A stretch of 64,000 bases of DNA from a virus, in the IMG/VR virus record IMGVR_UViG_3300009149_000027, positions 3,060 through 67,059 of that record; one strand, given 5' to 3'. Below the pieces are notes generated by a model, which saw only the letters and a list, made by a program, of their open reading frames with translations, was not told the DNA's origin and did not search any database. Shown one piece after another: positions 1 to 64,000 of this stretch. The stretch's first letter is position 1. Each line of letters starts with the position of its first letter. Both the position numbers and the translations under genes were made by a program.

Positions 1-187
1 AACCCTCTGCACCGGGAAAACATCTTCTCTCGATACTCCAGATGCCGCACCCTTCAACAATGCAGCATCAGGACCACGACGCCGCCTCTCATGGCCGTGC
101 AGACGCAAGGCGGCTGGCACTCGGTGACTTCCGTTTCCGGCCTCGCTTCGACAGGGGGCCGGAGGCACTACCGCAAAGGAGATAAGC

Positions 188-484
188 ATGAACATCTCAA
201 CTGCCCTCGGCACATCCTTCCCCGCCGCCCGGGGACTTCAAATCATCTACGTCCCCACCCACGCCAACGGCAACCTCAACCATCCAGATTGCGAACAGGG
301 CTTCGTCATGTACACGAAAGTAGACACCGCTTTCGCCTACTGCGCCTTCTGGCGCAAGGGGACTAATGAACTGCGCACCCTCAGCAATGCCGAAGGCGTC
401 TACTACCGTGACCTGATTGCCGCACCCACCCGCTCCCCAGAAGTCGTGGACGCAGCTATCGCCCTGCTGCTACAGGAGGACTAA
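188..484 (+). CDS. hypothetical phage protein
   Basis: AAGGAG RBS upstream; first complete gene of a tightly packed + strand run. Confidence 0.7.
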   Translation: MNISTALGTSFPAARGLQIIYVPTHANGNLNHPDCEQGFVMYTKVDTAFAYCAFWRKGTNELRTLSNAEGVYYRDLIAAPTRSPEVVDAAIALLLQED

Positions 485-489
485 CCCTC

Positions 490-729
490 ATGATTCATGG
501 TAAATACCAAGTCTGGATTGACGCCTACACAGAAACCATGCCCTATCTTCCCATCTGCTTCCACATCGGGGACGATCCCATCGTCGCCTCCCTTTGCGAA
601 AAGACAGCCAGGGAGATTTACCCTAATTTCACCGTGCGCTTTGTCGTTGATGGCCCACCTGTCCCATACGATAAGAGGCCCTATGCTCCCGTATCCGCCG
701 AAAAGCTGAAAGAATCAGGACTCGCATGA
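490..729 (+). CDS. hypothetical phage protein
   Basis: GGAGG RBS; ATGA overlap with next ORF. Confidence 0.6.
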   Translation: MIHGKYQVWIDAYTETMPYLPICFHIGDDPIVASLCEKTAREIYPNFTVRFVVDGPPVPYDKRPYAPVSAEKLKESGLA

Positions 730-1016
730 ACCTGCTCACCCACTACGCCAACTGGCGCAAAGCCCGTATGCTCCAATCGAAACTCGATGATCTTGACCGC
801 ACACGCACCATCAACGCCATGAAATCCCTCGGCTACGAAGGCATGGTGCTGGAAGCCGCTATCGTCGCCCACAACATCCCACCCCAGAGTCTTTGCCTCA
901 TGCTCGCCCACGAGTTCTCCCTCCAAGAAGCCTTGAGCATCTGGGACCACTGCATCGACAATGGCATCGACTTCGACAATGCTTGGGAAGCCGCATCTAA
1001 GGGACAACTATCGTGA
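726..1016 (+). CDS. hypothetical phage protein
   Basis: Stop/start overlaps on both sides. Confidence 0.65.
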   Translation: MNLLTHYANWRKARMLQSKLDDLDRTRTINAMKSLGYEGMVLEAAIVAHNIPPQSLCLMLAHEFSLQEALSIWDHCIDNGIDFDNAWEAASKGQLS

Positions 1017-1408
1017 CAAACTCGGTAGTGGAGTACAACATCCAAACCGCAGAAACCTTCGCCTTGGGTGACACCTCCAAGCCACCTACAGGTGATGTGC
1101 TTATCCGCTTCGTGGGGACAAAGTTCTCCCATTCCGTGGATGGCATGGAGGGTAAGCATGGTTCCGTCGCCCTTATCAAGAAGCAGATGCCAAGCGCATG
1201 TCTTAGCGGGGAATACCCTGTTCCAGAAGTCATCATTTCAGCCAACGGCAATGAGTGGACCTGGGAAGTCGTCTTGGGGATTGCAAAGGAAATGGGTGAA
1301 TTCATCGCCTTTGACCTGAAAAGAATCTCAAACAATTCACTATACAGGTTCGCAAAGTCCATGGTCCAATGGCAAATGGAAGCAAAATCAGCAATCAAAG
1401 GAGCATGA
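1013..1408 (+). CDS. hypothetical phage protein
   Basis: GTGA overlap, 131 aa ORF. Confidence 0.6.
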   Translation: MTNSVVEYNIQTAETFALGDTSKPPTGDVLIRFVGTKFSHSVDGMEGKHGSVALIKKQMPSACLSGEYPVPEVIISANGNEWTWEVVLGIAKEMGEFIAFDLKRISNNSLYRFAKSMVQWQMEAKSAIKGA

Positions 1409-1683
1409 CTATGCAAGGGGACTACGAAATCGGAGGCAGATGGGGAAACCATGTCAGTCTATGGGATAAAGATAAATTCTCTAATACTGACTTGGATACT
1501 CAGTTAGTGCGAGTGTATGGACACAAATCTATTCGTCCACACAAAGGGCAAACTTTAATCGGAGAATTTCGGAAAAGTTTCATAAAGTTTGAATTTGTAA
1601 AAGTTGACCTGTGCGCAGAACCGCAGGATATGTTCTTTGCGGACGTGAAGGCAATAGACCAAATAATAAAGGAGACACCATGA
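1405..1683 (+). CDS. hypothetical phage protein
   Basis: AAGGAG RBS; start at 1405 or 1411. Confidence 0.6.
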   Translation: MTMQGDYEIGGRWGNHVSLWDKDKFSNTDLDTQLVRVYGHKSIRPHKGQTLIGEFRKSFIKFEFVKVDLCAEPQDMFFADVKAIDQIIKETP

Positions 1684-2264
1684 CCCAGTACACCATGACC
1701 GCCGTAAAACCCATCAACCCAGGAGATACCGTCACCGTTGACACGTCCCTGGGCCAAGTCTCCCGCTACCACCCGCCTACACTTGATTTCCTCGTCGGCA
1801 AGAATGTTGCCGTCTCTCTCACTATCTCCCACCATTGCGCAAGCTTGGTCAGAGGCATTCTCAAACACTCCCCTGGCATCTCAAACTATTGCGTCTTCGT
1901 CACCGATACCACCGAATACGGAGGCAGCGCCTTTTGCTTCCAACCGCAGGCCGTTATGAGCATTGCTATCGCCAACTCACCCGTGCCACTTATCACACTC
2001 TACCCTACAGCGCAGGCAAAGCTCCACGAAGATGACTTTGACGCACAAGAGGAAAACGACAAACTCGTCTACGCTGACGAGGGCAACAAGGACCTGTGGC
2101 ATCCCCATACTGTCGTTACCCTCGGCACCGACGTCATCCTGGAACTGGACAACGGCACCCTCAAGATTGGCAGATACAACGCTTCCATGCACGGCTGGGA
2201 GTATGGCACGGGCGTGAATAGAACTGCGACCACCGGCGTAGTACGGTGGAGCTTTGGTGGATAA
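1680..2264 (+). CDS. hypothetical phage protein
   Basis: AAGGAG RBS then ATG 1680, ATGA overlap. Confidence 0.65.
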   Translation: MTQYTMTAVKPINPGDTVTVDTSLGQVSRYHPPTLDFLVGKNVAVSLTISHHCASLVRGILKHSPGISNYCVFVTDTTEYGGSAFCFQPQAVMSIAIANSPVPLITLYPTAQAKLHEDDFDAQEENDKLVYADEGNKDLWHPHTVVTLGTDVILELDNGTLKIGRYNASMHGWEYGTGVNRTATTGVVRWSFGG

Positions 2265-2336
2265 TGGACAATCATGCCGCCGAATGCGCACCGCCGCTTG
2301 TAAGCGAAGAACGTTATGTGGAAAAAGGAACCTGCT

Positions 2337-2858
2337 ATGAAAATCATCAAAACCCCCTTCGGCTACTATTGCACTTCCCCCAACGGACACTACGGTCGCA
2401 CCAATGGCAAATCCATCTACGAAGCTCAAATCCTCTGCGATCCCCACGCAGAAAACATGCGCTCCTTGCTCTCCGCTTACCTCGACGACGTGCAAGCCAT
2501 TGACATCAACCAAAGCTCCACATCTCCCTGCGCCGTGTGCGCTCAGGAAAAAACAAAACCCCACGCCCAGACAATCATCAAAACTCTGGTCAATACTGCG
2601 CAAGGGCACAGAACCTCAAAGCCCAATACAGGAGATACACCAATGTCCTATATCATCATCGCTGACGTAGACACAACCAATGGCGCTAACTCAGGTCACG
2701 TGGATGACGTTCAGGCTCGCATCCTCAAGCAACACAACGGGCACGTCTCTTTCGACATCAACTCCTCCTTCGATACCCAAAAACAAGATACCCTCAACCT
2801 CTGCCAATCCCTCATTAACTCCGGGTTCATTCAGTTCTCCATCCGCCACTCTTACTAG
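2337..2858 (+). CDS. hypothetical phage protein (possible in-frame internal start at 2643)
   Basis: AAGGA RBS before 2337; second AGGAG RBS before in-frame ATG 2643. Confidence 0.55.
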   Translation: MKIIKTPFGYYCTSPNGHYGRTNGKSIYEAQILCDPHAENMRSLLSAYLDDVQAIDINQSSTSPCAVCAQEKTKPHAQTIIKTLVNTAQGHRTSKPNTGDTPMSYIIIADVDTTNGANSGHVDDVQARILKQHNGHVSFDINSSFDTQKQDTLNLCQSLINSGFIQFSIRHSY

Positions 2859-2873
2859 AAAGGAACCGTCACC

Positions 2874-3158
2874 ATGAACCTATACCTGTGGACCAGAATA
2901 AATAGCGTGTCGTACAACCACCATAGCGAGGGCGGACTTGTCGTCATCGCCAAGAATATCGAGAATGCCGCCGAACTGATTGCTCAGTACAACGAAAAGG
3001 CAAGAAAAGAAAAAGGTTACGACCGAGATGCTATCGCTTTCGCTCCCCTTGACGAGAGAGATAAGCAGGAAAAAATGTTTGGCGAATACATCCCCTATCA
3101 GCTAGATGGTTTCATCGCACCAGACATCTTTGTATTTCCAGACGCCGGTTGCTGCTGA
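2874..3158 (+). CDS. hypothetical phage protein ending FPDAGCC
   Basis: AAGGA RBS; 94 aa. Confidence 0.65.
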   Translation: MNLYLWTRINSVSYNHHSEGGLVVIAKNIENAAELIAQYNEKARKEKGYDRDAIAFAPLDERDKQEKMFGEYIPYQLDGFIAPDIFVFPDAGCC

Positions 3159-3338
3159 ATGGCACACTTGCCGCCACGCACGAATGCCGCCTGCCGACAA
3201 CCGCCTACCGTCACCGTGTGTCGTGTGTCGTGAGACGGATTAACACCTGCTGTAAACATTATGATTCCCTTGGCAGAAAATCAACGGCTTTAGCTGCTGG
3301 ATGAATGTTTTTGTATGTTATGCGATGACATACGCAAC

Positions 3339-3367
3339 TTGCATATTGCATAACAATGCGTTATACT
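3339..3367 (+). promoter_or_regulatory. sigma70-type promoter for tnpB (probably leaderless)
   Basis: TTGCAT-17 bp-TATACT, ATG at 3374. Confidence 0.55.
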
Positions 3368-3373
3368 GCATCT

Positions 3374-4495
3374 ATGAAAACGTACAAATATCGCATTTAC
3401 CCAACAACGGCCCAAGAGACAATTCTGGCTAAGATGCTAGAAGAGTGTCGCTGGCTGTACAACAAAGTTCTGGAAACCCGTAAAAAAAGCTATGAGTTGC
3501 AAGGTGTGTCCCTGGGCAACTACGATACAATGACCATGATTCCAGATTGGAAGCTAAATAGACCTTCTCTCAAAGCTGTTCATTCTCAAGTTCTGCAAAA
3601 TGTAAATATGCGTGTTGACCTGGCTTTTCAAGCCTTTTTTCGACGTGTCAAAGCTGGTGAAACTCCCGGTTACCCCCGATTCAAGGGCTATGGCCGCTAC
3701 GATAGCATGACGTTTCCGCAATACGGGAACGGTGCAAAACTGGTAGGTAATGTTCTAACTCTATCTAAGCTGGGCAATGTCAAGGTAAAACTTCACCGAG
3801 AGTTCTGCGGAACATCCAAGACGGTCACGATACGCCGTTCGTCTACCGGCAAGTGGTTCGCTTGTCTTTCTTGCGAATGCGAAGCAACGCCATTGCCAGA
3901 CGGACAAAAGGTTGTCGGAGTTGACGTGGGACTCTCCACATTTGCCACGCTGTCTAACGGCGAAAAGATAGACAACCCTCGATTCTTCAAAACAGAACAA
4001 GATGCACTCGGCAAAGCCCAACGCCGCATGGAGAAGGAAGCGAAGGGTACGCCACAACGGGCCAATCGTCGTAAAGTTGTGGCGCGTATCCACGAACGAA
4101 TAGCCAATCGGCGCACTGACTTTGCCCACAAAACTTCCCGCAAACTTGTCAACACCTACGGCACAATTGTCTTTGAGAAACTCGCCGTAGTCGATATGAT
4201 GTCCAATCACACAAAAGTCTTTGGCAACAAGCTTAATAAGAGTATCGCTGACGCCGCTTGGAGTCAGCTTGCACAGTTCACAGCCTACAAAGCGGAAGAT
4301 GCTGGCAGGTTGTTCTTGCAAGTTGACCCTCGCAATACCAGTAAAAAATGCTCTCGCTGTGGCTTGCTTGTTGAAAAAGACTTGAGTGTTCGTATTCATA
4401 ATTGTCCACATTGCGGCTTGGTTCTCGATAGAGACGTAAACGCTGCTATCAACATTCTTTCGTTGGGATTACAACGAATGGGTTCACATCCCTAG
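3374..4495 (+). CDS. tnpB: TnpB RNA-guided endonuclease
   Basis: YKYRIYPT N-terminal HTH, RuvC D (GVDVG), E (VFEKL), D (DRDVNAAINI), Zn finger CSRCG/CPHCG. Confidence 0.95.
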   Translation: MKTYKYRIYPTTAQETILAKMLEECRWLYNKVLETRKKSYELQGVSLGNYDTMTMIPDWKLNRPSLKAVHSQVLQNVNMRVDLAFQAFFRRVKAGETPGYPRFKGYGRYDSMTFPQYGNGAKLVGNVLTLSKLGNVKVKLHREFCGTSKTVTIRRSSTGKWFACLSCECEATPLPDGQKVVGVDVGLSTFATLSNGEKIDNPRFFKTEQDALGKAQRRMEKEAKGTPQRANRRKVVARIHERIANRRTDFAHKTSRKLVNTYGTIVFEKLAVVDMMSNHTKVFGNKLNKSIADAAWSQLAQFTAYKAEDAGRLFLQVDPRNTSKKCSRCGLLVEKDLSVRIHNCPHCGLVLDRDVNAAINILSLGLQRMGSHP

Positions 4496-4838
4496 AAGCC
4501 CACAGCTTTAGTCGTGGGAGTAATCACGTAGAGACGCTTTGTAGAAAATAAAAATAGGATTAGGGTAGTGACACGCCTAACCCGCCGACCGCCCCCTCAC
4601 GCAATTTCGGGCCACCCCCTCCACGTCATCCGCTCCCCCGTGCCGCTACAGTCGCCCTGCTACACGTTCTCGCCCCCATGCCCCCATGCCACCCTGCGGA
4701 CGGCTTGCAACATTGCGCCACGTGGCGGGCGTCGTGTGCGTTCTGGGGCTGGGAACGTGGGCACGGCTGGGGGTTGCGGAAGACGGCGGGGAGATAGGAG
4801 ACCTGGGGACGGCTTCGGGGAGACGAGCGGGCAAAGAG

Positions 4839-4870
4839 AGACCCGGCTGGGGGAGCCGGGTCTTTGTTTT
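4839..4870. terminator. intrinsic terminator hairpin
   Basis: AGACCCGGCT/AGCCGGGTCT 10-bp stem followed by T-rich tract; lies between convergent blocks. Confidence 0.7.
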
Positions 4871-4891
4871 GCTATGGGGTTTGGCGTGAGG

Positions 4892-5173
4892 TTAAACAAC
4901 ACGCCGGGCGGTTTTGCTTTCCCTCCCAATCGCATACAAGCTGCCATTGGGTAGCTTTACGTATCCCACTGCGTCTGTATGCCCTCCCGTTCCCAGGTTG
5001 TCATATATGCGCATACTTCCCATGCGAAATTGTCGGTTGATTTGCTTCCTGGTTGGGTTGTCAATTCCTGGGGTTACATATTGCATGTTCACAATCTTTC
5101 CATTGTATCCCGCCAAGACGTGGAGGCTTGACGCTTCCTGTAACTCTCTCATTATTTCGTCTGTGGTTCCCAT
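4892..5173 (-). CDS. hypothetical protein
   Basis: GGAGGG RBS; last gene of a minus-strand run. Confidence 0.6.
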   Translation of the reverse strand: MGTTDEIMRELQEASSLHVLAGYNGKIVNMQYVTPGIDNPTRKQINRQFRMGSMRIYDNLGTGGHTDAVGYVKLPNGSLYAIGRESKTARRVV

Positions 5174-5177
5174 AGCA

Positions 5178-5423
5178 TCACCCCTCCGCCCAGATCAGGC
5201 ACACCGTCGGCGAGCCGTGGCCAAAGCTGGCCAGGTCCACGCCTACGCACTGCTCGCCCGTGGCCGGCACCGTGTAGGCGTACCCGTAAGCGTCCCACGT
5301 GGCCACGGCAATCATAAGCAGGATAGCGGCAATCCCTACGCACCAGGCCGCCCGTATGCGCCCAGGGTGGCGAGGGTGCAAGCGGTTGGTTCGGGGTGCG
5401 GTTGTGTCTGTGAAGTTGGTCAT
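5178..5423 (-). CDS. small membrane protein
   Basis: GAGGAG RBS; hydrophobic segment WCVGIAAILLMIAVA. Confidence 0.6.
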   Translation of the reverse strand: MTNFTDTTAPRTNRLHPRHPGRIRAAWCVGIAAILLMIAVATWDAYGYAYTVPATGEQCVGVDLASFGHGSPTVCLIWAEG

Positions 5424-5650
5424 AGTTCGGTCTCCTCTTGTGTAGGTTGACAGTTGCCGATACCGAAAAGATGGCACGAGCGGCTGTAGTCGGCGACAAT
5501 GCCAAAAGCGGCGGCGGCGGCATGATTGCACTGGATGGCGGCGGCGGTATTTTCGGCAAGTGCGGGGATTGCCTTGGATGATTCGATGGCTTGCCAGGTG
5601 TCGTGAGCGAGTAGGCCGGCTATACGTTGCTGTGCGGTCTCAAGTTTCAT
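5420..5650 (-). CDS. hypothetical protein
   Basis: ATGA overlaps on both sides. Confidence 0.5.
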   Translation of the reverse strand: MKLETAQQRIAGLLAHDTWQAIESSKAIPALAENTAAAIQCNHAAAAAFGIVADYSRSCHLFGIGNCQPTQEETEL

Positions 5651-5973
5651 GATTGGTTGCCCCAGACCGGTCGGTCGGCCTCATTGACCCATTCATCACA
5701 GATGCAAAAATCTCGTGTCCCGCGTGCAAGCCGGCCGGTTGAGACCTTGCGCTGGCGATACAGACCGGACCAGATAATTTTTGTCGCATAGTCCCGTACA
5801 GGCAGATTGCGGTCAGTCTCTTCAAATCGATACGACAAATCGCCCGTCCACTCGGAGAGATAACCGCCTACTGACGTGCCGCTGGCGACTCGTGCCGCTT
5901 GCTCTGCCGTCGCACGTGTGCGGGCTATCGCTGCCATGCGTTCCTCGTGTGTTGCTGTGTTCATGGTGCCCAT
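5647..5973 (-). CDS. hypothetical protein
   Basis: GGAG RBS; downstream of promoter at 6027-6055. Confidence 0.55.
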   Translation of the reverse strand: MGTMNTATHEERMAAIARTRATAEQAARVASGTSVGGYLSEWTGDLSYRFEETDRNLPVRDYATKIIWSGLYRQRKVSTGRLARGTRDFCICDEWVNEADRPVWGNQS

Positions 5974-6026
5974 TCTCCATTGGTGTGCTGCATTGGATAG
6001 AATCAGTTATCAATCAACTCTCCACT

Positions 6027-6055
6027 ATCATAGCAGGTTTTGCGGCCATAATCAA
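6027..6055 (-). promoter_or_regulatory. sigma70-type promoter
   Basis: TTGATT-17-TATGAT on minus strand. Confidence 0.55.
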
Positions 6056-6470
6056 CCCCCAATTGTGGAGTTTTCTATACGCAAAGGCTACGTTTACCCT
6101 CCGATTGCCCTCCGCTAGCGTCTTATGTGAACTACGTACATTTGTATGCCACTGGGCCGAAAATCGCATAATGATAGCCAAAAAGCCGGGTTTAGGCAAA
6201 AGTGCGGCGGCGGCCAGGCCGAAAATCCGCCGTCAACCGTGCGAATAGACATAATAAACCGAACTATACATAATACCGTGTACCCCTGCGCATATCCGAC
6301 GCAAAGCCGACGCATTGCATATGTCCGATTCATTTTTACCCGATTCTTTTTTACAAATCCGATTCATTTCTCCGATTACCCGAAGCTGGAACGCAAAAAT
6401 CGCCGATGCTCCCGGCGGTTTGCTTGCTCTCATGCGATTGTGGCCACTGCTGGCGGTGATTCTGCCCGAT

Positions 6471-7037
6471 TCAGTCGGCAGCTGCGTCCTCTGCCTCGTC
6501 TCCTGCGCCTACCTCTGCCTCAATCATGCGGTAATCACCCTCTACCTCGGTGGTATCCGCCTCAATTGCGGCCATTTCGTTGTTGATTGCGCCGAAATCC
6601 GGCGGCTTTGGTGCATCTGCGCCCCAGCTAAACACAACGTTGACATTGTTACCGGCTGGCGTGCCTAACTGGTACAGCCCCTGGATGGTAGAGCGCTGCA
6701 CGATGCAATGGGCGACGCCGGATAGCGCTTTGATGTCGTCTGTCCGGTTGTAGTGCTGCCAATATACCCGCTCCAGGTTGTCGAATTTGGCGATAGCGGT
6801 GGATTGGTACACGTCTACGTTTTGCAGCTTGTCTTGCTGCCACTGCTTACGGATTACGGCAACGTCGGTATAGATGTCATCACGCAAAAGGGGCAGGGGC
6901 CGGGCGGTATCCTCTTCATTAATGCGGTCTACAATCTCTCCTGATGGCAACCCCTGAAGCAACAAAGCGGCAATGGTAGCAAGGTCTTTTTCTCTTTGCC
7001 TCTCCGATCTTTTTGAAGTTATGCGGTTGCTTAACAT
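6471..7037 (-). CDS. terminase small subunit-like HTH protein
   Basis: HTH-like N-terminus, D..VIRKQW, AKFDNLERVYW, GVAHCIVQRSTIQGL pattern, acidic tail; recognised from memory of phage TerS-like proteins. Confidence 0.6.
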   Translation of the reverse strand: MLSNRITSKRSERQREKDLATIAALLLQGLPSGEIVDRINEEDTARPLPLLRDDIYTDVAVIRKQWQQDKLQNVDVYQSTAIAKFDNLERVYWQHYNRTDDIKALSGVAHCIVQRSTIQGLYQLGTPAGNNVNVVFSWGADAPKPPDFGAINNEMAAIEADTTEVEGDYRMIEAEVGAGDEAEDAAAD

Positions 7038-7044
7038 AATAAAC

Positions 7045-7158
7045 TTATCCCAAATTATCCCTAAGTTATCCCAAATTTGGCGGTAGTTATCCCAAATCTC
7101 GGGCGAGTTATCCCAAATTTGTAGGTATAATCCCTATTTTTGGGTAGTTATCCCAAAT
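7045..7158. repeat. phased TTATCCCAAAT repeat array
   Basis: Copies at 7045, 7066, 7087, 7108, 7148; degenerate at 7055 and 7128. Confidence 0.9.
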
Positions 7159-7180
7159 GGGGGGATTGGGATATGGTGAT

Positions 7181-7209
7181 ATTTTAGCACAGAAAGAACC
7201 CCGGATCAA
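7181..7209 (-). promoter_or_regulatory. promoter for terS-like gene
   Basis: TTGATC-17-TAAAAT with extended TG on minus strand. Confidence 0.55.
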
Positions 7210-7227
7210 GGGGGATGATCCGGGGTT
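7197..7227 (-). terminator. intrinsic terminator hairpin
   Basis: AACCCCGGATCA/TGATCCGGGGTT 12-bp stem downstream of ORF 7242-7472. Confidence 0.65.
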
Positions 7228-7241
7228 GGGTGGTGAGCAAG

Positions 7242-7472
7242 TTATGCGTAAAATGATACAACCTCGCCGGACCTGCTATCGTGATGACTGATGATGTCCA
7301 CGCCGTCACGGTCCAGGGTTGCGGTGTGCGAGGCAATCAGTGCGGCGGCATACCCTGCGCCACGGCCACGGAAGCGATCAGGCTTGTAATAGCGATCTAG
7401 AAACTGCTCTACCGTCGCCACGTCTGTCACCTGATATTTTCGCCATGCTACTTGGGGATTCCAAAGGTCCAT
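7242..7472 (-). CDS. hypothetical protein
   Basis: GAGGAG RBS. Confidence 0.65.
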   Translation of the reverse strand: MDLWNPQVAWRKYQVTDVATVEQFLDRYYKPDRFRGRGAGYAAALIASHTATLDRDGVDIISHHDSRSGEVVSFYA

Positions 7473-7538
7473 GTGTGAATCTCCTCTGTGTTTTGTGTTG
7501 GGTGGTTTGCCAGGGCGGGGGGTGGCCCTGGGGGTGGG

Positions 7539-7733
7539 TTACTCTACTCGGTGCGCTGCCTCTTGTGCCCGCACGCCCGAAGAAACCAGCTTGACAAACT
7601 TCTCGGCCTTGCCCTTCGTGCTGAATTTGAAATAACTGTCCGGGTTAACTGCGTGCGGTCCGCTGAGGTCGGCAATCCAGCCACTCGCCCCGGCCTCTAC
7701 TTCGCTGGCTTTGAATACGTTCTTAATCGTCAT
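7539..7733 (-). CDS. hypothetical protein
   Basis: AGGAG RBS; promoter upstream. Confidence 0.65.
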
Positions 7734-7789
7734 CGTTCATTCTCCTGTGTGTAATGTGGCGAAAATCGTTATCAATCAACTTCCATTCT

Positions 7790-7818
7790 ATTATGCGCCC
7801 ATTTTCCCGGTTTGTCAA
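7790..7818 (-). promoter_or_regulatory. sigma70-type promoter (leftward of a divergent pair)
   Basis: TTGACA-17-CATAAT. Confidence 0.7.
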
Positions 7819-7888
7819 CCCCTAATATAGCATTATCGGCAAAGATGCGTAATTATACGTATTTATTGAGAAATGGGAATATTGGGTA

Positions 7889-7917
7889 TTGACACCGTGA
7901 GGAAATGGGTGTAATAT
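7889..7917 (+). promoter_or_regulatory. sigma70-type promoter (rightward of a divergent pair)
   Basis: TTGACA-17-TAATAT. Confidence 0.65.
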
Positions 7918-7983
7918 GGATGCAGAGCCGGATGATAGATAACAAGTCGCCACGCAACACTAGCCATGAGGAGAGAATAACCG

Positions 7984-8190
7984 ATGACATACCGTCAATT
8001 TGTAGCCCATTATAAGAGAAACGTACTTCCCCACATTCAAGCCACCTACGAAAAGGGCGGGCGAAAAGACATCCCCGCACGGCGTCAGGCGTTCAACGAA
8101 GAAATGGACAGCCTTTGTCGCAGTGGCCAGATCACTGACAAGCAGGCGAGAACCTGGGACGGATTGCCCCGAAGCCTTGCCAAAAAGTAA
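7984..8190 (+). CDS. hypothetical protein
   Basis: GAGGAG RBS. Confidence 0.7.
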   Translation: MTYRQFVAHYKRNVLPHIQATYEKGGRKDIPARRQAFNEEMDSLCRSGQITDKQARTWDGLPRSLAKK

Positions 8191-8246
8191 GCCGCCACAT
8201 AACACAACCGGGGAGGGTTGCCCCTCCCCCATGAAAGGATCTGGCC

Positions 8247-8444
8247 ATGAAGGGCACCAAAGAATTTGAGGAACTACAGAGGGAATTCGAGAAGCAAGCC
8301 CCCAAGGTGACACGCCACCCCGTCGAGCGGGTCGATAAGGGTGAGAAGGTCCCCGCCGATGTGTTCTACCGGCACGGAAGCACAAATGAACTATTTCACA
8401 CGTTCATGCTGGGCTATTCATTTGCTAAATATATCTATCAATAG
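8247..8444 (+). CDS. hypothetical protein
   Basis: AAGGA RBS. Confidence 0.65.
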   Translation: MKGTKEFEELQREFEKQAPKVTRHPVERVDKGEKVPADVFYRHGSTNELFHTFMLGYSFAKYIYQ

Positions 8445-8507
8445 GAGGGGGGATTCCCAATCTATCCGACGTATCCGACACACTTTTACACGAGGAGAAA
8501 ACGACCG

Positions 8508-8810
8508 ATGCAAGGCAAGGACATAGCAACTATCATCATCCAGCAATTGGGCGGCTACGGGAAGCTGAAGGCCATGATCAACGCCCGCAATATGGCGTAT
8601 GACGACAATTCCCTTTCGTTCCGCTTCTCAGGGTATCGCAAGGCTGTTTTTTGTCGAATCACCCTCACCAGCCTGGATCTCTACCACATGCGCCTTTTCA
8701 AGGTGGACAAATACGGGACAATCAAAACCGCATTCGAGTTGGGCGGAATGTATAACGACATGCTGATCCCCGTCTTTGAATCGGCCACCGGCCTACGCCT
8801 GAGTTTATAG
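8508..8810 (+). CDS. conserved-looking hypothetical phage protein
   Basis: GAGGAG RBS; A.TI..QLGG ... FE..TGL.LSL pattern. Confidence 0.7.
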   Translation: MQGKDIATIIIQQLGGYGKLKAMINARNMAYDDNSLSFRFSGYRKAVFCRITLTSLDLYHMRLFKVDKYGTIKTAFELGGMYNDMLIPVFESATGLRLSL

Positions 8811-8830
8811 CCAAGAGGAGAAAATAACCG

Positions 8831-9106
8831 ATGCTAACCCGTGATGAACACTTCACCAAAATTAACGACTATGCCCACATGACCGTAGGCGAAGAGTGGG
8901 AGATCGACAAAGAGACCTATTGGTATTTTCTGGAATGCTTGCCCCCCCTGGCGATGGCTCACGGTTGCTTTTGGATGAGCGAATTTACCAAAGGCAGCGT
9001 AACGGGCCGATACCGCAAGCAGGGGGATCGCTACTTCGCATCTGAGCAGGACATCCGCACAGATCCCCTGTTCCCCACCAAAGCCGAAAGAATGTGCTGG
9101 GCCTAA
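8831..9106 (+). CDS. DUF1419-like protein
   Basis: EID.ETYWYFLECLPPL..F.MSEF..GSVT pattern. Confidence 0.55.
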   Translation: MLTRDEHFTKINDYAHMTVGEEWEIDKETYWYFLECLPPLAMAHGCFWMSEFTKGSVTGRYRKQGDRYFASEQDIRTDPLFPTKAERMCWA

Positions 9107-9163
9107 GTTCCGCCCCTACCCCCCAATCTATCCGATGCACTTACACAAAGGAGAAAACACACG

Positions 9164-9424
9164 ATGCAGATCCACATCCAACCCGACCCAACCCCCGAAG
9201 AGGAAACCGACCGCCTGTTCTACTGTACCGTGATCGACGGCGACCGTCATGGTTTCCTCCTCGGACCCTATGAAACCCTGGCCGGGGCCGAGGCTAACGT
9301 GAAACGGGCGCGGATCCTTGCGCATTCTATTGATCCAAATACCGTCTGGTATGGTATTGGAGCGGCTGGCATTTTGCGTAGCAACCCCCAGCCCACCCGC
9401 GTCCTCTTCGCCGACCAGACCTAG
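9164..9424 (+). CDS. hypothetical protein
   Basis: AGGAG RBS. Confidence 0.65.
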   Translation: MQIHIQPDPTPEEETDRLFYCTVIDGDRHGFLLGPYETLAGAEANVKRARILAHSIDPNTVWYGIGAAGILRSNPQPTRVLFADQT

Positions 9425-9489
9425 ACAACGCTGGACCCCTGAACCTATCCGATTCATTTCGCACCACTTAGCAGAGGAGAAAACGACCG

Positions 9490-9786
9490 ATGACCAACCC
9501 TATCACTTACGGCACCTGGGAAGTTTCCAAGGACGCTACGCCCGACTATGCCCCACAGTTTACCATCTACGCCGAAGACACCGGGGAGCGTGTGGCGACT
9601 GTCTTCCAGACCCCTGCAAATGCCCGACTGATCGCCGCAGCCCCTGATATGCTGCGGGCGCTGAAATTGGCCGATGAGTACATCTACGAAACCATCTATG
9701 AGGCAACGCCCAGAACAAGCGTCAAGGATTCAGGTCGAATACTGCGCGCCGTTGTTGACGCCATTTCCCTAGCCACGGAGGGCTAA
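9490..9786 (+). CDS. phage protein of the ANARLIAAAP family
   Basis: ANARLIAAAPDML motif; GAGGAG RBS. Confidence 0.75.
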   Translation: MTNPITYGTWEVSKDATPDYAPQFTIYAEDTGERVATVFQTPANARLIAAAPDMLRALKLADEYIYETIYEATPRTSVKDSGRILRAVVDAISLATEG

Positions 9787-9789
9787 CCC

Positions 9790-10011
9790 ATGACCGACGA
9801 GGACAAAACCACTATCCGCACGATGCAACGCAACCTGATGCAGATCAAGAGAACGGGGAAAGCGCCCATCAATCTGGTGCAGTATCAGAAGATGGGGCTA
9901 ATCGCCATCCGACGCAAAAACGTAAAACTGGCTTCGGGCCGAACGGAAAAGATATTTGACCGGCTGCTACTGACCGACAAAGGCAAGCGCACCCTCTCCG
10001 CAATTGTCTAA
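9790..10011 (+). CDS. basic hypothetical protein
   Basis: GGAGG RBS. Confidence 0.6.
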   Translation: MTDEDKTTIRTMQRNLMQIKRTGKAPINLVQYQKMGLIAIRRKNVKLASGRTEKIFDRLLLTDKGKRTLSAIV

Positions 10012-10077
10012 TCGATGACACTATCCCCCTGAACCTATCCGACGATCTTTGACCCATTACCAAAGGATGACACCACC

Positions 10078-10335
10078 ATGACAATCTTCCGCATCGGCCG
10101 CCCCGACTTCTGGCACATATCCCACAACCTGGACAAAGTTCAGACCGACCCCGAAACCCTCAAGACCCTAAAGCATGGGATCAACTGTTTCAAGATGTTA
10201 ATTTCCATCGGGTCGAGTCTCAACGCCTCGGAATTTGCCTACCTGATTGGCGGGGATTATGACATGAGCAACCCAAAGACCGCCGCAGTCGTCAACGCAT
10301 TTTTCAGCCTATCCACAAAGGAAACCATCCGATGA
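10078..10335 (+). CDS. hypothetical protein
   Basis: AAGGA RBS, ATGA overlap. Confidence 0.6.
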   Translation: MTIFRIGRPDFWHISHNLDKVQTDPETLKTLKHGINCFKMLISIGSSLNASEFAYLIGGDYDMSNPKTAAVVNAFFSLSTKETIR

Positions 10336-10595
10336 ACACCAAGATCCGCAAAATCACCAAGTTTGACCCGTGCCCCTCCCACAAAAGTTTCTTTCACGGA
10401 ATGGCCCGCTACCGCAAAGCCGATTATTTTAGCCAGGGGGGACCGTCAGTAGGCCCCTGCTGCAGTGGCGCGGGGTGCCGAATCTCCCCAGGCCGGGACA
10501 TTTTCATTGAGGAGGTCTGCCGCCGCACATACAACACCTATACGCTGGGGACCCCATTCTCATGGCAGATCAACAAAGACGGGGTGACGATATGA
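10332..10595 (+). CDS. hypothetical protein
   Basis: Overlaps with both neighbours. Confidence 0.55.
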   Translation: MNTKIRKITKFDPCPSHKSFFHGMARYRKADYFSQGGPSVGPCCSGAGCRISPGRDIFIEEVCRRTYNTYTLGTPFSWQINKDGVTI

Positions 10596-10948
10596 CCGCC
10601 GCCGTCACCCTCATCAATCAATCGTTTCACGAAGTCAACGCCGGGACAATCCTCCATCCCCTCCTCGTGTGGGAGTGCGACGTGGACCGCATCGGCGGCA
10701 AGACGGGCGCACAGGCCATCCTGGATGAACTGCTAACCCTGGACCCCCTCTTTGTATCCGACGCAATCTGGGAGACAATGGCGGCCCTGAGAGACTACCT
10801 GGCCGACCCCGACGCTGACCCCTGGGGAGTGGAATATGTGATTGAGGCTTACGACCAGGCCCTGCTGGACGCCATGACCCTCAACTGTGCCCGACGCAAC
10901 GCCGAGGCCCTTACCTATCCGATGTTTCAGGGGGCAATGGCTATCTGA
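10592..10948 (+). CDS. hypothetical protein
   Basis: ATGA overlap. Confidence 0.6.
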   Translation: MTAAVTLINQSFHEVNAGTILHPLLVWECDVDRIGGKTGAQAILDELLTLDPLFVSDAIWETMAALRDYLADPDADPWGVEYVIEAYDQALLDAMTLNCARRNAEALTYPMFQGAMAI

Positions 10949-11032
10949 TAAGTGCGGCTTATGTAAACGTCTCCGTGACCGCCACGGAGTGGACAATCTA
11001 TCCGATTTACTTTCACAAAGGAAACCTGAACC

Positions 11033-11323
11033 ATGAGCAAGCCCTACATGCACGTTTACGTGAACACCGACGAAAATGCCCTGTTTGGCAGCGAAGGCCC
11101 TGGCGAACACGACGCAGATTTGAGCCGAAAATCATACGTCAACATGGTCGAAGGCGCAGTAGTCGAGGCGTTCCCCGACCACGATGTCGATGTCGTCGAA
11201 GCGCCGCATACACGATACATTGACGGTGACTTCGAGACGAGTGGCGACTTCGACGACGCCGCCACGGCCGAGCGGATCGTCAACGATGTCTACGGCTCGT
11301 TTGAATGGCTAGTCAACGAGTAA
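11033..11323 (+). CDS. acidic hypothetical protein
   Basis: AAGGA RBS; D/E rich. Confidence 0.65.
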   Translation: MSKPYMHVYVNTDENALFGSEGPGEHDADLSRKSYVNMVEGAVVEAFPDHDVDVVEAPHTRYIDGDFETSGDFDDAATAERIVNDVYGSFEWLVNE

Positions 11324-11448
11324 CGCCGCAGGACGTGGAAAGCGACTCGCCCGCCCCCATACACCTATCCGACGCATTCCACGTCCTGGCGGCCCAGCCA
11401 CGGTCCCAGGGGGGCAATCAACATCCGATTCAAAAAGGAACATCAACC

Positions 11449-11670
11449 ATGATTTACAAACGAGCGACCAAAGCATTACAAGATGCGGGAATTGAAGGTA
11501 TCGTTATCAAAAAGTATCTTTGGGGACCGGCCCCGCATTACGTTCAGGCAATCCGCCAATCCTCACGCTGCTTTAATACCTGGCAGCAAGCCAGGGACGC
11601 CGTGCTGGACGGATTCCGACCTACTGTCGAGGAATGGGCAATACAGGGAGAGACTCATGTCACCCAATGA
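11449..11670 (+). CDS. hypothetical protein
   Basis: AAGGA RBS before ATG 11449. Confidence 0.55.
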   Translation: MIYKRATKALQDAGIEGIVIKKYLWGPAPHYVQAIRQSSRCFNTWQQARDAVLDGFRPTVEEWAIQGETHVTQ

Positions 11671-12316
11671 CAAGGTAAACCAATACGTCAGCGCCGTTGT
11701 GCTGCAAAAGCGCCTGGGCAAGATTCCAGCCATCATAAAGACAAAGCAGAAAAAGTTGAAAAGCCCGACGTTGACCAACACGTGGAAAACCCGCCATGAG
11801 AACGACATCGTAGCCTGGGAAGCCCAGCAAGCCGCCATCAAAGAGGAACTGGCCATCCGGGGGGATGAGAGGATGTCCGAACTACTGTGCCGAGTGACAG
11901 CACCCACCACGAACGATAAATGGATAGGTGAGGATGACCTGTACCAGCACGGGCGGGAGAATGGCCTGCCCGACGACCTGATGGAAGTGCGCCCCGTGCG
12001 CTGGGAGCCAGACGTGATCGGCCTCTACACCACCAGAGCCGGTGTCCAGAAGTACCACCGCAAGGAAGTGGAGTGGGCTAACAAGACGTTCAGATTGCCC
12101 AAGGCGAAGATGGACAACCTGGAACGGTGGGCGGAACTGCTGGACACCTACGCCGCCGCTGGCCCCAACCGGCGCGACGGACCCACGCCCAAAGCATCTC
12201 TGCAAAGCCTTTTCAGCCTGCTATCAGAGGTGGACCCCCTGCTTGTATCCGACGCATTGCGCCCACTGGTCCAGATGGCGAAAGCCAACAGGAGCGGGGA
12301 CGAGGACGACGACTAG
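11657..12316 (+). CDS. hypothetical protein
   Basis: GGGAG RBS before ATG 11657; long ORF. Confidence 0.7.
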   Translation: MSPNDKVNQYVSAVVLQKRLGKIPAIIKTKQKKLKSPTLTNTWKTRHENDIVAWEAQQAAIKEELAIRGDERMSELLCRVTAPTTNDKWIGEDDLYQHGRENGLPDDLMEVRPVRWEPDVIGLYTTRAGVQKYHRKEVEWANKTFRLPKAKMDNLERWAELLDTYAAAGPNRRDGPTPKASLQSLFSLLSEVDPLLVSDALRPLVQMAKANRSGDEDDD

Positions 12317-12324
12317 GCACAACA

Positions 12325-12350
12325 AAGCCCAGGCATCCCGGCCTGGGCTT
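12325..12350. terminator. terminator hairpin between convergent genes
   Basis: AAGCCCAGGC/GCCTGGGCTT stem. Confidence 0.65.
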
Positions 12351-12385
12351 CTCCGTTCTGTATATCCGACTCATTTTCTAGACAA

Positions 12386-13147
12386 TCAAAAAGCCAGGTG
12401 CGTTCCCAGCCGCTTGGCGTATTCCACCAGCACTGCCTCCGGCACGTTGTCCTGGTCCAGCGCCCCGTCCCAAGCCGCCGCCGGGTGGCCGTCCCGGTAC
12501 GTTGTCATGGAGACCCTCGTATGTATCCGATGATCCACCACCGACACGAAGAAGTGATAGTCGCTGTAGTTCTGGTCCGCCCGCAATAATCTGTCTATCT
12601 CCTCAACCCCCGCCATTGCACTGGGGGCCTCCGCCAACCGACCTACAATCTCCCTCAGTACGGCCGTATCCGACGCATCCGCCGCCAACCCATAGGCATT
12701 GATGGCATTGTCTCGCACAGCGGGGGACAGGGAATGCAACTTCCCTTCTTTTTCCGTGTCATAGTCCAGCGTACCCTGACGGGGCCATGTGCCCAGTTTG
12801 CCGATTGAGTTGGCGACACGGGCAGGCAGGGCCAGCACCGTTTCGGGCGACAATCCAGCCCCCGCAACCAGGCGCACGTAATCCCTGGTGCGCTGTTGCA
12901 ACGTTTCCATGCTGACGGTCACGACACCCCGATTGCGACACTCGAAAACGAAGGACCGCAGCCACCCCTCCCAGCTATCAGATTCGTCCCGCCAAAGCTG
13001 TAGTTCGTAGATGTCGAATAGGTGGGCATAGCCCTGGAATGCCCACCGATCTGCCTCGTGAAAACAAGTTATCGCCTGCTCCGATAGCTGGAACAGACGA
13101 TTCACAACGAGATGGGCAGGCGCTTCAATGACCAAATCAGTTTGCAT
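12386..13147 (-). CDS. hypothetical protein (helical, possibly DNA binding)
   Basis: 253 aa ORF, GGGGGTG RBS. Confidence 0.75.
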   Translation of the reverse strand: MQTDLVIEAPAHLVVNRLFQLSEQAITCFHEADRWAFQGYAHLFDIYELQLWRDESDSWEGWLRSFVFECRNRGVVTVSMETLQQRTRDYVRLVAGAGLSPETVLALPARVANSIGKLGTWPRQGTLDYDTEKEGKLHSLSPAVRDNAINAYGLAADASDTAVLREIVGRLAEAPSAMAGVEEIDRLLRADQNYSDYHFFVSVVDHRIHTRVSMTTYRDGHPAAAWDGALDQDNVPEAVLVEYAKRLGTHLAF

Positions 13148-13273
13148 GATTCACCCCCATGTCCGCCACCTTCCGCCACACCGCCGCACCCATCCACCCC
13201 AAACACAACAAAGCCGCCATCACATAGACGGCGGCCAGGGTGATACTGGTTTCGAGACGGGCTAGGGATTGCG

Positions 13274-13621
13274 TCATGTGTGGCTCCAACTGGACCCGAA
13301 AGCGCCGGGGTGCGTGGCTGTGCTGATGTTACCGGGGGACGTGGTGGCCGCGGTAAGCGTGTCACCGATTGTGATCTTGTCGTTTTTCCCGGACATAGGA
13401 TCGCCCGCCCAAAGTTTCGTGTGTTCGCATCTACCGTCAGGATAAGGAAACGGCGTAGCAGGCTGGCCGTAGTATGGCACGGTCACGGACTTTTCAGTCT
13501 CACGCTTGCTAAAAAGATCGTGCAATTCAGCATACAGTTTCCAAGCGTCGTCAACGGATAGCGAGAAAAACGCTTTTTTGCCGTCAAGTGCCGTAACCTT
13601 TGCTGTGATTTCTATGGGCAT
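13274..13621 (-). CDS. hypothetical protein
   Basis: AGGAG RBS before MPIEITAKV. Confidence 0.55.
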   Translation of the reverse strand: MPIEITAKVTALDGKKAFFSLSVDDAWKLYAELHDLFSKRETEKSVTVPYYGQPATPFPYPDGRCEHTKLWAGDPMSGKNDKITIGDTLTAATTSPGNISTATHPGAFGSSWSHT

Positions 13622-13947
13622 GGGTTGCGCTCCTGGGTGGCTGATACCGCAGAACGGTATCGTTGCCGTGCCTACACGTGGCAGGTCGGCATGGGGGGAC
13701 GTGAATGTGGGGCTATTCCCACGTGGCACGTGAGAACGCCCCTGGAGAAATCTTACTGCCAAAACGTGCGGTGTGTCTTGGCGGCTACTCTCTACCTGCC
13801 GTCTGATGTTGCCTAGAAAGTCTGTGGTCGGCAATTGACACGAACAGGCTAGTAGCCTTGGAACGATGCACGTTCAAACATCAGCATATCACAGAAGACG
13901 ACGCAATGCAACAGGATGCGAAGAATTCGTGGAGGGTGTCTTTATGC

Positions 13948-14175
13948 CTAGCTATGCTCCGCTCTATGGCAGTCCCGGCACAACGACCGTAAATTCCATG
14001 GCCTGTAAGATCCACCGTCCGCAACCCGCCGCTTATGATCTACTTCCAGCCACATGCCGCCATACTTCGCCTTCGCCCCGCACTCACGGCACCTATAACC
14101 GTCGCGCTCAAGGACCGCCGTCCTCAGTACCCGCCAGCGGAAGCTCTCACCGTCGTAGCGGTGGCCGGACTTCAT
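13948..14175 (-). CDS. small HNH endonuclease (possible packaging-associated, gp74-like)
   Basis: RDGYRCRECG, EVDH, GG, NLRSLCRDCH. Confidence 0.85.
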   Translation of the reverse strand: MKSGHRYDGESFRWRVLRTAVLERDGYRCRECGAKAKYGGMWLEVDHKRRVADGGSYRPWNLRSLCRDCHRAEHS

Positions 14176-14243
14176 GCCGATGGAGAGGATGAGGGCAACG
14201 AATTGCTAGTAGATGATGCGGATCGTGTAGATGCCTCTGTGTT

Positions 14244-14483
14244 TTACTTCCTGTCCAATATGTCGGTTTTTTCCCACAGGTTGCACTTGCCGTTGCAGGA
14301 CACCCTGATTGAGCCGTCAAAAATTAGTATTTTGCCGATTACATCCACAAGCGGATCTTGCATTCTGGTGCAATAAAACGCCATCATCGATCTTAGCATA
14401 TCATGCTCCATCACAGAATAGTCGCAGTTCATGCAGCTATCCTGTTCGATGTATATTAGCCTCGTTTTCATCCTCTTACCCAC
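14244..14483 (-). CDS. Cys-rich hypothetical protein
   Basis: CMNCDY and CNGKC motifs; in minus-strand run. Confidence 0.5.
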   Translation of the reverse strand: MGKRMKTRLIYIEQDSCMNCDYSVMEHDMLRSMMAFYCTRMQDPLVDVIGKILIFDGSIRVSCNGKCNLWEKTDILDRK

Positions 14484-14959
14484 TCCCCCTCCCTCAACCC
14501 CAGCGCCACCACGGTGTCAACAAGCTCGCCCCCGTCGCAATCCATTGTCGGGCAGGCCTTCCCGGCCACCGCCTCGCCGCACAACATGCACGTTCGCTCC
14601 CCAGGGGCCACCCGGATCACCACGCCCTCGATGCCGTCCCAGCCGCACGGCAGGTCCGGCACGTCTCGCACCGTGGGCGGCTTAGGTGGGCGGTTGGCCG
14701 GTGCATTGAACTGGTCCCCGGCAGACTTGCTGCTTAAAACATTTTTCGACGACAGGCTATCCCGCCATACCTTGCGCCCCTGCTCTCTGGTGCGCGGTTC
14801 GATACCGTGCGCTTTTAGAATCCGGTGAATCTTTTCCCGGCCAGTCCGATACTCAGCTTTGAGGGCAGAGAACGAAGTCCCAGCGGCGTACTTCTCCGCT
14901 ATCTCTTTTTCTTGTATTTTCGTCAATTCCGTGCCAATGCCCTGCGCCATCGTCAACAC
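14468..14959 (-). CDS. HTH domain protein with C-terminal Zn ribbon
   Basis: EIAEKYAAGTSFSALKAEY..IHRILK HTH; CMLC/CPTMDC. Confidence 0.65.
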   Translation of the reverse strand: MLTMAQGIGTELTKIQEKEIAEKYAAGTSFSALKAEYRTGREKIHRILKAHGIEPRTREQGRKVWRDSLSSKNVLSSKSAGDQFNAPANRPPKPPTVRDVPDLPCGWDGIEGVVIRVAPGERTCMLCGEAVAGKACPTMDCDGGELVDTVVALGLREGEWVRG

Positions 14960-15324
14960 TCACTTTCATATTGATTGCTTACCCTCGGCAGCCTGCGACC
15001 ATCCCATTGCCCGCTCGCCGTCTGGTTATGTCGTTTCGGACTATCAATCTAATGTGGCGAAATGGTCAGCCAAGTCCCCCCAGTCCACAAGGGCCGAACC
15101 CCCATCCGGCGGATATATCCAGCCGCCCGCCGACTGCCAATAGCCCAGGTCTCTGGCCTTCCTGGCGGTTTTCTTTTCCCACCACATTGGTTCGTGGCCG
15201 GGACACCAGCCAACGAATGGAGCGCCGGTGTAGCGCTTCACGGGCCACGGAGGGGCATCCTCGCTGCGACCAGACGGAACGAACGAACCCTCGTCAACTA
15301 AATCTATGCTATCTGAAAACTGTT

Positions 15325-15576
15325 TCATCCGTCTATCTCCTTTGTCGATTCCTGCGAATAAAATCGCCCACATACCTCGCACGTCGCCTTGAAGCGCAAC
15401 CAGCGCACCGAACCCGCCCGCTTCACCGTGGCCCGCAACGTGATGGGCGTCAAGTCCATAGCTATCTGGCCCTCAACCGGATGCCCGCAGACGATGGGGT
15501 AGCCCGTGGCGATGAAGCGGCGGGCGCTGGTGAAGTTGCGTAGAGCGTCGGGGACTGCGTTGTCTACGGTTGGCAT
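15325..15576 (-). CDS. hypothetical protein
   Basis: Overlaps neighbours; CEVCG motif. Confidence 0.5.
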   Translation of the reverse strand: MPTVDNAVPDALRNFTSARRFIATGYPIVCGHPVEGQIAMDLTPITLRATVKRAGSVRWLRFKATCEVCGRFYSQESTKEIDG

Positions 15577-16016
15577 GGGTGGGCCTCTCTGATAAACTCA
15601 ATAATCGGCTGAATGTTATCATAGTCAAGCATGTCGCTGGTCAGCCGGAACACTCGCCAGCCAGCCAGGATTGCGGCGTTATATTTTATTGCGTCATTCC
15701 GATACCCCTCATGCCGATTGTGCCGCCCATTGCCCCGTGTCCCTCCCTCCACTTCAACCGCGACCATCGTTTTGGTGCAGGCAAAGTCAAAGGCCCATTT
15801 GCGGGTTGGATGGAATCTGTACTCACGAATCAGCGTAGGCCCCTCAAAAGCCCACCACGCCTGCGAGAACGTCGCTTCTAGTGTGGACTGTCCCCCAGTG
15901 ACCTTAGACGCCATAGCAGGCCGCTGTGGGGCTGTGGAGGCGTCCTGGTTCTCTAGGGCGAGATGCGGATTGTTCCGCAACTGCTGAATTAGGAATTCTT
16001 CGGTGAAATTCGTCAT
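15564..16016 (-). CDS. Vsr/DUF559-like PD-(D/E)xK endonuclease
   Basis: REYRFHPTRKWAFDFA, AVEVEGG, GRH, D..KYNAA...GWRVFR. Confidence 0.85.
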   Translation of the reverse strand: MTNFTEEFLIQQLRNNPHLALENQDASTAPQRPAMASKVTGGQSTLEATFSQAWWAFEGPTLIREYRFHPTRKWAFDFACTKTMVAVEVEGGTRGNGRHNRHEGYRNDAIKYNAAILAGWRVFRLTSDMLDYDNIQPIIEFIREAHPCQP

Positions 16017-16240
16017 CCCGTCACCCAAAAATCTCTCACGCTTACCACCGGCGCTGGATCCCTGATAGTTTTATTGACTTCTTCCCGCCAAACTTGGTAC
16101 GGGTAATGCTCGCGCAACCCAAATGGATAGGCAGCGAAAAGCAGCTTCTTCAATTCATCACCACTGGCGTTAGGGTTATCTGTTTGCACACCCCGAATCA
16201 CAAATTGCGCTTGCTCTCGCCATGTTCGTTGTTTTCTCAT
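16013..16240 (-). CDS. hypothetical phage protein
   Basis: AYPFG.R..YPY.VW..EV motif; ATGA overlaps. Confidence 0.65.
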   Translation of the reverse strand: MRKQRTWREQAQFVIRGVQTDNPNASGDELKKLLFAAYPFGLREHYPYQVWREEVNKTIRDPAPVVSVRDFWVTG

Positions 16241-16570
16241 CCCGTCACCCTAGCACCCTCCCTAATCATAGCCTCCCATTCAGAAGTACCGTCTACAAAA
16301 AGTTCACATTCCTGACTGGGCCACCGCCAGCGGTAACACGCCGTGCAAACCCGCTGCACCTGCCCAGCCGCTTGGCGACTGTCTGCCTGGGCAAAGTTGA
16401 CGGTTTGTGTTTGGCATTTGGCTATTTGCGTTTTGCGTGTCATCGTTCCCCCTTCCGCCGGGCATAATCCGCCCGGCGCTTTTTGTTATGTCGTGCTGAC
16501 CAGATGCGCCCGAACACGAAGGCGAAGGCCAGCCACACGGCGTAAGCGGCCAGCCAGAATAGCGGGGAGG

Positions 16571-17002
16571 TCAAAACGTATCCGTCCCCCAGCCTTCGGG
16601 ATGCCGATCCACCACATCCTGAGCCGTGGCGTTCTGGCTGCCGTAGATGATGCCACCGATTAGCCCATCTGCCTCCACCAGGCGTACCCTGCTGCGCCCG
16701 GCCTCGAATCCGTTGTGAAGATGGCCCCGTTGCTCGTCTGCCAAAATCTTCGTGCGTGTGGCTTCCTCCAAAGCTATCCCGCAAATATGGGAGATCTGGT
16801 ACAGCACCACCAGCACGTCGGCGGCTTCCTCGGCGGTCCCGACGTCCTTCCGCAATGCCCGACCCAACTCCCCGACCTCCTCAACCAGTCGCAAAAATTG
16901 CGCCATCAGTAGCGGATTTTTGGCGTTGGTCGGGATGGCGTCGGGTCCGTAGAATCCCCTACCCTGTACACTGGCAACGGCTTGCGCTTGTAGGTCATTC
17001 AT
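16571..17002 (-). CDS. MazG-like nucleotide pyrophosphohydrolase
   Basis: LVEEVGEL..ALRK..EEAADVL motif. Confidence 0.8.
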   Translation of the reverse strand: MNDLQAQAVASVQGRGFYGPDAIPTNAKNPLLMAQFLRLVEEVGELGRALRKDVGTAEEAADVLVVLYQISHICGIALEEATRTKILADEQRGHLHNGFEAGRSRVRLVEADGLIGGIIYGSQNATAQDVVDRHPEGWGTDTF

Positions 17003-17237
17003 TCTCGATCTCCCCCGGCGTATCGCTCATCTCGCTTGACACTACTGGCCTCTCAATAGTTGCGTATTGCTCCTCAAATTCAACTTGCGACCGAAAATTG
17101 AGTGCCTTGACAGCCTTATCGCAGGCGCTTACCATCTCGCCACGAAAACCCGTACTGAATGGTTCATCCTCGTGATTTGCCCACGCGTTGACGAAGCACC
17201 CAAGCGCATCCAAGGCCACGTTCTCAAAGTTACTCAT
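16995..17237 (-). CDS. hypothetical protein
   Basis: Overlapping gene run. Confidence 0.5.
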   Translation of the reverse strand: MSNFENVALDALGCFVNAWANHEDEPFSTGFRGEMVSACDKAVKALNFRSQVEFEEQYATIERPVVSSEMSDTPGEIENE

Positions 17238-17565
17238 ACCTTTTATTCCCTCCCGTTAGACGCAAAGAATAACCCTCACACTCATGCACTGGAAACCCCA
17301 TCAACTTCCCGCCATGCGTCAGTTTTCCCCAAGTATGCGCCATGCCGTGTTGAAACATATATTCAGCCACATCGTCCGGGATGCCGTAAATTGCAATGTA
17401 CTCATGTTCCCAAATTTGCGGAACCTCCCAATACACGGTCGCCGTGTTTACGTTTTCCGTTTTTAGCTCACGCAGCATGTCGTTTAGCCGCTCAAACGTT
17501 ACTGCGTCAAATCCTGACGGGCCGTGTATGACAATCTTTTCAGCCGGGAATCTTCGCATTGTCAT
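17230..17565 (-). CDS. hypothetical protein
   Basis: GAAGGA RBS before MTMRR. Confidence 0.5.
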   Translation of the reverse strand: MTMRRFPAEKIVIHGPSGFDAVTFERLNDMLRELKTENVNTATVYWEVPQIWEHEYIAIYGIPDDVAEYMFQHGMAHTWGKLTHGGKLMGFPVHECEGYSLRLTGGNKRYE

Positions 17566-17716
17566 GGTGTCCTTCCCTTTTGTGATTTGTGCCAGGCTTC
17601 GTCCCGGCGTGTCTCGGCGGCCTTGTACCCGGCCAGTGTTTTCGTCACCCACAGCAGCCCGCCGACGATAGCCAGGATGCCCAGGGTGATGATTGCGGCT
17701 TGTGCGTTGTGGAGCG

Positions 17717-17998
17717 TCATGGTGAAACCTCACTGATAAAACGCTCCATTGCCCGAATCATCAATCGGTTTCTGCACATTCCTAGATTGTCAGCGGACTT
17801 TTCTATTTGTTCGTACAAATCAGCGCCGAACGATATGGTGACCTTTCTTCTGGCCGGAAAGTCCTTGCATTGCACATGAATCGACCCCTTTGAATTTCTC
17901 CCCATGAGATCGGAAATCTCCTGATATGTGTATCCAAGATCGTACAGTTGGCGCATAGACAGATCCTTGTTGCGCCCATCGTTTGCATCCACCATCAT
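17717..17998 (-). CDS. HTH/ribbon-helix-helix DNA-binding protein
   Basis: GYTYQEISDLMG HTH and LYEQIEKSADNLGMCRNRLM. Confidence 0.6.
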   Translation of the reverse strand: MMVDANDGRNKDLSMRQLYDLGYTYQEISDLMGRNSKGSIHVQCKDFPARRKVTISFGADLYEQIEKSADNLGMCRNRLMIRAMERFISEVSP

Positions 17999-18205
17999 TT
18001 ACCCCCAAAAGATCCAGCCAACAAACAGACCAAAAACAAACAGACCGATAGTCGAAACCCATATAAAAATCTTTAATGCTTTCCTCAGCGGTTCAACGTC
18101 CATATGCCCTCCTGTAGAATAAATGTTCCCCAATCGTCGCCACCAGCACCAGCCCCGGCCAGTCCGGGCTAACGCTTGCGGCGTGGAAGTGCGTGGCGCC
18201 GTAAC

Positions 18206-18511
18206 TCACATGAACCAAGAAACAACCCACCCGAAAATAAGGGAAATGGCTGGAACCAGCACCACTTCTGTAATTATCAAAGAAACAGCGTCAACGGTAT
18301 CACCATCGTTTTTAGATGGCCTGGCCTGACGAGTCAAAAAAGAGACTACCATGCAAAAACCAATTGCAGGAACCAAGAATAACGGCTGAACCCCAAAGGT
18401 GGGGACGATAAACCACGACCATAGTTTTACCAGAACAAAACCATTAATCACAGATCCAACAGAAATTACCCCTACACCAGACACGATTAAAATCATTAAC
18501 TTTTTCATCAT
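18206..18511 (-). CDS. membrane protein
   Basis: Several hydrophobic helices; LWSWFIVPTFG. Confidence 0.65.
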   Translation of the reverse strand: MMKKLMILIVSGVGVISVGSVINGFVLVKLWSWFIVPTFGVQPLFLVPAIGFCMVVSFLTRQARPSKNDGDTVDAVSLIITEVVLVPAISLIFGWVVSWFM

Positions 18512-18742
18512 TCCCCCCAAGGTGAACTTTCATAAAAAGGTGTCGGCCATACACTTTCTAATTCGTTGCGAAATTCCCAAAGTTCTTTGTGCGCTTGTTG
18601 CAGAATATTGGTGGTGTCCGTCATTGGTCCGTCCTCCCTTTCCGCAAAACGATAATGCAGGTCAGTACCACAAACAGCCCCATCAGGGCAAGAATAAACA
18701 GCCCCATGCCAATCCAAGCCCAAACAAATCCATAGGCGGGGT

Positions 18743-18970
18743 TCACGATTCCCCCCTCTTCGCAATCTGGTATGCACGAAGAATAACGAAATCCTTATCC
18801 GCTTCCGTCGCCTCGAGGTCGTAGAGGACGGAGGCAGCGGCCTGGGCTATCTGGTCCAGCATTACGTCCTGGGCGGCGATCAGTTCGGCCTGCCGCACAA
18901 TGACGGCCCGCTGGAAATCTCGCCACGCTTTGTCAGCGGCGGGGGCGATAGGGGCGGCTTGCGTTGTCAT
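18743..18970 (-). CDS. hypothetical protein
   Basis: GGGAG RBS. Confidence 0.55.
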   Translation of the reverse strand: MTTQAAPIAPAADKAWRDFQRAVIVRQAELIAAQDVMLDQIAQAAASVLYDLEATEADKDFVILRAYQIAKRGES

Positions 18971-19320
18971 GATGGTATTCTCCCTGTTTTCTCATATTCG
19001 GCAATAATTTGCGCTGCTGCCTCGTCGTCGAATGCGCCGTGTGTCTCTACGTCTGAGAAATAGAATCTGTCCGCTCCACAAGTCGGGCAAATCTCATCCC
19101 CGCCGTGTCCGTCCGATTCCGGGTCAATTTCGGGGCTGTCGGTGTAGGCGTGGCAGCCCGCACAGAACCATAGTTCGCCTCGTTCGGCGGTGGGTGGGTC
19201 CAGTTGACCGAAGAAGCTGGCCACCAGGTTGTCGTAGTACGCCACGCCCTGGCAATCAGCCATCAACTCGGCCAGTTGCTTGGTTTCCTCTTCGGTGAAT
19301 GTGAATGCTATTTTTGCCAT
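18967..19320 (-). CDS. Zn-ribbon hypothetical protein
   Basis: CAGC and CPTCG; GAGGA RBS. Confidence 0.6.
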   Translation of the reverse strand: MAKIAFTFTEEETKQLAELMADCQGVAYYDNLVASFFGQLDPPTAERGELWFCAGCHAYTDSPEIDPESDGHGGDEICPTCGADRFYFSDVETHGAFDDEAAAQIIAEYEKTGRIPS

Positions 19321-19689
19321 ATTGTTTCCTCGCTATGGGATTCGTGTGGTACTACCATTTGCGTAGCGCAAGTTTTCGGGCGTGCACACGGTGGCGCTGG
19401 CAGTGGTTTATGCACTTGCCGAGGGGCTTGCCGTTGCTGCCTTCGTCCTGCGACCAGTATTTCCCCGGCTCTCCACAAATGGCGCAAAATGCCAAAATCG
19501 TCTCCCGGTCAAAACTCAAGTTTTTTGGTGTCATGCGGTGAGTCTTTATCATGATGTCAATCCTCGTCGTGTGATTGGTGGCTGGTGCATCGGTCCGGTT
19601 GCCTCTGCCATGCGTCCAGTGTAGCAGAAAAACACGGCCCGAAGGTTAAGCCTAACCGACGACTTCCATACGTTTACCCTACGCTGCGC

Positions 19690-20079
19690 CTACAGCCCGA
19701 TACGATACAGCCCCAATTTCCTGAGCGTATCCGCCCGCTTCGCCACCTCTTCCTGAAGCACCGGCGACACACCTTCGCCCTCCACGACCAGCACCCCGTC
19801 CCGCTCCACAATGCGAACGCTGAACATTTCGAGGCTGCGAGCGAACCGGCGGACGGCCGCCTTGGCTTCGATGTCCAGCTCGGTCTGCAAATCAGCGTCG
19901 ATAGCAGCGCCGGGGAACGCTTCCTGCACCGTGGCGAGTTCGGACAACGGCGTCACCCAGCGGCGCAAGTCGGGCAGGTAGGTGCGGCTGGGCAGCGCTT
20001 TGGCGGTGGCGTAGTTGGCGGGGATAAAGGGGAAGTCGATCCAGATTTGGTTTTGGAACAGATGGAGGGTGGTGGTCAT
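19690..20079 (-). CDS. hypothetical protein
   Basis: AAGGA RBS; directly downstream of helicase. Confidence 0.65.
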   Translation of the reverse strand: MTTTLHLFQNQIWIDFPFIPANYATAKALPSRTYLPDLRRWVTPLSELATVQEAFPGAAIDADLQTELDIEAKAAVRRFARSLEMFSVRIVERDGVLVVEGEGVSPVLQEEVAKRADTLRKLGLYRIGL

Positions 20080-20094
20080 GAGGTGGGTGTCCTT

Positions 20095-21117
20095 TTATCC
20101 TGATAAATCATGGATCTGAAAACTCTCAGGTTTCATAAACTGCGAAAATGCGCTTGTTGGCCCAAGTGTGTTTTTGTCCACTCGAACGTCAACCAATGGT
20201 GAATATGTCTTTTTGATTTCATCCCACTCTCGGTTAAGCAAAACCACCAAGTTGGCCTTCTCTGTCTTCTCACCGGCGCCACGCACACCGGTTCTGTCTA
20301 CCTTATCCATTCCACCCGTCTTGTTGCTCTTATTCATTTGAGCCAGCATCAACACTGGCGTCTCCGTATTCTCTGCGAAGTTCTTCAAGCGCTCCACGTT
20401 GTCCGCTTCCCGCTGATAAAGGTTGCTCCCATACAGTTTCTTTTGCGTATCGTTGGGTGCTGCCTTCTCCAGATAATCAATAATCACCACGTCGCATTTG
20501 CCGTCTACCTTCAATTGTTTCAACCGGTTTACCGTGCGTTCCATCGACCAACCCGCACTGTGCTGGTAGGTGATTTGCCCATCCCAAGACCTTAATCTTG
20601 CATGAGCTTCAGCTACTCGCTTCTTTTTTGGAGAATCAATCATAGCCTTCAATTCTCGAATAGTCATTCCAGTATGCCGGACATAGCGCCGATCCATCAT
20701 CACCGTATGGCTAAGTTCATAGTGGAAATAAACTACGCTGTTACGTTTGCGTGCCCAATCCTCGGCAATGGTTTCGGCATACAATGTCTTGCCCATACCA
20801 TCTCCGGCAGAGAGAACGGCCAGGAATCCGGCAGGCAGCGGGTCAATCTTGGCGTTCCAAGATGCCCAGGGCCATGTCAGATCCTTGCGAAGATATTCCG
20901 GCGTGTTGGCGTACTCCTCTCGTTTGGCGAGAACCGAATCGTAGAAGTCGAATGTATCCTCCCAGAATAGTAACCCGTCCTTCCCGTCAGGAACCCCGCC
21001 TATCCTGTTGAGTTTATTCTGTAGCCATTCATGCAATTCGTCGGTGCTTTCGCCAGCATAGCACCGGCGCATGAATTCCTGGCCCATTATCAGATATTCA
21101 TCGTTTAATTCGTTCAT
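20095..21117 (-). CDS. DnaB-like replicative helicase
   Basis: Walker A AGDGMGKT, VIIDYL, LAQMN, GAGEKTEKANLVVLL, VDKN. Confidence 0.9.
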   Translation of the reverse strand: MNELNDEYLIMGQEFMRRCYAGESTDELHEWLQNKLNRIGGVPDGKDGLLFWEDTFDFYDSVLAKREEYANTPEYLRKDLTWPWASWNAKIDPLPAGFLAVLSAGDGMGKTLYAETIAEDWARKRNSVVYFHYELSHTVMMDRRYVRHTGMTIRELKAMIDSPKKKRVAEAHARLRSWDGQITYQHSAGWSMERTVNRLKQLKVDGKCDVVIIDYLEKAAPNDTQKKLYGSNLYQREADNVERLKNFAENTETPVLMLAQMNKSNKTGGMDKVDRTGVRGAGEKTEKANLVVLLNREWDEIKKTYSPLVDVRVDKNTLGPTSAFSQFMKPESFQIHDLSG

Positions 21118-21908
21118 AGCACCACCTTCTCCACTTCGCCTGTATATTGATTCAAAACAGTGATCACGTCGCCCGGCTTGTGGCCAGATGCACCGTTCTC
21201 GGAATATCTAGTTTTTCCAGCCGATCTGTTTTCCAATATCTTCAAAACATAGCGGATGGAACGTCCATTGTTGCGTACTGCTTCAGTGATTGCCAGATTC
21301 ACTTCTTCAGCGCCATAGGTATCCACCAAATCATTGATGTCGTCTGCGATAATGGTGGTCAATGTTCCAGGCATGTTTTGTTGCCATAGTCTGTGTACGG
21401 AGGCTCGTGCATTTTTGTCATCACCCTCGTCGTCAGATGATGATGATTTGAATGATGGTTCAATTGATGGTTCTATAGTCCCCCCTACTAAGTGCCCCCC
21501 TATGGGGGGTACTAAGTCCCCCTGTATGGGGGGTACTAAGTGGGAGGGGTGCAATAAGTTGGGGGTAGCCTTTTCATGTATTTTTGCAGTATTGAGAGTG
21601 ATGATATTGCTGGTCTGCTTTCCGTTTGGAGAGAATCTTTCCTCAGTGGACAGCCAGCCGTTGGCCCTAAGTGTTCCCATCAAACTGCGCACGTAATCAG
21701 TCGTCAAGTTGGAACGCTCTGCAATGGTCTTGTTTGACGGCCAGCACACTCCTTCATCATTTGCCATGTCAGCCAGGGCAAGCAAAACCATTTTCAGCGT
21801 TCGTAGTTTGTTCTGCTGGTCAACTTCTTTGTTCCCCTTGGTGACAATAGTTTTCCCTCTCGCCAATTCTGGATGCTCCCATATTTTTGACATCAGCTTA
21901 ATGCTCAT
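21114..21908 (-). CDS. replisome organiser (HTH + DnaD-like domain)
   Basis: VLLALADMANDEGVCWPS..TIA; AITEAVRNNGRSIRYVLKILEN. Confidence 0.85.
   Translation of the reverse strand: MSIKLMSKIWEHPELARGKTIVTKGNKEVDQQNKLRTLKMVLLALADMANDEGVCWPSNKTIAERSNLTTDYVRSLMGTLRANGWLSTEERFSPNGKQTSNIITLNTAKIHEKATPNLLHPSHLVPPIQGDLVPPIGGHLVGGTIEPSIEPSFKSSSSDDEGDDKNARASVHRLWQQNMPGTLTTIIADDINDLVDTYGAEEVNLAITEAVRNNGRSIRYVLKILENRSAGKTRYSENGASGHKPGDVITVLNQYTGEVEKVVL
21481..21545. repeat. iteron-like repeats in replisome organiser gene
   Basis: TATGGGGGGTACTAAGT at 21501 and 21525; partial TACTAAGT at 21486. Confidence 0.75.
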
Positions 21909-22771
21909 AACGCACTCCCCTGCCAGCCGAAGTCCTTGGCCAGCTTGAACACAGTTCCCAGGGACACGGTCCCGGCCCCATTTCCGTTGCGGTTAAAACT
22001 TCTCCACTTTCTCGTTACTTCGTTTGGTGTTCCTTGCGCCCAGGATTCAGCCAAGGCCAGGCCATTGTCGCCATACTCAGAATGAATGCCCATGAGAACG
22101 GCCACCCACTGATCGTATTCTATGCCCATCGCCGGGATGTATTTTAATGCTGTCGCCACACGCTCCTGGTCGGTAGGTGCGGTAAAATTTCTGTTCTCGT
22201 GCTTACGTTTCGTCCCGGCCCCGGTTGCCTTGTATCGGCCAATCAAATCCTTCACCACGGTTAGCGGCAACTTCTGGTCGATATATTCCACCTCGCAGGA
22301 CACTGAGCCATAAAAGAAACGAACAGCGTCTTTGCATTGACGGTCAGCATTGCCGAACAGCCAAAGCAGAGCAGAGACGGCCAGGGTATAATTTTGCGCT
22401 TGATGAATGGGTGCGTCGAGAAGAAACAAAACACGGGCGCGGGGAGCTTCAGGCGTGTGGCTGGGGGTGGTGTAGATGACATTGGCATATCGCTGAATAA
22501 ATTTGTCTGAGGATAGATGGGCCAATGTACTGCGTTTGTCTTCGGTGTCGAAGTCCATACCCACGTGCATCCCCAGTTGATAATTTTTAGAATGCCGCCA
22601 ATGATCTTTATGCCATGTGGTGAATGGATGCCCCTGGTAAATCAAGTTGATTATATCAATGGCTTCCAGGTCCATGTTGTTAAAACTAGCATTGAATTCA
22701 CTCCAAAGTGGGGAACCGGGGGGGATTTTTTCACTTAACGCCATGCGTGAGAATGCGATTTTGGTGGTCAT
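21905..22771 (-). CDS. primase-like protein with PriCT-2 domain
   Basis: DFD, YTTPSH, D..CKD..R.FYG; C-terminal YDQWVAV.MG....KWRSF..GTVFKLAK..GW. Confidence 0.8.
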   Translation of the reverse strand: MTTKIAFSRMALSEKIPPGSPLWSEFNASFNNMDLEAIDIINLIYQGHPFTTWHKDHWRHSKNYQLGMHVGMDFDTEDKRSTLAHLSSDKFIQRYANVIYTTPSHTPEAPRARVLFLLDAPIHQAQNYTLAVSALLWLFGNADRQCKDAVRFFYGSVSCEVEYIDQKLPLTVVKDLIGRYKATGAGTKRKHENRNFTAPTDQERVATALKYIPAMGIEYDQWVAVLMGIHSEYGDNGLALAESWAQGTPNEVTRKWRSFNRNGNGAGTVSLGTVFKLAKDFGWQGSAL

Positions 22772-23062
22772 CGTGCCACCGCCCGGCATTGTCGAATCAC
22801 GTCGCTTGCCTCTTTGCGTGTGTTCTTAATGGCAAGGATGCGATAGCCGTTGAATGGCTTGCGCTTATACTCGGCCAAGGTTTCGAGGTGATAAGCGCCC
22901 TGGTCTGGACTGTAGAGTGCTACCCATTTTTCATTCATCGTATATTCCTTTCCAGTTTAGATAGTTGCGCCCGGAGCCGTCTCAGCTTGGCGGGGTCGGT
23001 GGCAGCGTCAATCAACTTGTGCAAAGCATCTATGCGTAGGGAGAGCCAGCGTGGTGGAGTCT

Positions 23063-23383
23063 TCATCGTATCACCTTCTCAACCATTTCATCCAGCCGCT
23101 CATTAAGCAACCTGCGTCTACGTGCGACGGCATCGGAGACTTCAGCGGGCGTTGCCTTGCGCCAGTTCTGGATACCAGAAATACCGGCTCTCCCTGGTTC
23201 GATTCGTAGCAGGTCAGGTTCGTTGTTGCCTAGATTCCTGGCGAACATTATCCGAATGTGAACCCGTCCGGTCGTGGCAGATTCCAGAATATCCGCAACG
23301 TGCCCAGCCTCCCCGGAGCCAGTGACGATCCAATCGCCCACGGTCCAGTCTCGGTCAAGGTCAGCGAAATCAGCGTGAGCCAT
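23063..23383 (-). CDS. hypothetical protein
   Basis: GGAGG RBS before MAHADF. Confidence 0.6.
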   Translation of the reverse strand: MAHADFADLDRDWTVGDWIVTGSGEAGHVADILESATTGRVHIRIMFARNLGNNEPDLLRIEPGRAGISGIQNWRKATPAEVSDAVARRRRLLNERLDEMVEKVIR

Positions 23384-23597
23384 CTGGTGCCTCCCCGTAG
23401 GTGATGACATGCTCCACGTAGTCCATGACCTCTGCACTGGATTCAAGCTTGGGTCGGACACCGAATCGGCCAAGTGCTTATACGAACAGGTAGTGCGAAC
23501 CGTACGCAGAAGCGCCGTACTCTCTGCGGGTTTCAATGAACTCTTCGTAAATCTTGCGCAGTTCATCGACTTCTCTTTCGTCAAATTTTACTTTCAT
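23371..23597 (-). pseudogene. small ORF with in-frame TAA
   Basis: MKVKFDERE...YLFV* then the frame stays open to a TGA overlapping the next gene's start. Confidence 0.45.
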
Positions 23598-23652
23598 GGT
23601 GATTTCCTTCTGAGGAAAAACAAAACGCCTTTTGAGAAAAAGGGGTGGGCGT

Positions 23653-24117
23653 TTAGATGTGCGTCCAGGATTCTTCGTTTACAGCACGATAAACAGTGCT
23701 TTTGGATATGCCGTACTTTTCAATCAGATTTATCACAGTCATGCCATTTTTTCGGTCTTCCCGCATATTTAATACTTCCTCGTCTGTAAGTTTTGATTTA
23801 CCGTGGTCTTCCCCCCTGGGGGAATTGTTGCGCCCTTTGTGTGTTTTGTCGTCCGCGTTGACTTGGTTGTCGCCAAGGAATAGGTGTTTTGGATTCACGC
23901 ACGCTGGTACGTCGCACTCATGAAGGACAAGTAGCCCATTTGGGATTGGACCATTGTGTAATTCCCAGGAGAAACGGTGGGCGTATGTCGTTTTTTTGTC
24001 TACTTGCAACTTTCCATATCCGTCTGAACTGGTAGAGGCTGTCCACAGCCAGCATCCTCTAGGACAATTCTTGTTGACTTTCTCCCAAAAATCTTGTTCT
24101 GTTTTCTTCCTTGTCAT
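23653..24117 (-). CDS. HNH homing endonuclease with C-terminal HTH
   Basis: FWEKV..CWLW..GYG..AHR..VLHECD...CVNPKHL..N..GE.HG.SKLT. Confidence 0.9.
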   Translation of the reverse strand: MTRKKTEQDFWEKVNKNCPRGCWLWTASTSSDGYGKLQVDKKTTYAHRFSWELHNGPIPNGLLVLHECDVPACVNPKHLFLGDNQVNADDKTHKGRNNSPRGEDHGKSKLTDEEVLNMREDRKNGMTVINLIEKYGISKSTVYRAVNEESWTHI

Positions 24118-24341
24118 GGTGTACCCCTTCGGATGGAATAGAAAACGCCTATTCTGAATTATGCTCAGGACAGCAAAGATCTGCTGACCAGGGAAGCATA
24201 CAGACAATGGGTTTGTCCGTTTGCTGTCCTGAGCATACGCCAGAATAGGCGTTAGCTTTATCCATCCCTGGTCAAGGGATTGTGTGCGATGACGGTTCCC
24301 AGGCCAGTCATCGGTCGGCGCCTTGTGTTGCGCCTGAGAAA

Positions 24342-24370
24342 ATTGTATCACGAGCCGGGGGATTTGTCAA
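24342..24370 (-). promoter_or_regulatory. sigma70-type promoter upstream of HNH leader
   Basis: TTGACA-17-TACAAT. Confidence 0.7.
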
Positions 24371-24393
24371 CCAACTCGCCCGGCCCCCACATA

Positions 24394-25203
24394 TCAAAAC
24401 GGGATCTCCACATCGGCGTCAGCTAGGTTAAACTCGCCCGGATCTGTCAGGTCGATGGGCAGCGGTGGCATGATGTCATAGCCGATCACCTCAATGTCCA
24501 TTTCGGTGTGTGGCGGGAAGTCCCATTGTCCCGTCTCAGGAAAGGACATTTGCCCCTCTTGCGCCGAAAGGTTCGACACTTTGAAATTGACGACGATGGC
24601 GTTGGCGGGCGGGTCGATCTCTACTTGTTCCATGTAGCACCAAAGTTCGCCGTTATCGTAGATTTCTCGAACCCACTCAAACTCTACCCCGTGGATGCTC
24701 CCGATCCCGGTTTCTTCCCTGCCACTGAGTTCGCCATTGAGTTCGCCATTGTCCAGGATGGCCCATGCATCGAACCATGCTTCCGCTTCCGGCTGGGCCA
24801 CACTTTGCCGAGCCGCACAAGCTAGAACGTCCAGGGCGTCCAAGGCGAGGTCTTCCGGCACGATACCTAGCTCGTCGCCGCCCGCTATGAACGCCTCAAT
24901 TGCGCCGACCGCACTTTCGATGTGGGCGGCCTTGATGTGGTCGAATGAGACATTGTGCCCCGCCGATGTGGTCGCCGCTTCCGGCTGGTGCGCTTGGAGG
25001 CGGGTGTTCCAGCGTAGCATCACCTGATTCATTAGCAGATAAGAAACGTCCTCGCCCCGACATGTCAGCGTCATCTTTGCCGGGCAGCCATTGCACAGGA
25101 TAGAAACCTCATTCCGCCCGGTTTCCATGATGGTGGCTTCGGAGCCGCAAAACGGACACGGCTTGATTTCGGTTTGGTCAAATGTCTCTTTGTCGCTAGT
25201 CAT
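24394..25203 (-). CDS. protein with Lar-like (restriction alleviation) N-terminal Zn domain
   Basis: IKPCPFCGSEA..CNGCPA..WNTR. Confidence 0.7.
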   Translation of the reverse strand: MTSDKETFDQTEIKPCPFCGSEATIMETGRNEVSILCNGCPAKMTLTCRGEDVSYLLMNQVMLRWNTRLQAHQPEAATTSAGHNVSFDHIKAAHIESAVGAIEAFIAGGDELGIVPEDLALDALDVLACAARQSVAQPEAEAWFDAWAILDNGELNGELSGREETGIGSIHGVEFEWVREIYDNGELWCYMEQVEIDPPANAIVVNFKVSNLSAQEGQMSFPETGQWDFPPHTEMDIEVIGYDIMPPLPIDLTDPGEFNLADADVEIPF

Positions 25204-25436
25204 TTTGTCACCTTTTCCATTTCTTCAATGCGGGCGAGGAGGTCGGCAGCCTCAGTGAGCGCCCGCCCGATGTCGTCAAGCGTAGCCGTGTGATACGTGA
25301 CGCAGAATTGCAAAAGGCGTATAACCTCCGCCGCCTCTGCCCACGTCGGCGGCAGCGGTGCGGGTGGTGCATTCAAGATTGCATCAACAGCCGCTTTGCG
25401 GGCGGCTGCCCGTTCGTCAAGTGATAGTTTTTTCAT
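25200..25436 (-). CDS. hypothetical protein
   Basis: GGAG RBS, ATGA overlap. Confidence 0.55.
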   Translation of the reverse strand: MKKLSLDERAAARKAAVDAILNAPPAPLPPTWAEAAEVIRLLQFCVTYHTATLDDIGRALTEAADLLARIEEMEKVTK

Positions 25437-25617
25437 GATCTACTTCTCCATTCCAATTCCATATAGCGGACCAATTCCGAAATAATCTCCACGGTTGCCA
25501 GGGCCATCCAGTCCCACGGATCGCTCTCCATGCAATCCTCTGCCATGCCTTTGATTTCGGCAATGGTGTACGCCTTGCCGTCAATCAGCAGTGTGTCAGC
25601 CTCGAAGTTTGGCGGTA

Positions 25618-25866
25618 TCATCGCTCCACCTCCGCACCGTTGGCCGGGGTCGTGGTTGATGGTAGACATTCTAGCACGTCATCAGGCATGACCCCCAGGG
25701 CTTCACAGAACTTGCCCAGCGAGCCGCTGGTGAACGTGTCGCCGCCCAGCCACTTGCTGACCGAGTTGGATGCAACGCCCATGCGCCGGGCTAACTCTGC
25801 CTGGGATTGGATGCCCTGGTCGAGCATCAAGTAATTGATTTTCTTGCGGTCAAATCGGATCTGCAT
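25618..25866 (-). CDS. Cro/XRE-family HTH regulator
   Basis: SQAELARRMGVASNSVSKWL..FCEALGV; first gene after leftward promoter. Confidence 0.85.
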   Translation of the reverse strand: MQIRFDRKKINYLMLDQGIQSQAELARRMGVASNSVSKWLGGDTFTSGSLGKFCEALGVMPDDVLECLPSTTTPANGAEVER

Positions 25867-25913
25867 AATTGGTCCCTTTCGTGTGAATGTCTGCGGTTGT
25901 TACTGCTAAATTC

Positions 25914-25942
25914 AGTATATACCAGTTTCCTACGAATGTCAA
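25914..25942 (-). promoter_or_regulatory. leftward promoter of divergent pair
   Basis: TTGACA-17-TATACT. Confidence 0.8.
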
Positions 25943-25971
25943 GCAGTTTGTGATTATTCGCATATTGGGTA

Positions 25972-26000
25972 TTGACAACGTGTATAAAATAGTGTATACT
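25972..26000 (+). promoter_or_regulatory. rightward promoter of divergent pair
   Basis: TTGACA-17-TATACT. Confidence 0.8.
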
Positions 26001-26039
26001 AAATTTATCAAACAAAAGATGCGGCGCAAGGAGGGCAAG

Positions 26040-26477
26040 ATGATTGACAAGAAAACAGAGAAAAGATTTTGGGCCAAAGTAGACAAAATGGGCAATGGCG
26101 AATGCTGGGAATGGACGGCACAGCGCGATCGCTATGGGTATGGCAGATTTTGGATTGGTAGCCGCAGGGTGCAATCCCCCCGTTTTTCTTGGGAAATTCG
26201 CAATGGGGCTATTCCCGACGGCATGTTTGTCTGTCACTCTTGTGACAATCGGGGATGTGTAAATCCCGATCACTTGTGGATCGGAACGAATCAAGAGAAC
26301 ATGACAGACAAGATGCTGAAGGACAGACATGGAACCGCAAAGCTTACAAACAAGGAAGTTTTGGAAATTCGAGATGCATACCCAGGGCAAACACAGAAGC
26401 AACTTGGCGAGAAGTACAAAGTAGATCACTCAATCATTGGAAAAATTGTACGACGCCAACGATGGACGCACATCTAA
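26040..26477 (+). CDS. HNH homing endonuclease with C-terminal HTH
   Basis: RFWAKVDK..CWEW..GYG..VCHSCDN..CVNPDHL.GT..EN. Confidence 0.9.
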   Translation: MIDKKTEKRFWAKVDKMGNGECWEWTAQRDRYGYGRFWIGSRRVQSPRFSWEIRNGAIPDGMFVCHSCDNRGCVNPDHLWIGTNQENMTDKMLKDRHGTAKLTNKEVLEIRDAYPGQTQKQLGEKYKVDHSIIGKIVRRQRWTHI

Positions 26478-26482
26478 TCCAC

Positions 26483-26780
26483 CCACGCCGGAGCATCCCC
26501 CGCCCCGGCCAACCACAGGAGAGACAGGCAATGCAAGAATACGAATTCTCACAGGGGACAAAGCGGGGGCATGACTACCCGCACAGCCTCAATGTATGGA
26601 TTGACCGGAGGGCTGCGTTGGCCTTGATTACTAGCATGGCCACTCAGCTATCCGCTGACGGCACGCAACGAATTGACATCACAATGGTGGGTGAAATGAT
26701 GACTCAGCCCATGCAGGACGATCCCGCCTAACCCACCACGCCGGAGCATCCCCCGCCCCGGATAAGCCACAGGAGAAACA
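26483..26780 (+). repeat. direct repeat pair flanking a small gene
   Basis: CCACGCCGGAGCATCCCCCGCCCCGG at 26483 and 26736, each followed by CCACAGGAGA(G/A)ACAG. Confidence 0.9.
26531..26731 (+). CDS. hypothetical protein
   Basis: AGGAG RBS within repeat. Confidence 0.6.
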   Translation: MQEYEFSQGTKRGHDYPHSLNVWIDRRAALALITSMATQLSADGTQRIDITMVGEMMTQPMQDDPA

Positions 26781-26784
26781 GACC

Positions 26785-27063
26785 ATGACCACCGCAACGC
26801 AGACCCAGCCCACGCAGACTGAAGACGACGAACTATCCGCCAAAGTCCGCCAGATTCAGGTAGACGCCTTCCGTAGTTTCGAGCAATTCAGTGCGGGACT
26901 TGATTTATACCGCCTCGAATACCACATCGACGCCTGCGCCAATGAGCAGCAGCGCCTGGGCTGGCGAGAAGCTGAGAAGGCCCAGGCCGAGGCCGAGATG
27001 CCGCAGCACGACGAGTTCACTTGGCAGGGTGTATCCTACGCCAGCAACCTGGAGCGCCGATAG
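26785..27063 (+). CDS. hypothetical protein
   Basis: AGGAG RBS within repeat. Confidence 0.65.
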   Translation: MTTATQTQPTQTEDDELSAKVRQIQVDAFRSFEQFSAGLDLYRLEYHIDACANEQQRLGWREAEKAQAEAEMPQHDEFTWQGVSYASNLERR

Positions 27064-27071
27064 GGGGAGCC

Positions 27072-27338
27072 GTGACAGACGTAACGCAGATGTGGAAAGA
27101 TGTACACCAGGAGAGCCGAACCAAGCGGGCGAAGAATCGCCAAAGCGGAGCCGAGCAGTTGACGACGGCCGGGGTTGTGTTTGTTTCCCGCAACATGGGG
27201 GCACACTTGATTGTCGGTAGCGGGGATGACCGAGTGGATTACTGGCCCGGCACGGGGAAATGGAAAGCCGTGGACGGCAAGCAGGGCCGGGGAATCAAGG
27301 GACTTTTGGTGTTTTTGAAGCAGGATGAAAGGGCATAA
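27072..27338 (+). CDS. hypothetical phage protein
   Basis: N.GAHLIV..VDYWPGTGKW..GRGIKGLL pattern. Confidence 0.65.
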   Translation: MTDVTQMWKDVHQESRTKRAKNRQSGAEQLTTAGVVFVSRNMGAHLIVGSGDDRVDYWPGTGKWKAVDGKQGRGIKGLLVFLKQDERA

Positions 27339-27340
27339 CC

Positions 27341-27586
27341 ATGAGTAATTGCCGACACACTCGCATCGTGAACGAATTTCAAAACGTCATGCTGGGCGAT
27401 TCTGGAGTTGTAGACGAGATCCAGTATGCAACATGCCTTGATTGCGGCGCATCGTGGGACACGGATGGCGAGATTGACGAAGCTGACGCCGCTATAGAAT
27501 TGTACCTCGATTCGGCGGATGAAGAGATTGACATTGGCCCGCACTTCGACGCATTTGGCGACAGTGGAAAAGATTGGGAGATTTAA
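27341..27586 (+). CDS. acidic hypothetical protein
   Basis: CLDCG; packed gene run. Confidence 0.55.
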   Translation: MSNCRHTRIVNEFQNVMLGDSGVVDEIQYATCLDCGASWDTDGEIDEADAAIELYLDSADEEIDIGPHFDAFGDSGKDWEI

Positions 27587-27647
27587 CCGCACACCGCACC
27601 CGCTGGTGACTGCCAGCCGGGAACTTTCACAAAGGAGATTGAACACG

Positions 27648-28523
27648 ATGGGTACATTAGCCAGCAAGATCGCAAAAGCCAGCATGGGGCTGGGCGGGAA
27701 GCTGAAGGCCGACGCCCGCAACAAAGAGCAGAATTACAATTACATCAGCGCCGACAAGGTTCTGAGCGTAGCCGGTCAAGTCCTGGCCGAGGTTGGGGTA
27801 GCTTGCTTCCCGGCCATCGTCCGCACCAGCATGGACGTAATCGACCGGGGCAATGGTAAAGCCCGCTACGATGCCGGTGTGGAATTTGCCTTCACCCTGG
27901 CCGACGAAGACGGTACAATGGAAATGCCTTGGGTCGGCTTTGGCAGTGATTACAGCGTGCCGGACAAAGCCATCTACAAGGCCATCACTAGCGGCCACAA
28001 GTATTTTTTGATGAAGCTGCTGAACATTGGCGAGGGGAACGAGGACGGGGAACATGATGTGGCCCAGGCCGAAAAGCCCGCACAGCGCCCCGCCTACACG
28101 TCTCAGCGCAACCCAGCCGACTCCCTGCCCGACCGCATGGAGGATTACGGTCCGCCGCTGGACTATGACAACCCATTCACGGGCAACGGACTCAGCAAAG
28201 CCGCCGCCGGATTCTTGGAGAAATGCCGGACTTACCAGTCCGAAGATCCGAAACCCTGCTCCGAGGCGATGTACCGCTATTTGGTCGGAACTGTGAACTA
28301 TGCCACTGAGAAGGACGCCCACACCGCCATCCTCAGCGAAATGGTAGGCAGTCCGGTTGACAGCGAGAACCGCCCCGGCTACACGCTGACCAAGAAACTG
28401 CTTGACACCTTGCCCGCCACCAAGCAGAACAAGGAAACCAAAGAGAACGAGCCGAACCCCGAACACGTTCCGGCCATCCTGGAAGCCATTAAAGAAATTT
28501 GGAAGGCCACGAAAGCCGCCTGA
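27648..28523 (+). CDS. ERF-family single-strand annealing recombinase
   Basis: K...N..QNY.Y....V; G.D...DKA.YKA.T...KY.L. Confidence 0.85.
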   Translation: MGTLASKIAKASMGLGGKLKADARNKEQNYNYISADKVLSVAGQVLAEVGVACFPAIVRTSMDVIDRGNGKARYDAGVEFAFTLADEDGTMEMPWVGFGSDYSVPDKAIYKAITSGHKYFLMKLLNIGEGNEDGEHDVAQAEKPAQRPAYTSQRNPADSLPDRMEDYGPPLDYDNPFTGNGLSKAAAGFLEKCRTYQSEDPKPCSEAMYRYLVGTVNYATEKDAHTAILSEMVGSPVDSENRPGYTLTKKLLDTLPATKQNKETKENEPNPEHVPAILEAIKEIWKATKAA

Positions 28524-28573
28524 ACCCATCCGCCGCATCCCCCGGCGGCATAGCAGAGAGGAGAATTGAGACG

Positions 28574-28759
28574 ATGGATGCAAAAGAGATCACCAAAATG
28601 ATGAATCGGATCATGGTTAAGATTGACAAGCTCCCCGAATTTCCGGGCCTGTTGGATGAGGCATTGGGCGACGTGTGGAACGCCGCCGAACATGCAAAGA
28701 ATTTGTTTTCGGACGATGACCTGTACACCACTGAAGTCGAATCGGCACAGGAGGATTGA
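28574..28759 (+). CDS. hypothetical protein
   Basis: GAGGAG RBS. Confidence 0.6.
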   Translation: MDAKEITKMMNRIMVKIDKLPEFPGLLDEALGDVWNAAEHAKNLFSDDDLYTTEVESAQED

Positions 28760-28762
28760 CCC

Positions 28763-29044
28763 ATGAACCGCATCAACTATAACGCCGCCCTAAACTGGAC
28801 CCTGGCCTTTATCGCCGCCATCGTCGTCCTGATTCTGCTAACCCAGCCCGCAGGGGCAGCCAGCGGCGGTGCAACGCCAGGGTTAGCCCGCTACAACGCC
28901 TATGTCGTCCAACTCCACAACGTGGGTTGCACCCCGCTGTGGGTATCCTGGGGTCGCTCTTACTGGAAGTGCCCGCCTAATCAGTGGTGGGTGGTCCGGT
29001 ACTACGAATCCAGCGACACGGCGACTATTCGCCGGTTGCGATAA
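28763..29044 (+). CDS. small secreted protein
   Basis: Signal-peptide-like N-terminus; GGAGG RBS. Confidence 0.6.
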   Translation: MNRINYNAALNWTLAFIAAIVVLILLTQPAGAASGGATPGLARYNAYVVQLHNVGCTPLWVSWGRSYWKCPPNQWWVVRYYESSDTATIRRLR

Positions 29045-29351
29045 CTAGACATAACCAGGCGACGCCCGACGAGCGACCACGCAGAGGGCCGGAGTGGTAG
29101 GGTCGCTGAGACACCCGGTAAGCGTCAAGTGTTTCTTCTCCTTGGTGGCTGATTCAGAGGTATCCCCGCCTCTGGATTGGGGGGGGGGATCCTGGCCCCC
29201 AGGTTGTCAAGGAAAAATACAATGGACGAATGCAGAATCACCTACAGCTTCACCGGCACGCTCCTAACAATCTGGCAACTGTGCCAGGGACATGCCGAGC
29301 CGATACGATTTTATCGCTGGGGGCAGTACGGGCCTCGGTGGATTGGATGAA

Positions 29352-29870
29352 ATACCCGCTGCCGTGACTCGTGACGACAGGCTCGAAAGAGCGACTGACA
29401 CCCCCTCGACGGCACGGCGGCGCAGTAAATGCCAGACACCGGTCCGGGTAGCTCCCGGAAGCATCTAGGCATCGAGCAGGTGGAAGGCCTGTGCAGGCAT
29501 CACACCTGCTGCCGTGCTCGTGACACCCGACTGAGAAGCGGCACACACCGAACCAGCGTACAGCCATAGGGTCAAGGGGCTTGACGACACGGTGGCGGAT
29601 TACAACCTAACGGCAAACGGGAGCCGCAGGGCCGCAGCAGCGAAATGGTCCACGAAGATACCCGACCGCAGCACACCCGTAGGCGCAACGCCACAGAGGG
29701 GAGGGCCAATTACACCACAAGGTTGGAAACCAGCCGCCGGTGAATGGAAGCACCGGCGGCGCAATAGAATGAGAAGAAGCAATGCAGCCGGGGCGGGGAC
29801 GTTTGGATGGCATATCAACATCGAATATGCAGCCTGAGAAATGGCCCCGCCCCGAACTGCAAATAGCGAG
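29352..29870 (+). ncRNA. putative structured non-coding RNA (unclassified; strand inferred)
   Basis: No convincing ORF; many GC-rich stems and a GAAA tetraloop on the + strand. Confidence 0.5.
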
Positions 29871-29882
29871 AGGGAGAGAACG

Positions 29883-30272
29883 ATGACACGTAATTTGTTC
29901 AGTATTGCATCTGCTATCATTCTCCTGGGCATTCTCACCGCCCACGCCGGCCCCAGCACTACCATTTCAGGCACAGTCTATCTCGACCCATCACACCCCG
30001 GTCAGGTCGTCAGCATCGGTCTGCCCCCGGTCTCAGGGTGGCCGGTGGCGCTGTGCCAGGGGGACGACTGCCAGGATACGCAGACGGGCAGCGCAGGGGA
30101 CTTTAGCTTCCCGGACCTGGCAAACGGGGAGTATGTCGTGAGCGTACCTCTGGGGAACGGGGAGACGCACAGCGTGGCCCTGGCGATTGGGGAGGCGGGG
30201 ATACCGTCACCGGTGTTGGTGAGTGTGGCGGGGTGGCGGTGGCGGGTGATGTTGCCGATGGTGGGGAGGTGA
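29883..30272 (+). CDS. exported SdrD-B/carboxypeptidase-regulatory-like domain protein
   Basis: Signal peptide; ISGTVY.D..G..V.L..T...G.F.F..L..G.Y; ends RVMLPMVGR. Confidence 0.75.
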   Translation: MTRNLFSIASAIILLGILTAHAGPSTTISGTVYLDPSHPGQVVSIGLPPVSGWPVALCQGDDCQDTQTGSAGDFSFPDLANGEYVVSVPLGNGETHSVALAIGEAGIPSPVLVSVAGWRWRVMLPMVGR

Positions 30273-30274
30273 GC

Positions 30275-30526
30275 ATGAAACTTGTAACGATTATTTGCGA
30301 TGGGGTCACAGACGTGCATCTTCCGCATCCGGACGGGACCTATGCAACCCTCTGCGGAATGGACGGAGACGACTATGATGATACTGGCGTTTTTGGCGGG
30401 GCGGTGGATCAACGAACCGTCAAGACGCCCAGGGGCGCAAAGGTCAGTTGCCGGAAATGCTGGGACATTTGGAGCCATGCATCTCAGTTCACCGTAGGCG
30501 TTTTTTCTGATAATGCCAAAACCTGA
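30275..30526 (+). CDS. Cys/His hypothetical protein
   Basis: GGAGGT RBS; TLCG and VSCRKC. Confidence 0.6.
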   Translation: MKLVTIICDGVTDVHLPHPDGTYATLCGMDGDDYDDTGVFGGAVDQRTVKTPRGAKVSCRKCWDIWSHASQFTVGVFSDNAKT

Positions 30527-30572
30527 TTTTTGGATTGATTGAGCACTTGCAAGGCCGCCAAATAATTGCACC

Positions 30573-30601
30573 TTGACATCCGCAAACAACCATGAGACAA
30601 T
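30573..30601 (+). promoter_or_regulatory. sigma70-type promoter
   Basis: TTGACA-17-GACAAT. Confidence 0.55.
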
Positions 30602-30716
30602 GAGCGCAATATAAAAGCCTTGTGCAATGCTCAACACATTGCACAAGGCCACGCACGAAGCCGGGACTAGCGGCGTCGGCGTTGCGCAAAGCATATCATA
30701 CGCTTTATGCAACCCC

Positions 30717-30752
30717 AAGAGTCCTGGCCAATCGGCTGGGACTCTTTTTTGT
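30717..30752 (+). terminator. intrinsic terminator
   Basis: AAGAGTCCTGGCC/GGCTGGGACTCTT stem plus T run. Confidence 0.8.
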
Positions 30753-30771
30753 TTAGCGCGCGGGAGACGCA

Positions 30772-31038
30772 ATGGAAGAAAAACTTGCAAGATTGGAAAA
30801 GCAGGCCCTTGCGCTTGATGCAAGGATAGAAAAGGCACGCAAGGCCGCCGAGAGCGAATATGCAACATTCTATGAAGTGCATACTCAGGCCAGGTGGCGG
30901 CCAGACCGCAACCGGTGGACGGTGCGCCGCAACGGTGCAGGATTTGCCCACATTGCATATTGCAAGACGAGAGCCGAAGCCGTGGGTCTTGCACGGCGGG
31001 TCAACGCAATTATTGAATCTATTATTGCAGGAGAATAG
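30772..31038 (+). CDS. hypothetical protein
   Basis: GGGAG RBS. Confidence 0.6.
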   Translation: MEEKLARLEKQALALDARIEKARKAAESEYATFYEVHTQARWRPDRNRWTVRRNGAGFAHIAYCKTRAEAVGLARRVNAIIESIIAGE

Positions 31039-31050
31039 GGAGTCAACATC

Positions 31051-31671
31051 ATGCAACGCCTACGCAGCATCACCGCAGTTGACGCATTGCTTGCAAGCGC
31101 GCTCCTGGCGCAAGCTCCGCACGCCGCAACCGTGTTTACCCGCCTTGCATCTGAGGCGGGTTTGTGGCCGACCTTGCATGGTTACCTTTACGCCGCCGCC
31201 CTCGAAGGCGCAACCTTCTATTTCGTACGCACGCACAATCGTAGATGGGCTGCATTTTTCGCCGTGGTCAGCATCTTGCATAATTTCGCCTACTATCTCA
31301 CGGACAGCCTCAGCATGGGCAACATCTTGCGGGCGTCTTTGATTTCGCTGGCTCTGCCCTTGGCCATCGCCGCATTCAGCGACGAGCGCCGCAAGCCCGC
31401 CACAGCGCTCACAAAAGCCGCCCCCGTTGCAATAGTGGCGAAGACCGCAAAAGCCCAGCCTGCGCCCGCACAGCGGCCCACGGTGGCAACGGGCAAGAAA
31501 CTCACAGCGCAGGAGCGCCGGGCAGAAGTCGAACGGCTGATTGCGTCCAAGGCTGTGACGAGCGAGGCTGAATTGGCCAAAATGTTTCAGGTTCACCCTA
31601 GCACTATTAACCGGGATGTGGCTGGGTTGCAAGAGGCCGGGGTGAGCGTCAACGGATTCGGAGGAAAGTAA
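31051..31671 (+). CDS. membrane protein with C-terminal HTH
   Basis: About four hydrophobic helices, Ala/Pro/Lys linker, ERRAEV..TSEAELAKMFQVHPSTINRDV (DeoR-type HTH). Confidence 0.8.
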   Translation: MQRLRSITAVDALLASALLAQAPHAATVFTRLASEAGLWPTLHGYLYAAALEGATFYFVRTHNRRWAAFFAVVSILHNFAYYLTDSLSMGNILRASLISLALPLAIAAFSDERRKPATALTKAAPVAIVAKTAKAQPAPAQRPTVATGKKLTAQERRAEVERLIASKAVTSEAELAKMFQVHPSTINRDVAGLQEAGVSVNGFGGK

Positions 31672-31786
31672 ACCATGTTTGTAAAAGTTTCTTTAGCTGT
31701 TTTGACTTTTGTGTCAGGCATCAACGCCGCCGCGTTCTTGTGTGTGTTTGCCTGTACGTGTTTGTGGAAAAGACGGAGGTATAGCT

Positions 31787-32053
31787 ATGCTCGACAAAAT
31801 GATTGAAGTTGGGGCCAGTTGGGATTGGGTGACACCTGTGATTAGCGTGTTCGGTTGCCTGTTCCGGGGCCACGCGGGAATTGTAACAGAGATTCCGCCT
31901 GGATGGAGCGGGCATGACGTCTGCAAGTTCATCGAGCAGGAGGGCATCAGCACGCATAGCCGGATGATAATTCGTGGCCAGCTATGCTTTGACGTGCCGA
32001 AGCAATACAAGCAGGCTACCTATAAAATGCTGTGGAGAATCGGCGGAGGTTAA
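31787..32053 (+). CDS. hypothetical protein
   Basis: GGAGGT RBS. Confidence 0.65.
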   Translation: MLDKMIEVGASWDWVTPVISVFGCLFRGHAGIVTEIPPGWSGHDVCKFIEQEGISTHSRMIIRGQLCFDVPKQYKQATYKMLWRIGGG

Positions 32054-32061
32054 TTGCATCA

Positions 32062-32925
32062 ATGCGACATAACGAACGGACCGCAACCGCATTTCCACGA
32101 AACTTTGTACCTAATACGCCATTCCCGGAAGTGGAGCCGCCGCGCCACACGGTTGTGCAAGCCGACAACAAGGTCAGCCCGCCGATGGTATTGGCGCTTG
32201 CGTTCCTGGTTCTGTTCCTCATGGCCGGGATTGCGATATGGGCGTTGTGGGATTTGACGGGCTGGTCAGTTGCACTGGTGACATTCCTTGTTATTCCTGC
32301 AATCGGCTATGCGGGTTTCTGGCTGTTCGTGTTTGCAAACGGAGATGGGCTTGCATGGCGGGAGATTACAAAGACGGCGCAGAATCAAGAGACCGCCATC
32401 CTGGAACATGCCGACTTGATGCGCAATAGCGAGGATCACCGTCACGTCGAGGCCATGCGCTCCCTGGACATCCAAGAGCAACAGGCCCAGATAGACGGAC
32501 GGCTTCAGGGCTTGCAGCACCAGATCGAAGGGTGGAGCCGCCACATGCTCATGGCCCCCGGCTCCACGTCCACCGCTTCCCCAGCCCAATACGTGGCCGC
32601 CGACCCAGACAAGGTACGGGCGCACACCGCCGCCCTGGACTATGCCCTGAGCCTCTACCATAGCCCGGTGAAAGGCGGGCTACCACGGACTGACCGTGTG
32701 CATGTGGACGGCAATCAGCCGGGCAAGATAAAAGGCGGGACACCATTCTCTGCGCGGGGGAGGTGGCCGGACAGTGTAACGCCAGACCAGGGCAAGCGGG
32801 CCAAGGGTTTACTCTTTGCGCCCGACCGCGGCCAGCCGCCCGTTATCGTGTCCGTGGTTGGAGGTTATTCGTTAAATCTTACTGACTACCCCAATCACTC
32901 GGCAATTGTGCAAAAGTTTGCTTAA
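32062..32925 (+). CDS. two-TM membrane protein with coiled coil and soluble C-terminal domain
   Basis: GGAGGT RBS; two hydrophobic helices then Q-rich helix. Confidence 0.75.
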   Translation: MRHNERTATAFPRNFVPNTPFPEVEPPRHTVVQADNKVSPPMVLALAFLVLFLMAGIAIWALWDLTGWSVALVTFLVIPAIGYAGFWLFVFANGDGLAWREITKTAQNQETAILEHADLMRNSEDHRHVEAMRSLDIQEQQAQIDGRLQGLQHQIEGWSRHMLMAPGSTSTASPAQYVAADPDKVRAHTAALDYALSLYHSPVKGGLPRTDRVHVDGNQPGKIKGGTPFSARGRWPDSVTPDQGKRAKGLLFAPDRGQPPVIVSVVGGYSLNLTDYPNHSAIVQKFA

Positions 32926-33119
32926 TCGTGGGGACGTACCCCGGTGAGTGAGGCGTACACACACCCCCTACAGACACCCTCCCCCACTACTATTCATTCG
33001 ACATAAAGGAGCAACATGCAAAAAAATCTACTGTACACATTGGGAACGCTGCTCGGCTTTTTGCTGCTCGTCATGGTCATTGGTGGCATGGTGGCCGCCG
33101 CTTATCCGGGGGTGATGTG

Positions 33120-33347
33120 ATGGCGAAACGAAAACAAAAGAGGAAAACGGATTGGTTCGACTGGTATCAATGGTTTTGGATTTCCGTGACGGTGATTGGT
33201 CTGTCGTGGTTTGCGGTTGCCAATGACATAGCCATCATGTCCACACGGATTGACGAATACGGGCGCGCACAAACGTGCGCCGGGATTTTTTGCTGGGGAG
33301 ATTCTGACCAATGGAGTGAATGGTTCGCGGCCATAGGTGGCAACTAA
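33120..33347 (+). CDS. small membrane protein
   Basis: Basic N-terminus then TM helix. Confidence 0.55.
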   Translation: MAKRKQKRKTDWFDWYQWFWISVTVIGLSWFAVANDIAIMSTRIDEYGRAQTCAGIFCWGDSDQWSEWFAAIGGN

Positions 33348-33456
33348 TGCAAAAATACAAACGCTATGCAGGCGAGTGGATCGGGCTTGTGCTGAAAATG
33401 TCCATAGCTATTTTTATGTTGATTGCGATACTTGAAAAATTGGGCCTATAGAATAA

Positions 33457-33492
33457 GCAAAGCCCCAGGTGCATACCCTGGGGTTTTGCTTT
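33457..33492 (+). terminator. intrinsic terminator
   Basis: GCAAAGCCCCAGG/CCTGGGGTTTTGC stem. Confidence 0.7.
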
Positions 33493-33538
33493 AACAAAAT
33501 CTTGTATGAAACTCGTGGCATATTCACAGTATATTGGC

Positions 33539-33567
33539 TTGACAAGTGTATCATAGCGTGGTATACT
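33539..33567 (+). promoter_or_regulatory. sigma70-type promoter
   Basis: TTGACA-17-TATACT with extended TG. Confidence 0.8.
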
Positions 33568-33620
33568 TGAATACAGGAAGGGCACACGAGACCCGACCGG
33601 ATAGCTAAAAGGAAAAGACG

Positions 33621-33881
33621 ATGACAGCCCAAGAGACCATCCTCAACTACGTATCCGGCCACAATGACACCGACATCGATAACAAGCAACTGGTCGTGCA
33701 AATGATGACCGATGGAATGGTCATCAGCCAACTGCCCAAGGTTGTAGCCCACGCCAAGCGAATCGGCAAAGAAATCATCGTCACCGAAACCACATACAGC
33801 CAAACCCACGAAGTTGTCAACGGAAAACTGATTGACACCGACCACGAAAGCACCGTTGAAGTTATCCGGGTCAGCATCTAA
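33621..33881 (+). CDS. hypothetical protein
   Basis: AAGGA RBS after promoter. Confidence 0.7.
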   Translation: MTAQETILNYVSGHNDTDIDNKQLVVQMMTDGMVISQLPKVVAHAKRIGKEIIVTETTYSQTHEVVNGKLIDTDHESTVEVIRVSI

Positions 33882-33941
33882 CCCACCCCATCCAACGCCG
33901 GGGGCTACGGTCCCCGGCGCTAGCACATGAGGAGAAACAAC

Positions 33942-34139
33942 ATGCAAAACATGAAAATGCACTACGAAGACAAAGACGGAGAGCGGGTCGAGGTCGAAAG
34001 CGGATACCTGCGGATCAGGTCAGGGGCCAACGAGATCACGATCCAGGTGGACCAGGGTGGCGGCTTCCGTATCAGCCCGCCCCTGGCTGGTGAACTGAAT
34101 ATCATCTGCGGTAGCAGCTTGACCGTGACGGTGATTTGA
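33942..34139 (+). CDS. hypothetical protein
   Basis: GAGGAG RBS. Confidence 0.6.
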   Translation: MQNMKMHYEDKDGERVEVESGYLRIRSGANEITIQVDQGGGFRISPPLAGELNIICGSSLTVTVI

Positions 34140-34426
34140 TGACCAACACCCGCCAGCGCAGCAACGACAACACACGCATTCGGTCGGAGCAGATAGCTGC
34201 TATGGCTTTGCGTGAGGTGGAGGAAGTGGGAATCGAAACGATTAACAAAGACGAGAGATTGAAAAAGTATCGTTTGATTCTCATCACAAAGAAACTCATG
34301 ATAAAAACAGGATGCACGTACAAATCTGCCCGCACGCACGTCTCAAAAGTTTTGGATTTCAAGCGCACTGGCGTCAAGCCGCCGGATAACTGGGGTGGGA
34401 ATAGGAGAGGGGGGCAAGATGCCTAA
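34139..34426 (+). CDS. basic hypothetical protein
   Basis: TGATG overlap; WGG.R.G tail. Confidence 0.6.
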   Translation: MTNTRQRSNDNTRIRSEQIAAMALREVEEVGIETINKDERLKKYRLILITKKLMIKTGCTYKSARTHVSKVLDFKRTGVKPPDNWGGNRRGGQDA

Positions 34427-34640
34427 AACGTGGGCCACACCAAGAGATGAATTAGTGTGCGGAAAGTTGGACGTTTTGCAACACATGGCGAAAAATGCTG
34501 GAAGCATTGAGATGCTCGATTTAATTAAAGACGTTCGCCATGATTGCGAGCGCATGGAGCAGGGCCTCATCAGGCGCAGGGATGAGGTCCGAAGGCTGAA
34601 GGCTGAGGCCCAGGCAATGGAGGATATTTTTGGATTGTAA
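34419..34640 (+). CDS. hypothetical coiled-coil protein
   Basis: GAGGGG RBS; followed by hairpin 34646-34675. Confidence 0.6.
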   Translation: MPKTWATPRDELVCGKLDVLQHMAKNAGSIEMLDLIKDVRHDCERMEQGLIRRRDEVRRLKAEAQAMEDIFGL

Positions 34641-34734
34641 GCCAACAGCCCCGGCGCACCACTGGCCGGGGCTGCTCACTTGGCGATTACATGGCGGTCA
34701 TGGCGTAAAGTTGGCGATTTGTTGGCGGTTACTT

Positions 34735-34763
34735 TTGCAAAATGTGGCGAAATCGAGTATAAT
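34735..34763 (+). promoter_or_regulatory. sigma70-type promoter upstream of HNH leader
   Basis: TTGCAA-17-TATAAT. Confidence 0.7.
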
Positions 34764-34955
34764 TGTAGGTAGCGAAGACATGCCACCAAGCGTACTCGCC
34801 TAAGTCAACGGTTTTTTTGTACCCCTCATACGTCCCCTCCGACACAATCGGATGGGGGTTAGGGTCAACCAAAAACGGGTCAACCGTTGGCGGGCGAACA
34901 GCTTGGTGGCTACCTTAACCTTCATCCGATTGTGTTTTGTTTAAGGAGACGTGAA

Positions 34956-35456
34956 ATGAGAAAACCACCAAAACCCATCCCGCCCATGACGGAAAAGCAC
35001 ATTGACCGTTTCTGGAAAAAGGTTGACGTGCAGGGAAAAGATGATTGCTGGTTATGGATTGCTGGAAAAGACGGATACGGCTATGGGGCGCAAAACATTG
35101 ATGGAAGAATAGTGAAGGCTCATCGTATTTCTTGGAAAATACACAACGGGAATATACCTAGCGGCCTGGATGTTTTGCATGATTGCGACACGCCAGCGTG
35201 CGTAAACCCAAAACACCTGTGGGTTGGCACACATACAGAAAACATGAATGACAAAAATCGCAAGGGGCGAAATGGCTTTCCATCACTCAAGGGAGAGGAG
35301 CATGGAAACGCAAAACTGACCGATGTGCTAGTGTTAGAAATACGTGCCGAGGCAAAGCGGGGGAGGAGCAAAAAATGGATGGCAAAAAAGTATAACGTTG
35401 ATCCATCTACCATCAGTGATGTTGTGCGCCGAAAATCATGGAAGCACGTCAAATAG
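34956..35456 (+). CDS. HNH homing endonuclease with C-terminal HTH
   Basis: RFWKKVD..CWLW..GYG..AHR..VLHDCD...CVNPKHL..GE.HGNAKLT; AAGGAG RBS. Confidence 0.9.
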   Translation: MRKPPKPIPPMTEKHIDRFWKKVDVQGKDDCWLWIAGKDGYGYGAQNIDGRIVKAHRISWKIHNGNIPSGLDVLHDCDTPACVNPKHLWVGTHTENMNDKNRKGRNGFPSLKGEEHGNAKLTDVLVLEIRAEAKRGRSKKWMAKKYNVDPSTISDVVRRKSWKHVK

Positions 35457-36674
35457 TCACTTCATCAGTTCAGTTTGCAATACGTAATAACCGAGCCGGG
35501 GAACCTGATTGGGGCCGATCAAGTCTGCGTGTGCCCAAGTATTCCTTGTCAATGAATAGGCGACGCAACTCTCCAACCCCGATCTACGACACGACTCTGC
35601 CCACAGGCGAACGTACTCAGCTTGCGCCTGTTCATAGGCTAGTGAATTGCACAGGAATGGATCTGTCCCCCGCCAGCATAAAAACCCCCCCTCAGTCAAC
35701 CAAATAGGCAGGTCCGTTATATTCCGAAGCGCCGCCACCTTGCGATTCAGCATCTCGGTTTCGGTAGGCGGTACAAGTTTCCAGTATTCATAAGCGTGGA
35801 TGCCCACGCCGTTGATGTCATCCTCCATCCACGGCAAGGCGGCACGAATAAAGTCCAGGCTTGCCCCCGTGCAACTTCCCCACTGTCCGGCCACGTCACA
35901 ACCCATAGCCAGCCCGCTTGAAATGATTATGGCATCCGGCTGAATCTTGCGGATCCCTTTGGCCGTCATAGATGCGAACTTACCATAGACGGTTCCGCCC
36001 TGGTCCGCCACAGAAGCGTCACCCCAGCAGCCGAAACCTCGAATATCCGGCGAGATCCCCGCGTCGGCCTCGTTGATAATCTCCCACACCGTTATCCGAT
36101 CCCCGTACCGCTCAACTGTAGCTTTTACGTAGTCCAGCCATGCGTAATAGTACGTAGGCGCAACCGGCGAACACCCCGGCAAAACCTGCGCCCACTGTGG
36201 CGGAAAGTTCAAAATCCCAATAATCCTATTCCCGCCCTCAGCCAGCAGGTTCACGTGTGCATCCTTGCTTGCAGACCAAATATATCCACCCCCCCTGATA
36301 GGCTCGACATCCTTCCACGCGATCCCCGTCCGCACCGTCCCCGGACTCAGCGCCAGGATAGCCGTCCGTGCTGCCAACGCCTGCCCGTCACTGGCCGCTT
36401 CCCAGCCCAACTTGGACGGGGGACGATTGCCAAACATGATGGGGAAAAAGTATTTGTGCACCAGGGCAATGGGCACATTGTCCGTATCGGGTGCAAGCCC
36501 CTGAGACGGTCTTTGCGGGCCTGGGCCTGGGTAGGCGGGTATAGTGTCGGATTGGGTGTAAAACATCATCTCCGTGGGCGTGGGGGCAGGCAGGGGCGAA
36601 GTGAGCGGGGTTGTGTTGCAGGCGGATAGGGCAAGCATGAGAACAAGCAGGATAGCGATCCAGCGGTAACGCAT
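35457..36674 (-). CDS. lipoprotein glycoside hydrolase, clan GH-A (GH39/GH5-like)
   Basis: Lipobox LSAC; WEIINE acid/base; GIHAY; PIWLTEGG nucleophile. Confidence 0.8.
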   Translation of the reverse strand: MRYRWIAILLVLMLALSACNTTPLTSPLPAPTPTEMMFYTQSDTIPAYPGPGPQRPSQGLAPDTDNVPIALVHKYFFPIMFGNRPPSKLGWEAASDGQALAARTAILALSPGTVRTGIAWKDVEPIRGGGYIWSASKDAHVNLLAEGGNRIIGILNFPPQWAQVLPGCSPVAPTYYYAWLDYVKATVERYGDRITVWEIINEADAGISPDIRGFGCWGDASVADQGGTVYGKFASMTAKGIRKIQPDAIIISSGLAMGCDVAGQWGSCTGASLDFIRAALPWMEDDINGVGIHAYEYWKLVPPTETEMLNRKVAALRNITDLPIWLTEGGFLCWRGTDPFLCNSLAYEQAQAEYVRLWAESCRRSGLESCVAYSLTRNTWAHADLIGPNQVPRLGYYVLQTELMK

Positions 36675-36684
36675 GGGGATTCCT

Positions 36685-36978
36685 TTATCTATTCTTGCTC
36701 CACCGGCTTATGTTACCCACGATCATGGGCAGGCCGGACACAAAAAACGCCATGATCGTGGTGTCCCATCGTATCCAGTCCTCTTGACCACAGGTCAGCC
36801 GGGAAACGCCAAAGCCGTCGATCATGTACACAATTAGCAAGGTGTACAGCACGCCGACTACGACGAACAGGCTAACAAATGGATGGTCGGAATTGTAGCG
36901 GTCGAAGGCCTGGATCGCACGGTTGAACACAATCGAGATGACGAGTAGGAGGATCAGGCCGACAGATTGCGAGATCAT
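36685..36978 (-). CDS. three-TM membrane protein (holin candidate)
   Basis: Hydrophobic helices; position after tail fibre genes. Confidence 0.6.
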   Translation of the reverse strand: MISQSVGLILLLVISIVFNRAIQAFDRYNSDHPFVSLFVVVGVLYTLLIVYMIDGFGVSRLTCGQEDWIRWDTTIMAFFVSGLPMIVGNISRWSKNR

Positions 36979-37268
36979 GACAACAGCCCCATTTGTTTTT
37001 TTAGCCGCTCCAAATCTTTCCGAAGTTCAACCGCTTCCTGCCGGGCAATGTCCCGCTCCATGCGTAGGGTGATGGTCCACGTTCTCATTTCGGCTACTTG
37101 CCCCAGGAGAAAGTCGATTTGCTTGTCTTGCTCGTCCACCCGTTGGCGCAATTCCTTCAGATCGGAAACGTCTGCAATCCCCTGCTGATTGTTGAGCGCG
37201 TAGACAATGCCAGCGCCGACAAGCACGGATAGGGTGACCAGGATATATTCGAGGCTGATTTCTGACAT
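36975..37268 (-). CDS. one-TM coiled-coil protein
   Basis: N-terminal TM then heptad-rich helix. Confidence 0.7.
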   Translation of the reverse strand: MSEISLEYILVTLSVLVGAGIVYALNNQQGIADVSDLKELRQRVDEQDKQIDFLLGQVAEMRTWTITLRMERDIARQEAVELRKDLERLKKQMGLLS

Positions 37269-37649
37269 TTATTCATCCCAACTGTTAATCCAGATTGATT
37301 CTACCCCCAGCGCCCACATCACCACCAATCCCCACCAAAAAGCGGTGAACCCACCGGACAGATAAAACGTCCAAGCAATCAAGCCCTGAATCACAAAGCC
37401 TGCCCCCGCTATGCTCCGAGCGTACCACGTGCGCCGATGGTTGACCGTCCGCAAAAGAAGCAGCCCGCAGATGCCTAAGACGGTGGCATAGGCCCACAGC
37501 GGCATGAGTGTGGATTGTATGCGGTAACTTGTAGTATATGTTGCGCCCGTCACAAGTACTTGGATGTATCCAATGGCCTGGGCAATCAGGATCAGCGCCG
37601 CCATGACACGGTGCATGAATCCAGCGGGCCGGTACATGCAGCGCATCAC
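37269..37649 (-). CDS. four-TM membrane protein
   Basis: Hydrophobic helices. Confidence 0.65.
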   Translation of the reverse strand: MMRCMYRPAGFMHRVMAALILIAQAIGYIQVLVTGATYTTSYRIQSTLMPLWAYATVLGICGLLLLRTVNHRRTWYARSIAGAGFVIQGLIAWTFYLSGGFTAFWWGLVVMWALGVESIWINSWDE

Positions 37650-37933
37650 AGCAGATATTTCCAGAACGGTTTCTTGTCAGCCGCCCCAGCCGCACGAGTG
37701 TTCGGATTCGTCTGCTGCTGCTTTGCCGCCTCCGCCACGTAGGACGCCCAAGCCGACACCAGCGCCGTGATAATCATTGCCACGAGTACGCCGATGGCCT
37801 GTAGGCTTTGCAGCGCCTTTGGCATCCATTCCACGAATCCCAGGTGCAGCCAGGCCGAATCAACCCAGCCAATTAGCCAGTACAGGACGGCGAAAGCGCC
37901 TGTCATAGTCAATCCGGGTGTCTTAACTTTCAT
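37646..37933 (-). CDS. two-TM membrane protein (holin candidate)
   Basis: GGAGGT RBS before MKVKT; basic C-terminus. Confidence 0.6.
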   Translation of the reverse strand: MKVKTPGLTMTGAFAVLYWLIGWVDSAWLHLGFVEWMPKALQSLQAIGVLVAMIITALVSAWASYVAEAAKQQQTNPNTRAAGAADKKPFWKYLL

Positions 37934-38092
37934 GGTGATACCTCCGGTGATAGTTGTTCCAGATGCAACTTGGCATTGGGGGATGTAATCCCCGGCCAAA
38001 TTGGCTTATCAGTTTTGATGACAAGAACGTCCCGCTTCTCTTCCACCAGCGCACAGTTCAGGCACTTGTCGCCGTGCCAGTAATCGTCGTCG

Positions 38093-38296
38093 TCAATCCA
38101 GCGGTAACACTTCGGGCATTGTAGCATGGGCCGTCTCCTTTGCTTTGGCAGCTTCCGCCGCCTGCTTCTCCGCTTCAATCTGCGCCCCGCAAGCGTCGAT
38201 GAACGCCTGGGCAATCAGGCGGTCGGCGGTACTCATGGCGGGTAGCATGGGGCGGGATAGTAGTTCGATCACGGCTTGCAAGTGTTCTGCGTTCAT
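38093..38296 (-). CDS. hypothetical protein
   Basis: GGAG RBS, overlap with upstream gene. Confidence 0.55.
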   Translation of the reverse strand: MNAEHLQAVIELLSRPMLPAMSTADRLIAQAFIDACGAQIEAEKQAAEAAKAKETAHATMPEVLPLD

Positions 38297-38577
38297 TTAG
38301 GTACTCCGTCCACAATTTTAACCAGCTTCGCCCAATTGCTTGTGGCGTTCGTGCCCAACGCCGTGTTGACAGCCGCCAACGCTGTAGCTGCTGCCAAGAA
38401 CTCGGCTGCCGTGACATGGGCAAACGAAGAGATGGCGGCAAAGTCTTCATTCGTCAAGGATGCCATATTCTCGTTTGCCCACATTTGCGTGATGACTGTC
38501 AACCGACTTTGAATGACAATCAACTCCCTGGCTACCGACTGAATCTCGGTTGCGACGTTCTGTTGCACGTTCTGCAT
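38293..38577 (-). CDS. hypothetical protein
   Basis: AGGAG RBS. Confidence 0.7.
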   Translation of the reverse strand: MQNVQQNVATEIQSVARELIVIQSRLTVITQMWANENMASLTNEDFAAISSFAHVTAAEFLAAATALAAVNTALGTNATSNWAKLVKIVDGVPK

Positions 38578-38594
38578 GACGATCTCCTATGTTG

Positions 38595-39923
38595 TTATGC
38601 TACGGCGTGAAAGCCAAAAGTCTCTAGCGTTACCAGAATTGAATTGATTGCCGTGCGCGCCTCTGCGTCTGTGGTTGCGCCGCCCGTGGGGTCAGCTACG
38701 TGTGCGATTCTAGCGGCTGCGGTCGCACCCAGGAAACCAATCCGTGCCGCCGCTCCGTCTGCATCTATGCGAATGCCCTCCCTCGCTGCTGTGTCGTACA
38801 CCTTGAACGCCAGCCGTGATGTGCGGGTGGCATGGGTCGGCACGACCCAGGACGTTTCAATCGCCGCCTGTGTCGTGCCGACCGTGGTGCTGCTCTCTGC
38901 GTTTAGCAGGATGCCCACGCCCAGTCCCGCCGCCCCTACGCCAGCGCCGGTGACGTTAGCGCCCAGGGTGAGGATGTTGCGGATGGCGTTTGTGGCGGCA
39001 GTGGTGCTTACGCCGTGGATTGGAGTCTGTGCTGTCGTCGTCCCGAAACCAACAAATCCGTCTTGTTGAAACGTCACCCTTGGCAACCCAGCGACTTGAT
39101 CATAAATGGACAGATCGCTACTCACCCCCACCGTTGCGCCCAACAATCCCCACCGCCACGACAAAACCGCTCCCGTGTAGAAAAGCATTTGAGCGTCGGT
39201 ATTGGTTGCCGCCCGCCCAAAGTAGATCCCGGCATGTGAGTCAATCGAATTAACTCCAAGTCCAATGGTTCCAGTTCCCGTTACCTCTAGCTTGCGGGTG
39301 GTGGAAGCCGCCCCAATAGCGACATTACCATTATTCAGAACGGTCATCGCCTCAGTTGCACCGTTATTCCCCACCAGGAATATATGCCTCGCCCCCGTCG
39401 CCCCCACGCCGCTTGTCGTCTGGTAGGTGAGCGTCTGCGTGGTGGACGTGCCGCCGAGAATCTTGGGCGTGGTTATCTGCGTCGTGAACGTGGGGGAAGT
39501 CCCGAACACAGGAACCCCCGTCCCCGTCTTCGTGGTCAGCGCCGCCAGCAGGTTGGCCCCGGACGGTGTAGCCAGAAACGCCGCCACATTCGCACCCAGG
39601 CCGGAGACGCCGGTGGCGATGGGTAGGCCGGTGGCGTTGGTCAGCGTGGCGGAGGCGGGCGTGCCCAGGGCGGGCGTCGTCAGCGTGGGAGCCGTCAGCG
39701 TTTTGTTGGTCAGCGTCTGGATGCCGGTCAACGTAACAAGGCCGCTTGTGTCGGGTATCGTCACCGTGCCACCGCCCGCAGGCAACGCCAGAATATGCGT
39801 GGACCCGCTATCGCCGTCCACCAGGCGCACTTGGTCGTTAGCCAGGGGCAGACTCAGCGCACCGTAGCCAGCGCCTGGGGCGTCGGGTGTATCAGATTGG
39901 AGCACCTTGATTGTGCCACTCAT
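38595..39923 (-). CDS. tail fibre-like protein
   Basis: QTLTNKTLTAPT, GNVAIG, G.VGFGTT repeats; Thr/Gly/Ala rich. Confidence 0.75.
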   Translation of the reverse strand: MSGTIKVLQSDTPDAPGAGYGALSLPLANDQVRLVDGDSGSTHILALPAGGGTVTIPDTSGLVTLTGIQTLTNKTLTAPTLTTPALGTPASATLTNATGLPIATGVSGLGANVAAFLATPSGANLLAALTTKTGTGVPVFGTSPTFTTQITTPKILGGTSTTQTLTYQTTSGVGATGARHIFLVGNNGATEAMTVLNNGNVAIGAASTTRKLEVTGTGTIGLGVNSIDSHAGIYFGRAATNTDAQMLFYTGAVLSWRWGLLGATVGVSSDLSIYDQVAGLPRVTFQQDGFVGFGTTTAQTPIHGVSTTAATNAIRNILTLGANVTGAGVGAAGLGVGILLNAESSTTVGTTQAAIETSWVVPTHATRTSRLAFKVYDTAAREGIRIDADGAAARIGFLGATAAARIAHVADPTGGATTDAEARTAINSILVTLETFGFHAVA

Positions 39924-40486
39924 AGAATCACTACCTTCCCATCAATCGTGATTGTGCCGTCTACTGTATAGGGTCCGTCAATTAGTATCTGCCAGCCCGC
40001 CGGAACAGTCAGGGCGTCCCCGGTGTCTACACTCGACTTCTCCATCATGGAACGGGTGTCCAGGCGCAATAGTGCCGCACGCACTGTGGCTGTGACGCCA
40101 TCCAGGACGAAGGCCATTGATGCGGCAGTAAAGAGTGCGCCGCCGCTGTTTGCCGTTCCATCATGCACATGGTCGGCCAGGGCGGTCGTTGTCGATGTAG
40201 ACGACCCACCGCTCCCCGCTATTGTACCATATCCAGAGACCGGCGCGTACACTGCCGCCGCTTTTCTGCCCACATTCGTGACAGGGATACTATCCCCTGT
40301 GTTGACGGCGATGCCCGTCTCGTTGCGAAAAGTGTACTGCTGTCCTTGAACTTGGATGCGATTGCGCCCAAGGTAGACGCCTGTAATCTTCTCCGGTTTG
40401 CGGGCAAAGGCGTTGACCAACTGCCCGCCTAGTGAAGCCGTTGACTGTCTACTCTTCGTGTCCCAGAACAGTGCGGTTGATGTCAT
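39920..40486 (-). CDS. minor tail protein
   Basis: ADHVH motif; position in tail block. Confidence 0.65.
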   Translation of the reverse strand: MTSTALFWDTKSRQSTASLGGQLVNAFARKPEKITGVYLGRNRIQVQGQQYTFRNETGIAVNTGDSIPVTNVGRKAAAVYAPVSGYGTIAGSGGSSTSTTTALADHVHDGTANSGGALFTAASMAFVLDGVTATVRAALLRLDTRSMMEKSSVDTGDALTVPAGWQILIDGPYTVDGTITIDGKVVIL

Positions 40487-42171
40487 CTGGCATCGTTCCT
40501 TGTGACCTGCACACCGACCACCACGGATGCCCAGGAGAAGTCACTGAACTCAACGTTCAATTTGCCCAGCATGTAGTCACGAATCTCCGTGCGTCCGCTG
40601 TAGTCCCAGGTCAGGGTATAGATTTCGCCAGTGGCCAGGCTTGTGCCCACGAACGCAAGTTCCATCGTCACATCGTAGGGCCGCCGCAACTGCCAGAACC
40701 GCTTGAGTGCCCCTGCCGTGGCCGCTGTGGTGTCCGCATAGATGTATGGTCCAATCCTACTGGTTTCCCCTGTAGCGAGGCGTGGGGAGGGTTGTGCGAC
40801 AATCTCCGTAGCCTTCTCCGCCAGGCTTCGCCACTCCACTTCCAACTCCCCAACGTTCAGCCCCGTAGACCGGTTAAGGGACACGCCACGAACCTGATTC
40901 CGTCCCCATGCGCCGTCAGCCGCTGGTGTCCCTGCCCAGAACGGGTCAAGGCTCACATACAGCTTGCTATCCCACCCCCCACGAATCCGGGTGCGAGTGT
41001 AGGAGGCGAGGTCGGACAGAATGGGCCACATAGACCCGCCTGCCGTGGTGTATTCGGACGGGCTGATGGTATCTGCCGCATCTACGATGGCCCCGGATGG
41101 CAATTCGGCCTGGGAGATAATGGCGTCAATCACCTCTGCCACTGTGCCCGACTCGATATTGGTTGTGCTGTTCAGCACGTCACCAGATACCAGGATGTCC
41201 ACTTCGTTGACCCGCATTCTACTAACTGGGTCTGACATGACGGTGAACTCTACCAACAACCAGCGAATTCGTGGGTTGGTAGCGGATAGGTCTAGGGCAT
41301 AGGTGGTCAAGGCATTGCCCGTTACGGTTGCCAGCACATCGTAGTCCAGCAGGTAGTTGGTATCGTCGGGTGTGCGGGCCAAGGTTAGCACGGACCCGTA
41401 GACGATAAAATCTTTTGGTACTGGATAGGTGGTGGGGCGTTTGATATTGATGGTCTTGACCGGGAACGCATCCGTGGCAACCAGGGCAGGATTGACGAAG
41501 TACACTTTGTCCCCAAGGCTATGGGCTGCGGCAACTGTACCATTCGCTCCACGGGCTAGAATCGTCACAGTCCCAAGCGCAAAGCTGCGGGCACTGTAGG
41601 TCATCTGCTCATCGCCAATCTGGATTGTGCCCGTTGCGGGTAGCCCCTCTGCGCTCACGCCAGCCGGGTTCTCCATTTCCAGCGCAGCGCCCGTCCCGGG
41701 GACCGTGTTCGTTATGTCTCCTACCAGCGTCAGGCCAATCTCCGGCAAGTCAAACATGAGCCAGGACTTTGCCGTGTTGAGAATCACATATCCCGGTGTG
41801 GCAACTCTCCCCACCTTCCAGAAGTTAGCCGTCACCGTGGGGGTAACAGGATTGTGGTCCATGCGGGCAGTTTCAGCCGTGCCGAAGGCAGCCAAGGCGC
41901 TACCCGTCCACGTAGGTGCCCACACGGTCATGGGTTCGCCAGTTCCCCAAACTACCTGACTTTGCCCCTGCCCTGTCGTCCCCATGTAGAGGCGCAGAAT
42001 GCCCCCAGCCGAGGATAGGTAGTCAAAGATAGCCTCACCCGTACTCCCCGTAGTATAGGGGAAAACGGGAGCGCTTGTCTCAGTGACAGTCAACGTTCCA
42101 CCCGTTAGGCTTGCTCCACTTCCGCTCATGCCAGGGCCGAACTCTTGCCCCAGGGCGTTGATGAAAGTCAC
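40483..42171 (-). CDS. tail protein (distal part, see frameshift finding)
   Basis: GTIQIGDEQMTY..RGANGTVAAAH motif. Confidence 0.75.
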   Translation of the reverse strand: MTFINALGQEFGPGMSGSGASLTGGTLTVTETSAPVFPYTTGSTGEAIFDYLSSAGGILRLYMGTTGQGQSQVVWGTGEPMTVWAPTWTGSALAAFGTAETARMDHNPVTPTVTANFWKVGRVATPGYVILNTAKSWLMFDLPEIGLTLVGDITNTVPGTGAALEMENPAGVSAEGLPATGTIQIGDEQMTYSARSFALGTVTILARGANGTVAAAHSLGDKVYFVNPALVATDAFPVKTINIKRPTTYPVPKDFIVYGSVLTLARTPDDTNYLLDYDVLATVTGNALTTYALDLSATNPRIRWLLVEFTVMSDPVSRMRVNEVDILVSGDVLNSTTNIESGTVAEVIDAIISQAELPSGAIVDAADTISPSEYTTAGGSMWPILSDLASYTRTRIRGGWDSKLYVSLDPFWAGTPAADGAWGRNQVRGVSLNRSTGLNVGELEVEWRSLAEKATEIVAQPSPRLATGETSRIGPYIYADTTAATAGALKRFWQLRRPYDVTMELAFVGTSLATGEIYTLTWDYSGRTEIRDYMLGKLNVEFSDFSWASVVVGVQVTRNDAR

Positions 42172-43835
42172 ACAAGATTCTGCGCTGTTCCTGTCACCCT
42201 TGTATCATCCACGCCTACGCTGGACAGAGCAACCAGGGCCGCTTGCACCGTGGTCGCTGTTGCATTGTAGGCGATTGCGCTGGTTGTCTGCCCATCCACG
42301 GTCAGGGTAAAGGTGCCGCCCGTGGCGTCGTTGGAAACGCTATACTTCTGGTTGCCCATATTGTAGAGTTCCCAATCGGCAAGGTCCAGTACCGCCGCCG
42401 CCTGGTTCTCCGGGTTCTCTTCGTTGAACAGGTCAGGGTTCTCTGCCAGGATGATGATGTCGCCGGAACTATAGTCTAGCGACCCACCAGGATAGGGATT
42501 CTCGAAGCGTACCATGTAATCCCATCCGGCAATCAGCCAATCGCTGGCGTCAAAATCCTGGAAGAAACTTACCTCCACCCAGCGATAGCCATCCCCCTGC
42601 CCCGTATATTTGGTGATATGAAGTTGCGTAATCCCGTGACTGGACGTGATGCCATCTATGGCACTGGCCGCTGGTGCCGGGAGCGGGTTGTGTTCGCCGT
42701 AGTAGCGCCCGCTCACCCAGCCCGTGTCCAGTGAACCGTCTACGATTGTGGCCGCTGTCACATTCTCAGATGTTGCGGTGATTTCCCCGTTGCCATTGCC
42801 AATCGCTTTGTAGACCGGTTCAAGGGTAGACGAAGCCGTGATGTTGGCCTCTTCCGCAATGTCTCGTGGGCCTACGTGTACACCGGTGATATTTGTGTTC
42901 GCCAGCATCCCCGCAAGGGAAGATACCGTGGCGGTCCATTCCCTGGTCTTCCCCTCATCGTCCTTGGCATTTACGGCCGTCAGCCAGCCGATGGCGAAAT
43001 TGGTCCAATCCCCCCACGCGTTGGCTACGATGCTCCGTGCCTGCACAATTACAAGGTGTCCAGACCTCAGAACGCCAATGGGTGCGTTCACCCCGGCAAA
43101 GTCTACCTCCCATGAGGACGTGGACAGGTTGCCGTCCATGCTATCCCGCAGGGTGAACTTGCCAGTCTCCATTGTGACAGGAAACCAATAGTGGGCGGCG
43201 GCCCCAGCGGTATGCACGCCTGTGTACTCTGTGTCCACCGTGTCCCGTGTACAGCCTGTTAACGTGCTGCCCGTGCGCCCGGTGTAGGTAGCATAACCCC
43301 ACGCCTCGCCAGTGGCGTTCGGCCCCAGCCACACGCCGCCTGAAGTGGGCCAGGTGGTGGCCGCCGTCAGCACAATGGACGTAGCGCCAAAGGCCACGGT
43401 CGTCGCCACGGTGGTTGCAGCGGCGGGCGTGTAGGCGGTGAGGGTTAGCGCCGTCCAGTCCCAGAAGTCGGTATCAGTCGTCTTGCGCCAGGGCGGGCCG
43501 ACAAAGAAGCGGGCCTGACTGTATCCAGCCTTGCCAGACAGTTGCAGATTGGAAGTCAACGCAGATGGCGGAGACAAGTTTCCTCCCTTGCGCCCGCCAC
43601 TCGCAGAGCGTGTGGAAGTGTGAGATTGGCCACGACTGGCAGAGGAAGTGACGTTGCCCCGTCCTCCTGCCAAGACGGGTACTTGGATGATGGAAGCGTA
43701 AGCAAAACCAGCCGATATCTTGCTAGTTGCAGTTGCTTTTATCGAGGCAAGAGTAACCCCAGCCGACACCTTGCTATCAGCTGTAGCAACAATAGAACTA
43801 TATACACTTCCTGCACTGATTTTGCTGTCGGCCAC
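42168..43835 (-). CDS. tail protein (proximal part)
   Basis: YTG.TGSTLTGCTR motif; ends within an ATGGTFTLT domain. Confidence 0.75.
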   Translation of the reverse strand: MADSKISAGSVYSSIVATADSKVSAGVTLASIKATATSKISAGFAYASIIQVPVLAGGRGNVTSSASRGQSHTSTRSASGGRKGGNLSPPSALTSNLQLSGKAGYSQARFFVGPPWRKTTDTDFWDWTALTLTAYTPAAATTVATTVAFGATSIVLTAATTWPTSGGVWLGPNATGEAWGYATYTGRTGSTLTGCTRDTVDTEYTGVHTAGAAAHYWFPVTMETGKFTLRDSMDGNLSTSSWEVDFAGVNAPIGVLRSGHLVIVQARSIVANAWGDWTNFAIGWLTAVNAKDDEGKTREWTATVSSLAGMLANTNITGVHVGPRDIAEEANITASSTLEPVYKAIGNGNGEITATSENVTAATIVDGSLDTGWVSGRYYGEHNPLPAPAASAIDGITSSHGITQLHITKYTGQGDGYRWVEVSFFQDFDASDWLIAGWDYMVRFENPYPGGSLDYSSGDIIILAENPDLFNEENPENQAAAVLDLADWELYNMGNQKYSVSNDATGGTFTLTVDGQTTSAIAYNATATTVQAALVALSSVGVDDTRVTGTAQNLV

Positions 43836-44948
43836 TTATGTCACTCGCTTCCATCCGAGTTCAAGAGCGTCAAGTTCTGCCGTGGACCAAGCGGCGCTGG
43901 TATCAGGGCTTAGAGTTAGAACATCCGTGCGCCAAGCGTATGAGGTTGATGGGACAAAGGATGTCTGGTCATAATCCGTACTATTGACCCGCACGAAATG
44001 GGCCATGTTATCAGCGCCCGCAGCGGAGTTTGCGACATTGGAGACAAGCATCACTGCCCCCACGGTTCCTGTAACGGCCGTGTTGGTCAAGTTGACGCTG
44101 GTGCGCTGTCCTGTAGTGGATGACGAAAGCATCGTTATGTCGCCGTCGGGCAGACTCCCATAACTGGCCACGTCGTCTACTTCGGTGTAATCCACCGCAC
44201 CACCCGTGCTGGTCATGGCCGTGTACGTGCCATCTGCGTTGGGCGTAAACATATGCACGCCTGCGCCGTTGGGCCACGAATTGGATACCGTGCCGGTGGT
44301 GTCGTTGACAATTACGTCGTCAAAATAGAAGTCTGCTTCTCCTCCTGGACCGCCGCCGTCGCCGTTGTGGGCAACACCCATTTGGAATGCTTGTATATTG
44401 TCGCCGCTAACATTTGTATCTATTCCCGTCAGGTTAATATCGACGGCTCCATTTACTCTAGTTGTTATCACGCCAGCCGAATCATGTATCACCACTCGCA
44501 ATTCGACGCAGTACATCTGGTCTGCCCCAATAGCAACGCTGCCAGTGCCAAGAAGCGTTCCTGTGTGCGCGCTCCCTCGGTAGACTCTGATTAGATTGGT
44601 TGGGCCGTCAAGAGTAAGCGTTATCTGCTTAGAGGTATCACTGGAAAGAAGAACTAGGAAGGCAACACCAATTCCACCATGTCCTTCAACTAGCGGAGTA
44701 CCTGAATCCCAAAGCAGGGGAACCTGAAAAAACAGTTCAGTATATGTTGATGGCAGTGTTTCAGATAGGTAACGCTCATAGGCTTCAGTAGTGCTTCGGA
44801 TTCGCACGGCACCGCCGCCAGTCCTGGCGTTAGCGGCCACATAGGTGAGTTCGCCCTGCGTGGCACCGCCCTCGGTAAACGAGGTCCACAATCCAGGATC
44901 GTTTTCCGCAAATTGAATTTCAAAGCTGTCCTGCCAAATAGTTGCCAT
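43836..44948 (-). CDS. virion protein with beta-sandwich (lectin-like) domain
   Basis: DSFE start, YCVELR, YFDDV.VND, W...ELDALELG. Confidence 0.7.
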   Translation of the reverse strand: MATIWQDSFEIQFAENDPGLWTSFTEGGATQGELTYVAANARTGGGAVRIRSTTEAYERYLSETLPSTYTELFFQVPLLWDSGTPLVEGHGGIGVAFLVLLSSDTSKQITLTLDGPTNLIRVYRGSAHTGTLLGTGSVAIGADQMYCVELRVVIHDSAGVITTRVNGAVDINLTGIDTNVSGDNIQAFQMGVAHNGDGGGPGGEADFYFDDVIVNDTTGTVSNSWPNGAGVHMFTPNADGTYTAMTSTGGAVDYTEVDDVASYGSLPDGDITMLSSSTTGQRTSVNLTNTAVTGTVGAVMLVSNVANSAAGADNMAHFVRVNSTDYDQTSFVPSTSYAWRTDVLTLSPDTSAAWSTAELDALELGWKRVT

Positions 44949-44957
44949 GTGTGTCTC

Positions 44958-45326
44958 CTAACTTAGTACCAGGGGCAGCAAATGCCCAATTTCAATTTGC
45001 ACGTCCCAGTAAAACGAACCACGGTAGCTTGCGTAACTGGGTAGATAGAGGATACCGGACGTGGCGTTGTAGGTATCCTTCTTGTGATCCCACAACTCCG
45101 CCGCCGTCAGTGTCAGGGACGACGCCCCAGCCAGCATGGTGGTTAAGAGCCAGTCCATTTCAGTCTGGGTGCAGTGGGACCACTTCCAGATTACGCTTTG
45201 CGGGCCAGCCAACACGGTAGCGCCCGTGCCGGAAACCGTGCCGATGGATTGGGTTTGGAAACGGTATACGCCTCGTCCGCTGAGTGAGGCAAGGACGGGT
45301 ATGGTGTTGAGTGACGGGACGGCCAA
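44958..45326 (-). CDS. putative distal tail protein
   Basis: First minus-strand gene after tape measure; size. Confidence 0.55.
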   Translation of the reverse strand: MAVPSLNTIPVLASLSGRGVYRFQTQSIGTVSGTGATVLAGPQSVIWKWSHCTQTEMDWLLTTMLAGASSLTLTAAELWDHKKDTYNATSGILYLPSYASYRGSFYWDVQIEIGHLLPLVLS

Positions 45327-45498
45327 AATATACCTCTTTTCCTACTAGCATTTTAACCAAAACTGTGATAAACTTACGTCATCTAGGGTGCATAATCGTT
45401 GACTTTTGGTGTCAAATAATATAGTATTACCAAGCCTTCTGTTGGCGATAGCACCCTAGATAAGTGCCAATCGTCATTTCTAACAGGAGGCTTTTTTT

Positions 45499-46110
45499 AT
45501 GCTTGAAAAAACGTGTACCAAATGCGGAAAAACCAAGACCGTTGATAATTTTTACAAAGTTACAAGAAAGGAAGGGAAATACGAAAGCAGGTGCAAGGAA
45601 TGCACTATTAAAAGACAAAGAGATGCGTTGATGAAGAAAAAGAAAATAGTCGTTAGTGAAAAGGTATGTGTATTTAAGGAATGTGTTCATGGTGGAGTCC
45701 CACAGGACATTGATAACTTTCACAAAAACATTCTCAGCGTTGATAGTCACAATATATATTGCAAAGACTGCCAAAAAATAGTAGCGGAAAGATACCTGTC
45801 CAAGAATGTGGATGAAATAAGACGCAAGGAACGAGAAAGATATTGGGCGGGAAGGAAAAAACCTCTGAATAGGATCAGGAAAAGAAATGAAGAACCCGCT
45901 CTCATGTTGCATCCAGAAAAAGGTGCAGCCAGGTTAGCCGTACTAAATGCCAAGAGGCGTGGAGAAATTCCGTTTGCATCATCCCTCATCTGCGCCGATT
46001 GCGGTAAACCTGCAAAGCACTATCATCACGAAAGTTATCTCCCTGAACACTGGTTAGACGTTGTGCCACTGTGTACGCTTTGTCATGGTAAGCGGCATCG
46101 GAAGTATTAG
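45499..46110 (+). CDS. Zn-binding HNH-like (His-Me finger) endonuclease
   Basis: KTCTKCG..F.K..CKEC repeats; CADCG..HHESY..LC..CH..RH. Confidence 0.8.
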   Translation: MLEKTCTKCGKTKTVDNFYKVTRKEGKYESRCKECTIKRQRDALMKKKKIVVSEKVCVFKECVHGGVPQDIDNFHKNILSVDSHNIYCKDCQKIVAERYLSKNVDEIRRKERERYWAGRKKPLNRIRKRNEEPALMLHPEKGAARLAVLNAKRRGEIPFASSLICADCGKPAKHYHHESYLPEHWLDVVPLCTLCHGKRHRKY

Positions 46111-46115
46111 CCACA

Positions 46116-48968
46116 TCACATTCCAGCGGCGTTAGATTCAAGCCACTTAACTATGTCAGCCTTCACCGAATTGGCTATTGCCAAACTCCACGGGGCAGAA
46201 AGGATTCCACCCTCCCCGGCGAAACCGGCGAACAGGCTATTGGCAACATCCTTGCCAACGTCTTGAATCCGCATTTGGTTGGCAGGTAATCCCAACTGAT
46301 CCGACAATCCTGTTATCACAACATCGGCCATGTCAACCTCGCCGTCACGCCCCAGTGCCGTTGCCACACCCTGATTCACGGAACTGGCAACACTTGTCCC
46401 TGTCCCGCCCGGAGACACGCCACCGCCCATCCCTGGCCCAATGCCCTTTGCCGCAAGTTGCGAGTTGAAGAATCCAACGCCAGCTTCCTGCTGTGTAGCC
46501 TTGGCAATGCCAGCGGCAATCGCATCCCAGTTGACCAGCGTGTCGATGTTCTGCTGCCCGAACTGAGTGCCTAGCACAGCGCCGGACCCAAGTTCTCCGG
46601 TCGCCATTGACGCAAGCATCTCGTTGGACAGTCCACTCACGATTCCTGGTGCAAGCCCCGTAGATGCTGTGACCATCTCTTCGACAAAGCTGCGTGTCAC
46701 ATTCGGCCAATCCACACCGTTGACAAGTTCGTCGTTCATTTGGCGGGTGAAATCGTCGGCAAAGTTCTGCGGCACACCGGCGGCGGCTTGGTCTAGTTGC
46801 TCCTGAGTGACGGGGCTTGGACCACTTCCCGGCAATCCTGGGATGCTGTCTAGTTTACTTTTGAAGGCTGAGGCGGCATCGGCGGCTGCTTTGTCCCAGG
46901 CAGAACCCGATGCTTTGGCGGCAGCGGCATTGTCCCGCGCCCATTGGGTTGTCACGTTCACCATTGCGGGGGCAACTTCGCCGTTGAGCCAACCCTCTAC
47001 GCCCCCCCAACTTGTGGGCATGTTTTCCGTAGTCGTCGGCCTGAACTGTGGGCCGTAGACACCTTGCAACATACTCCCCATGCCGCTGGGAATCAGGGAA
47101 AGGAACATGTTGGCAAGGTTGGCGATGTCTAGAATCTGCTGCTTGGTGATTTTGCCGGTCTCTACTGCTTTTGTCCCAATGTCAACCAAGGCCTTCTGAA
47201 TGTTTTCGAGTCCGCCCACCCCCATGCCGGAAGCATCGTCAATGGCGTCCAGGGTATTGGTAAGCTGCGTACCGGCCATGCCCATCTTCACAAAGTCATC
47301 ATCTTCTGGGAAGAAGCTCAGTTTTGCGGCGTTGCGCTCGGACAGGTTTTTATTGTATGCGTCAATCAGCATCATGTCAGAACGCCACACGGACACGACA
47401 TCTCGCATGGCGGCGGCACGGGCTATTTGTTCTTCTGTAACTGTTCCTCCCTCAACGGCCTTGGCGATGTCGCGCAAGTCGGCCATCATGTCGTCTGCGC
47501 CAGGAAGTGACATATGAATAGCCGTGTCGATTGTGCCAATATCGGACAACAGCCCTTCCATCATCTTGATCTGGTCTTCAACTGCCGCCACAGGGGATAC
47601 GTCAATCTGATCCGCAGATAACCAACCGCCACCAGTCATGCCCGCCGACATCACCTGTCCCAATGAAATCTTGGGTGTATTTGCGAGAATGGTTGCTCTT
47701 TCCTGTTCCAGCCGCTGTTGTTCCTTCGCCTTTTCCAATGCGGAAACCATAGCATCTTTGAGCGTGGTTTCCAGGGCTAGCCTGATTCCTTCAATGTCGT
47801 CACCAATGGCAAAATCAACCAAGCCCGTCACAATGTTAGCCCAGAGCTCTTTTAGGGCGACAGCGGTGGGAGCCATAGATGTTTTCACGCGGTTCATGCT
47901 GTTTTCAATGTCTGCCGCCGCCCGTTCAATCCGTGTGGCTTCATCCTCCACGGGCTTGCCAAAGTTAGCGATGTCCATCTCCGCCACGGCCAGCACACTG
48001 TCCAACATGGATTGAACGCTACTGTTCACTTCCTTGACGCTGATGCCCAGGATGTCGGCCATCTGCTTGCTGGAAATACCCAACTCATCCAAAAGTTCTG
48101 TTTCACGCTTGGCAACACCTCGAATCAAGCGGGAGAAGGCTTCTTCTGTGCTGAGGTTCTTGCCCTCTTGTGTCAACTGCGTAGAGCGCAGGCGGGCAAA
48201 CTCGGCAAGGGTGGCAATCTGGTCCTCTGTCACATCCAACGCATCCTGCTGGGCGGACACCAGGAGCAGGTTGGCACGGGAGAGCATGTTGTAGTCTGCA
48301 ACGGTTCCCTGTGTGGCCGCCCGCATCTTGGTGGTCAGGGTATCAGCGGTGATGCCGATCTGAGCCGCCAGTTCCCCATAACTATTGGTCAGGCGGGCGA
48401 TTTCAGCGCCTTCTGCCCCCATGTTCGCCACAGCGGTAGCGGCCTGCTTGCCCGAGTAAAGGGCAAGGCCAGCAACGCCACCTCCATAGAGCAGGTTCTT
48501 TGCCCCAGCCATGACACGGCTCACGGTGATGGCATTCTTTCCGGCAGAGCGGGTGGCTGCTGCTGCCGCCTTCTCGGATGCTCTTATTTCAGCCGCTGCC
48601 GCTTTGTTCGCCTCTGAAACTTGCCGTCTGCGATAAGTCAGGGCGGCTTGCATGGCACGTTGGCGGTCACGAATCTCTGCGTCGGCGGCTTTGTTGGCAA
48701 GGCGCTGTACGTCGGCAAACGCCTTCTTCGACACCGCTACCTGTCGCTTTCGGTATGTAACAAACTTCGCCAAGTCCTCTGATCTCGCACGCTGTGTAGC
48801 CCGTAGAGCTTGTGCCTCGGCGCTATTTACGGCCATCCGGCTTCCAGTGCCGGCCGCACCCGCACCGCCCCCAGCCGTTCCCCGCGCCAAGGCATCAATC
48901 TGGCGTCTTGCTGCCGCCACATCGGTGGTGTCAATATCAACCTTGTAAGTTAGGCGTCTATCGGGCAA
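46116..48968 (-). CDS. tape measure protein
   Basis: 950 aa, Ala-rich helical; MRAATQGTVAD; ELLDELGI; after tail chaperones. Confidence 0.9.
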   Translation of the reverse strand: MPDRRLTYKVDIDTTDVAAARRQIDALARGTAGGGAGAAGTGSRMAVNSAEAQALRATQRARSEDLAKFVTYRKRQVAVSKKAFADVQRLANKAADAEIRDRQRAMQAALTYRRRQVSEANKAAAAEIRASEKAAAAATRSAGKNAITVSRVMAGAKNLLYGGGVAGLALYSGKQAATAVANMGAEGAEIARLTNSYGELAAQIGITADTLTTKMRAATQGTVADYNMLSRANLLLVSAQQDALDVTEDQIATLAEFARLRSTQLTQEGKNLSTEEAFSRLIRGVAKRETELLDELGISSKQMADILGISVKEVNSSVQSMLDSVLAVAEMDIANFGKPVEDEATRIERAAADIENSMNRVKTSMAPTAVALKELWANIVTGLVDFAIGDDIEGIRLALETTLKDAMVSALEKAKEQQRLEQERATILANTPKISLGQVMSAGMTGGGWLSADQIDVSPVAAVEDQIKMMEGLLSDIGTIDTAIHMSLPGADDMMADLRDIAKAVEGGTVTEEQIARAAAMRDVVSVWRSDMMLIDAYNKNLSERNAAKLSFFPEDDDFVKMGMAGTQLTNTLDAIDDASGMGVGGLENIQKALVDIGTKAVETGKITKQQILDIANLANMFLSLIPSGMGSMLQGVYGPQFRPTTTENMPTSWGGVEGWLNGEVAPAMVNVTTQWARDNAAAAKASGSAWDKAAADAASAFKSKLDSIPGLPGSGPSPVTQEQLDQAAAGVPQNFADDFTRQMNDELVNGVDWPNVTRSFVEEMVTASTGLAPGIVSGLSNEMLASMATGELGSGAVLGTQFGQQNIDTLVNWDAIAAGIAKATQQEAGVGFFNSQLAAKGIGPGMGGGVSPGGTGTSVASSVNQGVATALGRDGEVDMADVVITGLSDQLGLPANQMRIQDVGKDVANSLFAGFAGEGGILSAPWSLAIANSVKADIVKWLESNAAGM

Positions 48969-49461
48969 CAGGCACCTGCCTTGTCATAAACATGGCGTCC
49001 AGGGCATCCCCTAGCCGATTCTCGGAAGCCGATGTCAGATTCATCACAGACCGCTCCGGGTTGTTTGGGTGAAGCGCACGTGGTCCTTCGTGATGTCGCA
49101 CAAAATCATGCTCGCTGCCATATTCCATGTGCCAACCAGATTCGTTGGACGTGACTTCTTCATTATTGGCGGTCGGATTCAAAAAAGAACGCATGTACTC
49201 TCCACCCCGCACGAGGATGGGGTGGGCAGGCGGAAAGCCAAGTGCCCGTCTCTCTCGCTGAGTACGCTTGGCGAGACCCGGCCAAGAGCCGCTGGGCTGT
49301 CCGCTGCCCTCGTTGGCGAAGTTGCTGCCAAACTCGGCACGCACGGCCCGAGAGACGGTAGATTTTTCAGTTTCCGTTGGGGATTCTAACGATTTGAGGA
49401 ATTGACGCAGGGCGGCAAATTCACTGCGTGCCTGGTCCGAAGGGTAGATGCGGATACTCAT
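48958..49461 (-). CDS. virion morphogenesis (Mu gpG/tail completion-like) protein
   Basis: NF..EG....W..LA..T..R; PIL.R.G; YGS. Confidence 0.7.
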   Translation of the reverse strand: MSIRIYPSDQARSEFAALRQFLKSLESPTETEKSTVSRAVRAEFGSNFANEGSGQPSGSWPGLAKRTQRERRALGFPPAHPILVRGGEYMRSFLNPTANNEEVTSNESGWHMEYGSEHDFVRHHEGPRALHPNNPERSVMNLTSASENRLGDALDAMFMTRQVPVAR

Positions 49462-49793
49462 TTCTTTTCCCCCTTCAGAAAGGTTCTACTTCGTTTTAGC
49501 CGCTTCTCCCTGGCGGAGATGGTGGCGAAATCCTTCAGCAATGCCCCGCTGCCTGGTTCTTGGGCTAGTCTCCAAAGTTCACCCAGTGACTCCCCGCCCA
49601 TGCCTGCCATATTGCGCCACAGGACATAAAGGTCAAGATGCTCGTCTCTTACCAATATCCAACGATTGCGCTCTCTCGCAATGCCCTGGGGCGACATGTC
49701 CAGATAGTCTGGTTGTTCGTCGTCGTCAAGCAGACTTTCCAGCGTTTCATCTAGGCGAGAACGCTGCTCGTCACTCGCCTGACTGCTAAAAAA
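49458..49793 (-). CDS. tail assembly chaperone, -1 frameshift extension
   Basis: -1 frame open from slippery site T TTT TTA (49787-49793) to stop at 49458. Confidence 0.75.
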   Translation of the reverse strand, partial: FFSSQASDEQRSRLDETLESLLDDDEQPDYLDMSPQGIARERNRWILVRDEHLDLYVLWRNMAGMGGESLGELWRLAQEPGSGALLKDFATISAREKRLKRSRTFLKGEKK

Positions 49794-50341
49794 TCTGGGA
49801 TGCTACTCAACACCCCCGCATTCAAATGCCGGGTGGCGTCTCTCCAACTATCCAGCAACTCCACGGGCATCTTCTCCGCCATGCCATCCAGCGTCACCCA
49901 CTCCTGGGGAACAAAGGCTGCTTCCCATTTGGGAATTGCACCGTAAGGCACAAGGGCCCTTTCTGCTTTGTAGCGAACTTCAGCGCCTACCTTCTCCCTA
50001 TCAACTGCACATAACATCTCAGCCCGGAAGTAGACGATGTTGCGCAGGTAGATTAGTTCCTGGTCATCAAACTCACTGCCAATGTCCTGCCCCGTGCGCT
50101 GCGTAAACCATTCCTGCCCCTCTTGTGCTAGCTTTGCATAATATCCACGGTCCAGGAAAGAGACGGCGTGGACGGTAAAGCGCAGCTGCTCTTCGGGCGG
50201 GATCTGTTTCAGCAGTTCGTTACGGGCCTCTTCTATGTCATCGCCCTCCACCATGCCAGGAAGGTCCGCTGCTGTGAGCAGGGCAACGGCTTCCTGGGCA
50301 TCGGGTGGCAAACCGTAGGTGTACGTTACTTGAATTTTCAA
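49751..50341 (-). CDS. tail assembly chaperone
   Basis: Between tail tube and tape measure; slippery heptamer near its end. Confidence 0.75.
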   Translation of the reverse strand: MKIQVTYTYGLPPDAQEAVALLTAADLPGMVEGDDIEEARNELLKQIPPEEQLRFTVHAVSFLDRGYYAKLAQEGQEWFTQRTGQDIGSEFDDQELIYLRNIVYFRAEMLCAVDREKVGAEVRYKAERALVPYGAIPKWEAAFVPQEWVTLDGMAEKMPVELLDSWRDATRHLNAGVLSSIPDFLAVRRVTSSVLA

Positions 50342-50342
50342 G

Positions 50343-51620
50343 TTAGCTCCCTGCGTAGCTGGAAGTGCTGTTGATTAGGACAATGGTGATGGGGGCGCTG
50401 GCGGCATTGTCTATCATGCGATAGCGGGCGTTATAGATAATCTGGCCGCCTGCCGTTACGTCAAACGGGTCCATCATCACCTGGGCAGTAGGGATGGTGG
50501 CTTGGAACGAATTGGCGATTGCACCGGTGATAAAGGCCGGGGAGGTGAAACTCCACACAAGCTGGGCTTCCGGGATGGGGATGACGGGGGCCGTCCCGCC
50601 CGAAGCGCCATAGATGAACTCTTTATAGATGTTCTCGCTGAACACCAGACCCTCCAGCGTACCGGAGATAACCTTGCCCGTGGGGGAGAGGGTGGCCCGA
50701 CTAAAGCTGTGCAGGTTTTGTTCCTGGTCGTCTAGCGGGTTGTCGATGGTCAGGGTGTAGGAGCGGGGCGTCCCCAGGGTGACTGCCGTGATGTCGCTGG
50801 ACGTGACGGTGAAGGCACCTTGGGCCTGAGAAAGCATAGAGTCGGTTTCTTGTACCACCGTCTCGCTGCCTGCGCTGGTGGCCTCGCTGAGACCGGACGC
50901 CGTACCTGTTACGTCGATTCCTGTACGGCTTGCGGCAAAAACAAGCTGGGAGAGGCGAGCATCCGTAATTTTGCGTTCGTAGCGGGCGGAGTCCTCCCCA
51001 ACGGCGCTCATCAAGCTCACCCAGCTTTCCGCTTCGGCGTCGGCCAGGGTAAAGGTGTGGGTGTAGTACCATCCCGTATAGGTGGCCGTGGTGCCGCCGC
51101 CCGTGAGAGAACCAGCGTTCGCCGTCATGGTAGCGGACGTGACGCCGCTGTCTACGGTGATGGTATAGTTGCTGGCAGTTCCCGTTACCGTGGCTGCCGT
51201 GACAGTGGACAGCAACTCAATGGCCGTTTCGACTGCTCCGATGGCGGCGTCAAAGGCAATGGCGCTGGTGGTCTGGGCAGAGACGGTGATGGTGAACGTA
51301 CCGCCAGTGGCATCGATGGTAAGGATAACCGTGGTGGCCGTGGTGTTGCCGAACCCGATACCGGCCAGGGCGTAGCCGACCAGGTTGGGATAGAGGCGAA
51401 AGGCCAGGGAAATGTCGGCCATGTAGCCCGACCGGATGGGCGTGGATTGCAGGGCGGTGGAGCGCTGATGAATGCCCGTGTGTTCACCAGACGGGTCAAT
51501 CTCATCATATACAGGATTGACGCCGTGGCTGGACATGCGGCCTCGGATAAAGTTGGTGGTAGCAGCCGTGGCTTTGGCGGATTGTTTGGCCAGGGCAAAG
51601 CCAGCAGTTTGATAAAGCAT
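50343..51620 (-). CDS. major tail (tube) protein with inserted Ig-like domain
   Basis: AKQSAKATAA start; YTHTFT; TLTIDN.L; internal ATGGTFTIT domain. Confidence 0.8.
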   Translation of the reverse strand: MLYQTAGFALAKQSAKATAATTNFIRGRMSSHGVNPVYDEIDPSGEHTGIHQRSTALQSTPIRSGYMADISLAFRLYPNLVGYALAGIGFGNTTATTVILTIDATGGTFTITVSAQTTSAIAFDAAIGAVETAIELLSTVTAATVTGTASNYTITVDSGVTSATMTANAGSLTGGGTTATYTGWYYTHTFTLADAEAESWVSLMSAVGEDSARYERKITDARLSQLVFAASRTGIDVTGTASGLSEATSAGSETVVQETDSMLSQAQGAFTVTSSDITAVTLGTPRSYTLTIDNPLDDQEQNLHSFSRATLSPTGKVISGTLEGLVFSENIYKEFIYGASGGTAPVIPIPEAQLVWSFTSPAFITGAIANSFQATIPTAQVMMDPFDVTAGGQIIYNARYRMIDNAASAPITIVLINSTSSYAGS

Positions 51621-51623
51621 AGG

Positions 51624-52025
51624 TTATTCTCCCGTAGACTTCTGATAGATTGCCTTGGCCCGTGCTGGTCCAATGCCAGGCAGACGGGTAAGTTTTCCAA
51701 TTCCGTTGGCCTCCACATCCTTGCGAATGCTTTCCCAACTCTCATAGCCAATGAACCACAGAGTTTGCGCCAACTCGTCGTCAATGCCACTGACTTCCTT
51801 AAAGAAGTCCCATAGTTGGGCTTCCTCACCCGCTTCAACCGCTGGTCTCGGCTCGATGGGCAAGACGGCTTTCTCCCACTGCCCGGAAAAGGCCAGCAGC
51901 AGAGCCCCCACCTTGTCCGACACAGTGTAAACCTGCCCATGCACCAGGGGCGTGTCACCCACCAAGGCCACGGTGACTGATTGAGTTTTGCTGCGCACAT
52001 CGATAAAGCGTATTTTCATGGTCAA
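51624..52025 (-). CDS. helix-hairpin-helix domain protein
   Basis: VSGIDDELA and LPGIGPARAKAI. Confidence 0.75.
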   Translation of the reverse strand: MTMKIRFIDVRSKTQSVTVALVGDTPLVHGQVYTVSDKVGALLLAFSGQWEKAVLPIEPRPAVEAGEEAQLWDFFKEVSGIDDELAQTLWFIGYESWESIRKDVEANGIGKLTRLPGIGPARAKAIYQKSTGE

Positions 52026-52543
52026 ACCTCAGTGTATATGTCAATGGGCAGCAGTGTGCCGCCTATATACTTGCCGCCCTCGTGTCCCCGCACCTCAATC
52101 ACACCCCTTGCCATAATCACATCAATGATATGTTCGGTGTCGGTTGAGGAGATACCACCCAGGGCATAGTTGTCTCGTATCAGTTCACGAAAACGGCGGG
52201 ACAGTTCCTTGGCCCCATCCAGGGCGGCGGCATAGGTCGTTTGGGGGTCTGTGGCCGCTATTAGGTCGTAGGGGTACTTCACATCCACATGAACGGTTCC
52301 GTCCCCGTGGGGGCCTTGGGGGGCGTCACCGTAGCGATTGGCTGGTTCCCACATGCGACCTACGATAAAGACGGCAGGCAGGGTGATGTCTCCTAATGGA
52401 CTGGAGCGCAAGTCCGTTTCCCACTGGTCCACCACTTGAATGGTGGCAATCTTGAAAGTAGCGTAGGCGGAACCAGTCCCCATGTCCGACAGCACCAGGG
52501 CCGCCAGTTTATCGTCAATGTCGTTCCACAGACTGGCGCTCAT
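52022..52543 (-). CDS. putative tail terminator
   Basis: Position and size; LPAVFI. Confidence 0.6.
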   Translation of the reverse strand: MSASLWNDIDDKLAALVLSDMGTGSAYATFKIATIQVVDQWETDLRSSPLGDITLPAVFIVGRMWEPANRYGDAPQGPHGDGTVHVDVKYPYDLIAATDPQTTYAAALDGAKELSRRFRELIRDNYALGGISSTDTEHIIDVIMARGVIEVRGHEGGKYIGGTLLPIDIYTEV

Positions 52544-52980
52544 TCGTCTTCTGTCCAGTTACTCTTGTCGTAGAAGTGAGTGGAACGAGAGAAAGCGGGA
52601 ACCACCCTGTCAGAGTCGTCCTTCACCGTGTCTCGGTCGGCAACGCTGATTCCCCCTGCGTAGGGAATGGCTAGGATGGAGGCGGATGTTACGCCGTCCA
52701 CCGCAAGCGCCTGTTGTTCCAGCCATTCAGCCAAGGTGACGGCCATATCAGCCGCCGCATCATTGCTGACACCGGCGTCTTTCCAGTGGCCCAACCTTGC
52801 CAGGTCGCGGGCCAGGGTGCGCAATCCCCATGCGGCTGCCAGGCGCAGGTTACTGCCCTGGGCGTTGTCTATGAATATCTGCCATTCCTCATCCGAAAAA
52901 GCGGTATTGGCAATGTTGGTATCGCTTGCGTACAGGCGCACCTTGCCAATATCGGTAGAGAGGGTATAGGTGGCAGCCAT
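52540..52980 (-). CDS. head-tail adaptor protein
   Basis: KVRL..SDT....FSDEE; PYAGGIS.AD; PAF. Confidence 0.75.
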   Translation of the reverse strand: MAATYTLSTDIGKVRLYASDTNIANTAFSDEEWQIFIDNAQGSNLRLAAAWGLRTLARDLARLGHWKDAGVSNDAAADMAVTLAEWLEQQALAVDGVTSASILAIPYAGGISVADRDTVKDDSDRVVPAFSRSTHFYDKSNWTEDE

Positions 52981-52983
52981 AGA

Positions 52984-53244
52984 CTAAGCCTTCTTCCCAC
53001 GTTTTGCACGGACAGGCTTGACGACAACTTCCTCAACCACAGGCACGTCAACTTCCTCAACCGGAGGTAGTTTGTCCGCAAGCACGTCAAGGAAGTCGGC
53101 CTCGGCAAGCAAAGCCCGTGTCATGGTAATCTCTGGGTCGCCGTGGGGCTGGTAGAAGGACGGTCGCTTCATACCAAACCGTTCGGCCAACTTTCCCGCA
53201 GCCGCCCCTGCCTTACGCACAGCGTTGAACTGAATCTCGTTCAT
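52984..53244 (-). CDS. hypothetical protein
   Basis: AAGGAG RBS. Confidence 0.65.
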   Translation of the reverse strand: MNEIQFNAVRKAGAAAGKLAERFGMKRPSFYQPHGDPEITMTRALLAEADFLDVLADKLPPVEEVDVPVVEEVVVKPVRAKRGKKA

Positions 53245-53256
53245 GGTTCACTCCTT

Positions 53257-53448
53257 CTACAGCACGTCGTAGTCGTTCAGATTCACGCCCAAGTCATCCA
53301 GCACCGCAGCCGTCACCTCTGCCCGGTCCGTGGCATTGTCCACCGCTGCCAGCATCCCGGCGTCCTTCGCCTTGCCGAAATGCTTCTTTAGCTTCTTGCC
53401 GATGGCCTTGGCTTTGGTCTTGGTGATTTTGTCTGGTTTAGGTGGCAT
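53257..53448 (-). CDS. small hypothetical protein
   Basis: GGAGG RBS before MPPKPDK. Confidence 0.55.
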   Translation of the reverse strand: MPPKPDKITKTKAKAIGKKLKKHFGKAKDAGMLAAVDNATDRAEVTAAVLDDLGVNLNDYDVL

Positions 53449-53689
53449 TGTCGGCCTCCACAATCTCGCTCATATACGCCCAATCCGGGTCAGCGTCCAG
53501 GATGTCCCGGTTGGCGGGCGTCGTGTGTAGCATCACCGTGGCGGGAACGTCTTGCCCCTGTACAGTCGGCGTCATCAGCACATAGCCGCCCCGCAGCACG
53601 CCCTCGGCGTCGGTGTAGGTGAGTTCCATGTCCTCCGGGAATTGGATCTGGTTGTTCTGGTACGGTGCGACGAAAATGTACTTACCCAT
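53438..53689 (-). CDS. hypothetical protein
   Basis: GAGGT RBS before MGKYIF. Confidence 0.6.
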   Translation of the reverse strand: MGKYIFVAPYQNNQIQFPEDMELTYTDAEGVLRGGYVLMTPTVQGQDVPATVMLHTTPANRDILDADPDWAYMSEIVEADNAT

Positions 53690-54692
53690 TTGCCACCTCG
53701 TTGAGTGGTGCGTCGTATTCGCCCGCCGTGCCTCGTGCGTATACGGTGAAGTTGTCGAACGTATTCGCAGAGTAGGTGCTGAATAGCCCATGCAACGTAT
53801 TCGACACAATCCCCGCATCCGCAATCGTCCCCGTCCCGACCAAGGCGTTGTTGTAATACAACCTGTACGCCGTCCCGTCCTTGATGACCCGCAACTCTGC
53901 GCCCGCGCTGTACGTAGCCGCCGCCGTGATAACGGTTGTGTAGGTTCCGGCTACGCATTTCTCCAGTTTGCAATTCGTGCCGTCATGGTAGGCGATCACG
54001 AAGTTGGCCGGTGTCCCTGCGCTGTCCAGGTTGACGACCACGCCCGCCTGCGTGCCTTTGGTCAGGGTGACGGCGACCGTGGCGAGTACATCCGGGGTTG
54101 AGTGGGTGGTGGAAGAGAATAGGTCGGCGAGGACGAGGGCTTTGATGGATATGTCATCGAAGCGTGATTCATCTCCAATGCTAGCCGTGTAGGCGTATAA
54201 CCGTATTCCAATTGACGAAAGATTAGAACGGAATGTAGCATTGAAATTTGTCCAAGTACCTGATGCTGATGTTGAAATTGCCTTAACGGTTGATGGCGCT
54301 TCGATAAATTCAGCATGTAAAACCTTTGACGCAATACTTTTATGCCAACCGCTTACCCTGTGCCATGCGCCAACAGTGGTGGATACATTTTGTCCAGCGT
54401 ATCCATATCCCGCTGTATTTATTACGGAGACTGCCTGGCTTCCAGCCCCACCCGTGCGCTCGTCTGCTACTGCACTGAGTGTGGAACCGCTTGGTGTCCA
54501 ACTACTCGGCGGGTCTCCCGTCTCCATGCCCCCATTCACCACCAACTCACTGCCCGTCCCCGGCGTATTGCTCGCCTTGCCCGCCGCAGCCGTCCACGAC
54601 GCCCCGGTCCACACCTTCCCGCCGCCGCCTGAGCCGATGCCCCCGGCGATGCCTTCTGCGTGACCTTTTCCATCAGAATTCGGCAATGTCAT
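53682..54692 (-). CDS. virion protein with carbohydrate-binding-like domains
   Basis: GGAGGT RBS; ELVVNGGMETG, RFDDISIK, FDNFTV. Confidence 0.75.
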   Translation of the reverse strand: MTLPNSDGKGHAEGIAGGIGSGGGGKVWTGASWTAAAGKASNTPGTGSELVVNGGMETGDPPSSWTPSGSTLSAVADERTGGAGSQAVSVINTAGYGYAGQNVSTTVGAWHRVSGWHKSIASKVLHAEFIEAPSTVKAISTSASGTWTNFNATFRSNLSSIGIRLYAYTASIGDESRFDDISIKALVLADLFSSTTHSTPDVLATVAVTLTKGTQAGVVVNLDSAGTPANFVIAYHDGTNCKLEKCVAGTYTTVITAAATYSAGAELRVIKDGTAYRLYYNNALVGTGTIADAGIVSNTLHGLFSTYSANTFDNFTVYARGTAGEYDAPLNEVANG

Positions 54693-54766
54693 ATCGCACC
54701 TCCATTCGGCAGTGCAGTTTTGCACGTTAGACGACTTATGTTATAATTAACAACAGGAGGAATGAC

Positions 54767-55465
54767 ATGACTGAAACTTGGAAAGAAATCGCTGGTTGCG
54801 CTGGATACGAAATCTCTAATCATGGCAGGGTAAGATCGTGGTGGAACACTCACGCCCAGATGCTTGACGAACCCCATATTCTTAAACAGTCTTTGACCAA
54901 AAAGGGTCGCCCGGAAATAAGAATTCGTTGCGATTCTAAACGGAGAACGCTTCGCATCCATATCATTGTTCTCGAAACGTTTGTCGGGCCACGTCCCCAC
55001 GGATTGCAAGCCTGCCACCATGACGACAACCCACTGAACAACCATGTCTCCAATCTTCGGTGGGATACTCATGCCTCTAATGTTGCGGACGGCATTCGTA
55101 ACGGCACGGTTGCCAAAGGTGAACGAGCGGGAAAGTCCAAACTCACAAAAATCCAAGTTCTTGAAATTAGAGATAGGTACGCCAACGGAGAAAGCTCTAC
55201 GGCGCTGGGTGATGAATTTGGCGTTGCTGCCAACTCTGTCCGTGCAATTACTAGTGGGAAGTCCTGGAGACACGTCGGCGGTCCTAGAACTTTTGACGAG
55301 CGTGTTAGCGGCAACCATTACATTGGCGGTGGTCGTAGAATTTCTGATGATCGTATCCCCGAAATTCTGAGACGTCGTAGCAATGGAGAAGCCTTCAAAT
55401 CCATTGCCAAAGACTTTGGTGTCTCCGACACAACTATTCGCAATTACGTTCGTAAAAACACTTAA
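54767..55465 (+). CDS. NUMOD4-HNH homing endonuclease
   Basis: ETWKEI.G..GYEISNHGRVRS; H..VL.TFVG; ACH.D.N..NN..SNLRW. Confidence 0.9.
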   Translation: MTETWKEIAGCAGYEISNHGRVRSWWNTHAQMLDEPHILKQSLTKKGRPEIRIRCDSKRRTLRIHIIVLETFVGPRPHGLQACHHDDNPLNNHVSNLRWDTHASNVADGIRNGTVAKGERAGKSKLTKIQVLEIRDRYANGESSTALGDEFGVAANSVRAITSGKSWRHVGGPRTFDERVSGNHYIGGGRRISDDRIPEILRRRSNGEAFKSIAKDFGVSDTTIRNYVRKNT

Positions 55466-55469
55466 CATG

Positions 55470-56150
55470 TTAGCTGTCCACCGAAAAAGAATCAGAAGTC
55501 TCAGGCACGGGTAGCCAGGAGAGTTGGGCGACTTTGATGTAGTTGACTAATGGCGCACCGTTATAAATTGGAGCGGCTGGGTATAATGATGTAGTTGTTC
55601 CGCTACTACCTACCCACAACAGCGTCCAACGTCCGTCCAAGTACACAAGCACCGCGGAGCCAGTTGAGCGTAAAATCACGGTATACTTGTAGGTCGTCGC
55701 CGCACTGATTGATTGCAGATTGATTGCGGGAAACAAGAAAATAACATCCTCGGTGATCTGTAAACCAACGCCATTGCTGGGCGTCCCGCTTTGCGCCGCC
55801 GACCACCCCAAGCCAGTATACTTGGAGGGTCCAGGCGGTGATACGTGTTCAGCCACAAAAGCCAGCCCCGCCGTCCTCGTCTGCGCCCCATACCACAGCC
55901 CCGGATCACCCCACGCCGGACTCGCCTTCCCGCCCGCAAACACAGCCGCCCCGCCGCTGATACTCAGCTTGTTCTCGGTATCCGTGACGGTCCTCGTTCC
56001 AGGACCAGGCTCGGCGGAACTTCCGTTGACGCTGCCCGCCGCTAGGTCCGTGGTGAAGTTGTCACGCAGGAGCCACTGCTGTATGAACCTGTACCCCCGC
56101 CCGCCCAGCACTCCGGCAATGGTGGAGGGTGTGCCTCTTAGAATCGGCAT
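55470..56150 (-). CDS. virion protein (beta-rich)
   Basis: LLRDNFTTD.AAG; GPG.RTV.D; WGDPGL. Confidence 0.7.
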   Translation of the reverse strand: MPILRGTPSTIAGVLGGRGYRFIQQWLLRDNFTTDLAAGSVNGSSAEPGPGTRTVTDTENKLSISGGAAVFAGGKASPAWGDPGLWYGAQTRTAGLAFVAEHVSPPGPSKYTGLGWSAAQSGTPSNGVGLQITEDVIFLFPAINLQSISAATTYKYTVILRSTGSAVLVYLDGRWTLLWVGSSGTTTSLYPAAPIYNGAPLVNYIKVAQLSWLPVPETSDSFSVDS

Positions 56151-56152
56151 GG

Positions 56153-56758
56153 TCAGTCCCTCAGCAATCCGAACCGCATCTGAAAGTCACTCGTCGCCGC
56201 AAAGGTCGGGGTGGATGTGACCACAAAGGCCGCATACAGGCTTGTGCCTGTGGTGGCTTTCAGCGTGCGCCCCAGGCCGGACAGGTTGGCGTAGCACTTC
56301 GAGTTGATGGTCACGTAGTCAGCCGCCGAGACGGGGATGCTTGCCAACACGTTGAAGTCGTTGGTACTCAGCACCACCGCTGCATTGTCGGTCAGGGTTG
56401 CCGCCGTGGGGTCCGCATCAAAGAGCAGGATGGTTCCCGCAGGCTTCTGGTTGGCCCGCCCGGAGATCATGATTGACTGTAGCACAGCCGTTCCCCCGCT
56501 TACCCGCAGGGCAGAGGTCAGCGTAATCTTGCCGCCAATGCTATCCCCCGCAGTGTAGGCGGATGCGGCAGAGACGATGATGGTCGGGGTGATGACGGCA
56601 GAGTTGCCACCGATTTCGCCAACATGGGCTTCACCTGCGCCAACTTGCACAAGGTTCGTTGTTCCGGGTGTAGTCTGGTCGATGGCAACATTGCCAATCA
56701 CGTCCGTACCAGCGCCTAGCGTCACATCGCCGCCCGTGATATATCTATTCAATGGCAT
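56153..56758 (-). CDS. hypothetical structural protein
   Basis: AYTAGD.IGG; LFDADP; GGAGG RBS. Confidence 0.7.
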   Translation of the reverse strand: MPLNRYITGGDVTLGAGTDVIGNVAIDQTTPGTTNLVQVGAGEAHVGEIGGNSAVITPTIIVSAASAYTAGDSIGGKITLTSALRVSGGTAVLQSIMISGRANQKPAGTILLFDADPTAATLTDNAAVVLSTNDFNVLASIPVSAADYVTINSKCYANLSGLGRTLKATTGTSLYAAFVVTSTPTFAATSDFQMRFGLLRD

Positions 56759-56952
56759 GTTCTATTTTCCTCCATAGGATTTGTGAAATATCACGGGCGG
56801 CTAACTATGCCAGCGTAGCCCAGTGCAAAGTTACGGTGCCGCTGATGGTAGCAGACTGATCCGCTCCGTTTGCCCATGCACCAGCCAAGTTGACATGGAC
56901 GGTTTTCGTGCCGCCTGTCTTGGTCAAAGCCACCACTCTGGGCGGCAATTGG

Positions 56953-57144
56953 TTAACGCTCATGGTCGTCTGTCCCTTCGGCGGATTCGCCGCCCTCGCT
57001 CATTGTAGCCGTTTCCTCTAGCAGAGTGAGCCAATATTCGCAGTCCTGGAGAGCGCCGTTGATGGCGTGAACATTGGCGACTAACTCAACCTTGTCCGAT
57101 CTCAGTTGGGCCAATCGCGCCTCTATCTGCTCGCGATTAATCAC
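56953..57144 (-). CDS. small coiled-coil protein
   Basis: GALQDCEYWL motif. Confidence 0.6.
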   Translation of the reverse strand: MINREQIEARLAQLRSDKVELVANVHAINGALQDCEYWLTLLEETATMSEGGESAEGTDDHER

Positions 57145-57944
57145 TACGCTGCCGCCATCACAGGAATGTAGTACGTCGTGCCATTCAGCTCCACCTTGAA
57201 GTTCAAAGCCTGTTGGTTGCTTACAACCGACTTTCCGGCAGCCTGAGCCGCGATGAACGTGCTCGAGGTGTCCACGGCTTCGAGCAGAAACGTCGAGCCG
57301 GTGCCTTCCCAGCGAATCAAAGACCGAATCTTTGACCCGCCAGAAGAAATCAGAAGACCGAACACTTCTTCTGCCGACACGTCGTTGTTATTGATCTGGA
57401 TGTCTGACCACAATGGGGCGACACGCATGCCACTGTCGAATGTCGCGCCGCTTGCGCCACCAACCTTGGCCCAAACAGGATGCAGACCAGCGGTCGCATC
57501 CCCGCCCCGCGTGGTCACGGTTGCTCCAGATTCAACCAGAATATGAAGCTGCGCGGCTGAGGCCGCATTTACCGATGCTCCGCTTTTCAGTTGGGCGGTG
57601 TTGCCCAGTCCGAGCAGCTTAGCAGTCCCCGCCGTCTCCGGCTGGAAGTACGCACTGTACCTGAAGCCGCTGGCTGTCGCACCACTGAAAGCCATCCAAC
57701 CAGTCACAGCCTCGAAATCAAGGGGTGACCCCCTTATAACCCTGGCCCCCGCTGCGAGGGTCAAGCTGGAAAAGTCGAGCACGGCAGTTGTATCGTCCGA
57801 TGCTGCGGCAATAACGGCCTTGGATGCCGTCACCGTACCAGCCGTTACGCCATCAAGTGCTTCAAGTTCCGCTTCATTGATTTCGGCCCCGCCAATACTC
57901 AGCGCACCGACAATCGCCTTGCCCTTCGTAATCAGATTAGGCAT
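57144..57944 (-). CDS. virion fibre-like protein
   Basis: AEL..LDGVTAGTVTASKA; NGTTYYIP end. Confidence 0.7.
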   Translation of the reverse strand: MPNLITKGKAIVGALSIGGAEINEAELEALDGVTAGTVTASKAVIAAASDDTTAVLDFSSLTLAAGARVIRGSPLDFEAVTGWMAFSGATASGFRYSAYFQPETAGTAKLLGLGNTAQLKSGASVNAASAAQLHILVESGATVTTRGGDATAGLHPVWAKVGGASGATFDSGMRVAPLWSDIQINNNDVSAEEVFGLLISSGGSKIRSLIRWEGTGSTFLLEAVDTSSTFIAAQAAGKSVVSNQQALNFKVELNGTTYYIPVMAAA

Positions 57945-58266
57945 GTACCGCCTCCTCGTTCAGTTCTTCGATACGCTTCTGGAAAAGTTGCATGGCGATT
58001 TCACGGGTTTCCTGTTGCTTGGCGACTTCCAGCAAAGCAGTGTCCTGCACATCGGCAATCACAAAGCGCAACTGGCGAATGGGCGTTGCCAACAGCGTTG
58101 CTACGCTGGGCTGATACCCGTTGGCCTGGCTTGTGATTGGTTGGATGAAACGCTGCTCTACCAACTGTAGCGCCCGGCGTGAGTCCTTGAACCCATCGCC
58201 GGACAGTACAGCGCCCACAGAAAGCCCCTGAAATGGCCGCACAACTTGATAGCTGATGTCATTCAT
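57937..58266 (-). CDS. hypothetical protein after major capsid
   Basis: YQVVRPF; position. Confidence 0.65.
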   Translation of the reverse strand: MNDISYQVVRPFQGLSVGAVLSGDGFKDSRRALQLVEQRFIQPITSQANGYQPSVATLLATPIRQLRFVIADVQDTALLEVAKQQETREIAMQLFQKRIEELNEEAVHA

Positions 58267-58350
58267 TTCAAGTTACCTTTGCGTTATTACTTCGCTTGTG
58301 TTAATATGTGTCATCATCAATTGTAGTTCTTTCAAGAAAGGAAAAGCGTT

Positions 58351-59052
58351 ATGGAATTAACCAAGGAATGCTCTCAGTGTGGGAAGACATTCCCAAAGCC
58401 ATCCTCCTGTAGTCTAGCAAGCTGGACTACCCGCAAATTCTGCTCCATGCTGTGTAAGGCGGAAAGTCAGAAAGGAAGACCGGCATGGAACAAGGGAGTA
58501 AAATCTTCGCTCCCTAGTCAAGCTACCTTCATCCCTTGCCGCATTTGCGGAAAACCTACCAAAACTTCTGGAACATCTAAACATCAGTTGTATGGACGGA
58601 TTCCATGCGACAAGCCGGAATGTATTGAAGCCTCTCGCAAGTTGAAAAATGACAGAATCAGCGCCACGGCTCTTAGAAAGTACGCCAGCGGTGAGAGAGT
58701 AGCTTCTACTGATGGATGGAAAAACGTTAGCAGAGTCAGCCAGGAAGAAGAACTTATTCTCCCCTGGATGACTGCTAATGGTTTCGTTCCGCAGTACAAG
58801 TTCCTGACTGGCGTTCATACTAACAAGCTCCCACGTATGTTCTCTCTTGACTTCGCATTGCCAGAGCGCAAGCTATACATCGAGATTGACGGTACTGTTC
58901 ACAGACTTCGGAAAGAGCGAGATGCTAGACGTGACGCCATGATGACAGAACGTGGCTGGACTGGGTTGCGCATACCATCCAAAAACGTTATCGACAACAT
59001 GGCTCATGTCAAGAAATCCATTCTTGCTTTTATCAGTGAACATTCTGGCTAG
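58351..59052 (+). CDS. DUF559/Vsr-like homing endonuclease with Zn-finger N-terminus
   Basis: CSQCGK, KFCS..C, PAWNKG; DFAL...LYIEIDG..H..RD..RD....GW..LRI. Confidence 0.85.
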   Translation: MELTKECSQCGKTFPKPSSCSLASWTTRKFCSMLCKAESQKGRPAWNKGVKSSLPSQATFIPCRICGKPTKTSGTSKHQLYGRIPCDKPECIEASRKLKNDRISATALRKYASGERVASTDGWKNVSRVSQEEELILPWMTANGFVPQYKFLTGVHTNKLPRMFSLDFALPERKLYIEIDGTVHRLRKERDARRDAMMTERGWTGLRIPSKNVIDNMAHVKKSILAFISEHSG

Positions 59053-59080
59053 ATGATGACACTACTTAACTGAAGCGGTA

Positions 59081-60046
59081 TCATGAAACTGCGTCTATAA
59101 ACATGTACCCTAAATCTGTGCCAACCAGCTTGTTGTCAAAGGCGATTTCACCCTCAATCCGGTCGGCCTTCAGTTCTGGGATGTAGAAGCTGTTCATGCC
59201 GATGTCCGCCCCGGCGATACCGCCCGCCACACCACGCCACGAGAAGACGTAGCCAGCGGAGGGGGTAAGCAGACCAGGATTGGGGGCCACATAGCACAGC
59301 AGGGCGTGCTTGCCGTGGGTGAGGGCCATAGCCGCTGTTTCGCCCTCGATGTTGGTGGCCTTGACCGCCTTCGCCACGTACACGTTATCCAGGTCGAACA
59401 GGTTGGCAAGCAACTGTTCGGTGGGGTTAGTGGCCGTACCGCCGTTGGTGTACTTGATCAGGTCGATGATCTCCGGGTGGCGCTTCAGATAGCGATAGGT
59501 CTCATAACCAAGCACCAGGGTGTTGGGCATGAATCCAGTGTTGGTAAGAATGGTAGACTTGCCAGTCTCGATGTCAGAGATGGGGTCAGACGTGGTGTAG
59601 GAATCCCACAGGGCGGACGGAGTGGTGCTGGTTCCCCACACGCCGGTCACAAAGTAGTCGGCCATCCACTGCACCTCACGGCGCAGCAGCAGACGCTGGG
59701 TGACGAACTCAACAGCGTCTCGTTCCAGGTTGATACCGGCATCCGCATTGTTACGGGCCTGATAGCCAATGTCCTTGTGCATGGCGAACAGGTCGCAAGA
59801 ATAGGAGGCGGTACTCAGCCCGTAGCCGCTGCCCGCCGATTCCTGGCCGTCAGCCCGTTCTTGGGCCTCGTCACGGAACCAATCGTTCTTCGAGTACGTG
59901 AAAAATTTGTCAGTTTGCTTCATCACCGGCACGATGGGGAACACCTTGCTTGCAATGAAGTGAGTCTGATTCTGAATGTAGGCCGTGCTGATATTGGTCA
60001 GCGGAACATCAACTGCGTGTACGGCCTGAGAAGTAGGTTGTGCCAT
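59081..60046 (-). CDS. major capsid protein
   Basis: D.PLTNIS.AY.Q; FP.VPV.K; PN.LVLG; PSAGY.F.W; GY.F.DAV. Confidence 0.9.
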   Translation of the reverse strand: MAQPTSQAVHAVDVPLTNISTAYIQNQTHFIASKVFPIVPVMKQTDKFFTYSKNDWFRDEAQERADGQESAGSGYGLSTASYSCDLFAMHKDIGYQARNNADAGINLERDAVEFVTQRLLLRREVQWMADYFVTGVWGTSTTPSALWDSYTTSDPISDIETGKSTILTNTGFMPNTLVLGYETYRYLKRHPEIIDLIKYTNGGTATNPTEQLLANLFDLDNVYVAKAVKATNIEGETAAMALTHGKHALLCYVAPNPGLLTPSAGYVFSWRGVAGGIAGADIGMNSFYIPELKADRIEGEIAFDNKLVGTDLGYMFIDAVS

Positions 60047-60067
60047 TATAATCTCCTCTGCACCTGG

Positions 60068-60469
60068 TTAGGCGCTGGTTTGGGCCATGACAGGCACGGC
60101 ACAGTTGATGAGGGCGGTGACCATGCCCCCGGCAGCGGCAGTGCTGGTAATCGCCTGCCCCACGATATACTCCGTTGTGTCCGTGCCCCAGATCTTGCGG
60201 TCGGCCTGCCCATCGGAGGACGTGCCAAGATGCCAACCGGCGGTGATAGCCTCGTTGCTGGAAATCTTGGTGACACCGCTCCAGGCAACCGTGGCGGCTG
60301 CACCAGAGGCAGGGGCGTTCTGTAGCACGCCACAGGGCACATCAGTGGCAGCAGAACACACGTCCACAGTGCCGACACCGGAGAACTTGACGAAGTAGTA
60401 CTGCTTGGCCGTCAAAGCGGCACTGGCAGTCAGACCAGGAATGGTTTGCATCGGTCCTTCGTATGCCAT
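60068..60469 (-). CDS. capsid decoration/cement protein (DUF2190-like)
   Basis: QYYFVK, GVLQNAP..G..A.V. Confidence 0.8.
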   Translation of the reverse strand: MAYEGPMQTIPGLTASAALTAKQYYFVKFSGVGTVDVCSAATDVPCGVLQNAPASGAAATVAWSGVTKISSNEAITAGWHLGTSSDGQADRKIWGTDTTEYIVGQAITSTAAAGGMVTALINCAVPVMAQTSA

Positions 60470-60472
60470 GAG

Positions 60473-61576
60473 TTATTCTCCCTTGCGGTAGGCGGTATAG
60501 AGGTCGGAATTGGCGTCCAGCACCTCGGCAAAGGCCTGGGCGTGGGACAGGGAAGGCTTCTCCACCTGCCGTGCGTCGGCCAGACGGTTCAGTTTCGCCA
60601 AGGCGTTCTCGTTCTTCCCGGTGGCATCACTGCCAATCTCACTGAACAGGGAACTTTCGGCCATCATCGCAGCCTGGGCCTTCTGGCTGGCGACATAAGC
60701 GGCGTACTCATCGCTGCCTTCTCCCAAAGCCCGCATGATGCGAACATGGGTCTCAACTTCTCCGAACCAACGGGGTCCATCGTGCCCATCGGCCCATTCT
60801 GTGAATCGCTTGGTCTGAGCCGATTCCTCCATCTTGGCAAGGCGGGAATTGGTAGTGTCCAGGGCCTCTTGATACTTCTGGGCCTTCTGTTCCACTTCCG
60901 TCCGCTGCTCTTCGCTGGTCGCCAGGGCTTCTTGCAGTTCAGTCAGCCGAAGCTGCACCTCCGCAAACGCCTTGGCATCCACAGCATCCACTACTACCTC
61001 TGCGGTTTTTTCTGCCATGTTGTTGTCCTCCCGGACTGATTGAACTGCTGCCGTCTCGATACCTTCAACTTCTATATCATCACCCCCCAGGGTAAGCGTT
61101 CCATCTTCGCTTGCCACCAAGGGGCGTAACGCCAAACTCTTGAAGAAGGGGCGGGTGGTCAAGGCCCCTCCAATTGCCACGTCCTGATGGGAAACGCCAG
61201 TGGCCGGGTCCTCCCAGGAGTCGTAGAACTCAGGTGAGACGTACTTGAACCGCTCCTTCGTCACCATGCTTGCGCCCCGGTCAGTCCACTCCACCTGGGC
61301 ATCTACGCTGCTATCCTCGTTCTGGCGCAGGGACGCAATCCAGCCCAAGGCCCCGGACAACTTGGTTTGATGTTCGGCGTCCAGGGGCACACGGTCCTGA
61401 TAGATGCGGTTGTTGAAGTTGGCGACAAAGCGGGCATTGCGTTCCGGGGTAAAGGAGAGGTCTCCGTACTTGGGATGCTTGAACGCACCAGGGGGCGGCA
61501 GATAGGGAATCCACTCAGCTGGTGAGGATATATTGGCCTCTAGGAAGAGTCGTAGTTCTGGCATATTTTTCTCCAA
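60473..61576 (-). CDS. prohead protease/scaffold (Mu gpI-like)
   Basis: D.EH, A.GWI, VEWT.RG, Y.SPEF, ALT.RPF; coiled-coil C-terminal half with in-frame RBS+ATG at 61018. Confidence 0.9.
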   Translation of the reverse strand: MEKNMPELRLFLEANISSPAEWIPYLPPPGAFKHPKYGDLSFTPERNARFVANFNNRIYQDRVPLDAEHQTKLSGALGWIASLRQNEDSSVDAQVEWTDRGASMVTKERFKYVSPEFYDSWEDPATGVSHQDVAIGGALTTRPFFKSLALRPLVASEDGTLTLGGDDIEVEGIETAAVQSVREDNNMAEKTAEVVVDAVDAKAFAEVQLRLTELQEALATSEEQRTEVEQKAQKYQEALDTTNSRLAKMEESAQTKRFTEWADGHDGPRWFGEVETHVRIMRALGEGSDEYAAYVASQKAQAAMMAESSLFSEIGSDATGKNENALAKLNRLADARQVEKPSLSHAQAFAEVLDANSDLYTAYRKGE

Positions 61577-61665
61577 ACAAAAGTCCCGACAAGCGGGGAA
61601 CGGGTTGGTTCCTCTTCGCTTGCCGGGACGTGTCCTACAGTGCGGGCACTTATACAGTTATTCAC

Positions 61666-61694
61666 ATAATAACACAGAAAAAAACAGATTGCAA
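61666..61694 (-). promoter_or_regulatory. promoter for head genes
   Basis: TTGCAA-17-TATTAT with extended TG; long hairpin 61583-61629 in the leader. Confidence 0.55.
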
Positions 61695-61705
61695 CACTGA
61701 GTTTG

Positions 61706-61927
61706 CTAGTCCATGCGAATGATGCGTTTTTGCACGCCCATTGTCTCCCAAAGTGCGTACAATAGTGCGATCAGGTGGCGTTCCGTCCTCGTCAAGGACT
61801 CACGAGATAGCATGGAAGGCGTCTCCGATACAGGGGGAATCTGCGAATCGGAGACAGTGACTGTTTCCGATTCGGCCGCTTTTGACTCCGTGACCGTCAC
61901 GCTATCATCCCCAGTGTTGTTCGCCAT
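61706..61927 (-). CDS. hypothetical protein
   Basis: GAGG RBS. Confidence 0.55.
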   Translation of the reverse strand: MANNTGDDSVTVTESKAAESETVTVSDSQIPPVSETPSMLSRESLTRTERHLIALLYALWETMGVQKRIIRMD

Positions 61928-62094
61928 ATCGCCTCATTTCGTCCGCTTCCCTTGTGTCTATTGCCTGCCTCAGCCTGGTTGCTTGTGCGCGCAATGTTTC
62001 AAGCAGTGATGCCAAGTCGCTGTCTGGGTAGGGCCGCTTCTCCACCTCGTAGAGAAAATCGTAGATGCGTGCATCCAGTAGCGAGTGCCGGTCA

Positions 62095-62360
62095 CTATAA
62101 GCCATCGCGCCACCCGGCAATAACGCCAAGCATGTTTCGGCAGATGGTGTTTATGGGTTGCGCAGGTTGCATTAGCGAATACAACTCAATGAATTCATCA
62201 TACAGGCTAATGAATCTACCAGACTTACCAGTTGTCGGATCATTGACATGCCACCTAATCCTAGCCGGACTCTCTAGCATCTCATAGGATGCTTGAACAC
62301 CTGGGAACATATTAACTAACATATCGACAACTTCTTTCTCTGGCGACGTTGTGATTGTCA
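62095..62360 (-). CDS. hypothetical protein
   Basis: Packed run after portal; start approximate. Confidence 0.5.
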
Positions 62361-62363
62361 TAC

Positions 62364-62564
62364 TCATTCCCCTTCGGTAATCCAACCAATATAGCAGTAT
62401 GTATAAAAGAAGGCCATTGTCTTCTCCATCTCCGTGATGGAAATGGCGTAACGCCTATCCTTCTTGCTTCGGTCATCCGGTTTCCCCGCCTTCATCTTTT
62501 CAATCAGGCTGTTCATATCAGACAGGATTTCAGCATCGGTTGCATTTTCTGGTTCGTCAATCAT
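62364..62564 (-). CDS. small helical protein, possibly Acb2/Tad1-like
   Basis: AGGAG RBS; RRYAISITEMEKTMAFF. Confidence 0.55.
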   Translation of the reverse strand: MIDEPENATDAEILSDMNSLIEKMKAGKPDDRSKKDRRYAISITEMEKTMAFFYTYCYIGWITEGE

Positions 62565-62582
62565 GTTATTCTCCTAGATAGA

Positions 62583-63989
62583 TTACTCTCCACTCGTCGT
62601 CTGCTTCGCCCGCCCCGCCACCCCATCCTGCACGTTCTTGGAGGCGTCCGGCGGGGTGACGGGGGCATCGGTAGTCGGTTCCTCACTGATAGGCTGCAAC
62701 TTGGGCGTTGTCATGCCGGGAGTTTTGTCCACGTTCACCAGGGGCAGGTTCGCCTGCTGGCGCAAGTAGCTCTCTAGTCCGCTGTCCAGGTTCAACTCAA
62801 ATCCGGCGGAGGACAGTCTCACGATGTACTGGCCCAGCTCCTCAAGGTCAATCCGGCCTACGTCCCCATGCACCAGGGTGGGGGCCTTGGTGATGTCCAT
62901 GTTGTTCACCTTCAGCAACTGGGGGATGGCGTAACGGTTGATGACATCTGCAATCGAATCCAGCCAACTGCGCAGGGCGGTCATAAACATATCGGACTTG
63001 GTGCGAGACAATGCGAATGAACCCTGCTTCTCGTGTCCAATCAGGATGAAGTCAGCCAGCACGCTCATGGCAATCAGGGCGCTGTAGCGGTTGATGATAG
63101 CGCCGGTGTCGAATTGGCGAGTGCCGCCACTGGACATGAGGGTAAGGTCGTAGATTTTGTTACCGTTCACATCGTAGGCCAGGGGATAGACGACGCCCTC
63201 CTGGTCGTCACGCCGGATATTCACCACGATGTCCTTGATGGCCGCCAACACTGCTTGCTCGTCCGCCCCGGCATCAGAGGCCAGAATGGTAGGCGGCACC
63301 CAAGCTACGGGCAACCCGGCCAGGTCTCGTTCCACGCCAATGCCCTCGATGTTCTCGATATTTCGCTTGAACCAAAACGGTCTATACGAACTGCGAAGTA
63401 TGGAACGTCCTTCTGGGTTATTCTTGCGGGTGGAGGTGCGAAATAGGAGGGCTTTCTTGATGGGGATGGTGACTTTTGTGTAGGGCGCAATGTTTATTTG
63501 CTGCACCATGCCTTGAATCCCGCCCCTGTCGTCAAATTGCCACTCGGAGAGGGTGTCCTGGCTGCGGATACTCCACTTGCGCCAGCCAATCTTGCCATCG
63601 TTGTGCTTGGAATTGTACTTGGGGTCGTCGCTATCTCCACCCCGTATTTTGAAGACGGTCTCCATCAGTGACCAGCCATAGGGCAGCATGGTAAGAATCT
63701 CACTGAGGGTGTCGGACCAGGTGAAACTCATGTCATTGAGACACTCTTCCACGAATTCAGCGGAGGATTTCGCATCAGAATTGTCCATTTTAGCCGGTTT
63801 GACCTGCCAAGACACCTGACGCATGAGCATTTCAATGGCAAAGAGGACAGCCCCCACAATCGGGTCGTCTGTCATCTCTCGCACCACCTTGTACCAACGG
63901 TCGCCTTGAAGTTCCCGCAGATACTCTTCTGTGACAACCCCGCCCTGGCGTTGCAGGCCAGTGACGCCTAATTCTCTCATGTCAGGCAT
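62583..63989 (-). CDS. portal protein (Mu gp29/DUF935-like)
   Basis: YGWS..E.V.K, NPEGRSILR..Y, ER..AG.P, GS.AL. Confidence 0.9.
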   Translation of the reverse strand: MPDMRELGVTGLQRQGGVVTEEYLRELQGDRWYKVVREMTDDPIVGAVLFAIEMLMRQVSWQVKPAKMDNSDAKSSAEFVEECLNDMSFTWSDTLSEILTMLPYGWSLMETVFKIRGGDSDDPKYNSKHNDGKIGWRKWSIRSQDTLSEWQFDDRGGIQGMVQQINIAPYTKVTIPIKKALLFRTSTRKNNPEGRSILRSSYRPFWFKRNIENIEGIGVERDLAGLPVAWVPPTILASDAGADEQAVLAAIKDIVVNIRRDDQEGVVYPLAYDVNGNKIYDLTLMSSGGTRQFDTGAIINRYSALIAMSVLADFILIGHEKQGSFALSRTKSDMFMTALRSWLDSIADVINRYAIPQLLKVNNMDITKAPTLVHGDVGRIDLEELGQYIVRLSSAGFELNLDSGLESYLRQQANLPLVNVDKTPGMTTPKLQPISEEPTTDAPVTPPDASKNVQDGVAGRAKQTTSGE

Positions 63990-64000
63990 AAACCATCTCC

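Follow-up and report, generated by a model that had tools for sequence, protein, structure and literature searches.

A strand-biased TATCCGA motif around a small-gene operon of an uncultivated phage is most likely a gene-control signal

Genes and features of the locus

The window (the whole stretch of 64,000 nucleotides analysed here, positions 3,060 to 67,059 of IMG/VR record IMGVR_UViG_3300009149_000027) contains a field of plus-strand TATCCGA motifs that extends past a terS-like gene, over an operon of small genes and into the convergent minus-strand gene 12386-13147, whose coding potential is positive (Table 1). Gene 6471-7037 plausibly encodes a small terminase, as the earlier note had proposed; its homologs immediately precede the large terminase gene in each of the three annotated phages examined. 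The PHROG label carried by this family, 'Rnase E', appears to be a misannotation. The large terminase of the present phage is found at contig positions 551-2362, ~7 kb from the field. A terminator hairpin and the start codon of the terS-like gene flank an array of direct repeats with the core TATCCCA, which has one mismatch to TATCCGA and the same orientation; its units fall short of the threshold of the field's position weight matrix (PWM).

Only one sigma70-like plus-strand promoter was predicted for the entire 4.3-kb operon. Direct reading of the sequence revealed no site overlapping this promoter, and the first two genes directly behind it are without the motif. The proteins encoded in the field have almost no relatives, a search for relatives carrying the motif found none, and no recognisable DNA-binding family was detected among the 13 operon proteins or the divergent small genes. 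A scan of 66 ORFs, which left aside structural-block ORFs such as 38595-39923, 43836-44948, 50343-51620 and 53682-54725, recovered neither an integrase nor an immunity repressor.

The cluster at the left border lies within ~500 bp of non-coding DNA (5974-6470) that follows the stop codon of the terS-like gene, and begins 19 nt past the -10 element of a promoter-like sequence; the stretch 6281-6430 that follows this promoter-like site has an unstructured body (z = -0.17) and ends in a hairpin followed by a U-rich tail. Far outside the field, the degenerate copy at 28527 is located 4 nt past the stop codon of the Erf gene and ~40-50 nt ahead of an AGGAG sequence plus ATG; its flank, CCTGAACC, is the same as that of sites 9446 and 10036.

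Table 1. Motif sites and neighbouring features, in window coordinates; "exact" denotes TATCCGA.
Feature	Positions	Strand	Basis
Sigma70-like promoter, TAGACA-17-CATAAT, 10/12	6246-6274	+	consensus match only
Cluster, one exact and ~5 degenerate CCGAYKCA-type units	6293-6380	+	PWM hits 6293, 6304, 6322, 6356
terS-like gene, 188 aa, N-terminal HTH-like segment, acidic tail	6471-7037	-	synteny
Array, five AGTTATCCCAAAT units (spacing 21, 21, 21, 40 bp) and one inverted copy	7043-7173	+	
Sigma70-like promoter at operon head, TTGACA-17-TAATAT	7889-7917	+	consensus match
Operon, 13 small genes (65-219 aa), host of 13 sites	7984-12316	+	gene calls and site map
Exact sites 8463 and 8472, overlapping-adjacent, intergenic, 45 and 36 nt before ATG 8508	8463-8482	+	
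Exact, intergenic, 35 nt before ATG 9164	9129-9139	+	
Exact, intergenic, 44 nt before ATG 9490	9446-9456	+	
Near-match CATCCGACGCA within gene 9790-10011	9906-9916	+	
Exact, intergenic, 42 nt before ATG 10078; TATCCCCC unit 14 nt upstream	10036-10046	+	
Near-match across start codon 10332, possibly chance	10326-10336	+	
Exact with full extended motif, within gene 10562-10948	10755-10765	+	
Exact, in final 33 nt of gene 10562-10948	10916-10926	+	
Exact, intergenic, 34 nt before ATG 11033	10999-11009	+	
Exact, intergenic, 83 nt before ATG 11449	11366-11376	+	
Near-match, intergenic, 27 nt before ATG 11449	11422-11432	+	
Exact with full extended motif, near 3' end of gene 11657-12316	12246-12256	+	
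Hairpin, 9-bp stem, between convergent genes	12326-12349		sequence read directly; consensus scan flags - orientation only
Exact, 14 nt past hairpin, between convergent genes	12363-12373	+	
Exact, antisense in gene 12386-13147	12524-12534	+	
Exact, antisense in gene 12386-13147	12667-12677	+	
Outlying weaker, degenerate copy CATCCGCCGCAT, intergenic	28527-28538	+	PWM hit

Abundance and sequence of the motif

The 14 exact plus-strand copies counted by eye in the earlier note (Table 1, from 6293 to 12667) are all present, and so are the two that it had noticed outside the field, at 23249 and 36093; a single minus-strand copy, at 51543-51549, had escaped its list, and the first 3,059 bases of the record, before the window, contain none. 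This total of 17 compares with 4.44 +/- 2.19 in dinucleotide shuffles of the window, none of which (0/100) reached 17. In a scan of every 7-mer across the 67,059-bp record, TATCCGA was the most strongly clustered; 14 of its 16 plus-strand copies fall within 6.4 kb (binomial probability multiplied by the number of windows, ~7e-12). The four near-matches reported earlier (6356, 9906, 10326, 11422) are genuine ATCCGAY sites, a pattern with 21 plus-strand occurrences, 18 of them in 6294-12668, and six minus-strand occurrences, none inside the field. The phage carries ~20 copies on the same strand, mostly in the small gaps of one operon.

The enrichment, for which the earlier note had named a background or codon-aware null as the appropriate comparison, persists in both coding and non-coding DNA. 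Five coding copies were observed against 0.60 +/- 0.73 when synonymous codons were shuffled per gene (0/2000 shuffles reached five), and nine copies occur in 1,402 non-coding bases, where base composition predicts 0.09. The coding copies occupy three different frames, and the two proteins that read the motif in the same frame (sites 10755 and 12246) are alike only over the 10 residues that it encodes. Because the codon-aware null fails to account for the coding copies, three frames are used and protein likeness is limited to motif-encoded residues, selection on the motif acts at the level of DNA or RNA, not of protein.

The extended consensus of the earlier note also holds, and proves wider than it had stated: the motif spans ~14-25 nt, C-rich-N-yTATCCGAYKCAyT, with conserved positions +7 (Y), +8 (K), +9 (C), +10 (A) and +12 (T), and a run of C residues from -10 to -7 that is present in 10, 9, 9 and 8 of 14 copies (P for at least 10 of 14 = 0.001). 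A unit resembling ATCCC or ACCCC precedes several field sites by 11-14 bp, such as TATCCCCC at site 10036 and CCCAATC at sites 8463 and 9129. The core is G+C-rich (CCG) and so suits recognition better than DNA melting. No RNA structure is common to the seven intergenic copies compared, and the motif regions are unstructured.

Placement and polarity of the sites

Intergenic DNA makes up 12.4% of the operon, yet eight of the 13 operon sites fall there (P = 4e-5), and all but one of these eight stand 27-45 nt ahead of the next ATG, upstream of the ribosome-binding site (RBS). Beyond 8444, each of the six intergenic gaps of at least 57 bp holds at least one site; gaps of 20 bp or less hold none, save for a weak 10-bit PWM hit at 8825. 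This geometry, in gaps and at a regular distance to starts, fits a signal linked to transcription. All 13 operon sites are co-oriented with transcription, and the field contains no minus-strand copy.

The earlier note had held that polarity follows genome position rather than transcription, citing the plus-strand copies inside gene 12386-13147. These copies, 12524 and 12667, were confirmed, but no other copy is clearly antisense to a gene. The one plus-strand operon holds ten of the 14 exact copies, or 13 of 18 with near-matches counted, all in its own direction; 12363 stands 14 nt past the hairpin at the end of the operon, and the 6293 cluster follows a sigma70-like plus-strand promoter. The claim is therefore unsupported. 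The oriented loading or guide system proposed on this basis fits poorly with sites that are biased to intergenic DNA, keep a regular distance to starts and cover ~10% of the genome, and with a large terminase ~7 kb away. For neither of the two other genes put forward as sources of a cognate protein, 11657-12316 and 12386-13147, could a family or relatives be detected.

Operator-like sites and known precedents

We tentatively favour, at a probability of about 0.4 and ahead of promoters or an RNA element, operator or stoperator-like sites for a putative protein factor. TATCCGA would be the core element in a cis-regulatory site that is asymmetric, ~14-25 bp long and has its C-run one helical turn upstream, and the sites would belong to one transcription unit, 7984-12316, and its two borders; a sequence-specific protein, encoded by phage or host, may bind them and act on RNA polymerase moving in the plus direction. 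The border sites are located where plus-strand transcription would meet convergent genes, and the 4-6 tandem degenerate units packed into 90 bp at 6293-6380 look like a protein-binding array, not promoters. The outlier at 28527, intergenic, on the plus strand and ahead of an RBS and ATG, counts for a regulatory site.

Close precedents are found in the Microbacterium Cluster EC phages and in the L5 stoperators. In Cluster EC, an 18-bp asymmetric motif occurs in 12 copies, all in one orientation and all located in small intergenic regions, where they precede the RBS and stand 21-30 bp ahead of start codons; similar repeats are described for Cluster EI phages (PMC7302621). The present motif is likewise asymmetric, has about a dozen copies in small gaps, keeps one orientation and lies upstream of the RBS near starts; it differs in sequence, in the larger distance to starts (27-45 nt), in the concentration of copies in one operon, some within coding sequence, and in the tandem degenerate cluster and the copies pointing into convergent genes. 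For Cluster A mycobacteriophages (L5 gp71; structure of the TipsytheTRex repressor), a monomer reads an asymmetric site and blocks elongation in one orientation only (PMC9283540). The likeness extends to an asymmetric site on the scale of a 13-mer, more than 20 copies, short intergenic spaces and a transcription-tied orientation (PMC9283540). Several points speak against this reading: no recognisable DNA-binding family turned up among the proteins of the operon or the divergent small genes; stoperators are genome-wide and serve lysogenic immunity, whereas the present sites span ~10% of the genome and the ORF scan found no integrase or immunity repressor; and L5 has operators at its promoter, whereas the operon promoter here has no site. 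The start-associated sequences (SAS and ESAS) of Cluster K mycobacteriophages and Cluster EF Microbacterium phages (PMC7302621) are similarly conserved repeats in intergenic gaps tied to gene starts; SAS overlap the ribosome-binding site, whereas here an ordinary AGGAG-type RBS stands apart, downstream of the motif.

Alternative explanations

Less likely than operators, although next in rank, are phage-class-specific promoters, one middle-phase promoter per small gene or gene pair, driven by host RNA polymerase that a small phage sigma factor or appropriator has redirected, or by an unrecognised phage polymerase. T4 middle and late promoters and the phiEco32 gp36 promoters are analogues. Promoters or 5'-UTR elements would show the regular spacing to start codons just as well; co-orientation with an RBS in between, the single sigma70-like promoter of the operon, the motif-less first two genes (as expected if an immediate-early product activates the sites) and the position of 28527 ahead of a plus-strand gene would all agree with promoters. 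However, the 66 ORFs scanned include no RNA polymerase or sigma factor, a 950-aa ORF carries no polymerase domain, the G+C-rich core is accompanied by neither an A/T-rich melting element nor a TAnnnT at fixed distance, and the units at 6293-6380 and sites 10755, 12246, 12524 and 12667 lack a gene that they could serve.

It is rather improbable that the motif acts in RNA, as a single-stranded binding or cleavage site for an RNA-binding protein or RNase of phage or host in polycistronic mRNA, with the 6293 cluster as a small sponge RNA of ~145 nt and 5-6 copies. Intergenic processing sites are known from T7 early mRNA, and the unstructured motif regions, the promoter-like start and hairpin end of 6281-6430, and the position of every site on a potentially sense-transcribed strand, given read-through past hairpin 12326-12349, are in keeping with such a role; but 12524 and 12667 could enter RNA only by read-through or antisense transcription, Rfam has no match within 5400-13400, neither an RNA-binding protein nor an RNase could be recognised, and the 'Rnase E' label of the terS-like family is doubtful.

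Still less probable are weak, dispersed TerS sites, in line with the terminase suggestion of the earlier note, with the TATCCCA array as a candidate pac site, that would orient terminase or couple packaging to shut-off of the adjoining operon. Small-terminase recognition sites such as SPP1 pacL/pacR and the lambda cosB R sites are compact direct repeats beside terS, which the array resembles, and 21-bp phasing, seen in its five units, is what wrapping of DNA around an oligomeric HTH ring would lead one to expect. Since the array and field cores differ at a single position, a TerS link to the field is possible, and both the location of the terS-like gene within the field and the ATCCC-/ACCCC-like upstream units would accord with it. 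Two such motifs would, however, share a 6/7 core by chance at ~0.1 (a rough estimate), and the array units stay below the PWM threshold. The TATCCGA sites are scattered across 6.4 kb and positioned relative to genes, whereas pac and cos sites are compact, to our knowledge at most a few hundred bp; placement in gaps at a set distance from starts has no packaging rationale, TerL is distant, and the homolog in phage B124-14 has no comparable repeat array upstream.

Recombination junctions, at which motif, 5'-UTR and small gene form an exchangeable module and the repeats are kept by mediating shuffling, as in T4 PeSL elements or integron attC sites, are very unlikely: the co-oriented small ORFans with a repeat in each gap and near-absent relatives suit them, but no recombinase adjoins the field, the IS605-type transposase at 3356-4495 relies on other signals, the sites are not inverted repeats, and copies within genes and within the convergent gene bound no modules. 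Least probable of all is a Chi- or KOPS-like polar signal, for example one shielding the first-injected end from host RecBCD or AddAB nuclease, since the geometry does not fit such a guide despite strict polarity (14/14, including two antisense copies): conservation reaches well past 7-8 nt, sites are mainly intergenic and placed relative to genes, they are confined to 6.4 kb of an apparently circularly permuted genome, and four genomes from the candidate host lineage show the motif at control level.

Implications for gene control

The motif is thus most likely a gene-control signal like those already known in other phages, not a DNA-packaging guide. As operators or roadblocks in the style of mycobacteriophage stoperators, the sites would silence the operon gene by gene, and those at its borders (6293-6380 and 12363-12667) would halt plus-strand transcription before it enters the convergent terS-like gene and gene 12386-13147.

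Abundance, null models and width of the motif

The 14 exact plus-strand copies of TATCCGA that an earlier note on this DNA had counted by eye between 6293 and 12673 (hereafter the field) were confirmed at every coordinate; they represent 14 of the 16 plus-strand copies and are confined to 6.4 kb of a 67 kb genome. The window as a whole contains 17 copies, compared to 4.44 +/- 2.19 in shuffled sequences, and a k-mer enrichment analysis along the genome, which the note had suggested as a check, identified TATCCGA as the most spatially clustered of all 7-mers. The related form ATCCGAY occurs 21 times on the plus strand, with 18 of these copies in 6294-12668, and six times on the minus strand, with none in the field. 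The enrichment also survives a codon-aware null model, an outcome on which the earlier note had made its case depend: synonymous-codon shuffles within genes predict 0.60 coding copies against 5 seen, and at least 5 were obtained in 0 of 2000 such shuffles; for the 1,402 non-coding bases, 0.09 copies are expected and 9 are present. The coding copies are read in different frames, and where two proteins contain the motif in one and the same frame, they are alike only over the 10 residues encoded by the extended motif; selection is therefore at the level of the nucleic acid.

The motif is wider than 7 nt and takes the form y-TATCCGA-Y-K-C-A-y-T, with a run of C residues 7-10 nt upstream. A 16-nt weight matrix with a threshold of >=9 bits gave 26 hits on the plus strand and 2 on the minus strand; 22 plus-strand hits and no minus-strand hits fall into the field (6293-12667). 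The matrix was built from the same 18 sites, whose matching is by construction, and mononucleotide shuffles produce approximately 5 hits per strand at >=9 bits, so that the weakest hits may be due to chance. The exact copies at 23249 and 36093 are both below the matrix threshold and look like chance occurrences.

Organization of the locus

Genes were mapped by coding-potential scoring; the resulting features are listed in the table.

Features at and near the TATCCGA field; positions refer to the window, except where "contig" marks a position in the whole record
Feature	Position	Strand	Remarks
Large terminase (TerL) gene	contig 551-2362	-	phrog_2, E = 1.4e-29; outside the window (left), directly upstream of portal
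Minus genes	5420-5650; 5647-5973	-	coding potential
Non-coding stretch, ~500 bp	5974-6470		
Minus gene (terS-like)	6471-7037	-	
Repeat array	7043-7173		between terminator hairpin and terS-like start codon
Minus genes	7242-7472; 7539-7733	-	
Promoter-like site, 11/12 match	7818-7790	-	divergent promoter region
Promoter-like site, TTGACA-17-TAATAT	7889-7917	+	divergent promoter region
Operon, 13 genes	7984-12316	+	
Hairpin, 9-bp stem	12326-12349		between convergent genes
Convergent minus gene	12386-13147	-	

All 13 sites within the operon point in the direction of the operon, and only two copies in the field are clearly antisense; the suggestion in the earlier note that the polarity of the motif is independent of transcription is thus not borne out. 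Intergenic sequence accounts for 12.4% of the operon, yet it harbors 8 of the 13 operon sites (P = 4e-5). Downstream of 8444, all six intergenic gaps of at least 57 bp contain a site; a site is missing from the gaps of 20 bp or less, save for a weak hit of 10 bits at 8825. Of the eight intergenic sites, seven are located 27-45 nt 5' of the next ATG and 19-51 nt 3' of the previous stop codon, upstream of ordinary AGGAG-type ribosome-binding sites; the two genes that come first behind the sigma70-like promoter are without a site.

The sites outside the operon are found at its two borders, and they likewise point rightwards. At the left border, a cluster at 6293-6380, made up of one exact unit and several degenerate ones, starts 19 nt past the -10 element of a plus-strand promoter-like site (6246-6274) and is aimed into the 3' end of the terS-like gene; at the right border, the sites at 12363, 12524 and 12667 lie beyond the hairpin and are aimed into the convergent gene, where the latter two are antisense. 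A degenerate copy far from the field (28527-28538) begins 4 nt past the Erf stop codon, is followed by AGGAG and ATG approximately 40-50 nt downstream, and has the CCTGAACC flank in common with the sites at 9446 and 10036. Since the sites favor intergenic gaps, keep to a fixed window before start codons, follow gene direction and are concentrated in one operon, with an outlier that abides by the same rule, the motif is tied to the expression of one transcription unit.

The non-coding regions of this locus contain another repeat, the 14-nt sequence GTTATCAATCAACT, which is identical at 6006-6019 and 7768-7781 and has similar surroundings in both places; each copy is found just 3' of a minus-strand sigma70-like promoter (at 6055-6027 and 7818-7790, respectively) and forms part of the leader of a minus gene (5647-5973 and 7539-7733, respectively).

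The terS-like gene and the TATCCCA array

The 188-aa product of the terS-like gene yielded no Pfam or PHROG hits for the protein itself and no significant match to solved structures. An exhaustive search recovered 406 relatives at E <= 0.001; in the family alignment, which comprises 69 of the 152 relatives listed, 67 of 69 proteins match phrog_645 (labeled "Rnase E"), eight match the Pfam family HTH_23, four match Terminase_5, and one matches TerS_N. In all three annotated Bacteroides phages examined (B124-14, B40-8, and C1_85S2P), the gene of the homolog immediately precedes that of the large terminase; in B124-14 the two genes overlap, and in C1_85S2P the 517-aa "hypothetical" protein downstream of the homolog matches Terminase_6N. 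Because the homologs occupy this small-terminase position, the name "terS-like" used in the earlier note is accepted on the basis of synteny, and the PHROG/RefSeq label "Rnase E" of phrog_645 appears to be a misannotation. The homolog in C1_85S2P is annotated as a sigma factor. In the present phage, the terS-like gene is located approximately 7 kb from TerL; the plus-strand block between them includes an IS605-type (TnpB-like) transposase gene at 3356-4495 (phrog_506, E = 6e-113).

The array next to the terS-like gene consists of five AGTTATCCCAAAT units, whose starts are 21, 21, 21, and 40 bp apart, and of one further copy that is inverted; it is a good candidate for a TerS recognition (pac) site or an operator. 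Its core, TATCCCA, has one mismatch to TATCCGA and equal orientation, and several field sites have a unit resembling ATCCC or ACCCC at a distance of about one helical turn on their 5' side; since the probability of such a likeness of cores by chance is estimated at roughly 0.1, the resemblance of the cores is a lead and not evidence.

Very similar arrays, with ATCCCAA units at 10-11-bp spacing, occur once each in four Chloroflexota MAGs (three Anaerolineae and one Caldilineaceae; loci L179, L183, L185, and L188; 55-61% G+C), with no shared gene beside the arrays of the four; these arrays could hint at a host lineage or a host factor. Among the matches to an iteron-pair pattern, the 24 hits in IMG/VR (L155-L178; 19-37% G+C) were rejected as unrelated to the phage array; 23 of these contigs contain near-perfect 21-nt tandem repeats that include GTTATCCCAAA and that, as read from the sequence, encode an in-frame heptapeptide, and L160 has a different kind of array; nine of the 24 are named as giant-virus MAGs (GVMAG). 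The 10 bacterial hits were mostly generic 21-bp tandem repeats, and the neighbors of these arrays share no gene.

Genome and searches for relatives

The window corresponds to bases 3060-67059 of an IMG/VR virus record with a length of 67,059 bp. The contig ends overlap with 85% identity (bases 3-550 against the last ~550 bases, window ~63450-64000), and the portal N-terminus is encoded at both ends (85% identical over 179 residues); on these grounds the genome is predicted to be circular or circularly permuted, with a size of ~66.5 kb around which the assembly wraps. The record is therefore not a 69% fragment of the genome, and the seam of the contig joins two co-occurring strains. Recognizable genes code for a DnaB-like helicase, an Erf-like annealing protein, a DnaD/HTH_36 replication protein, a PriCT primase domain, an HNH endonuclease, a Lar-like protein, and a head maturation protease. 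Three HNH-type endonuclease genes are scattered over the genome (23653-24351, 34887-35456, and 58351-59052).

A blastn search of 6000-13900 against 50,697 phage records returned no matches. The sole public run that contains the stretch is a subsurface metagenome (DNA), which may be its source; no public RNA runs were listed in a search for the locus. Among the contigs of that DNA run at 80% likeness, only the source contig extends across the field; apart from it, there is a fragment of 126 nt from a sister strain. Peptide-pattern scans of IMG/VR with the products of 11657-12316, 12386-13147, 9490-9786, and 8508-8810 found no relatives, and neither did a scan with P0004, the closest homolog within the TerS family. 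In a collection of 5.8 billion proteins, 11657-12316 and 10562-10948 matched only themselves, and an Atlas search with 12386-13147 gave scores at chance level only. The CCCCTGNNNNTATCCGAYKCA pattern was found in one stretch of IMG/VR, with a single site, and in at least 116 metagenome stretches, which among the matches listed have single matches except for L066, a metagenome contig of 1,313 nt. This contig was rejected as a motif relative; it contains a 90-bp tandem satellite, judged coincidental, whose unit includes CCCCTGACCCTATCCGATTCA, near the extended field motif.

Relatives of the portal protein were found at 18 loci with 35-53% identity (about 50% for the records examined further), and none in genome_contigs. 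In five of these records, TATCCGA occurs in 0-6 scattered copies, and none of the three genomes retrieved in full has a 7-mer that clusters in a comparable way; what they contain are low-complexity coding repeats. These three genomes are also without homologs of this TerS and TerL and are therefore too distant to test covariation. A TerS-family match was present in 2 of 401 sampled Chloroflexota genomes; the best of these (G356) has 70% G+C DNA and no other protein in common with this phage. Altogether, no carriers of the motif or of field-protein homologs were found in IMG/VR, JGI metagenomes, GTDB species genomes, the 401 sampled Chloroflexota genomes, or large protein collections.

Possible functions of the field

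Of three mechanisms linked to transcription, the one ranked first is that the TATCCGA sites would be operator or roadblock sites, oriented with rightward transcription; based on the anatomy of the locus, we give this tentative reading a probability of about 0.4. It takes precedence because the core is G+C-rich, because the degenerate units repeated in tandem over 90 bp behind a promoter resemble a binding array, and because the border sites stand where rightward transcription would meet convergent genes. L5-type stoperators behave in this manner. With regard to an operator at the early promoter, there is no site at 7889-7917, and the cluster lies just 3' of the promoter-like site 6246-6274; of the 66 ORFs that were scanned in one library or more, none matched a repressor family.

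It is unlikely, although second in rank, that the sites are phage-specific promoters; the site geometry fits this function, but several sites have no gene to serve, and no polymerase or sigma factor was found among the 66 ORFs scanned, a set that leaves several structural-block ORFs outside. Readings of the motif as a sigma70, sigma54, sigma28, or sigma32 element or as a MotA box were rejected, as inspection by eye found no second element at a fixed distance.

An RNA-level element, ranked third, is less probable again. It would be consistent with the layout of 6246-6430, where a plus-strand promoter-like site is followed by five to six unstructured motif units and then by a hairpin with a U-rich tail; this segment could produce a ~145-nt non-coding RNA that is antisense to the region flanking the terS-like gene on its 3' side, and such a transcript (6281-6425) might act as a sponge RNA. 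The seven intergenic copies have no consensus RNA secondary structure, and Rfam has no match in 5400-13400; a tRNA search found none.

The earlier note had regarded the field as an oriented guide system, for example for terminase. The related core in the TerS-adjacent array speaks for a terminase guide, but its main prediction was not seen, since most copies follow one operon and only the two copies within the convergent gene are clearly antisense; we consider this reading improbable. A long shot of similar standing is that one oligomeric HTH protein, the putative small terminase whose gene lies mid-field, reads both the 21-bp-phased TATCCCA array, as a pac-like loading site, and the dispersed, co-oriented TATCCGA sites; as it builds up late in infection, it would turn off the neighboring operon and set the direction in which packaging starts, so that packaging of the genome and the shut-off of transcription would be directly coupled at the molecular level. 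In a variant of this scheme, prompted by the single ATCCCAA array in each of the four Chloroflexota genomes, a conserved host factor (possibly of Chloroflexota) may read ATCC(C/G)A units. Cassette junctions and a Chi-like signal both fit poorly.

Comparison with known phage repeats

The closest published description that was found concerns the Cluster EC Microbacterium phages, which have an 18-bp asymmetric motif in 12 copies, located in small intergenic regions in one orientation, at 21-30 bp from the start codons that follow and on the 5' side of the ribosome-binding site; its function is stated there to be unclear (PMC7302621). Copy number, small gaps, orientation and pre-RBS placement all have their counterparts in the field; "Cluster EC-type" is nevertheless a descriptive class and not a homologous family. 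Repeats in Cluster EI, SAS/ESAS, and stoperators belong, broadly, to the same kind. L5-type stoperators are characterized as asymmetric 13-mers with more than 20 copies per genome, which are found both within promoters and in short gaps between genes and work in one orientation only (PMC9283540). The field resembles the stoperators of Cluster A mycobacteriophages in its many asymmetric copies (14 exact and four near) and in their short intergenic placement, oriented with transcription; in contrast to the genome-wide spread of stoperators, 14 of the 16 plus-strand copies are found within 6.4 kb, with one degenerate outlier at 28527. Because genome-wide spread is absent and no repressor was found among the ORFs scanned, the field is not classified as a stoperator system.

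The field is also not classified as a pac site or as Chi/KOPS. Unlike the pac/cos sites of TerS, it is not compact but extends over 6.4 kb, and only the array at 7043-7173 is compact and gene-adjacent; Chi- and KOPS-type guides are words of 5-8 nt that lack wider conservation, occur across the genome, mostly in coding DNA, and are skewed with replication or DNA ends, and in contrast to these the field has conserved flanks and sites enriched in intergenic regions, and it covers only ~10% of the genome. A full-text literature search for the motif together with "phage" found no such motif in titles or abstracts among the matches listed. The field is an unusually clean new case of an asymmetric intergenic phage repeat; particular to this case are the concentration in one operon, the degenerate tandem cluster, the sites aimed at convergent genes, and the related phased array.

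On present evidence, the field is a solid but unsurprising regulatory repeat. Co-oriented asymmetric intergenic repeats recur in phages (EC, EI, SAS/ESAS), and a function is known only for the L5 stoperators; here, an uncultivated subsurface phage without close relatives provides a very clean example, in which ~20 sites keep strict polarity and follow a positional rule that can be measured, and which includes features – the tandem cluster behind a promoter, and the sites aimed at convergent genes – that could help to separate the possible mechanisms. Should the sites turn out to act as polar roadblocks or as a new class of promoter, motif and reader together would make up a compact, orthogonal module for gene control; were the small terminase to read them, they would represent a link between packaging and gene regulation without earlier description.

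Follow-up and report, generated by a model that had tools for sequence, protein, structure and literature searches.

The window, by which we mean the whole 64,000-nucleotide stretch of viral DNA that was analyzed, contains an 838-nt gap (29045–29882) that extends from the TAA stop codon of gp93 (29042–29044) to the ATG at position 29883 of gp129. An earlier reading of the letters alone (the sequence-only reading) had claimed a non-coding island of about 830 bp here, and a gene-free stretch between these genes, which encode proteins of 93 and 129 amino acids, was confirmed. The gap is 60% G+C, and its + strand is poor in T (A 215, C 237, G 266, T 120). The genes on both sides also lie on the + strand, in a rightward early operon that has the A>T skew of the gap and the order HNH, Erf, small secreted proteins, and HTH regulator (31051–31671). 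Erf was assigned to Pfam PF04404 (E value 1.7e-8); in two more distant Erf loci, a homologue of the HTH gene occurs within ~1 kb after Erf. Four homologues of gp93 have identities of 71–84%, and gp129 drew 543 matches, as a single Ig-like domain. The replication genes are 7 kb away, in another operon. The phage is uncultivated and of the temperate type, and its host probably belongs to the Caldilineales.

Does this gap encode any protein? Twenty-three stop-to-stop frames of at least 35 aa overlap it, the longest of which (125 aa) is on the − strand. None of the six gap ORFs that were looked up occurs in a collection of 15 billion proteins, in which both flanking genes are present. None of 15 gap frames matched Pfam, and 14 of the 15 had no match in PHROG, the single match having an E value of 0.047. 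The claim that the gap holds only one plausible ORF, of 42 codons, is true in the sense that its other frames have no support from the protein collection or Pfam and no credible support from PHROG. Hexamer coding scores were below zero for all tested gap ORFs (−0.003 to −0.44), but this measure was not discriminating, because the real gp129 (−0.12) and several neighboring ORFs also score below zero. A recoded or frameshifted gene was considered and rejected: the stop counts per frame approximate those expected from composition, and a run of ten G residues (29179–29188) links short frames only.

The sole relative that was found is locus L085, a phage-like contig in a Caldilineaceae MAG, and the comparisons are of two sequences (n = 2). 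Comparison with L085 splits the gap into a 177-nt spacer, the 42-codon ORF, a 146-nt partial duplication, and an element of ~390 nt that we call E. The spacer (29045–29221, + strand), which follows the gene for the 93-aa secreted protein, is homologous to L085 6202–6369 (78% identity in aligned columns), and its consensus fold has a z-score of −2.8 on either strand. It contains the G10 run and an AAGGA ribosome-binding site (29209–29213) 8 nt before the ATG of the 42-codon ORF; a consensus scan of the spacer found no promoter-like or terminator-like site. The status of the ORF itself (29222–29350, + strand) is doubtful. The context of its ribosome-binding site and ATG is conserved with L085, in which a 76-aa ORF with a CxxC..CxxC pattern (6370–6600) starts at the same place and is followed by a 320-aa DUF5131 gene. 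The 42-codon and 76-aa peptides have no BLASTP similarity at E values ≤ 100; the 42-codon ORF has a coding score of −0.29 and is absent from the protein collection.

The partial duplication (29351–29494, + strand), which was not seen in L085, repeats the 5′ end of E: positions 29354–29402 and 29504–29549 form a direct repeat that is 75.5% identical over 49 columns. It holds the first copy of a sequence motif (29354–29375, + strand), hairpin 1 (29356–29420, described below), and hairpin H2 (29428–29473), together with the 5′ arm of H3, a further hairpin. The conserved core, E, which is non-coding, lies at 29495–29885 (+ strand) and is homologous to L085 8287–8615 (~390 nt vs. ~330 nt); its last bases extend into the ribosome-binding site and ATG of the next gene (29870–29885). 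Between its two copies of the motif, L085 carries two inserted genes, one a DUF6948 gene and the other encoding a repeat protein; the DUF5131 gene lies upstream. What separates the copies in the window is 150 nt of hairpins, and E is followed there by two additional genes.

Strain variants were gathered from contigs of the one DNA run in which this stretch is present, which may be the source sample; no RNA run was listed as containing it. One variant contig skips 29351–29397 (47 nt), so this part is dispensable in a co-occurring variant, and one contig diverges after 29488. Within the duplication, SNPs occur at 29412, 29429, 29440, 29441, 29443, 29447, and 29455. Two of these, 29447 G>A and 29455 C>T, constitute a double change from G-C to A-U that keeps the H2 pair G29447–C29455 in the hairpin at 29443–29459. 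This compensatory pair lies outside E, and two of the strain variants in the hairpin at 29428–29473 fit the − strand only.

Searches for further relatives were extensive. GenBank phages gave no match by blastn (with 28700–30300 or L085 8284–8830) or by tblastn (with gp93). In IMG/VR, no relatives were returned for Erf, gp129, or a 297-aa protein as single queries, or for a gp93 alignment; an Erf alignment recovered seven IMG/VR and 68 metagenome loci. Motif scans of IMG/VR returned eight, zero, and two loci, all of them chance matches without flanking similarity. Neither blastn nor nhmmer found gap-like sequence in 83 loci (the 75 Erf loci and eight from a motif scan; 357,758 nt). In 99 loci, profiles built from two sequences yielded no match for E and weak matches only (best E value 0.015) for a neighboring RNA, described below. 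At the DNA level, 401 genomes from the same phylum as L085’s genome and 151 from the same order were searched, and that genome alone was returned. The phage’s own genome has no second copy of the gap; a second copy of a TnpB guide RNA was rejected because nothing similar lies elsewhere in it.

No known RNA family was recognized at the locus. The large phage RNAs GOLLD and ROOL, group I and II introns, and ribozymes are covered to the extent that Rfam curates them. The Rfam scan that had been proposed as a check was run (Rfam 15) and yielded no match across the 64-kb window; between 28700 and 30200, four sub-threshold matches were returned (E values 0.94–5.6; 11.6–20.5 bits vs. the 41–57 needed), and L085 6150–8900 had no match at E values ≤ 1. 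ARAGORN found no tRNA or tmRNA gene in the window. The earlier statement that nothing here resembles a tRNA, a tmRNA, or a group I core is thereby borne out, and a group I or II intron, a ribozyme, and a riboswitch were rejected for want of an Rfam signal. Consensus scans for sigma-70-like promoters and intrinsic terminators found neither in 28400–30400, and the same scan of L085 8284–8612 was also negative. Two DNA-level candidates were discarded as well: an attP site, as no tyrosine integrase or rve domain is encoded in the 67-kb record (69% complete), and a replication origin, as there are no iterons and no A+T-rich part.

The five stems that the sequence-only reading had named are all present where it placed them. 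Hairpin 1 (29356–29420, + strand) pairs CCGC-TGCCGT (29356–29365) with ACGGCA-(CG bulge)-GCGG (29409–29420) and encloses the GAAA hairpin GCTC-GAAA-GAGC (29381–29392). The stem AGCAGGTG/CACCTGCT lies at 29475–29510, and the stem GTCAAG/CTTGAC at 29571–29585. Hairpin H4 (29733–29760) is a perfect 10-bp pairing of GCCGCCGGTG with CACCGGCGGC; the clamp hairpin H5 (29783–29861) pairs TGCAG plus CGGGGCGGGG with CCCCGCCCCG plus CTGCA around GCATAT/ATATGC. Neither H4 nor H5 was assigned a strand. Both were rejected as intrinsic terminators: the sequence behind the stems on the + strand is A/G-rich, and the terminator scan was negative. On the − strand, a T-rich tract does lie behind the clamp, although no gene on that strand leads into it.

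Folded singly and compared with 200 shuffles each, the chosen stems had z-scores between −2.5 and −5.9 whichever strand was taken, values that are inflated because the stems were picked after the fact. The free energy of H4 was −23 kcal/mol (z-scores of −5.4 on + and −5.9 on −) and that of H5 −40.6 kcal/mol (z-score −4.9). The whole gap folded with z-scores of −2.87 (+) and −3.60 (−; 20 shuffles each). When 150-nt segments were slid along the sequence, the mean z-score was −0.83 (+) and −1.21 (−) in the gap (n = 15) vs. 0.01 and −0.04 in the flanks (n = 113; Mann-Whitney P = 0.0018 and 0.0011, respectively). The gap folds somewhat better than its flanks; by these unbiased measures, the effect is modest. 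Two of the 25 inverted repeats listed (34 were found in the 64 kb) sit in the gap, which makes up 1.3% of the window, and a third inverted repeat in the gap is a perfect 10-bp pair. The cues to the strand conflict: the U-G pairs of helix A copy 2 (below) and those of the clamp favor +, whereas the hairpin at 29428–29473 favors − (−26.1 kcal/mol on − vs. −19.2 on +). A long-range pairing of 29130–29143 with 29768–29781 was rejected, as in L085 it amounts to only 6 bp, 2.2 kb apart.

How strongly is E constrained? Its alignment with L085 has 228 identical columns out of 278, with 32 gaps, and a score of 148, compared to 39.2 ± 7.6 for 200 shuffles. Ungapped blocks of at least 14 nt are 65–93% identical, and the identity is clustered in such blocks (21/23, 13/14, and 21/27) between unalignable stretches. 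At third codon positions, by comparison, the flanks are 47% (gp93) and 43% (HTH gene) identical; the flanking genes are near saturation at silent sites. The two copies of E differ by ~60 nt in length via many small indels, and the 32 indels are mostly not multiples of three. No ORF in E is shared between the phages, those of L085 not being positional homologues. Given this non-coding status and a conservation far above the neutral level, we conclude that E has a function other than encoding a protein, although some of its higher identity could stem from a more recent exchange of the segment and not from selection.

The motif, CATCACnCCyGCTGCCGTG-n1-2-TCGTGACACC, has its second copy at the 5′ end of E (29498–29528, + strand). 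The core block of this copy (29505–29527) is identical to L085 8292–8314 at 21 of 23 positions, and copy 1 (29355–29375) to L085 7540–7560 at 21 of 21. Each phage has two copies, with none elsewhere in the window or L085; the halves of the motif are found together at 29358/29368 and 29508/29518 (window) and 7543/7554 and 8295/8305 (L085) and nowhere else in either. Three of the four copies start no more than 6 nt from an upstream stop codon or overlap it. Dispersed sites of the stoperator kind were rejected because the motif occurs only twice per genome. The best-conserved internal blocks of E (29662–29711, + strand, vs. L085 8405–8452) are ungapped, with identities of 11/14, 13/14, and 14/20; among them is a Shine-Dalgarno-like purine-rich run that no start codon follows.

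The second copy of helix A (29506–29595, + strand) pairs CTGC-TGCCGT (29506–29515) with ACGACA-(CG)-GTGG (29584–29595). It is the same bulged helix as that at 29356–29420 and as that formed by L085 8294–8303 with 8346–8358. RNAalifold places 14 pairs in helix A, ten of which are unchanged and four changed on one side, with none changed on both; its U-G and G-U pairs are possible on the + strand only. Helix A and the clamp were found whether each sequence was folded singly or the two as a consensus, and because no pair has changed on both sides they cannot separate an RNA function from a DNA function or a constraint on sequence. At the position of H4, L085 has a different hairpin, TTGTAC/GTACAA, ahead of a conserved AATGAG. 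The G+C stem of H5 and its tail have the same sequence in L085 (8524–8606), with a conserved GAAsTGCAA after H5. The apical arm is unrelated in sequence there and again self-complementary, and the outer TGCAG/CTGCA is broken at two of its five positions. Three hairpin positions are common to both phages: helix A, the position at 29733–29760, and the G+C clamp.

As a single sequence, E folded with a z-score of −2.52 in the window and −1.60 in L085 (for which 4 and 5 of 100 shuffles were as good). Its consensus fold had z-scores of −0.89 (+) and −0.93 (−) against 100 column shuffles and an SCI of 0.35, in a test whose power is low with n = 2; 21 and 16 of the 100 shuffles matched or beat it. Consensus-fold z-scores elsewhere were −10.7 for the neighboring RNA and −2.7 for a coding flank. 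The two homologues of E displayed no conserved structure with compensatory changes, and the MAFFT alignments of E were too poor for a covariance model.

The neighboring RNA (30573–30755, promoter to terminator) lies ~700 nt downstream of the gap and spans 30573–30746 in the window and 8630–8809 in L085. It has a TTGACA-17-GAyAAT promoter and a 13-bp intrinsic terminator (30717–30746; L085 8780–8809) in both phages, and 13 of its 31 pairs covary across four loci. It is a new, previously undescribed promoter-to-terminator RNA family, whose members lie upstream of phage regulator genes and serine integrase genes. The distance from E to the terminator is 0.85 kb in the window and 0.17 kb in L085. 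There is no promoter-like site in 30601–32998, and the downstream genes would have to be reached through the terminator at 30717–30746.

What, then, becomes of the idea that the gap is one or more structured RNAs? The part that stands concerns E: ~390 nt are non-coding, conserved, and outside any known family, and three hairpin positions are shared, to which the strain data add one double change. The left 450 nt fall away, as they comprise a spacer, a small ORF, and a strain-variable duplication, and the consensus fold of E itself is no better than chance. A large RNA like GOLLD or ROOL, or several RNA genes, did not hold up: the consensus scans found no promoter or terminator for it in either phage, and the consensus-fold z-score is −0.9. 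Covariation, which had been named as a test, was absent from E (two homologues; SCI 0.35). We conclude that the gap is a composite intergenic stretch and not one RNA gene.

The reading that we tentatively prefer, at somewhat less than an even chance, is that E belongs to the early operon as an untranslated segment acting in cis, and is also a joint for cassette exchange. The ~30-nt motif, at or near the upstream stop codon in three of its four copies, supplies the 5′ arm of the bulged 10-bp helix A; conserved single-strand-like blocks come next, and the very stable G+C clamp closes the element. Its hairpins may punctuate the polycistronic message as a processing site, a 3′-end protection device, or an insulator, setting the cassette genes upstream apart from the unit that follows, with its promoter, leader RNA, and terminator. 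The transcription of E, the + strand RNA as its active form, and the roles of its hairpins are what we infer. The sequence of E would double as a joint where gene cassettes are exchanged or inserted among related phages. As at a mosaic boundary, conserved sequence does lie between non-homologous cargo, with strain breakpoints, which is a description of position and not of mechanism.

Could E instead act as DNA, that is, as a module boundary or a cluster for a phage DNA-binding protein, whose protein-binding or recombination sites matter and whose hairpins are incidental palindromes? The cargo between the motif copies is different in the two phages, breaks and divergence of strain contigs fall in the gap, and the stems are kept by sequence and not by compensation. 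The pentamer ACACC occurs eight times on one strand of the gap, for which dinucleotide shuffles predict 1.5 (P = 0.0005), and three copies are at aligned positions in L085; once corrected for all 5-mers, however, P is 0.09, and the excess in L085 (3 vs. 1.4 expected) is not significant (P = 0.15). An established proposal, cited in PMC3029335, places short conserved boundary sequences at the joints of mosaic genomes. Nevertheless, the motif is undispersed, at two copies per genome, the 60% G+C gap has no iteron array or A+T-rich stretch, and the replication genes are far off in the other operon. A boundary role would account for the spread of E but not for the constraint on ~300 nt of blocks, and we regard this alternative as unlikely.

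It is also rather improbable that E is non-functional filler, namely the remains of decayed or displaced genes plus a local duplication, made similar by recent exchange. The missing conserved fold, the modest folding z-scores, the many indels, and the internal duplication would all agree with such an origin, as would the 47-nt presence/absence variant and SNPs within one sample and a 42-codon ORF that looks like a stub where L085 has its 76-aa gene and then the DUF5131 gene. Against this, the identity comes in blocks and is not evenly spread, while the silent sites of neighboring genes are near saturation (43–47%). Hairpins recur at three positions even where the sequence has been replaced, and the pairing of one hairpin survives a double change between strains.

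A free-standing, trans-acting structured RNA, such as a CsrB-type protein sponge with ACACC loops or a large ribozyme-like RNA, seems to us distinctly improbable. The neighboring RNA has both a promoter and a terminator, whereas no site resembling either was found in the gap or in L085 8284–8612. The sequence is non-coding, conserved, and outside Rfam, and its hairpins are individually strong. One strand is T-poor, A-rich, and C-rich; GGTGT, the complement of ACACC, is absent from the strand that bears ACACC, which would thus stay unpaired (its placement in loops was judged by eye). Yet there is no covariation (SCI 0.35), the L085 copy of E folds with a z-score of only −1.6, and the copies differ by 60 nt through many small indels.

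That coding genes were missed is very unlikely. The candidates are the 42-codon ORF, whose ribosome-binding site and start context are kept in L085, and an 81-aa ORF with a GTG start (29592–29837), which has the least negative score among the gap ORFs (−0.003). The peptides that begin at the conserved start lack similarity, however, and the 81-aa frame is closed in L085, with frame-breaking indels; no family matches were obtained, the ORFs are absent from the protein collection, and such genes would account for no more than 129 of the 838 nt. Finally, it is highly unlikely that E founds a new class of phage cis-acting RNA, U-poor and 330–530 nt long, in which helix A, ACACC-bearing loops, and the clamp would make polymerase resist the downstream leader terminator, as a put-like antiterminator, or titrate an RNA-binding protein; in either case, whether the early operon extends to the HTH regulator genes would depend on E.

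If E works as a cis-element, as we prefer, it would be a new sequence family among the few phage intergenic RNA or DNA signals beyond model phages; the phages of its host group (Chloroflexota, Caldilineales) have hardly been studied. The gap would also give a concrete joint where such phages trade gene cassettes. A hairpin-rich gap alone was insufficient evidence of an RNA; the comparative test split this one, with no conserved fold, from a real RNA family nearby.

Among known systems, the lambda sib retroregulator and the T7 RNase III sites are cis-acting 3′ or intercistronic hairpin elements of phage early transcripts. Like them, E is untranslated, hairpin-bearing, and promoterless, lies after a stop codon in a polycistronic operon, and ends in a stable stem. 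Unlike them, it is far longer (330–390 nt), combines blocks that are conserved and unpaired with a 30-nt leader motif that is repeated, and belongs to no described sequence family; its role in cleavage or stability is putative. The antitermination sites nut and put, with boxA/boxB or a two-stem put fold, cause terminator read-through in cis. E resembles HK022 put and lambda nut in its position only: it is part of an early operon and has a strong intrinsic terminator downstream. With GOLLD and ROOL, E shares a phage origin, non-coding status, and a length of several hundred bases, but not an Rfam match, a conserved multi-helix fold, covariation, or its own transcription unit. Mycobacteriophage stoperators number 23–36 per genome (PMC3029335). 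The E motif is like a stoperator in being asymmetric, at the ends of genes, and oriented one way with respect to transcription, and unlike one in occurring only twice per genome. Short conserved boundary sequences have been proposed at phage mosaic joints, as cited in PMC3029335. Compared with them, E is longer, with hundreds of bases and internal structure, and its recombination is one that we infer from layouts; like them, it sits at cassette differences, with inserted genes between its copies and breaks in the strain contigs at the same place.

The 838-nt gap between a 93-aa gene (gp93; stop codon TAA, 29042–29044) and a 129-aa gene (gp129; ATG at 29883) sits in a rightward (+) early operon, as delineated with Pfam and PHROGs. 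The operon includes an HNH endonuclease gene (25887–26477), an Erf-type annealing protein (27519–28523; PF04404, E 1.7e-8; phrog_155, E 5e-18), an HTH protein (31051–31671), and small genes between the latter two, all on the + strand. A Cro/CI-type HTH gene (25618–25866, −) is the first gene of a leftward replication operon that encodes Lar, HNH, a PriCT primase, a DnaB loader and a helicase; structural genes, among them those for a Mu-like portal and protease, occupy the − strand beyond 35.4 kb. The window covers bases 3060–67059 of an IMG/VR virus record (67,059 bp; estimated completeness 69%), in which neither a tyrosine integrase nor an rve domain was found. Free-standing HNH_3 endonuclease genes with a C-terminal HTH domain occur three times (23653–24351, −; 25887–26477, +; 34887–35456, +), and the window’s longest inverted repeat (24144–24253; 34-nt arms, 91% complementary) lies inside the first. 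Three promoter-like sites have identical hexamers, TTGACA-17-TATACT (11/12 positions): 25914–25942 (−), 25972–26000 (+) and 33539–33567 (+). Two of them stand back to back where the two early operons part, overlapping the annotated HNH ORF at its 5′ end. The phage genome also has a TnpB-type gene (3356–4495, +) with OrfB_IS605 (E 1.6e-27), a Cas12f1-like TNB domain and HTH_OrfB_IS605.

The gp93 protein, in which a signal peptide precedes a Cys-containing domain, has four homologues (71–84% identity). Our comparison rests on the locus of one of these: L085, a 31-kb contig from an uncultured Caldilineaceae MAG. In blastn, the gp93 gene (73%) and the HTH gene match between window and L085, as do 30568–30753 (69% over 197 columns) and two short stretches within the gap (21/21 and 27/30). 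L085 presents, in order, the gp93 homologue; a 170-nt spacer resembling window 29045–29221; a 76-aa CxxC ORF whose RBS and ATG are conserved at the start of a 42-codon ORF in the window; a 320-aa DUF5131 gene (E 2e-84); one copy of a ~30-nt motif; a DUF6948 gene and a Gly/Tyr/Asp-repeat gene; and a second motif copy, which starts a 330-nt non-coding stretch (8287–8615). Directly after this stretch come a promoter, a structured RNA, a terminator and then the HTH gene. The repeat gene, a 99-aa ORF between the two motif copies (7984–8283, +), is nearly all Gly/Tyr/Asp/Ser repeats.

Read against L085, the gap comprises a conserved spacer (29045–29221), the 42-codon ORF (29222–29350), a stretch that partly duplicates the beginning of element E (29351–29494; 75.5% identity over 49 columns), and E itself (29495–29885), a ~390-nt non-coding element homologous to L085 8287–8615. 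The ORF’s start region is conserved, and its peptide has no similarity to that of the L085 ORF; the partial duplication contains a first hairpin (hairpin 1) and two lineage-specific ones. E and its counterpart are identical at 228 of 278 aligned columns, with 32 gaps, and the alignment scores 148 vs. 39.2 ± 7.6 for 200 shuffles. Because third codon positions in the flanking genes are only 47% (gp93; protein 71%) and 43% (HTH gene; protein 44%) identical, the blocks kept within E (21/23, 13/16, 13/14, 14/20 and 21/27) stand well above the silent-site level. We tentatively read E as a conserved cis element, untranslated and carried in the early transcript, which may also mark a place of cassette swapping.

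The ~30-nt motif has two copies per phage and no others in the window or L085; we accordingly rejected a dispersed operator. Three of the four copies begin no more than 6 nt from an upstream stop codon or overlap the stop. The concepts of boundary sequence and stoperator are taken from PMC3029335. ACACC occurs eight times in the gap vs. 1.5 expected (P 0.0005; 0.09 corrected over all 5-mers), and its three occurrences in L085 vs. 1.4 expected are not significant. A site acting at the DNA level is a somewhat unlikely account of the gap.

Strain variants were read from the contigs of one DNA run, the sole run in which the stretch was found. These contigs break within the gap, and one omits 29351–29397. 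Three changes (29412 G>A, 29429 A>G, 29441 G>A) are shared by two contigs, of which one is also changed at 29440, 29443, 29447 and 29455 and is wholly divergent past 29488. The change at 29412 disrupts hairpin 1, whose 5′ arm falls in the skipped part. Both sides of one pair in a hairpin (29443–29459) are altered, 29447 by G>A and 29455 by C>T, so that G-C becomes A-U; by our own rough estimate, the chance of such a paired change is ~1 in 12. From the skip, the SNPs and the divergence, we conclude that the left part of the gap is variable, partly dispensable, and contains module joints. Filler, with this variation for it and the conserved blocks of E against it, is an unlikely explanation. Over 27500–31700, the contigs of this run suggest that the phage population is mosaic; their depth is 10.4 across 27603–29257 vs. 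~15 on either side, loose contig ends lie at 27585, 27632, 29488, 30623 and 31669, and a copy diverged by 12% spans 29990–30146.

The sequence-only reading had proposed one or more undescribed structured RNAs in the gap. All of the stems that it named are present (z −2.5 to −5.9, both strands, for stems chosen post hoc). Folded whole, the gap yields z −2.87 (+) and −3.60 (−) (20 shuffles per strand); in 150-nt windows, mean z for the gap (n = 15) vs. the flanks (n = 113) is −0.83 vs. 0.01 on the + strand (P 0.0018) and −1.21 vs. −0.04 on the − strand (P 0.0011). The gap’s + strand is poor in T (A 215, C 237, G 266, T 120). The neighborhood’s top structure is outside the gap, at 30550–30750 (z −7.6 and −8.2). 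The gp93 gene has an unusually strong fold at its 3′ end (28900–29050; z −4.1, +; −3.7, −; 150-nt window).

Folded singly, E scores z −2.52 (window) and −1.60 (L085). Helix A, a bulged stem of 4+6 bp, and a G+C clamp recur in the two single folds as well as in the consensus. E’s conserved stems represent sequence conservation, the changes in helix A being one-sided only; L085 also has a hairpin at the position of 29733–29760, with unrelated sequence. The consensus fold of E (RNAalifold, pairwise alignment, 100 column shuffles) has z −0.89 (+) and −0.93 (−), SCI 0.35. Identical tests gave −2.7 for the gp93 coding flank, −2.8 for the spacer, and −10.7 (SCI 0.71) for a neighboring RNA ~700 nt downstream of the gap. 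A global fold of E is without positive evidence in this comparison, whose power is low (two sequences, many indels). Rfam had no matches at gathering score in the window, and only four, all chance-level (E 0.94–5.6), in 28700–30200; ARAGORN found no tRNA or tmRNA gene. Neither a sigma-70-like promoter nor an intrinsic terminator was found on either strand of 28400–30400. The proposal holds as to a non-coding stretch that matches no known family, and gains no support from the consensus fold of E; a free-standing structured RNA is quite improbable.

Missed small genes are very improbable: 15 of the 23 stop-to-stop frames of at least 35 aa in the gap were tested, with no Pfam match and one PHROG match (E 0.047), none of six gap ORFs is in a 15-billion-protein collection in which both flanking genes are present. 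Hexamer coding scores are below zero for all gap ORFs, a measure that separates small real genes poorly (gp129, −0.12).

The neighboring RNA is a real, new RNA family, with copies at window 30573–30755 (+), L085 8630–8818, and the bacterial loci L119 (4833–4969, −) and L120 (7095–7230, +). It runs ~140–155 nt from promoter to terminator and forms four helices; the central block, CACGAAGCCGGG.C.AGCGGC, is invariant. Its fold has z −5.6 (200 shuffles), and Rfam holds no match to it. The window promoter is TTGACA-17-GACAAT with an upstream TG, and the terminator is 13 bp plus a T run; the L085 copy has the same signals. A covariance model made from the two phage copies was used to search the order’s other 150 genomes: two had full-length matches (52.6 and 35.3 bits), and the remaining matches were weaker, mostly to the terminator alone. 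Across the four aligned sequences, pairing holds in 99.1% of cells, and 13 of the 31 pairs show two-sided change. The covariation score, 0.548 vs. 0.02–0.12 for slid controls, was reached by none of 500 shuffles, in an alignment fitted to the covariance model, which favors this result.

Each bacterial copy of the RNA has a promoter-like sequence of its own, with a TATAAT box (identified by eye), and a serine recombinase gene (560–583 aa; Resolvase, Recombinase and Zn-ribbon domains) lies ~45 nt past the terminator; the RNA precedes a serine integrase gene, then, in two Caldilineales genomes. In the phages it precedes the HTH-gene unit, for which no other promoter-like site was found between 30601 and 32998. 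The RNA is probably either a conditionally terminating leader or a small RNA gene that belongs to mobile elements. TGCAA/TTGCA words number 23 in the 1 kb of window 30501–31500 vs. 2.8 per kb on average over the whole window, and 10 and 12 in L085 8501–9000 and 9501–10000. This cluster, possibly an operator or iteron array, covers the neighboring RNA and the start of the HTH gene.

The gap and its element E were compared with lambda sib, the RNase III sites of T7, HK022 put, and CsrB.
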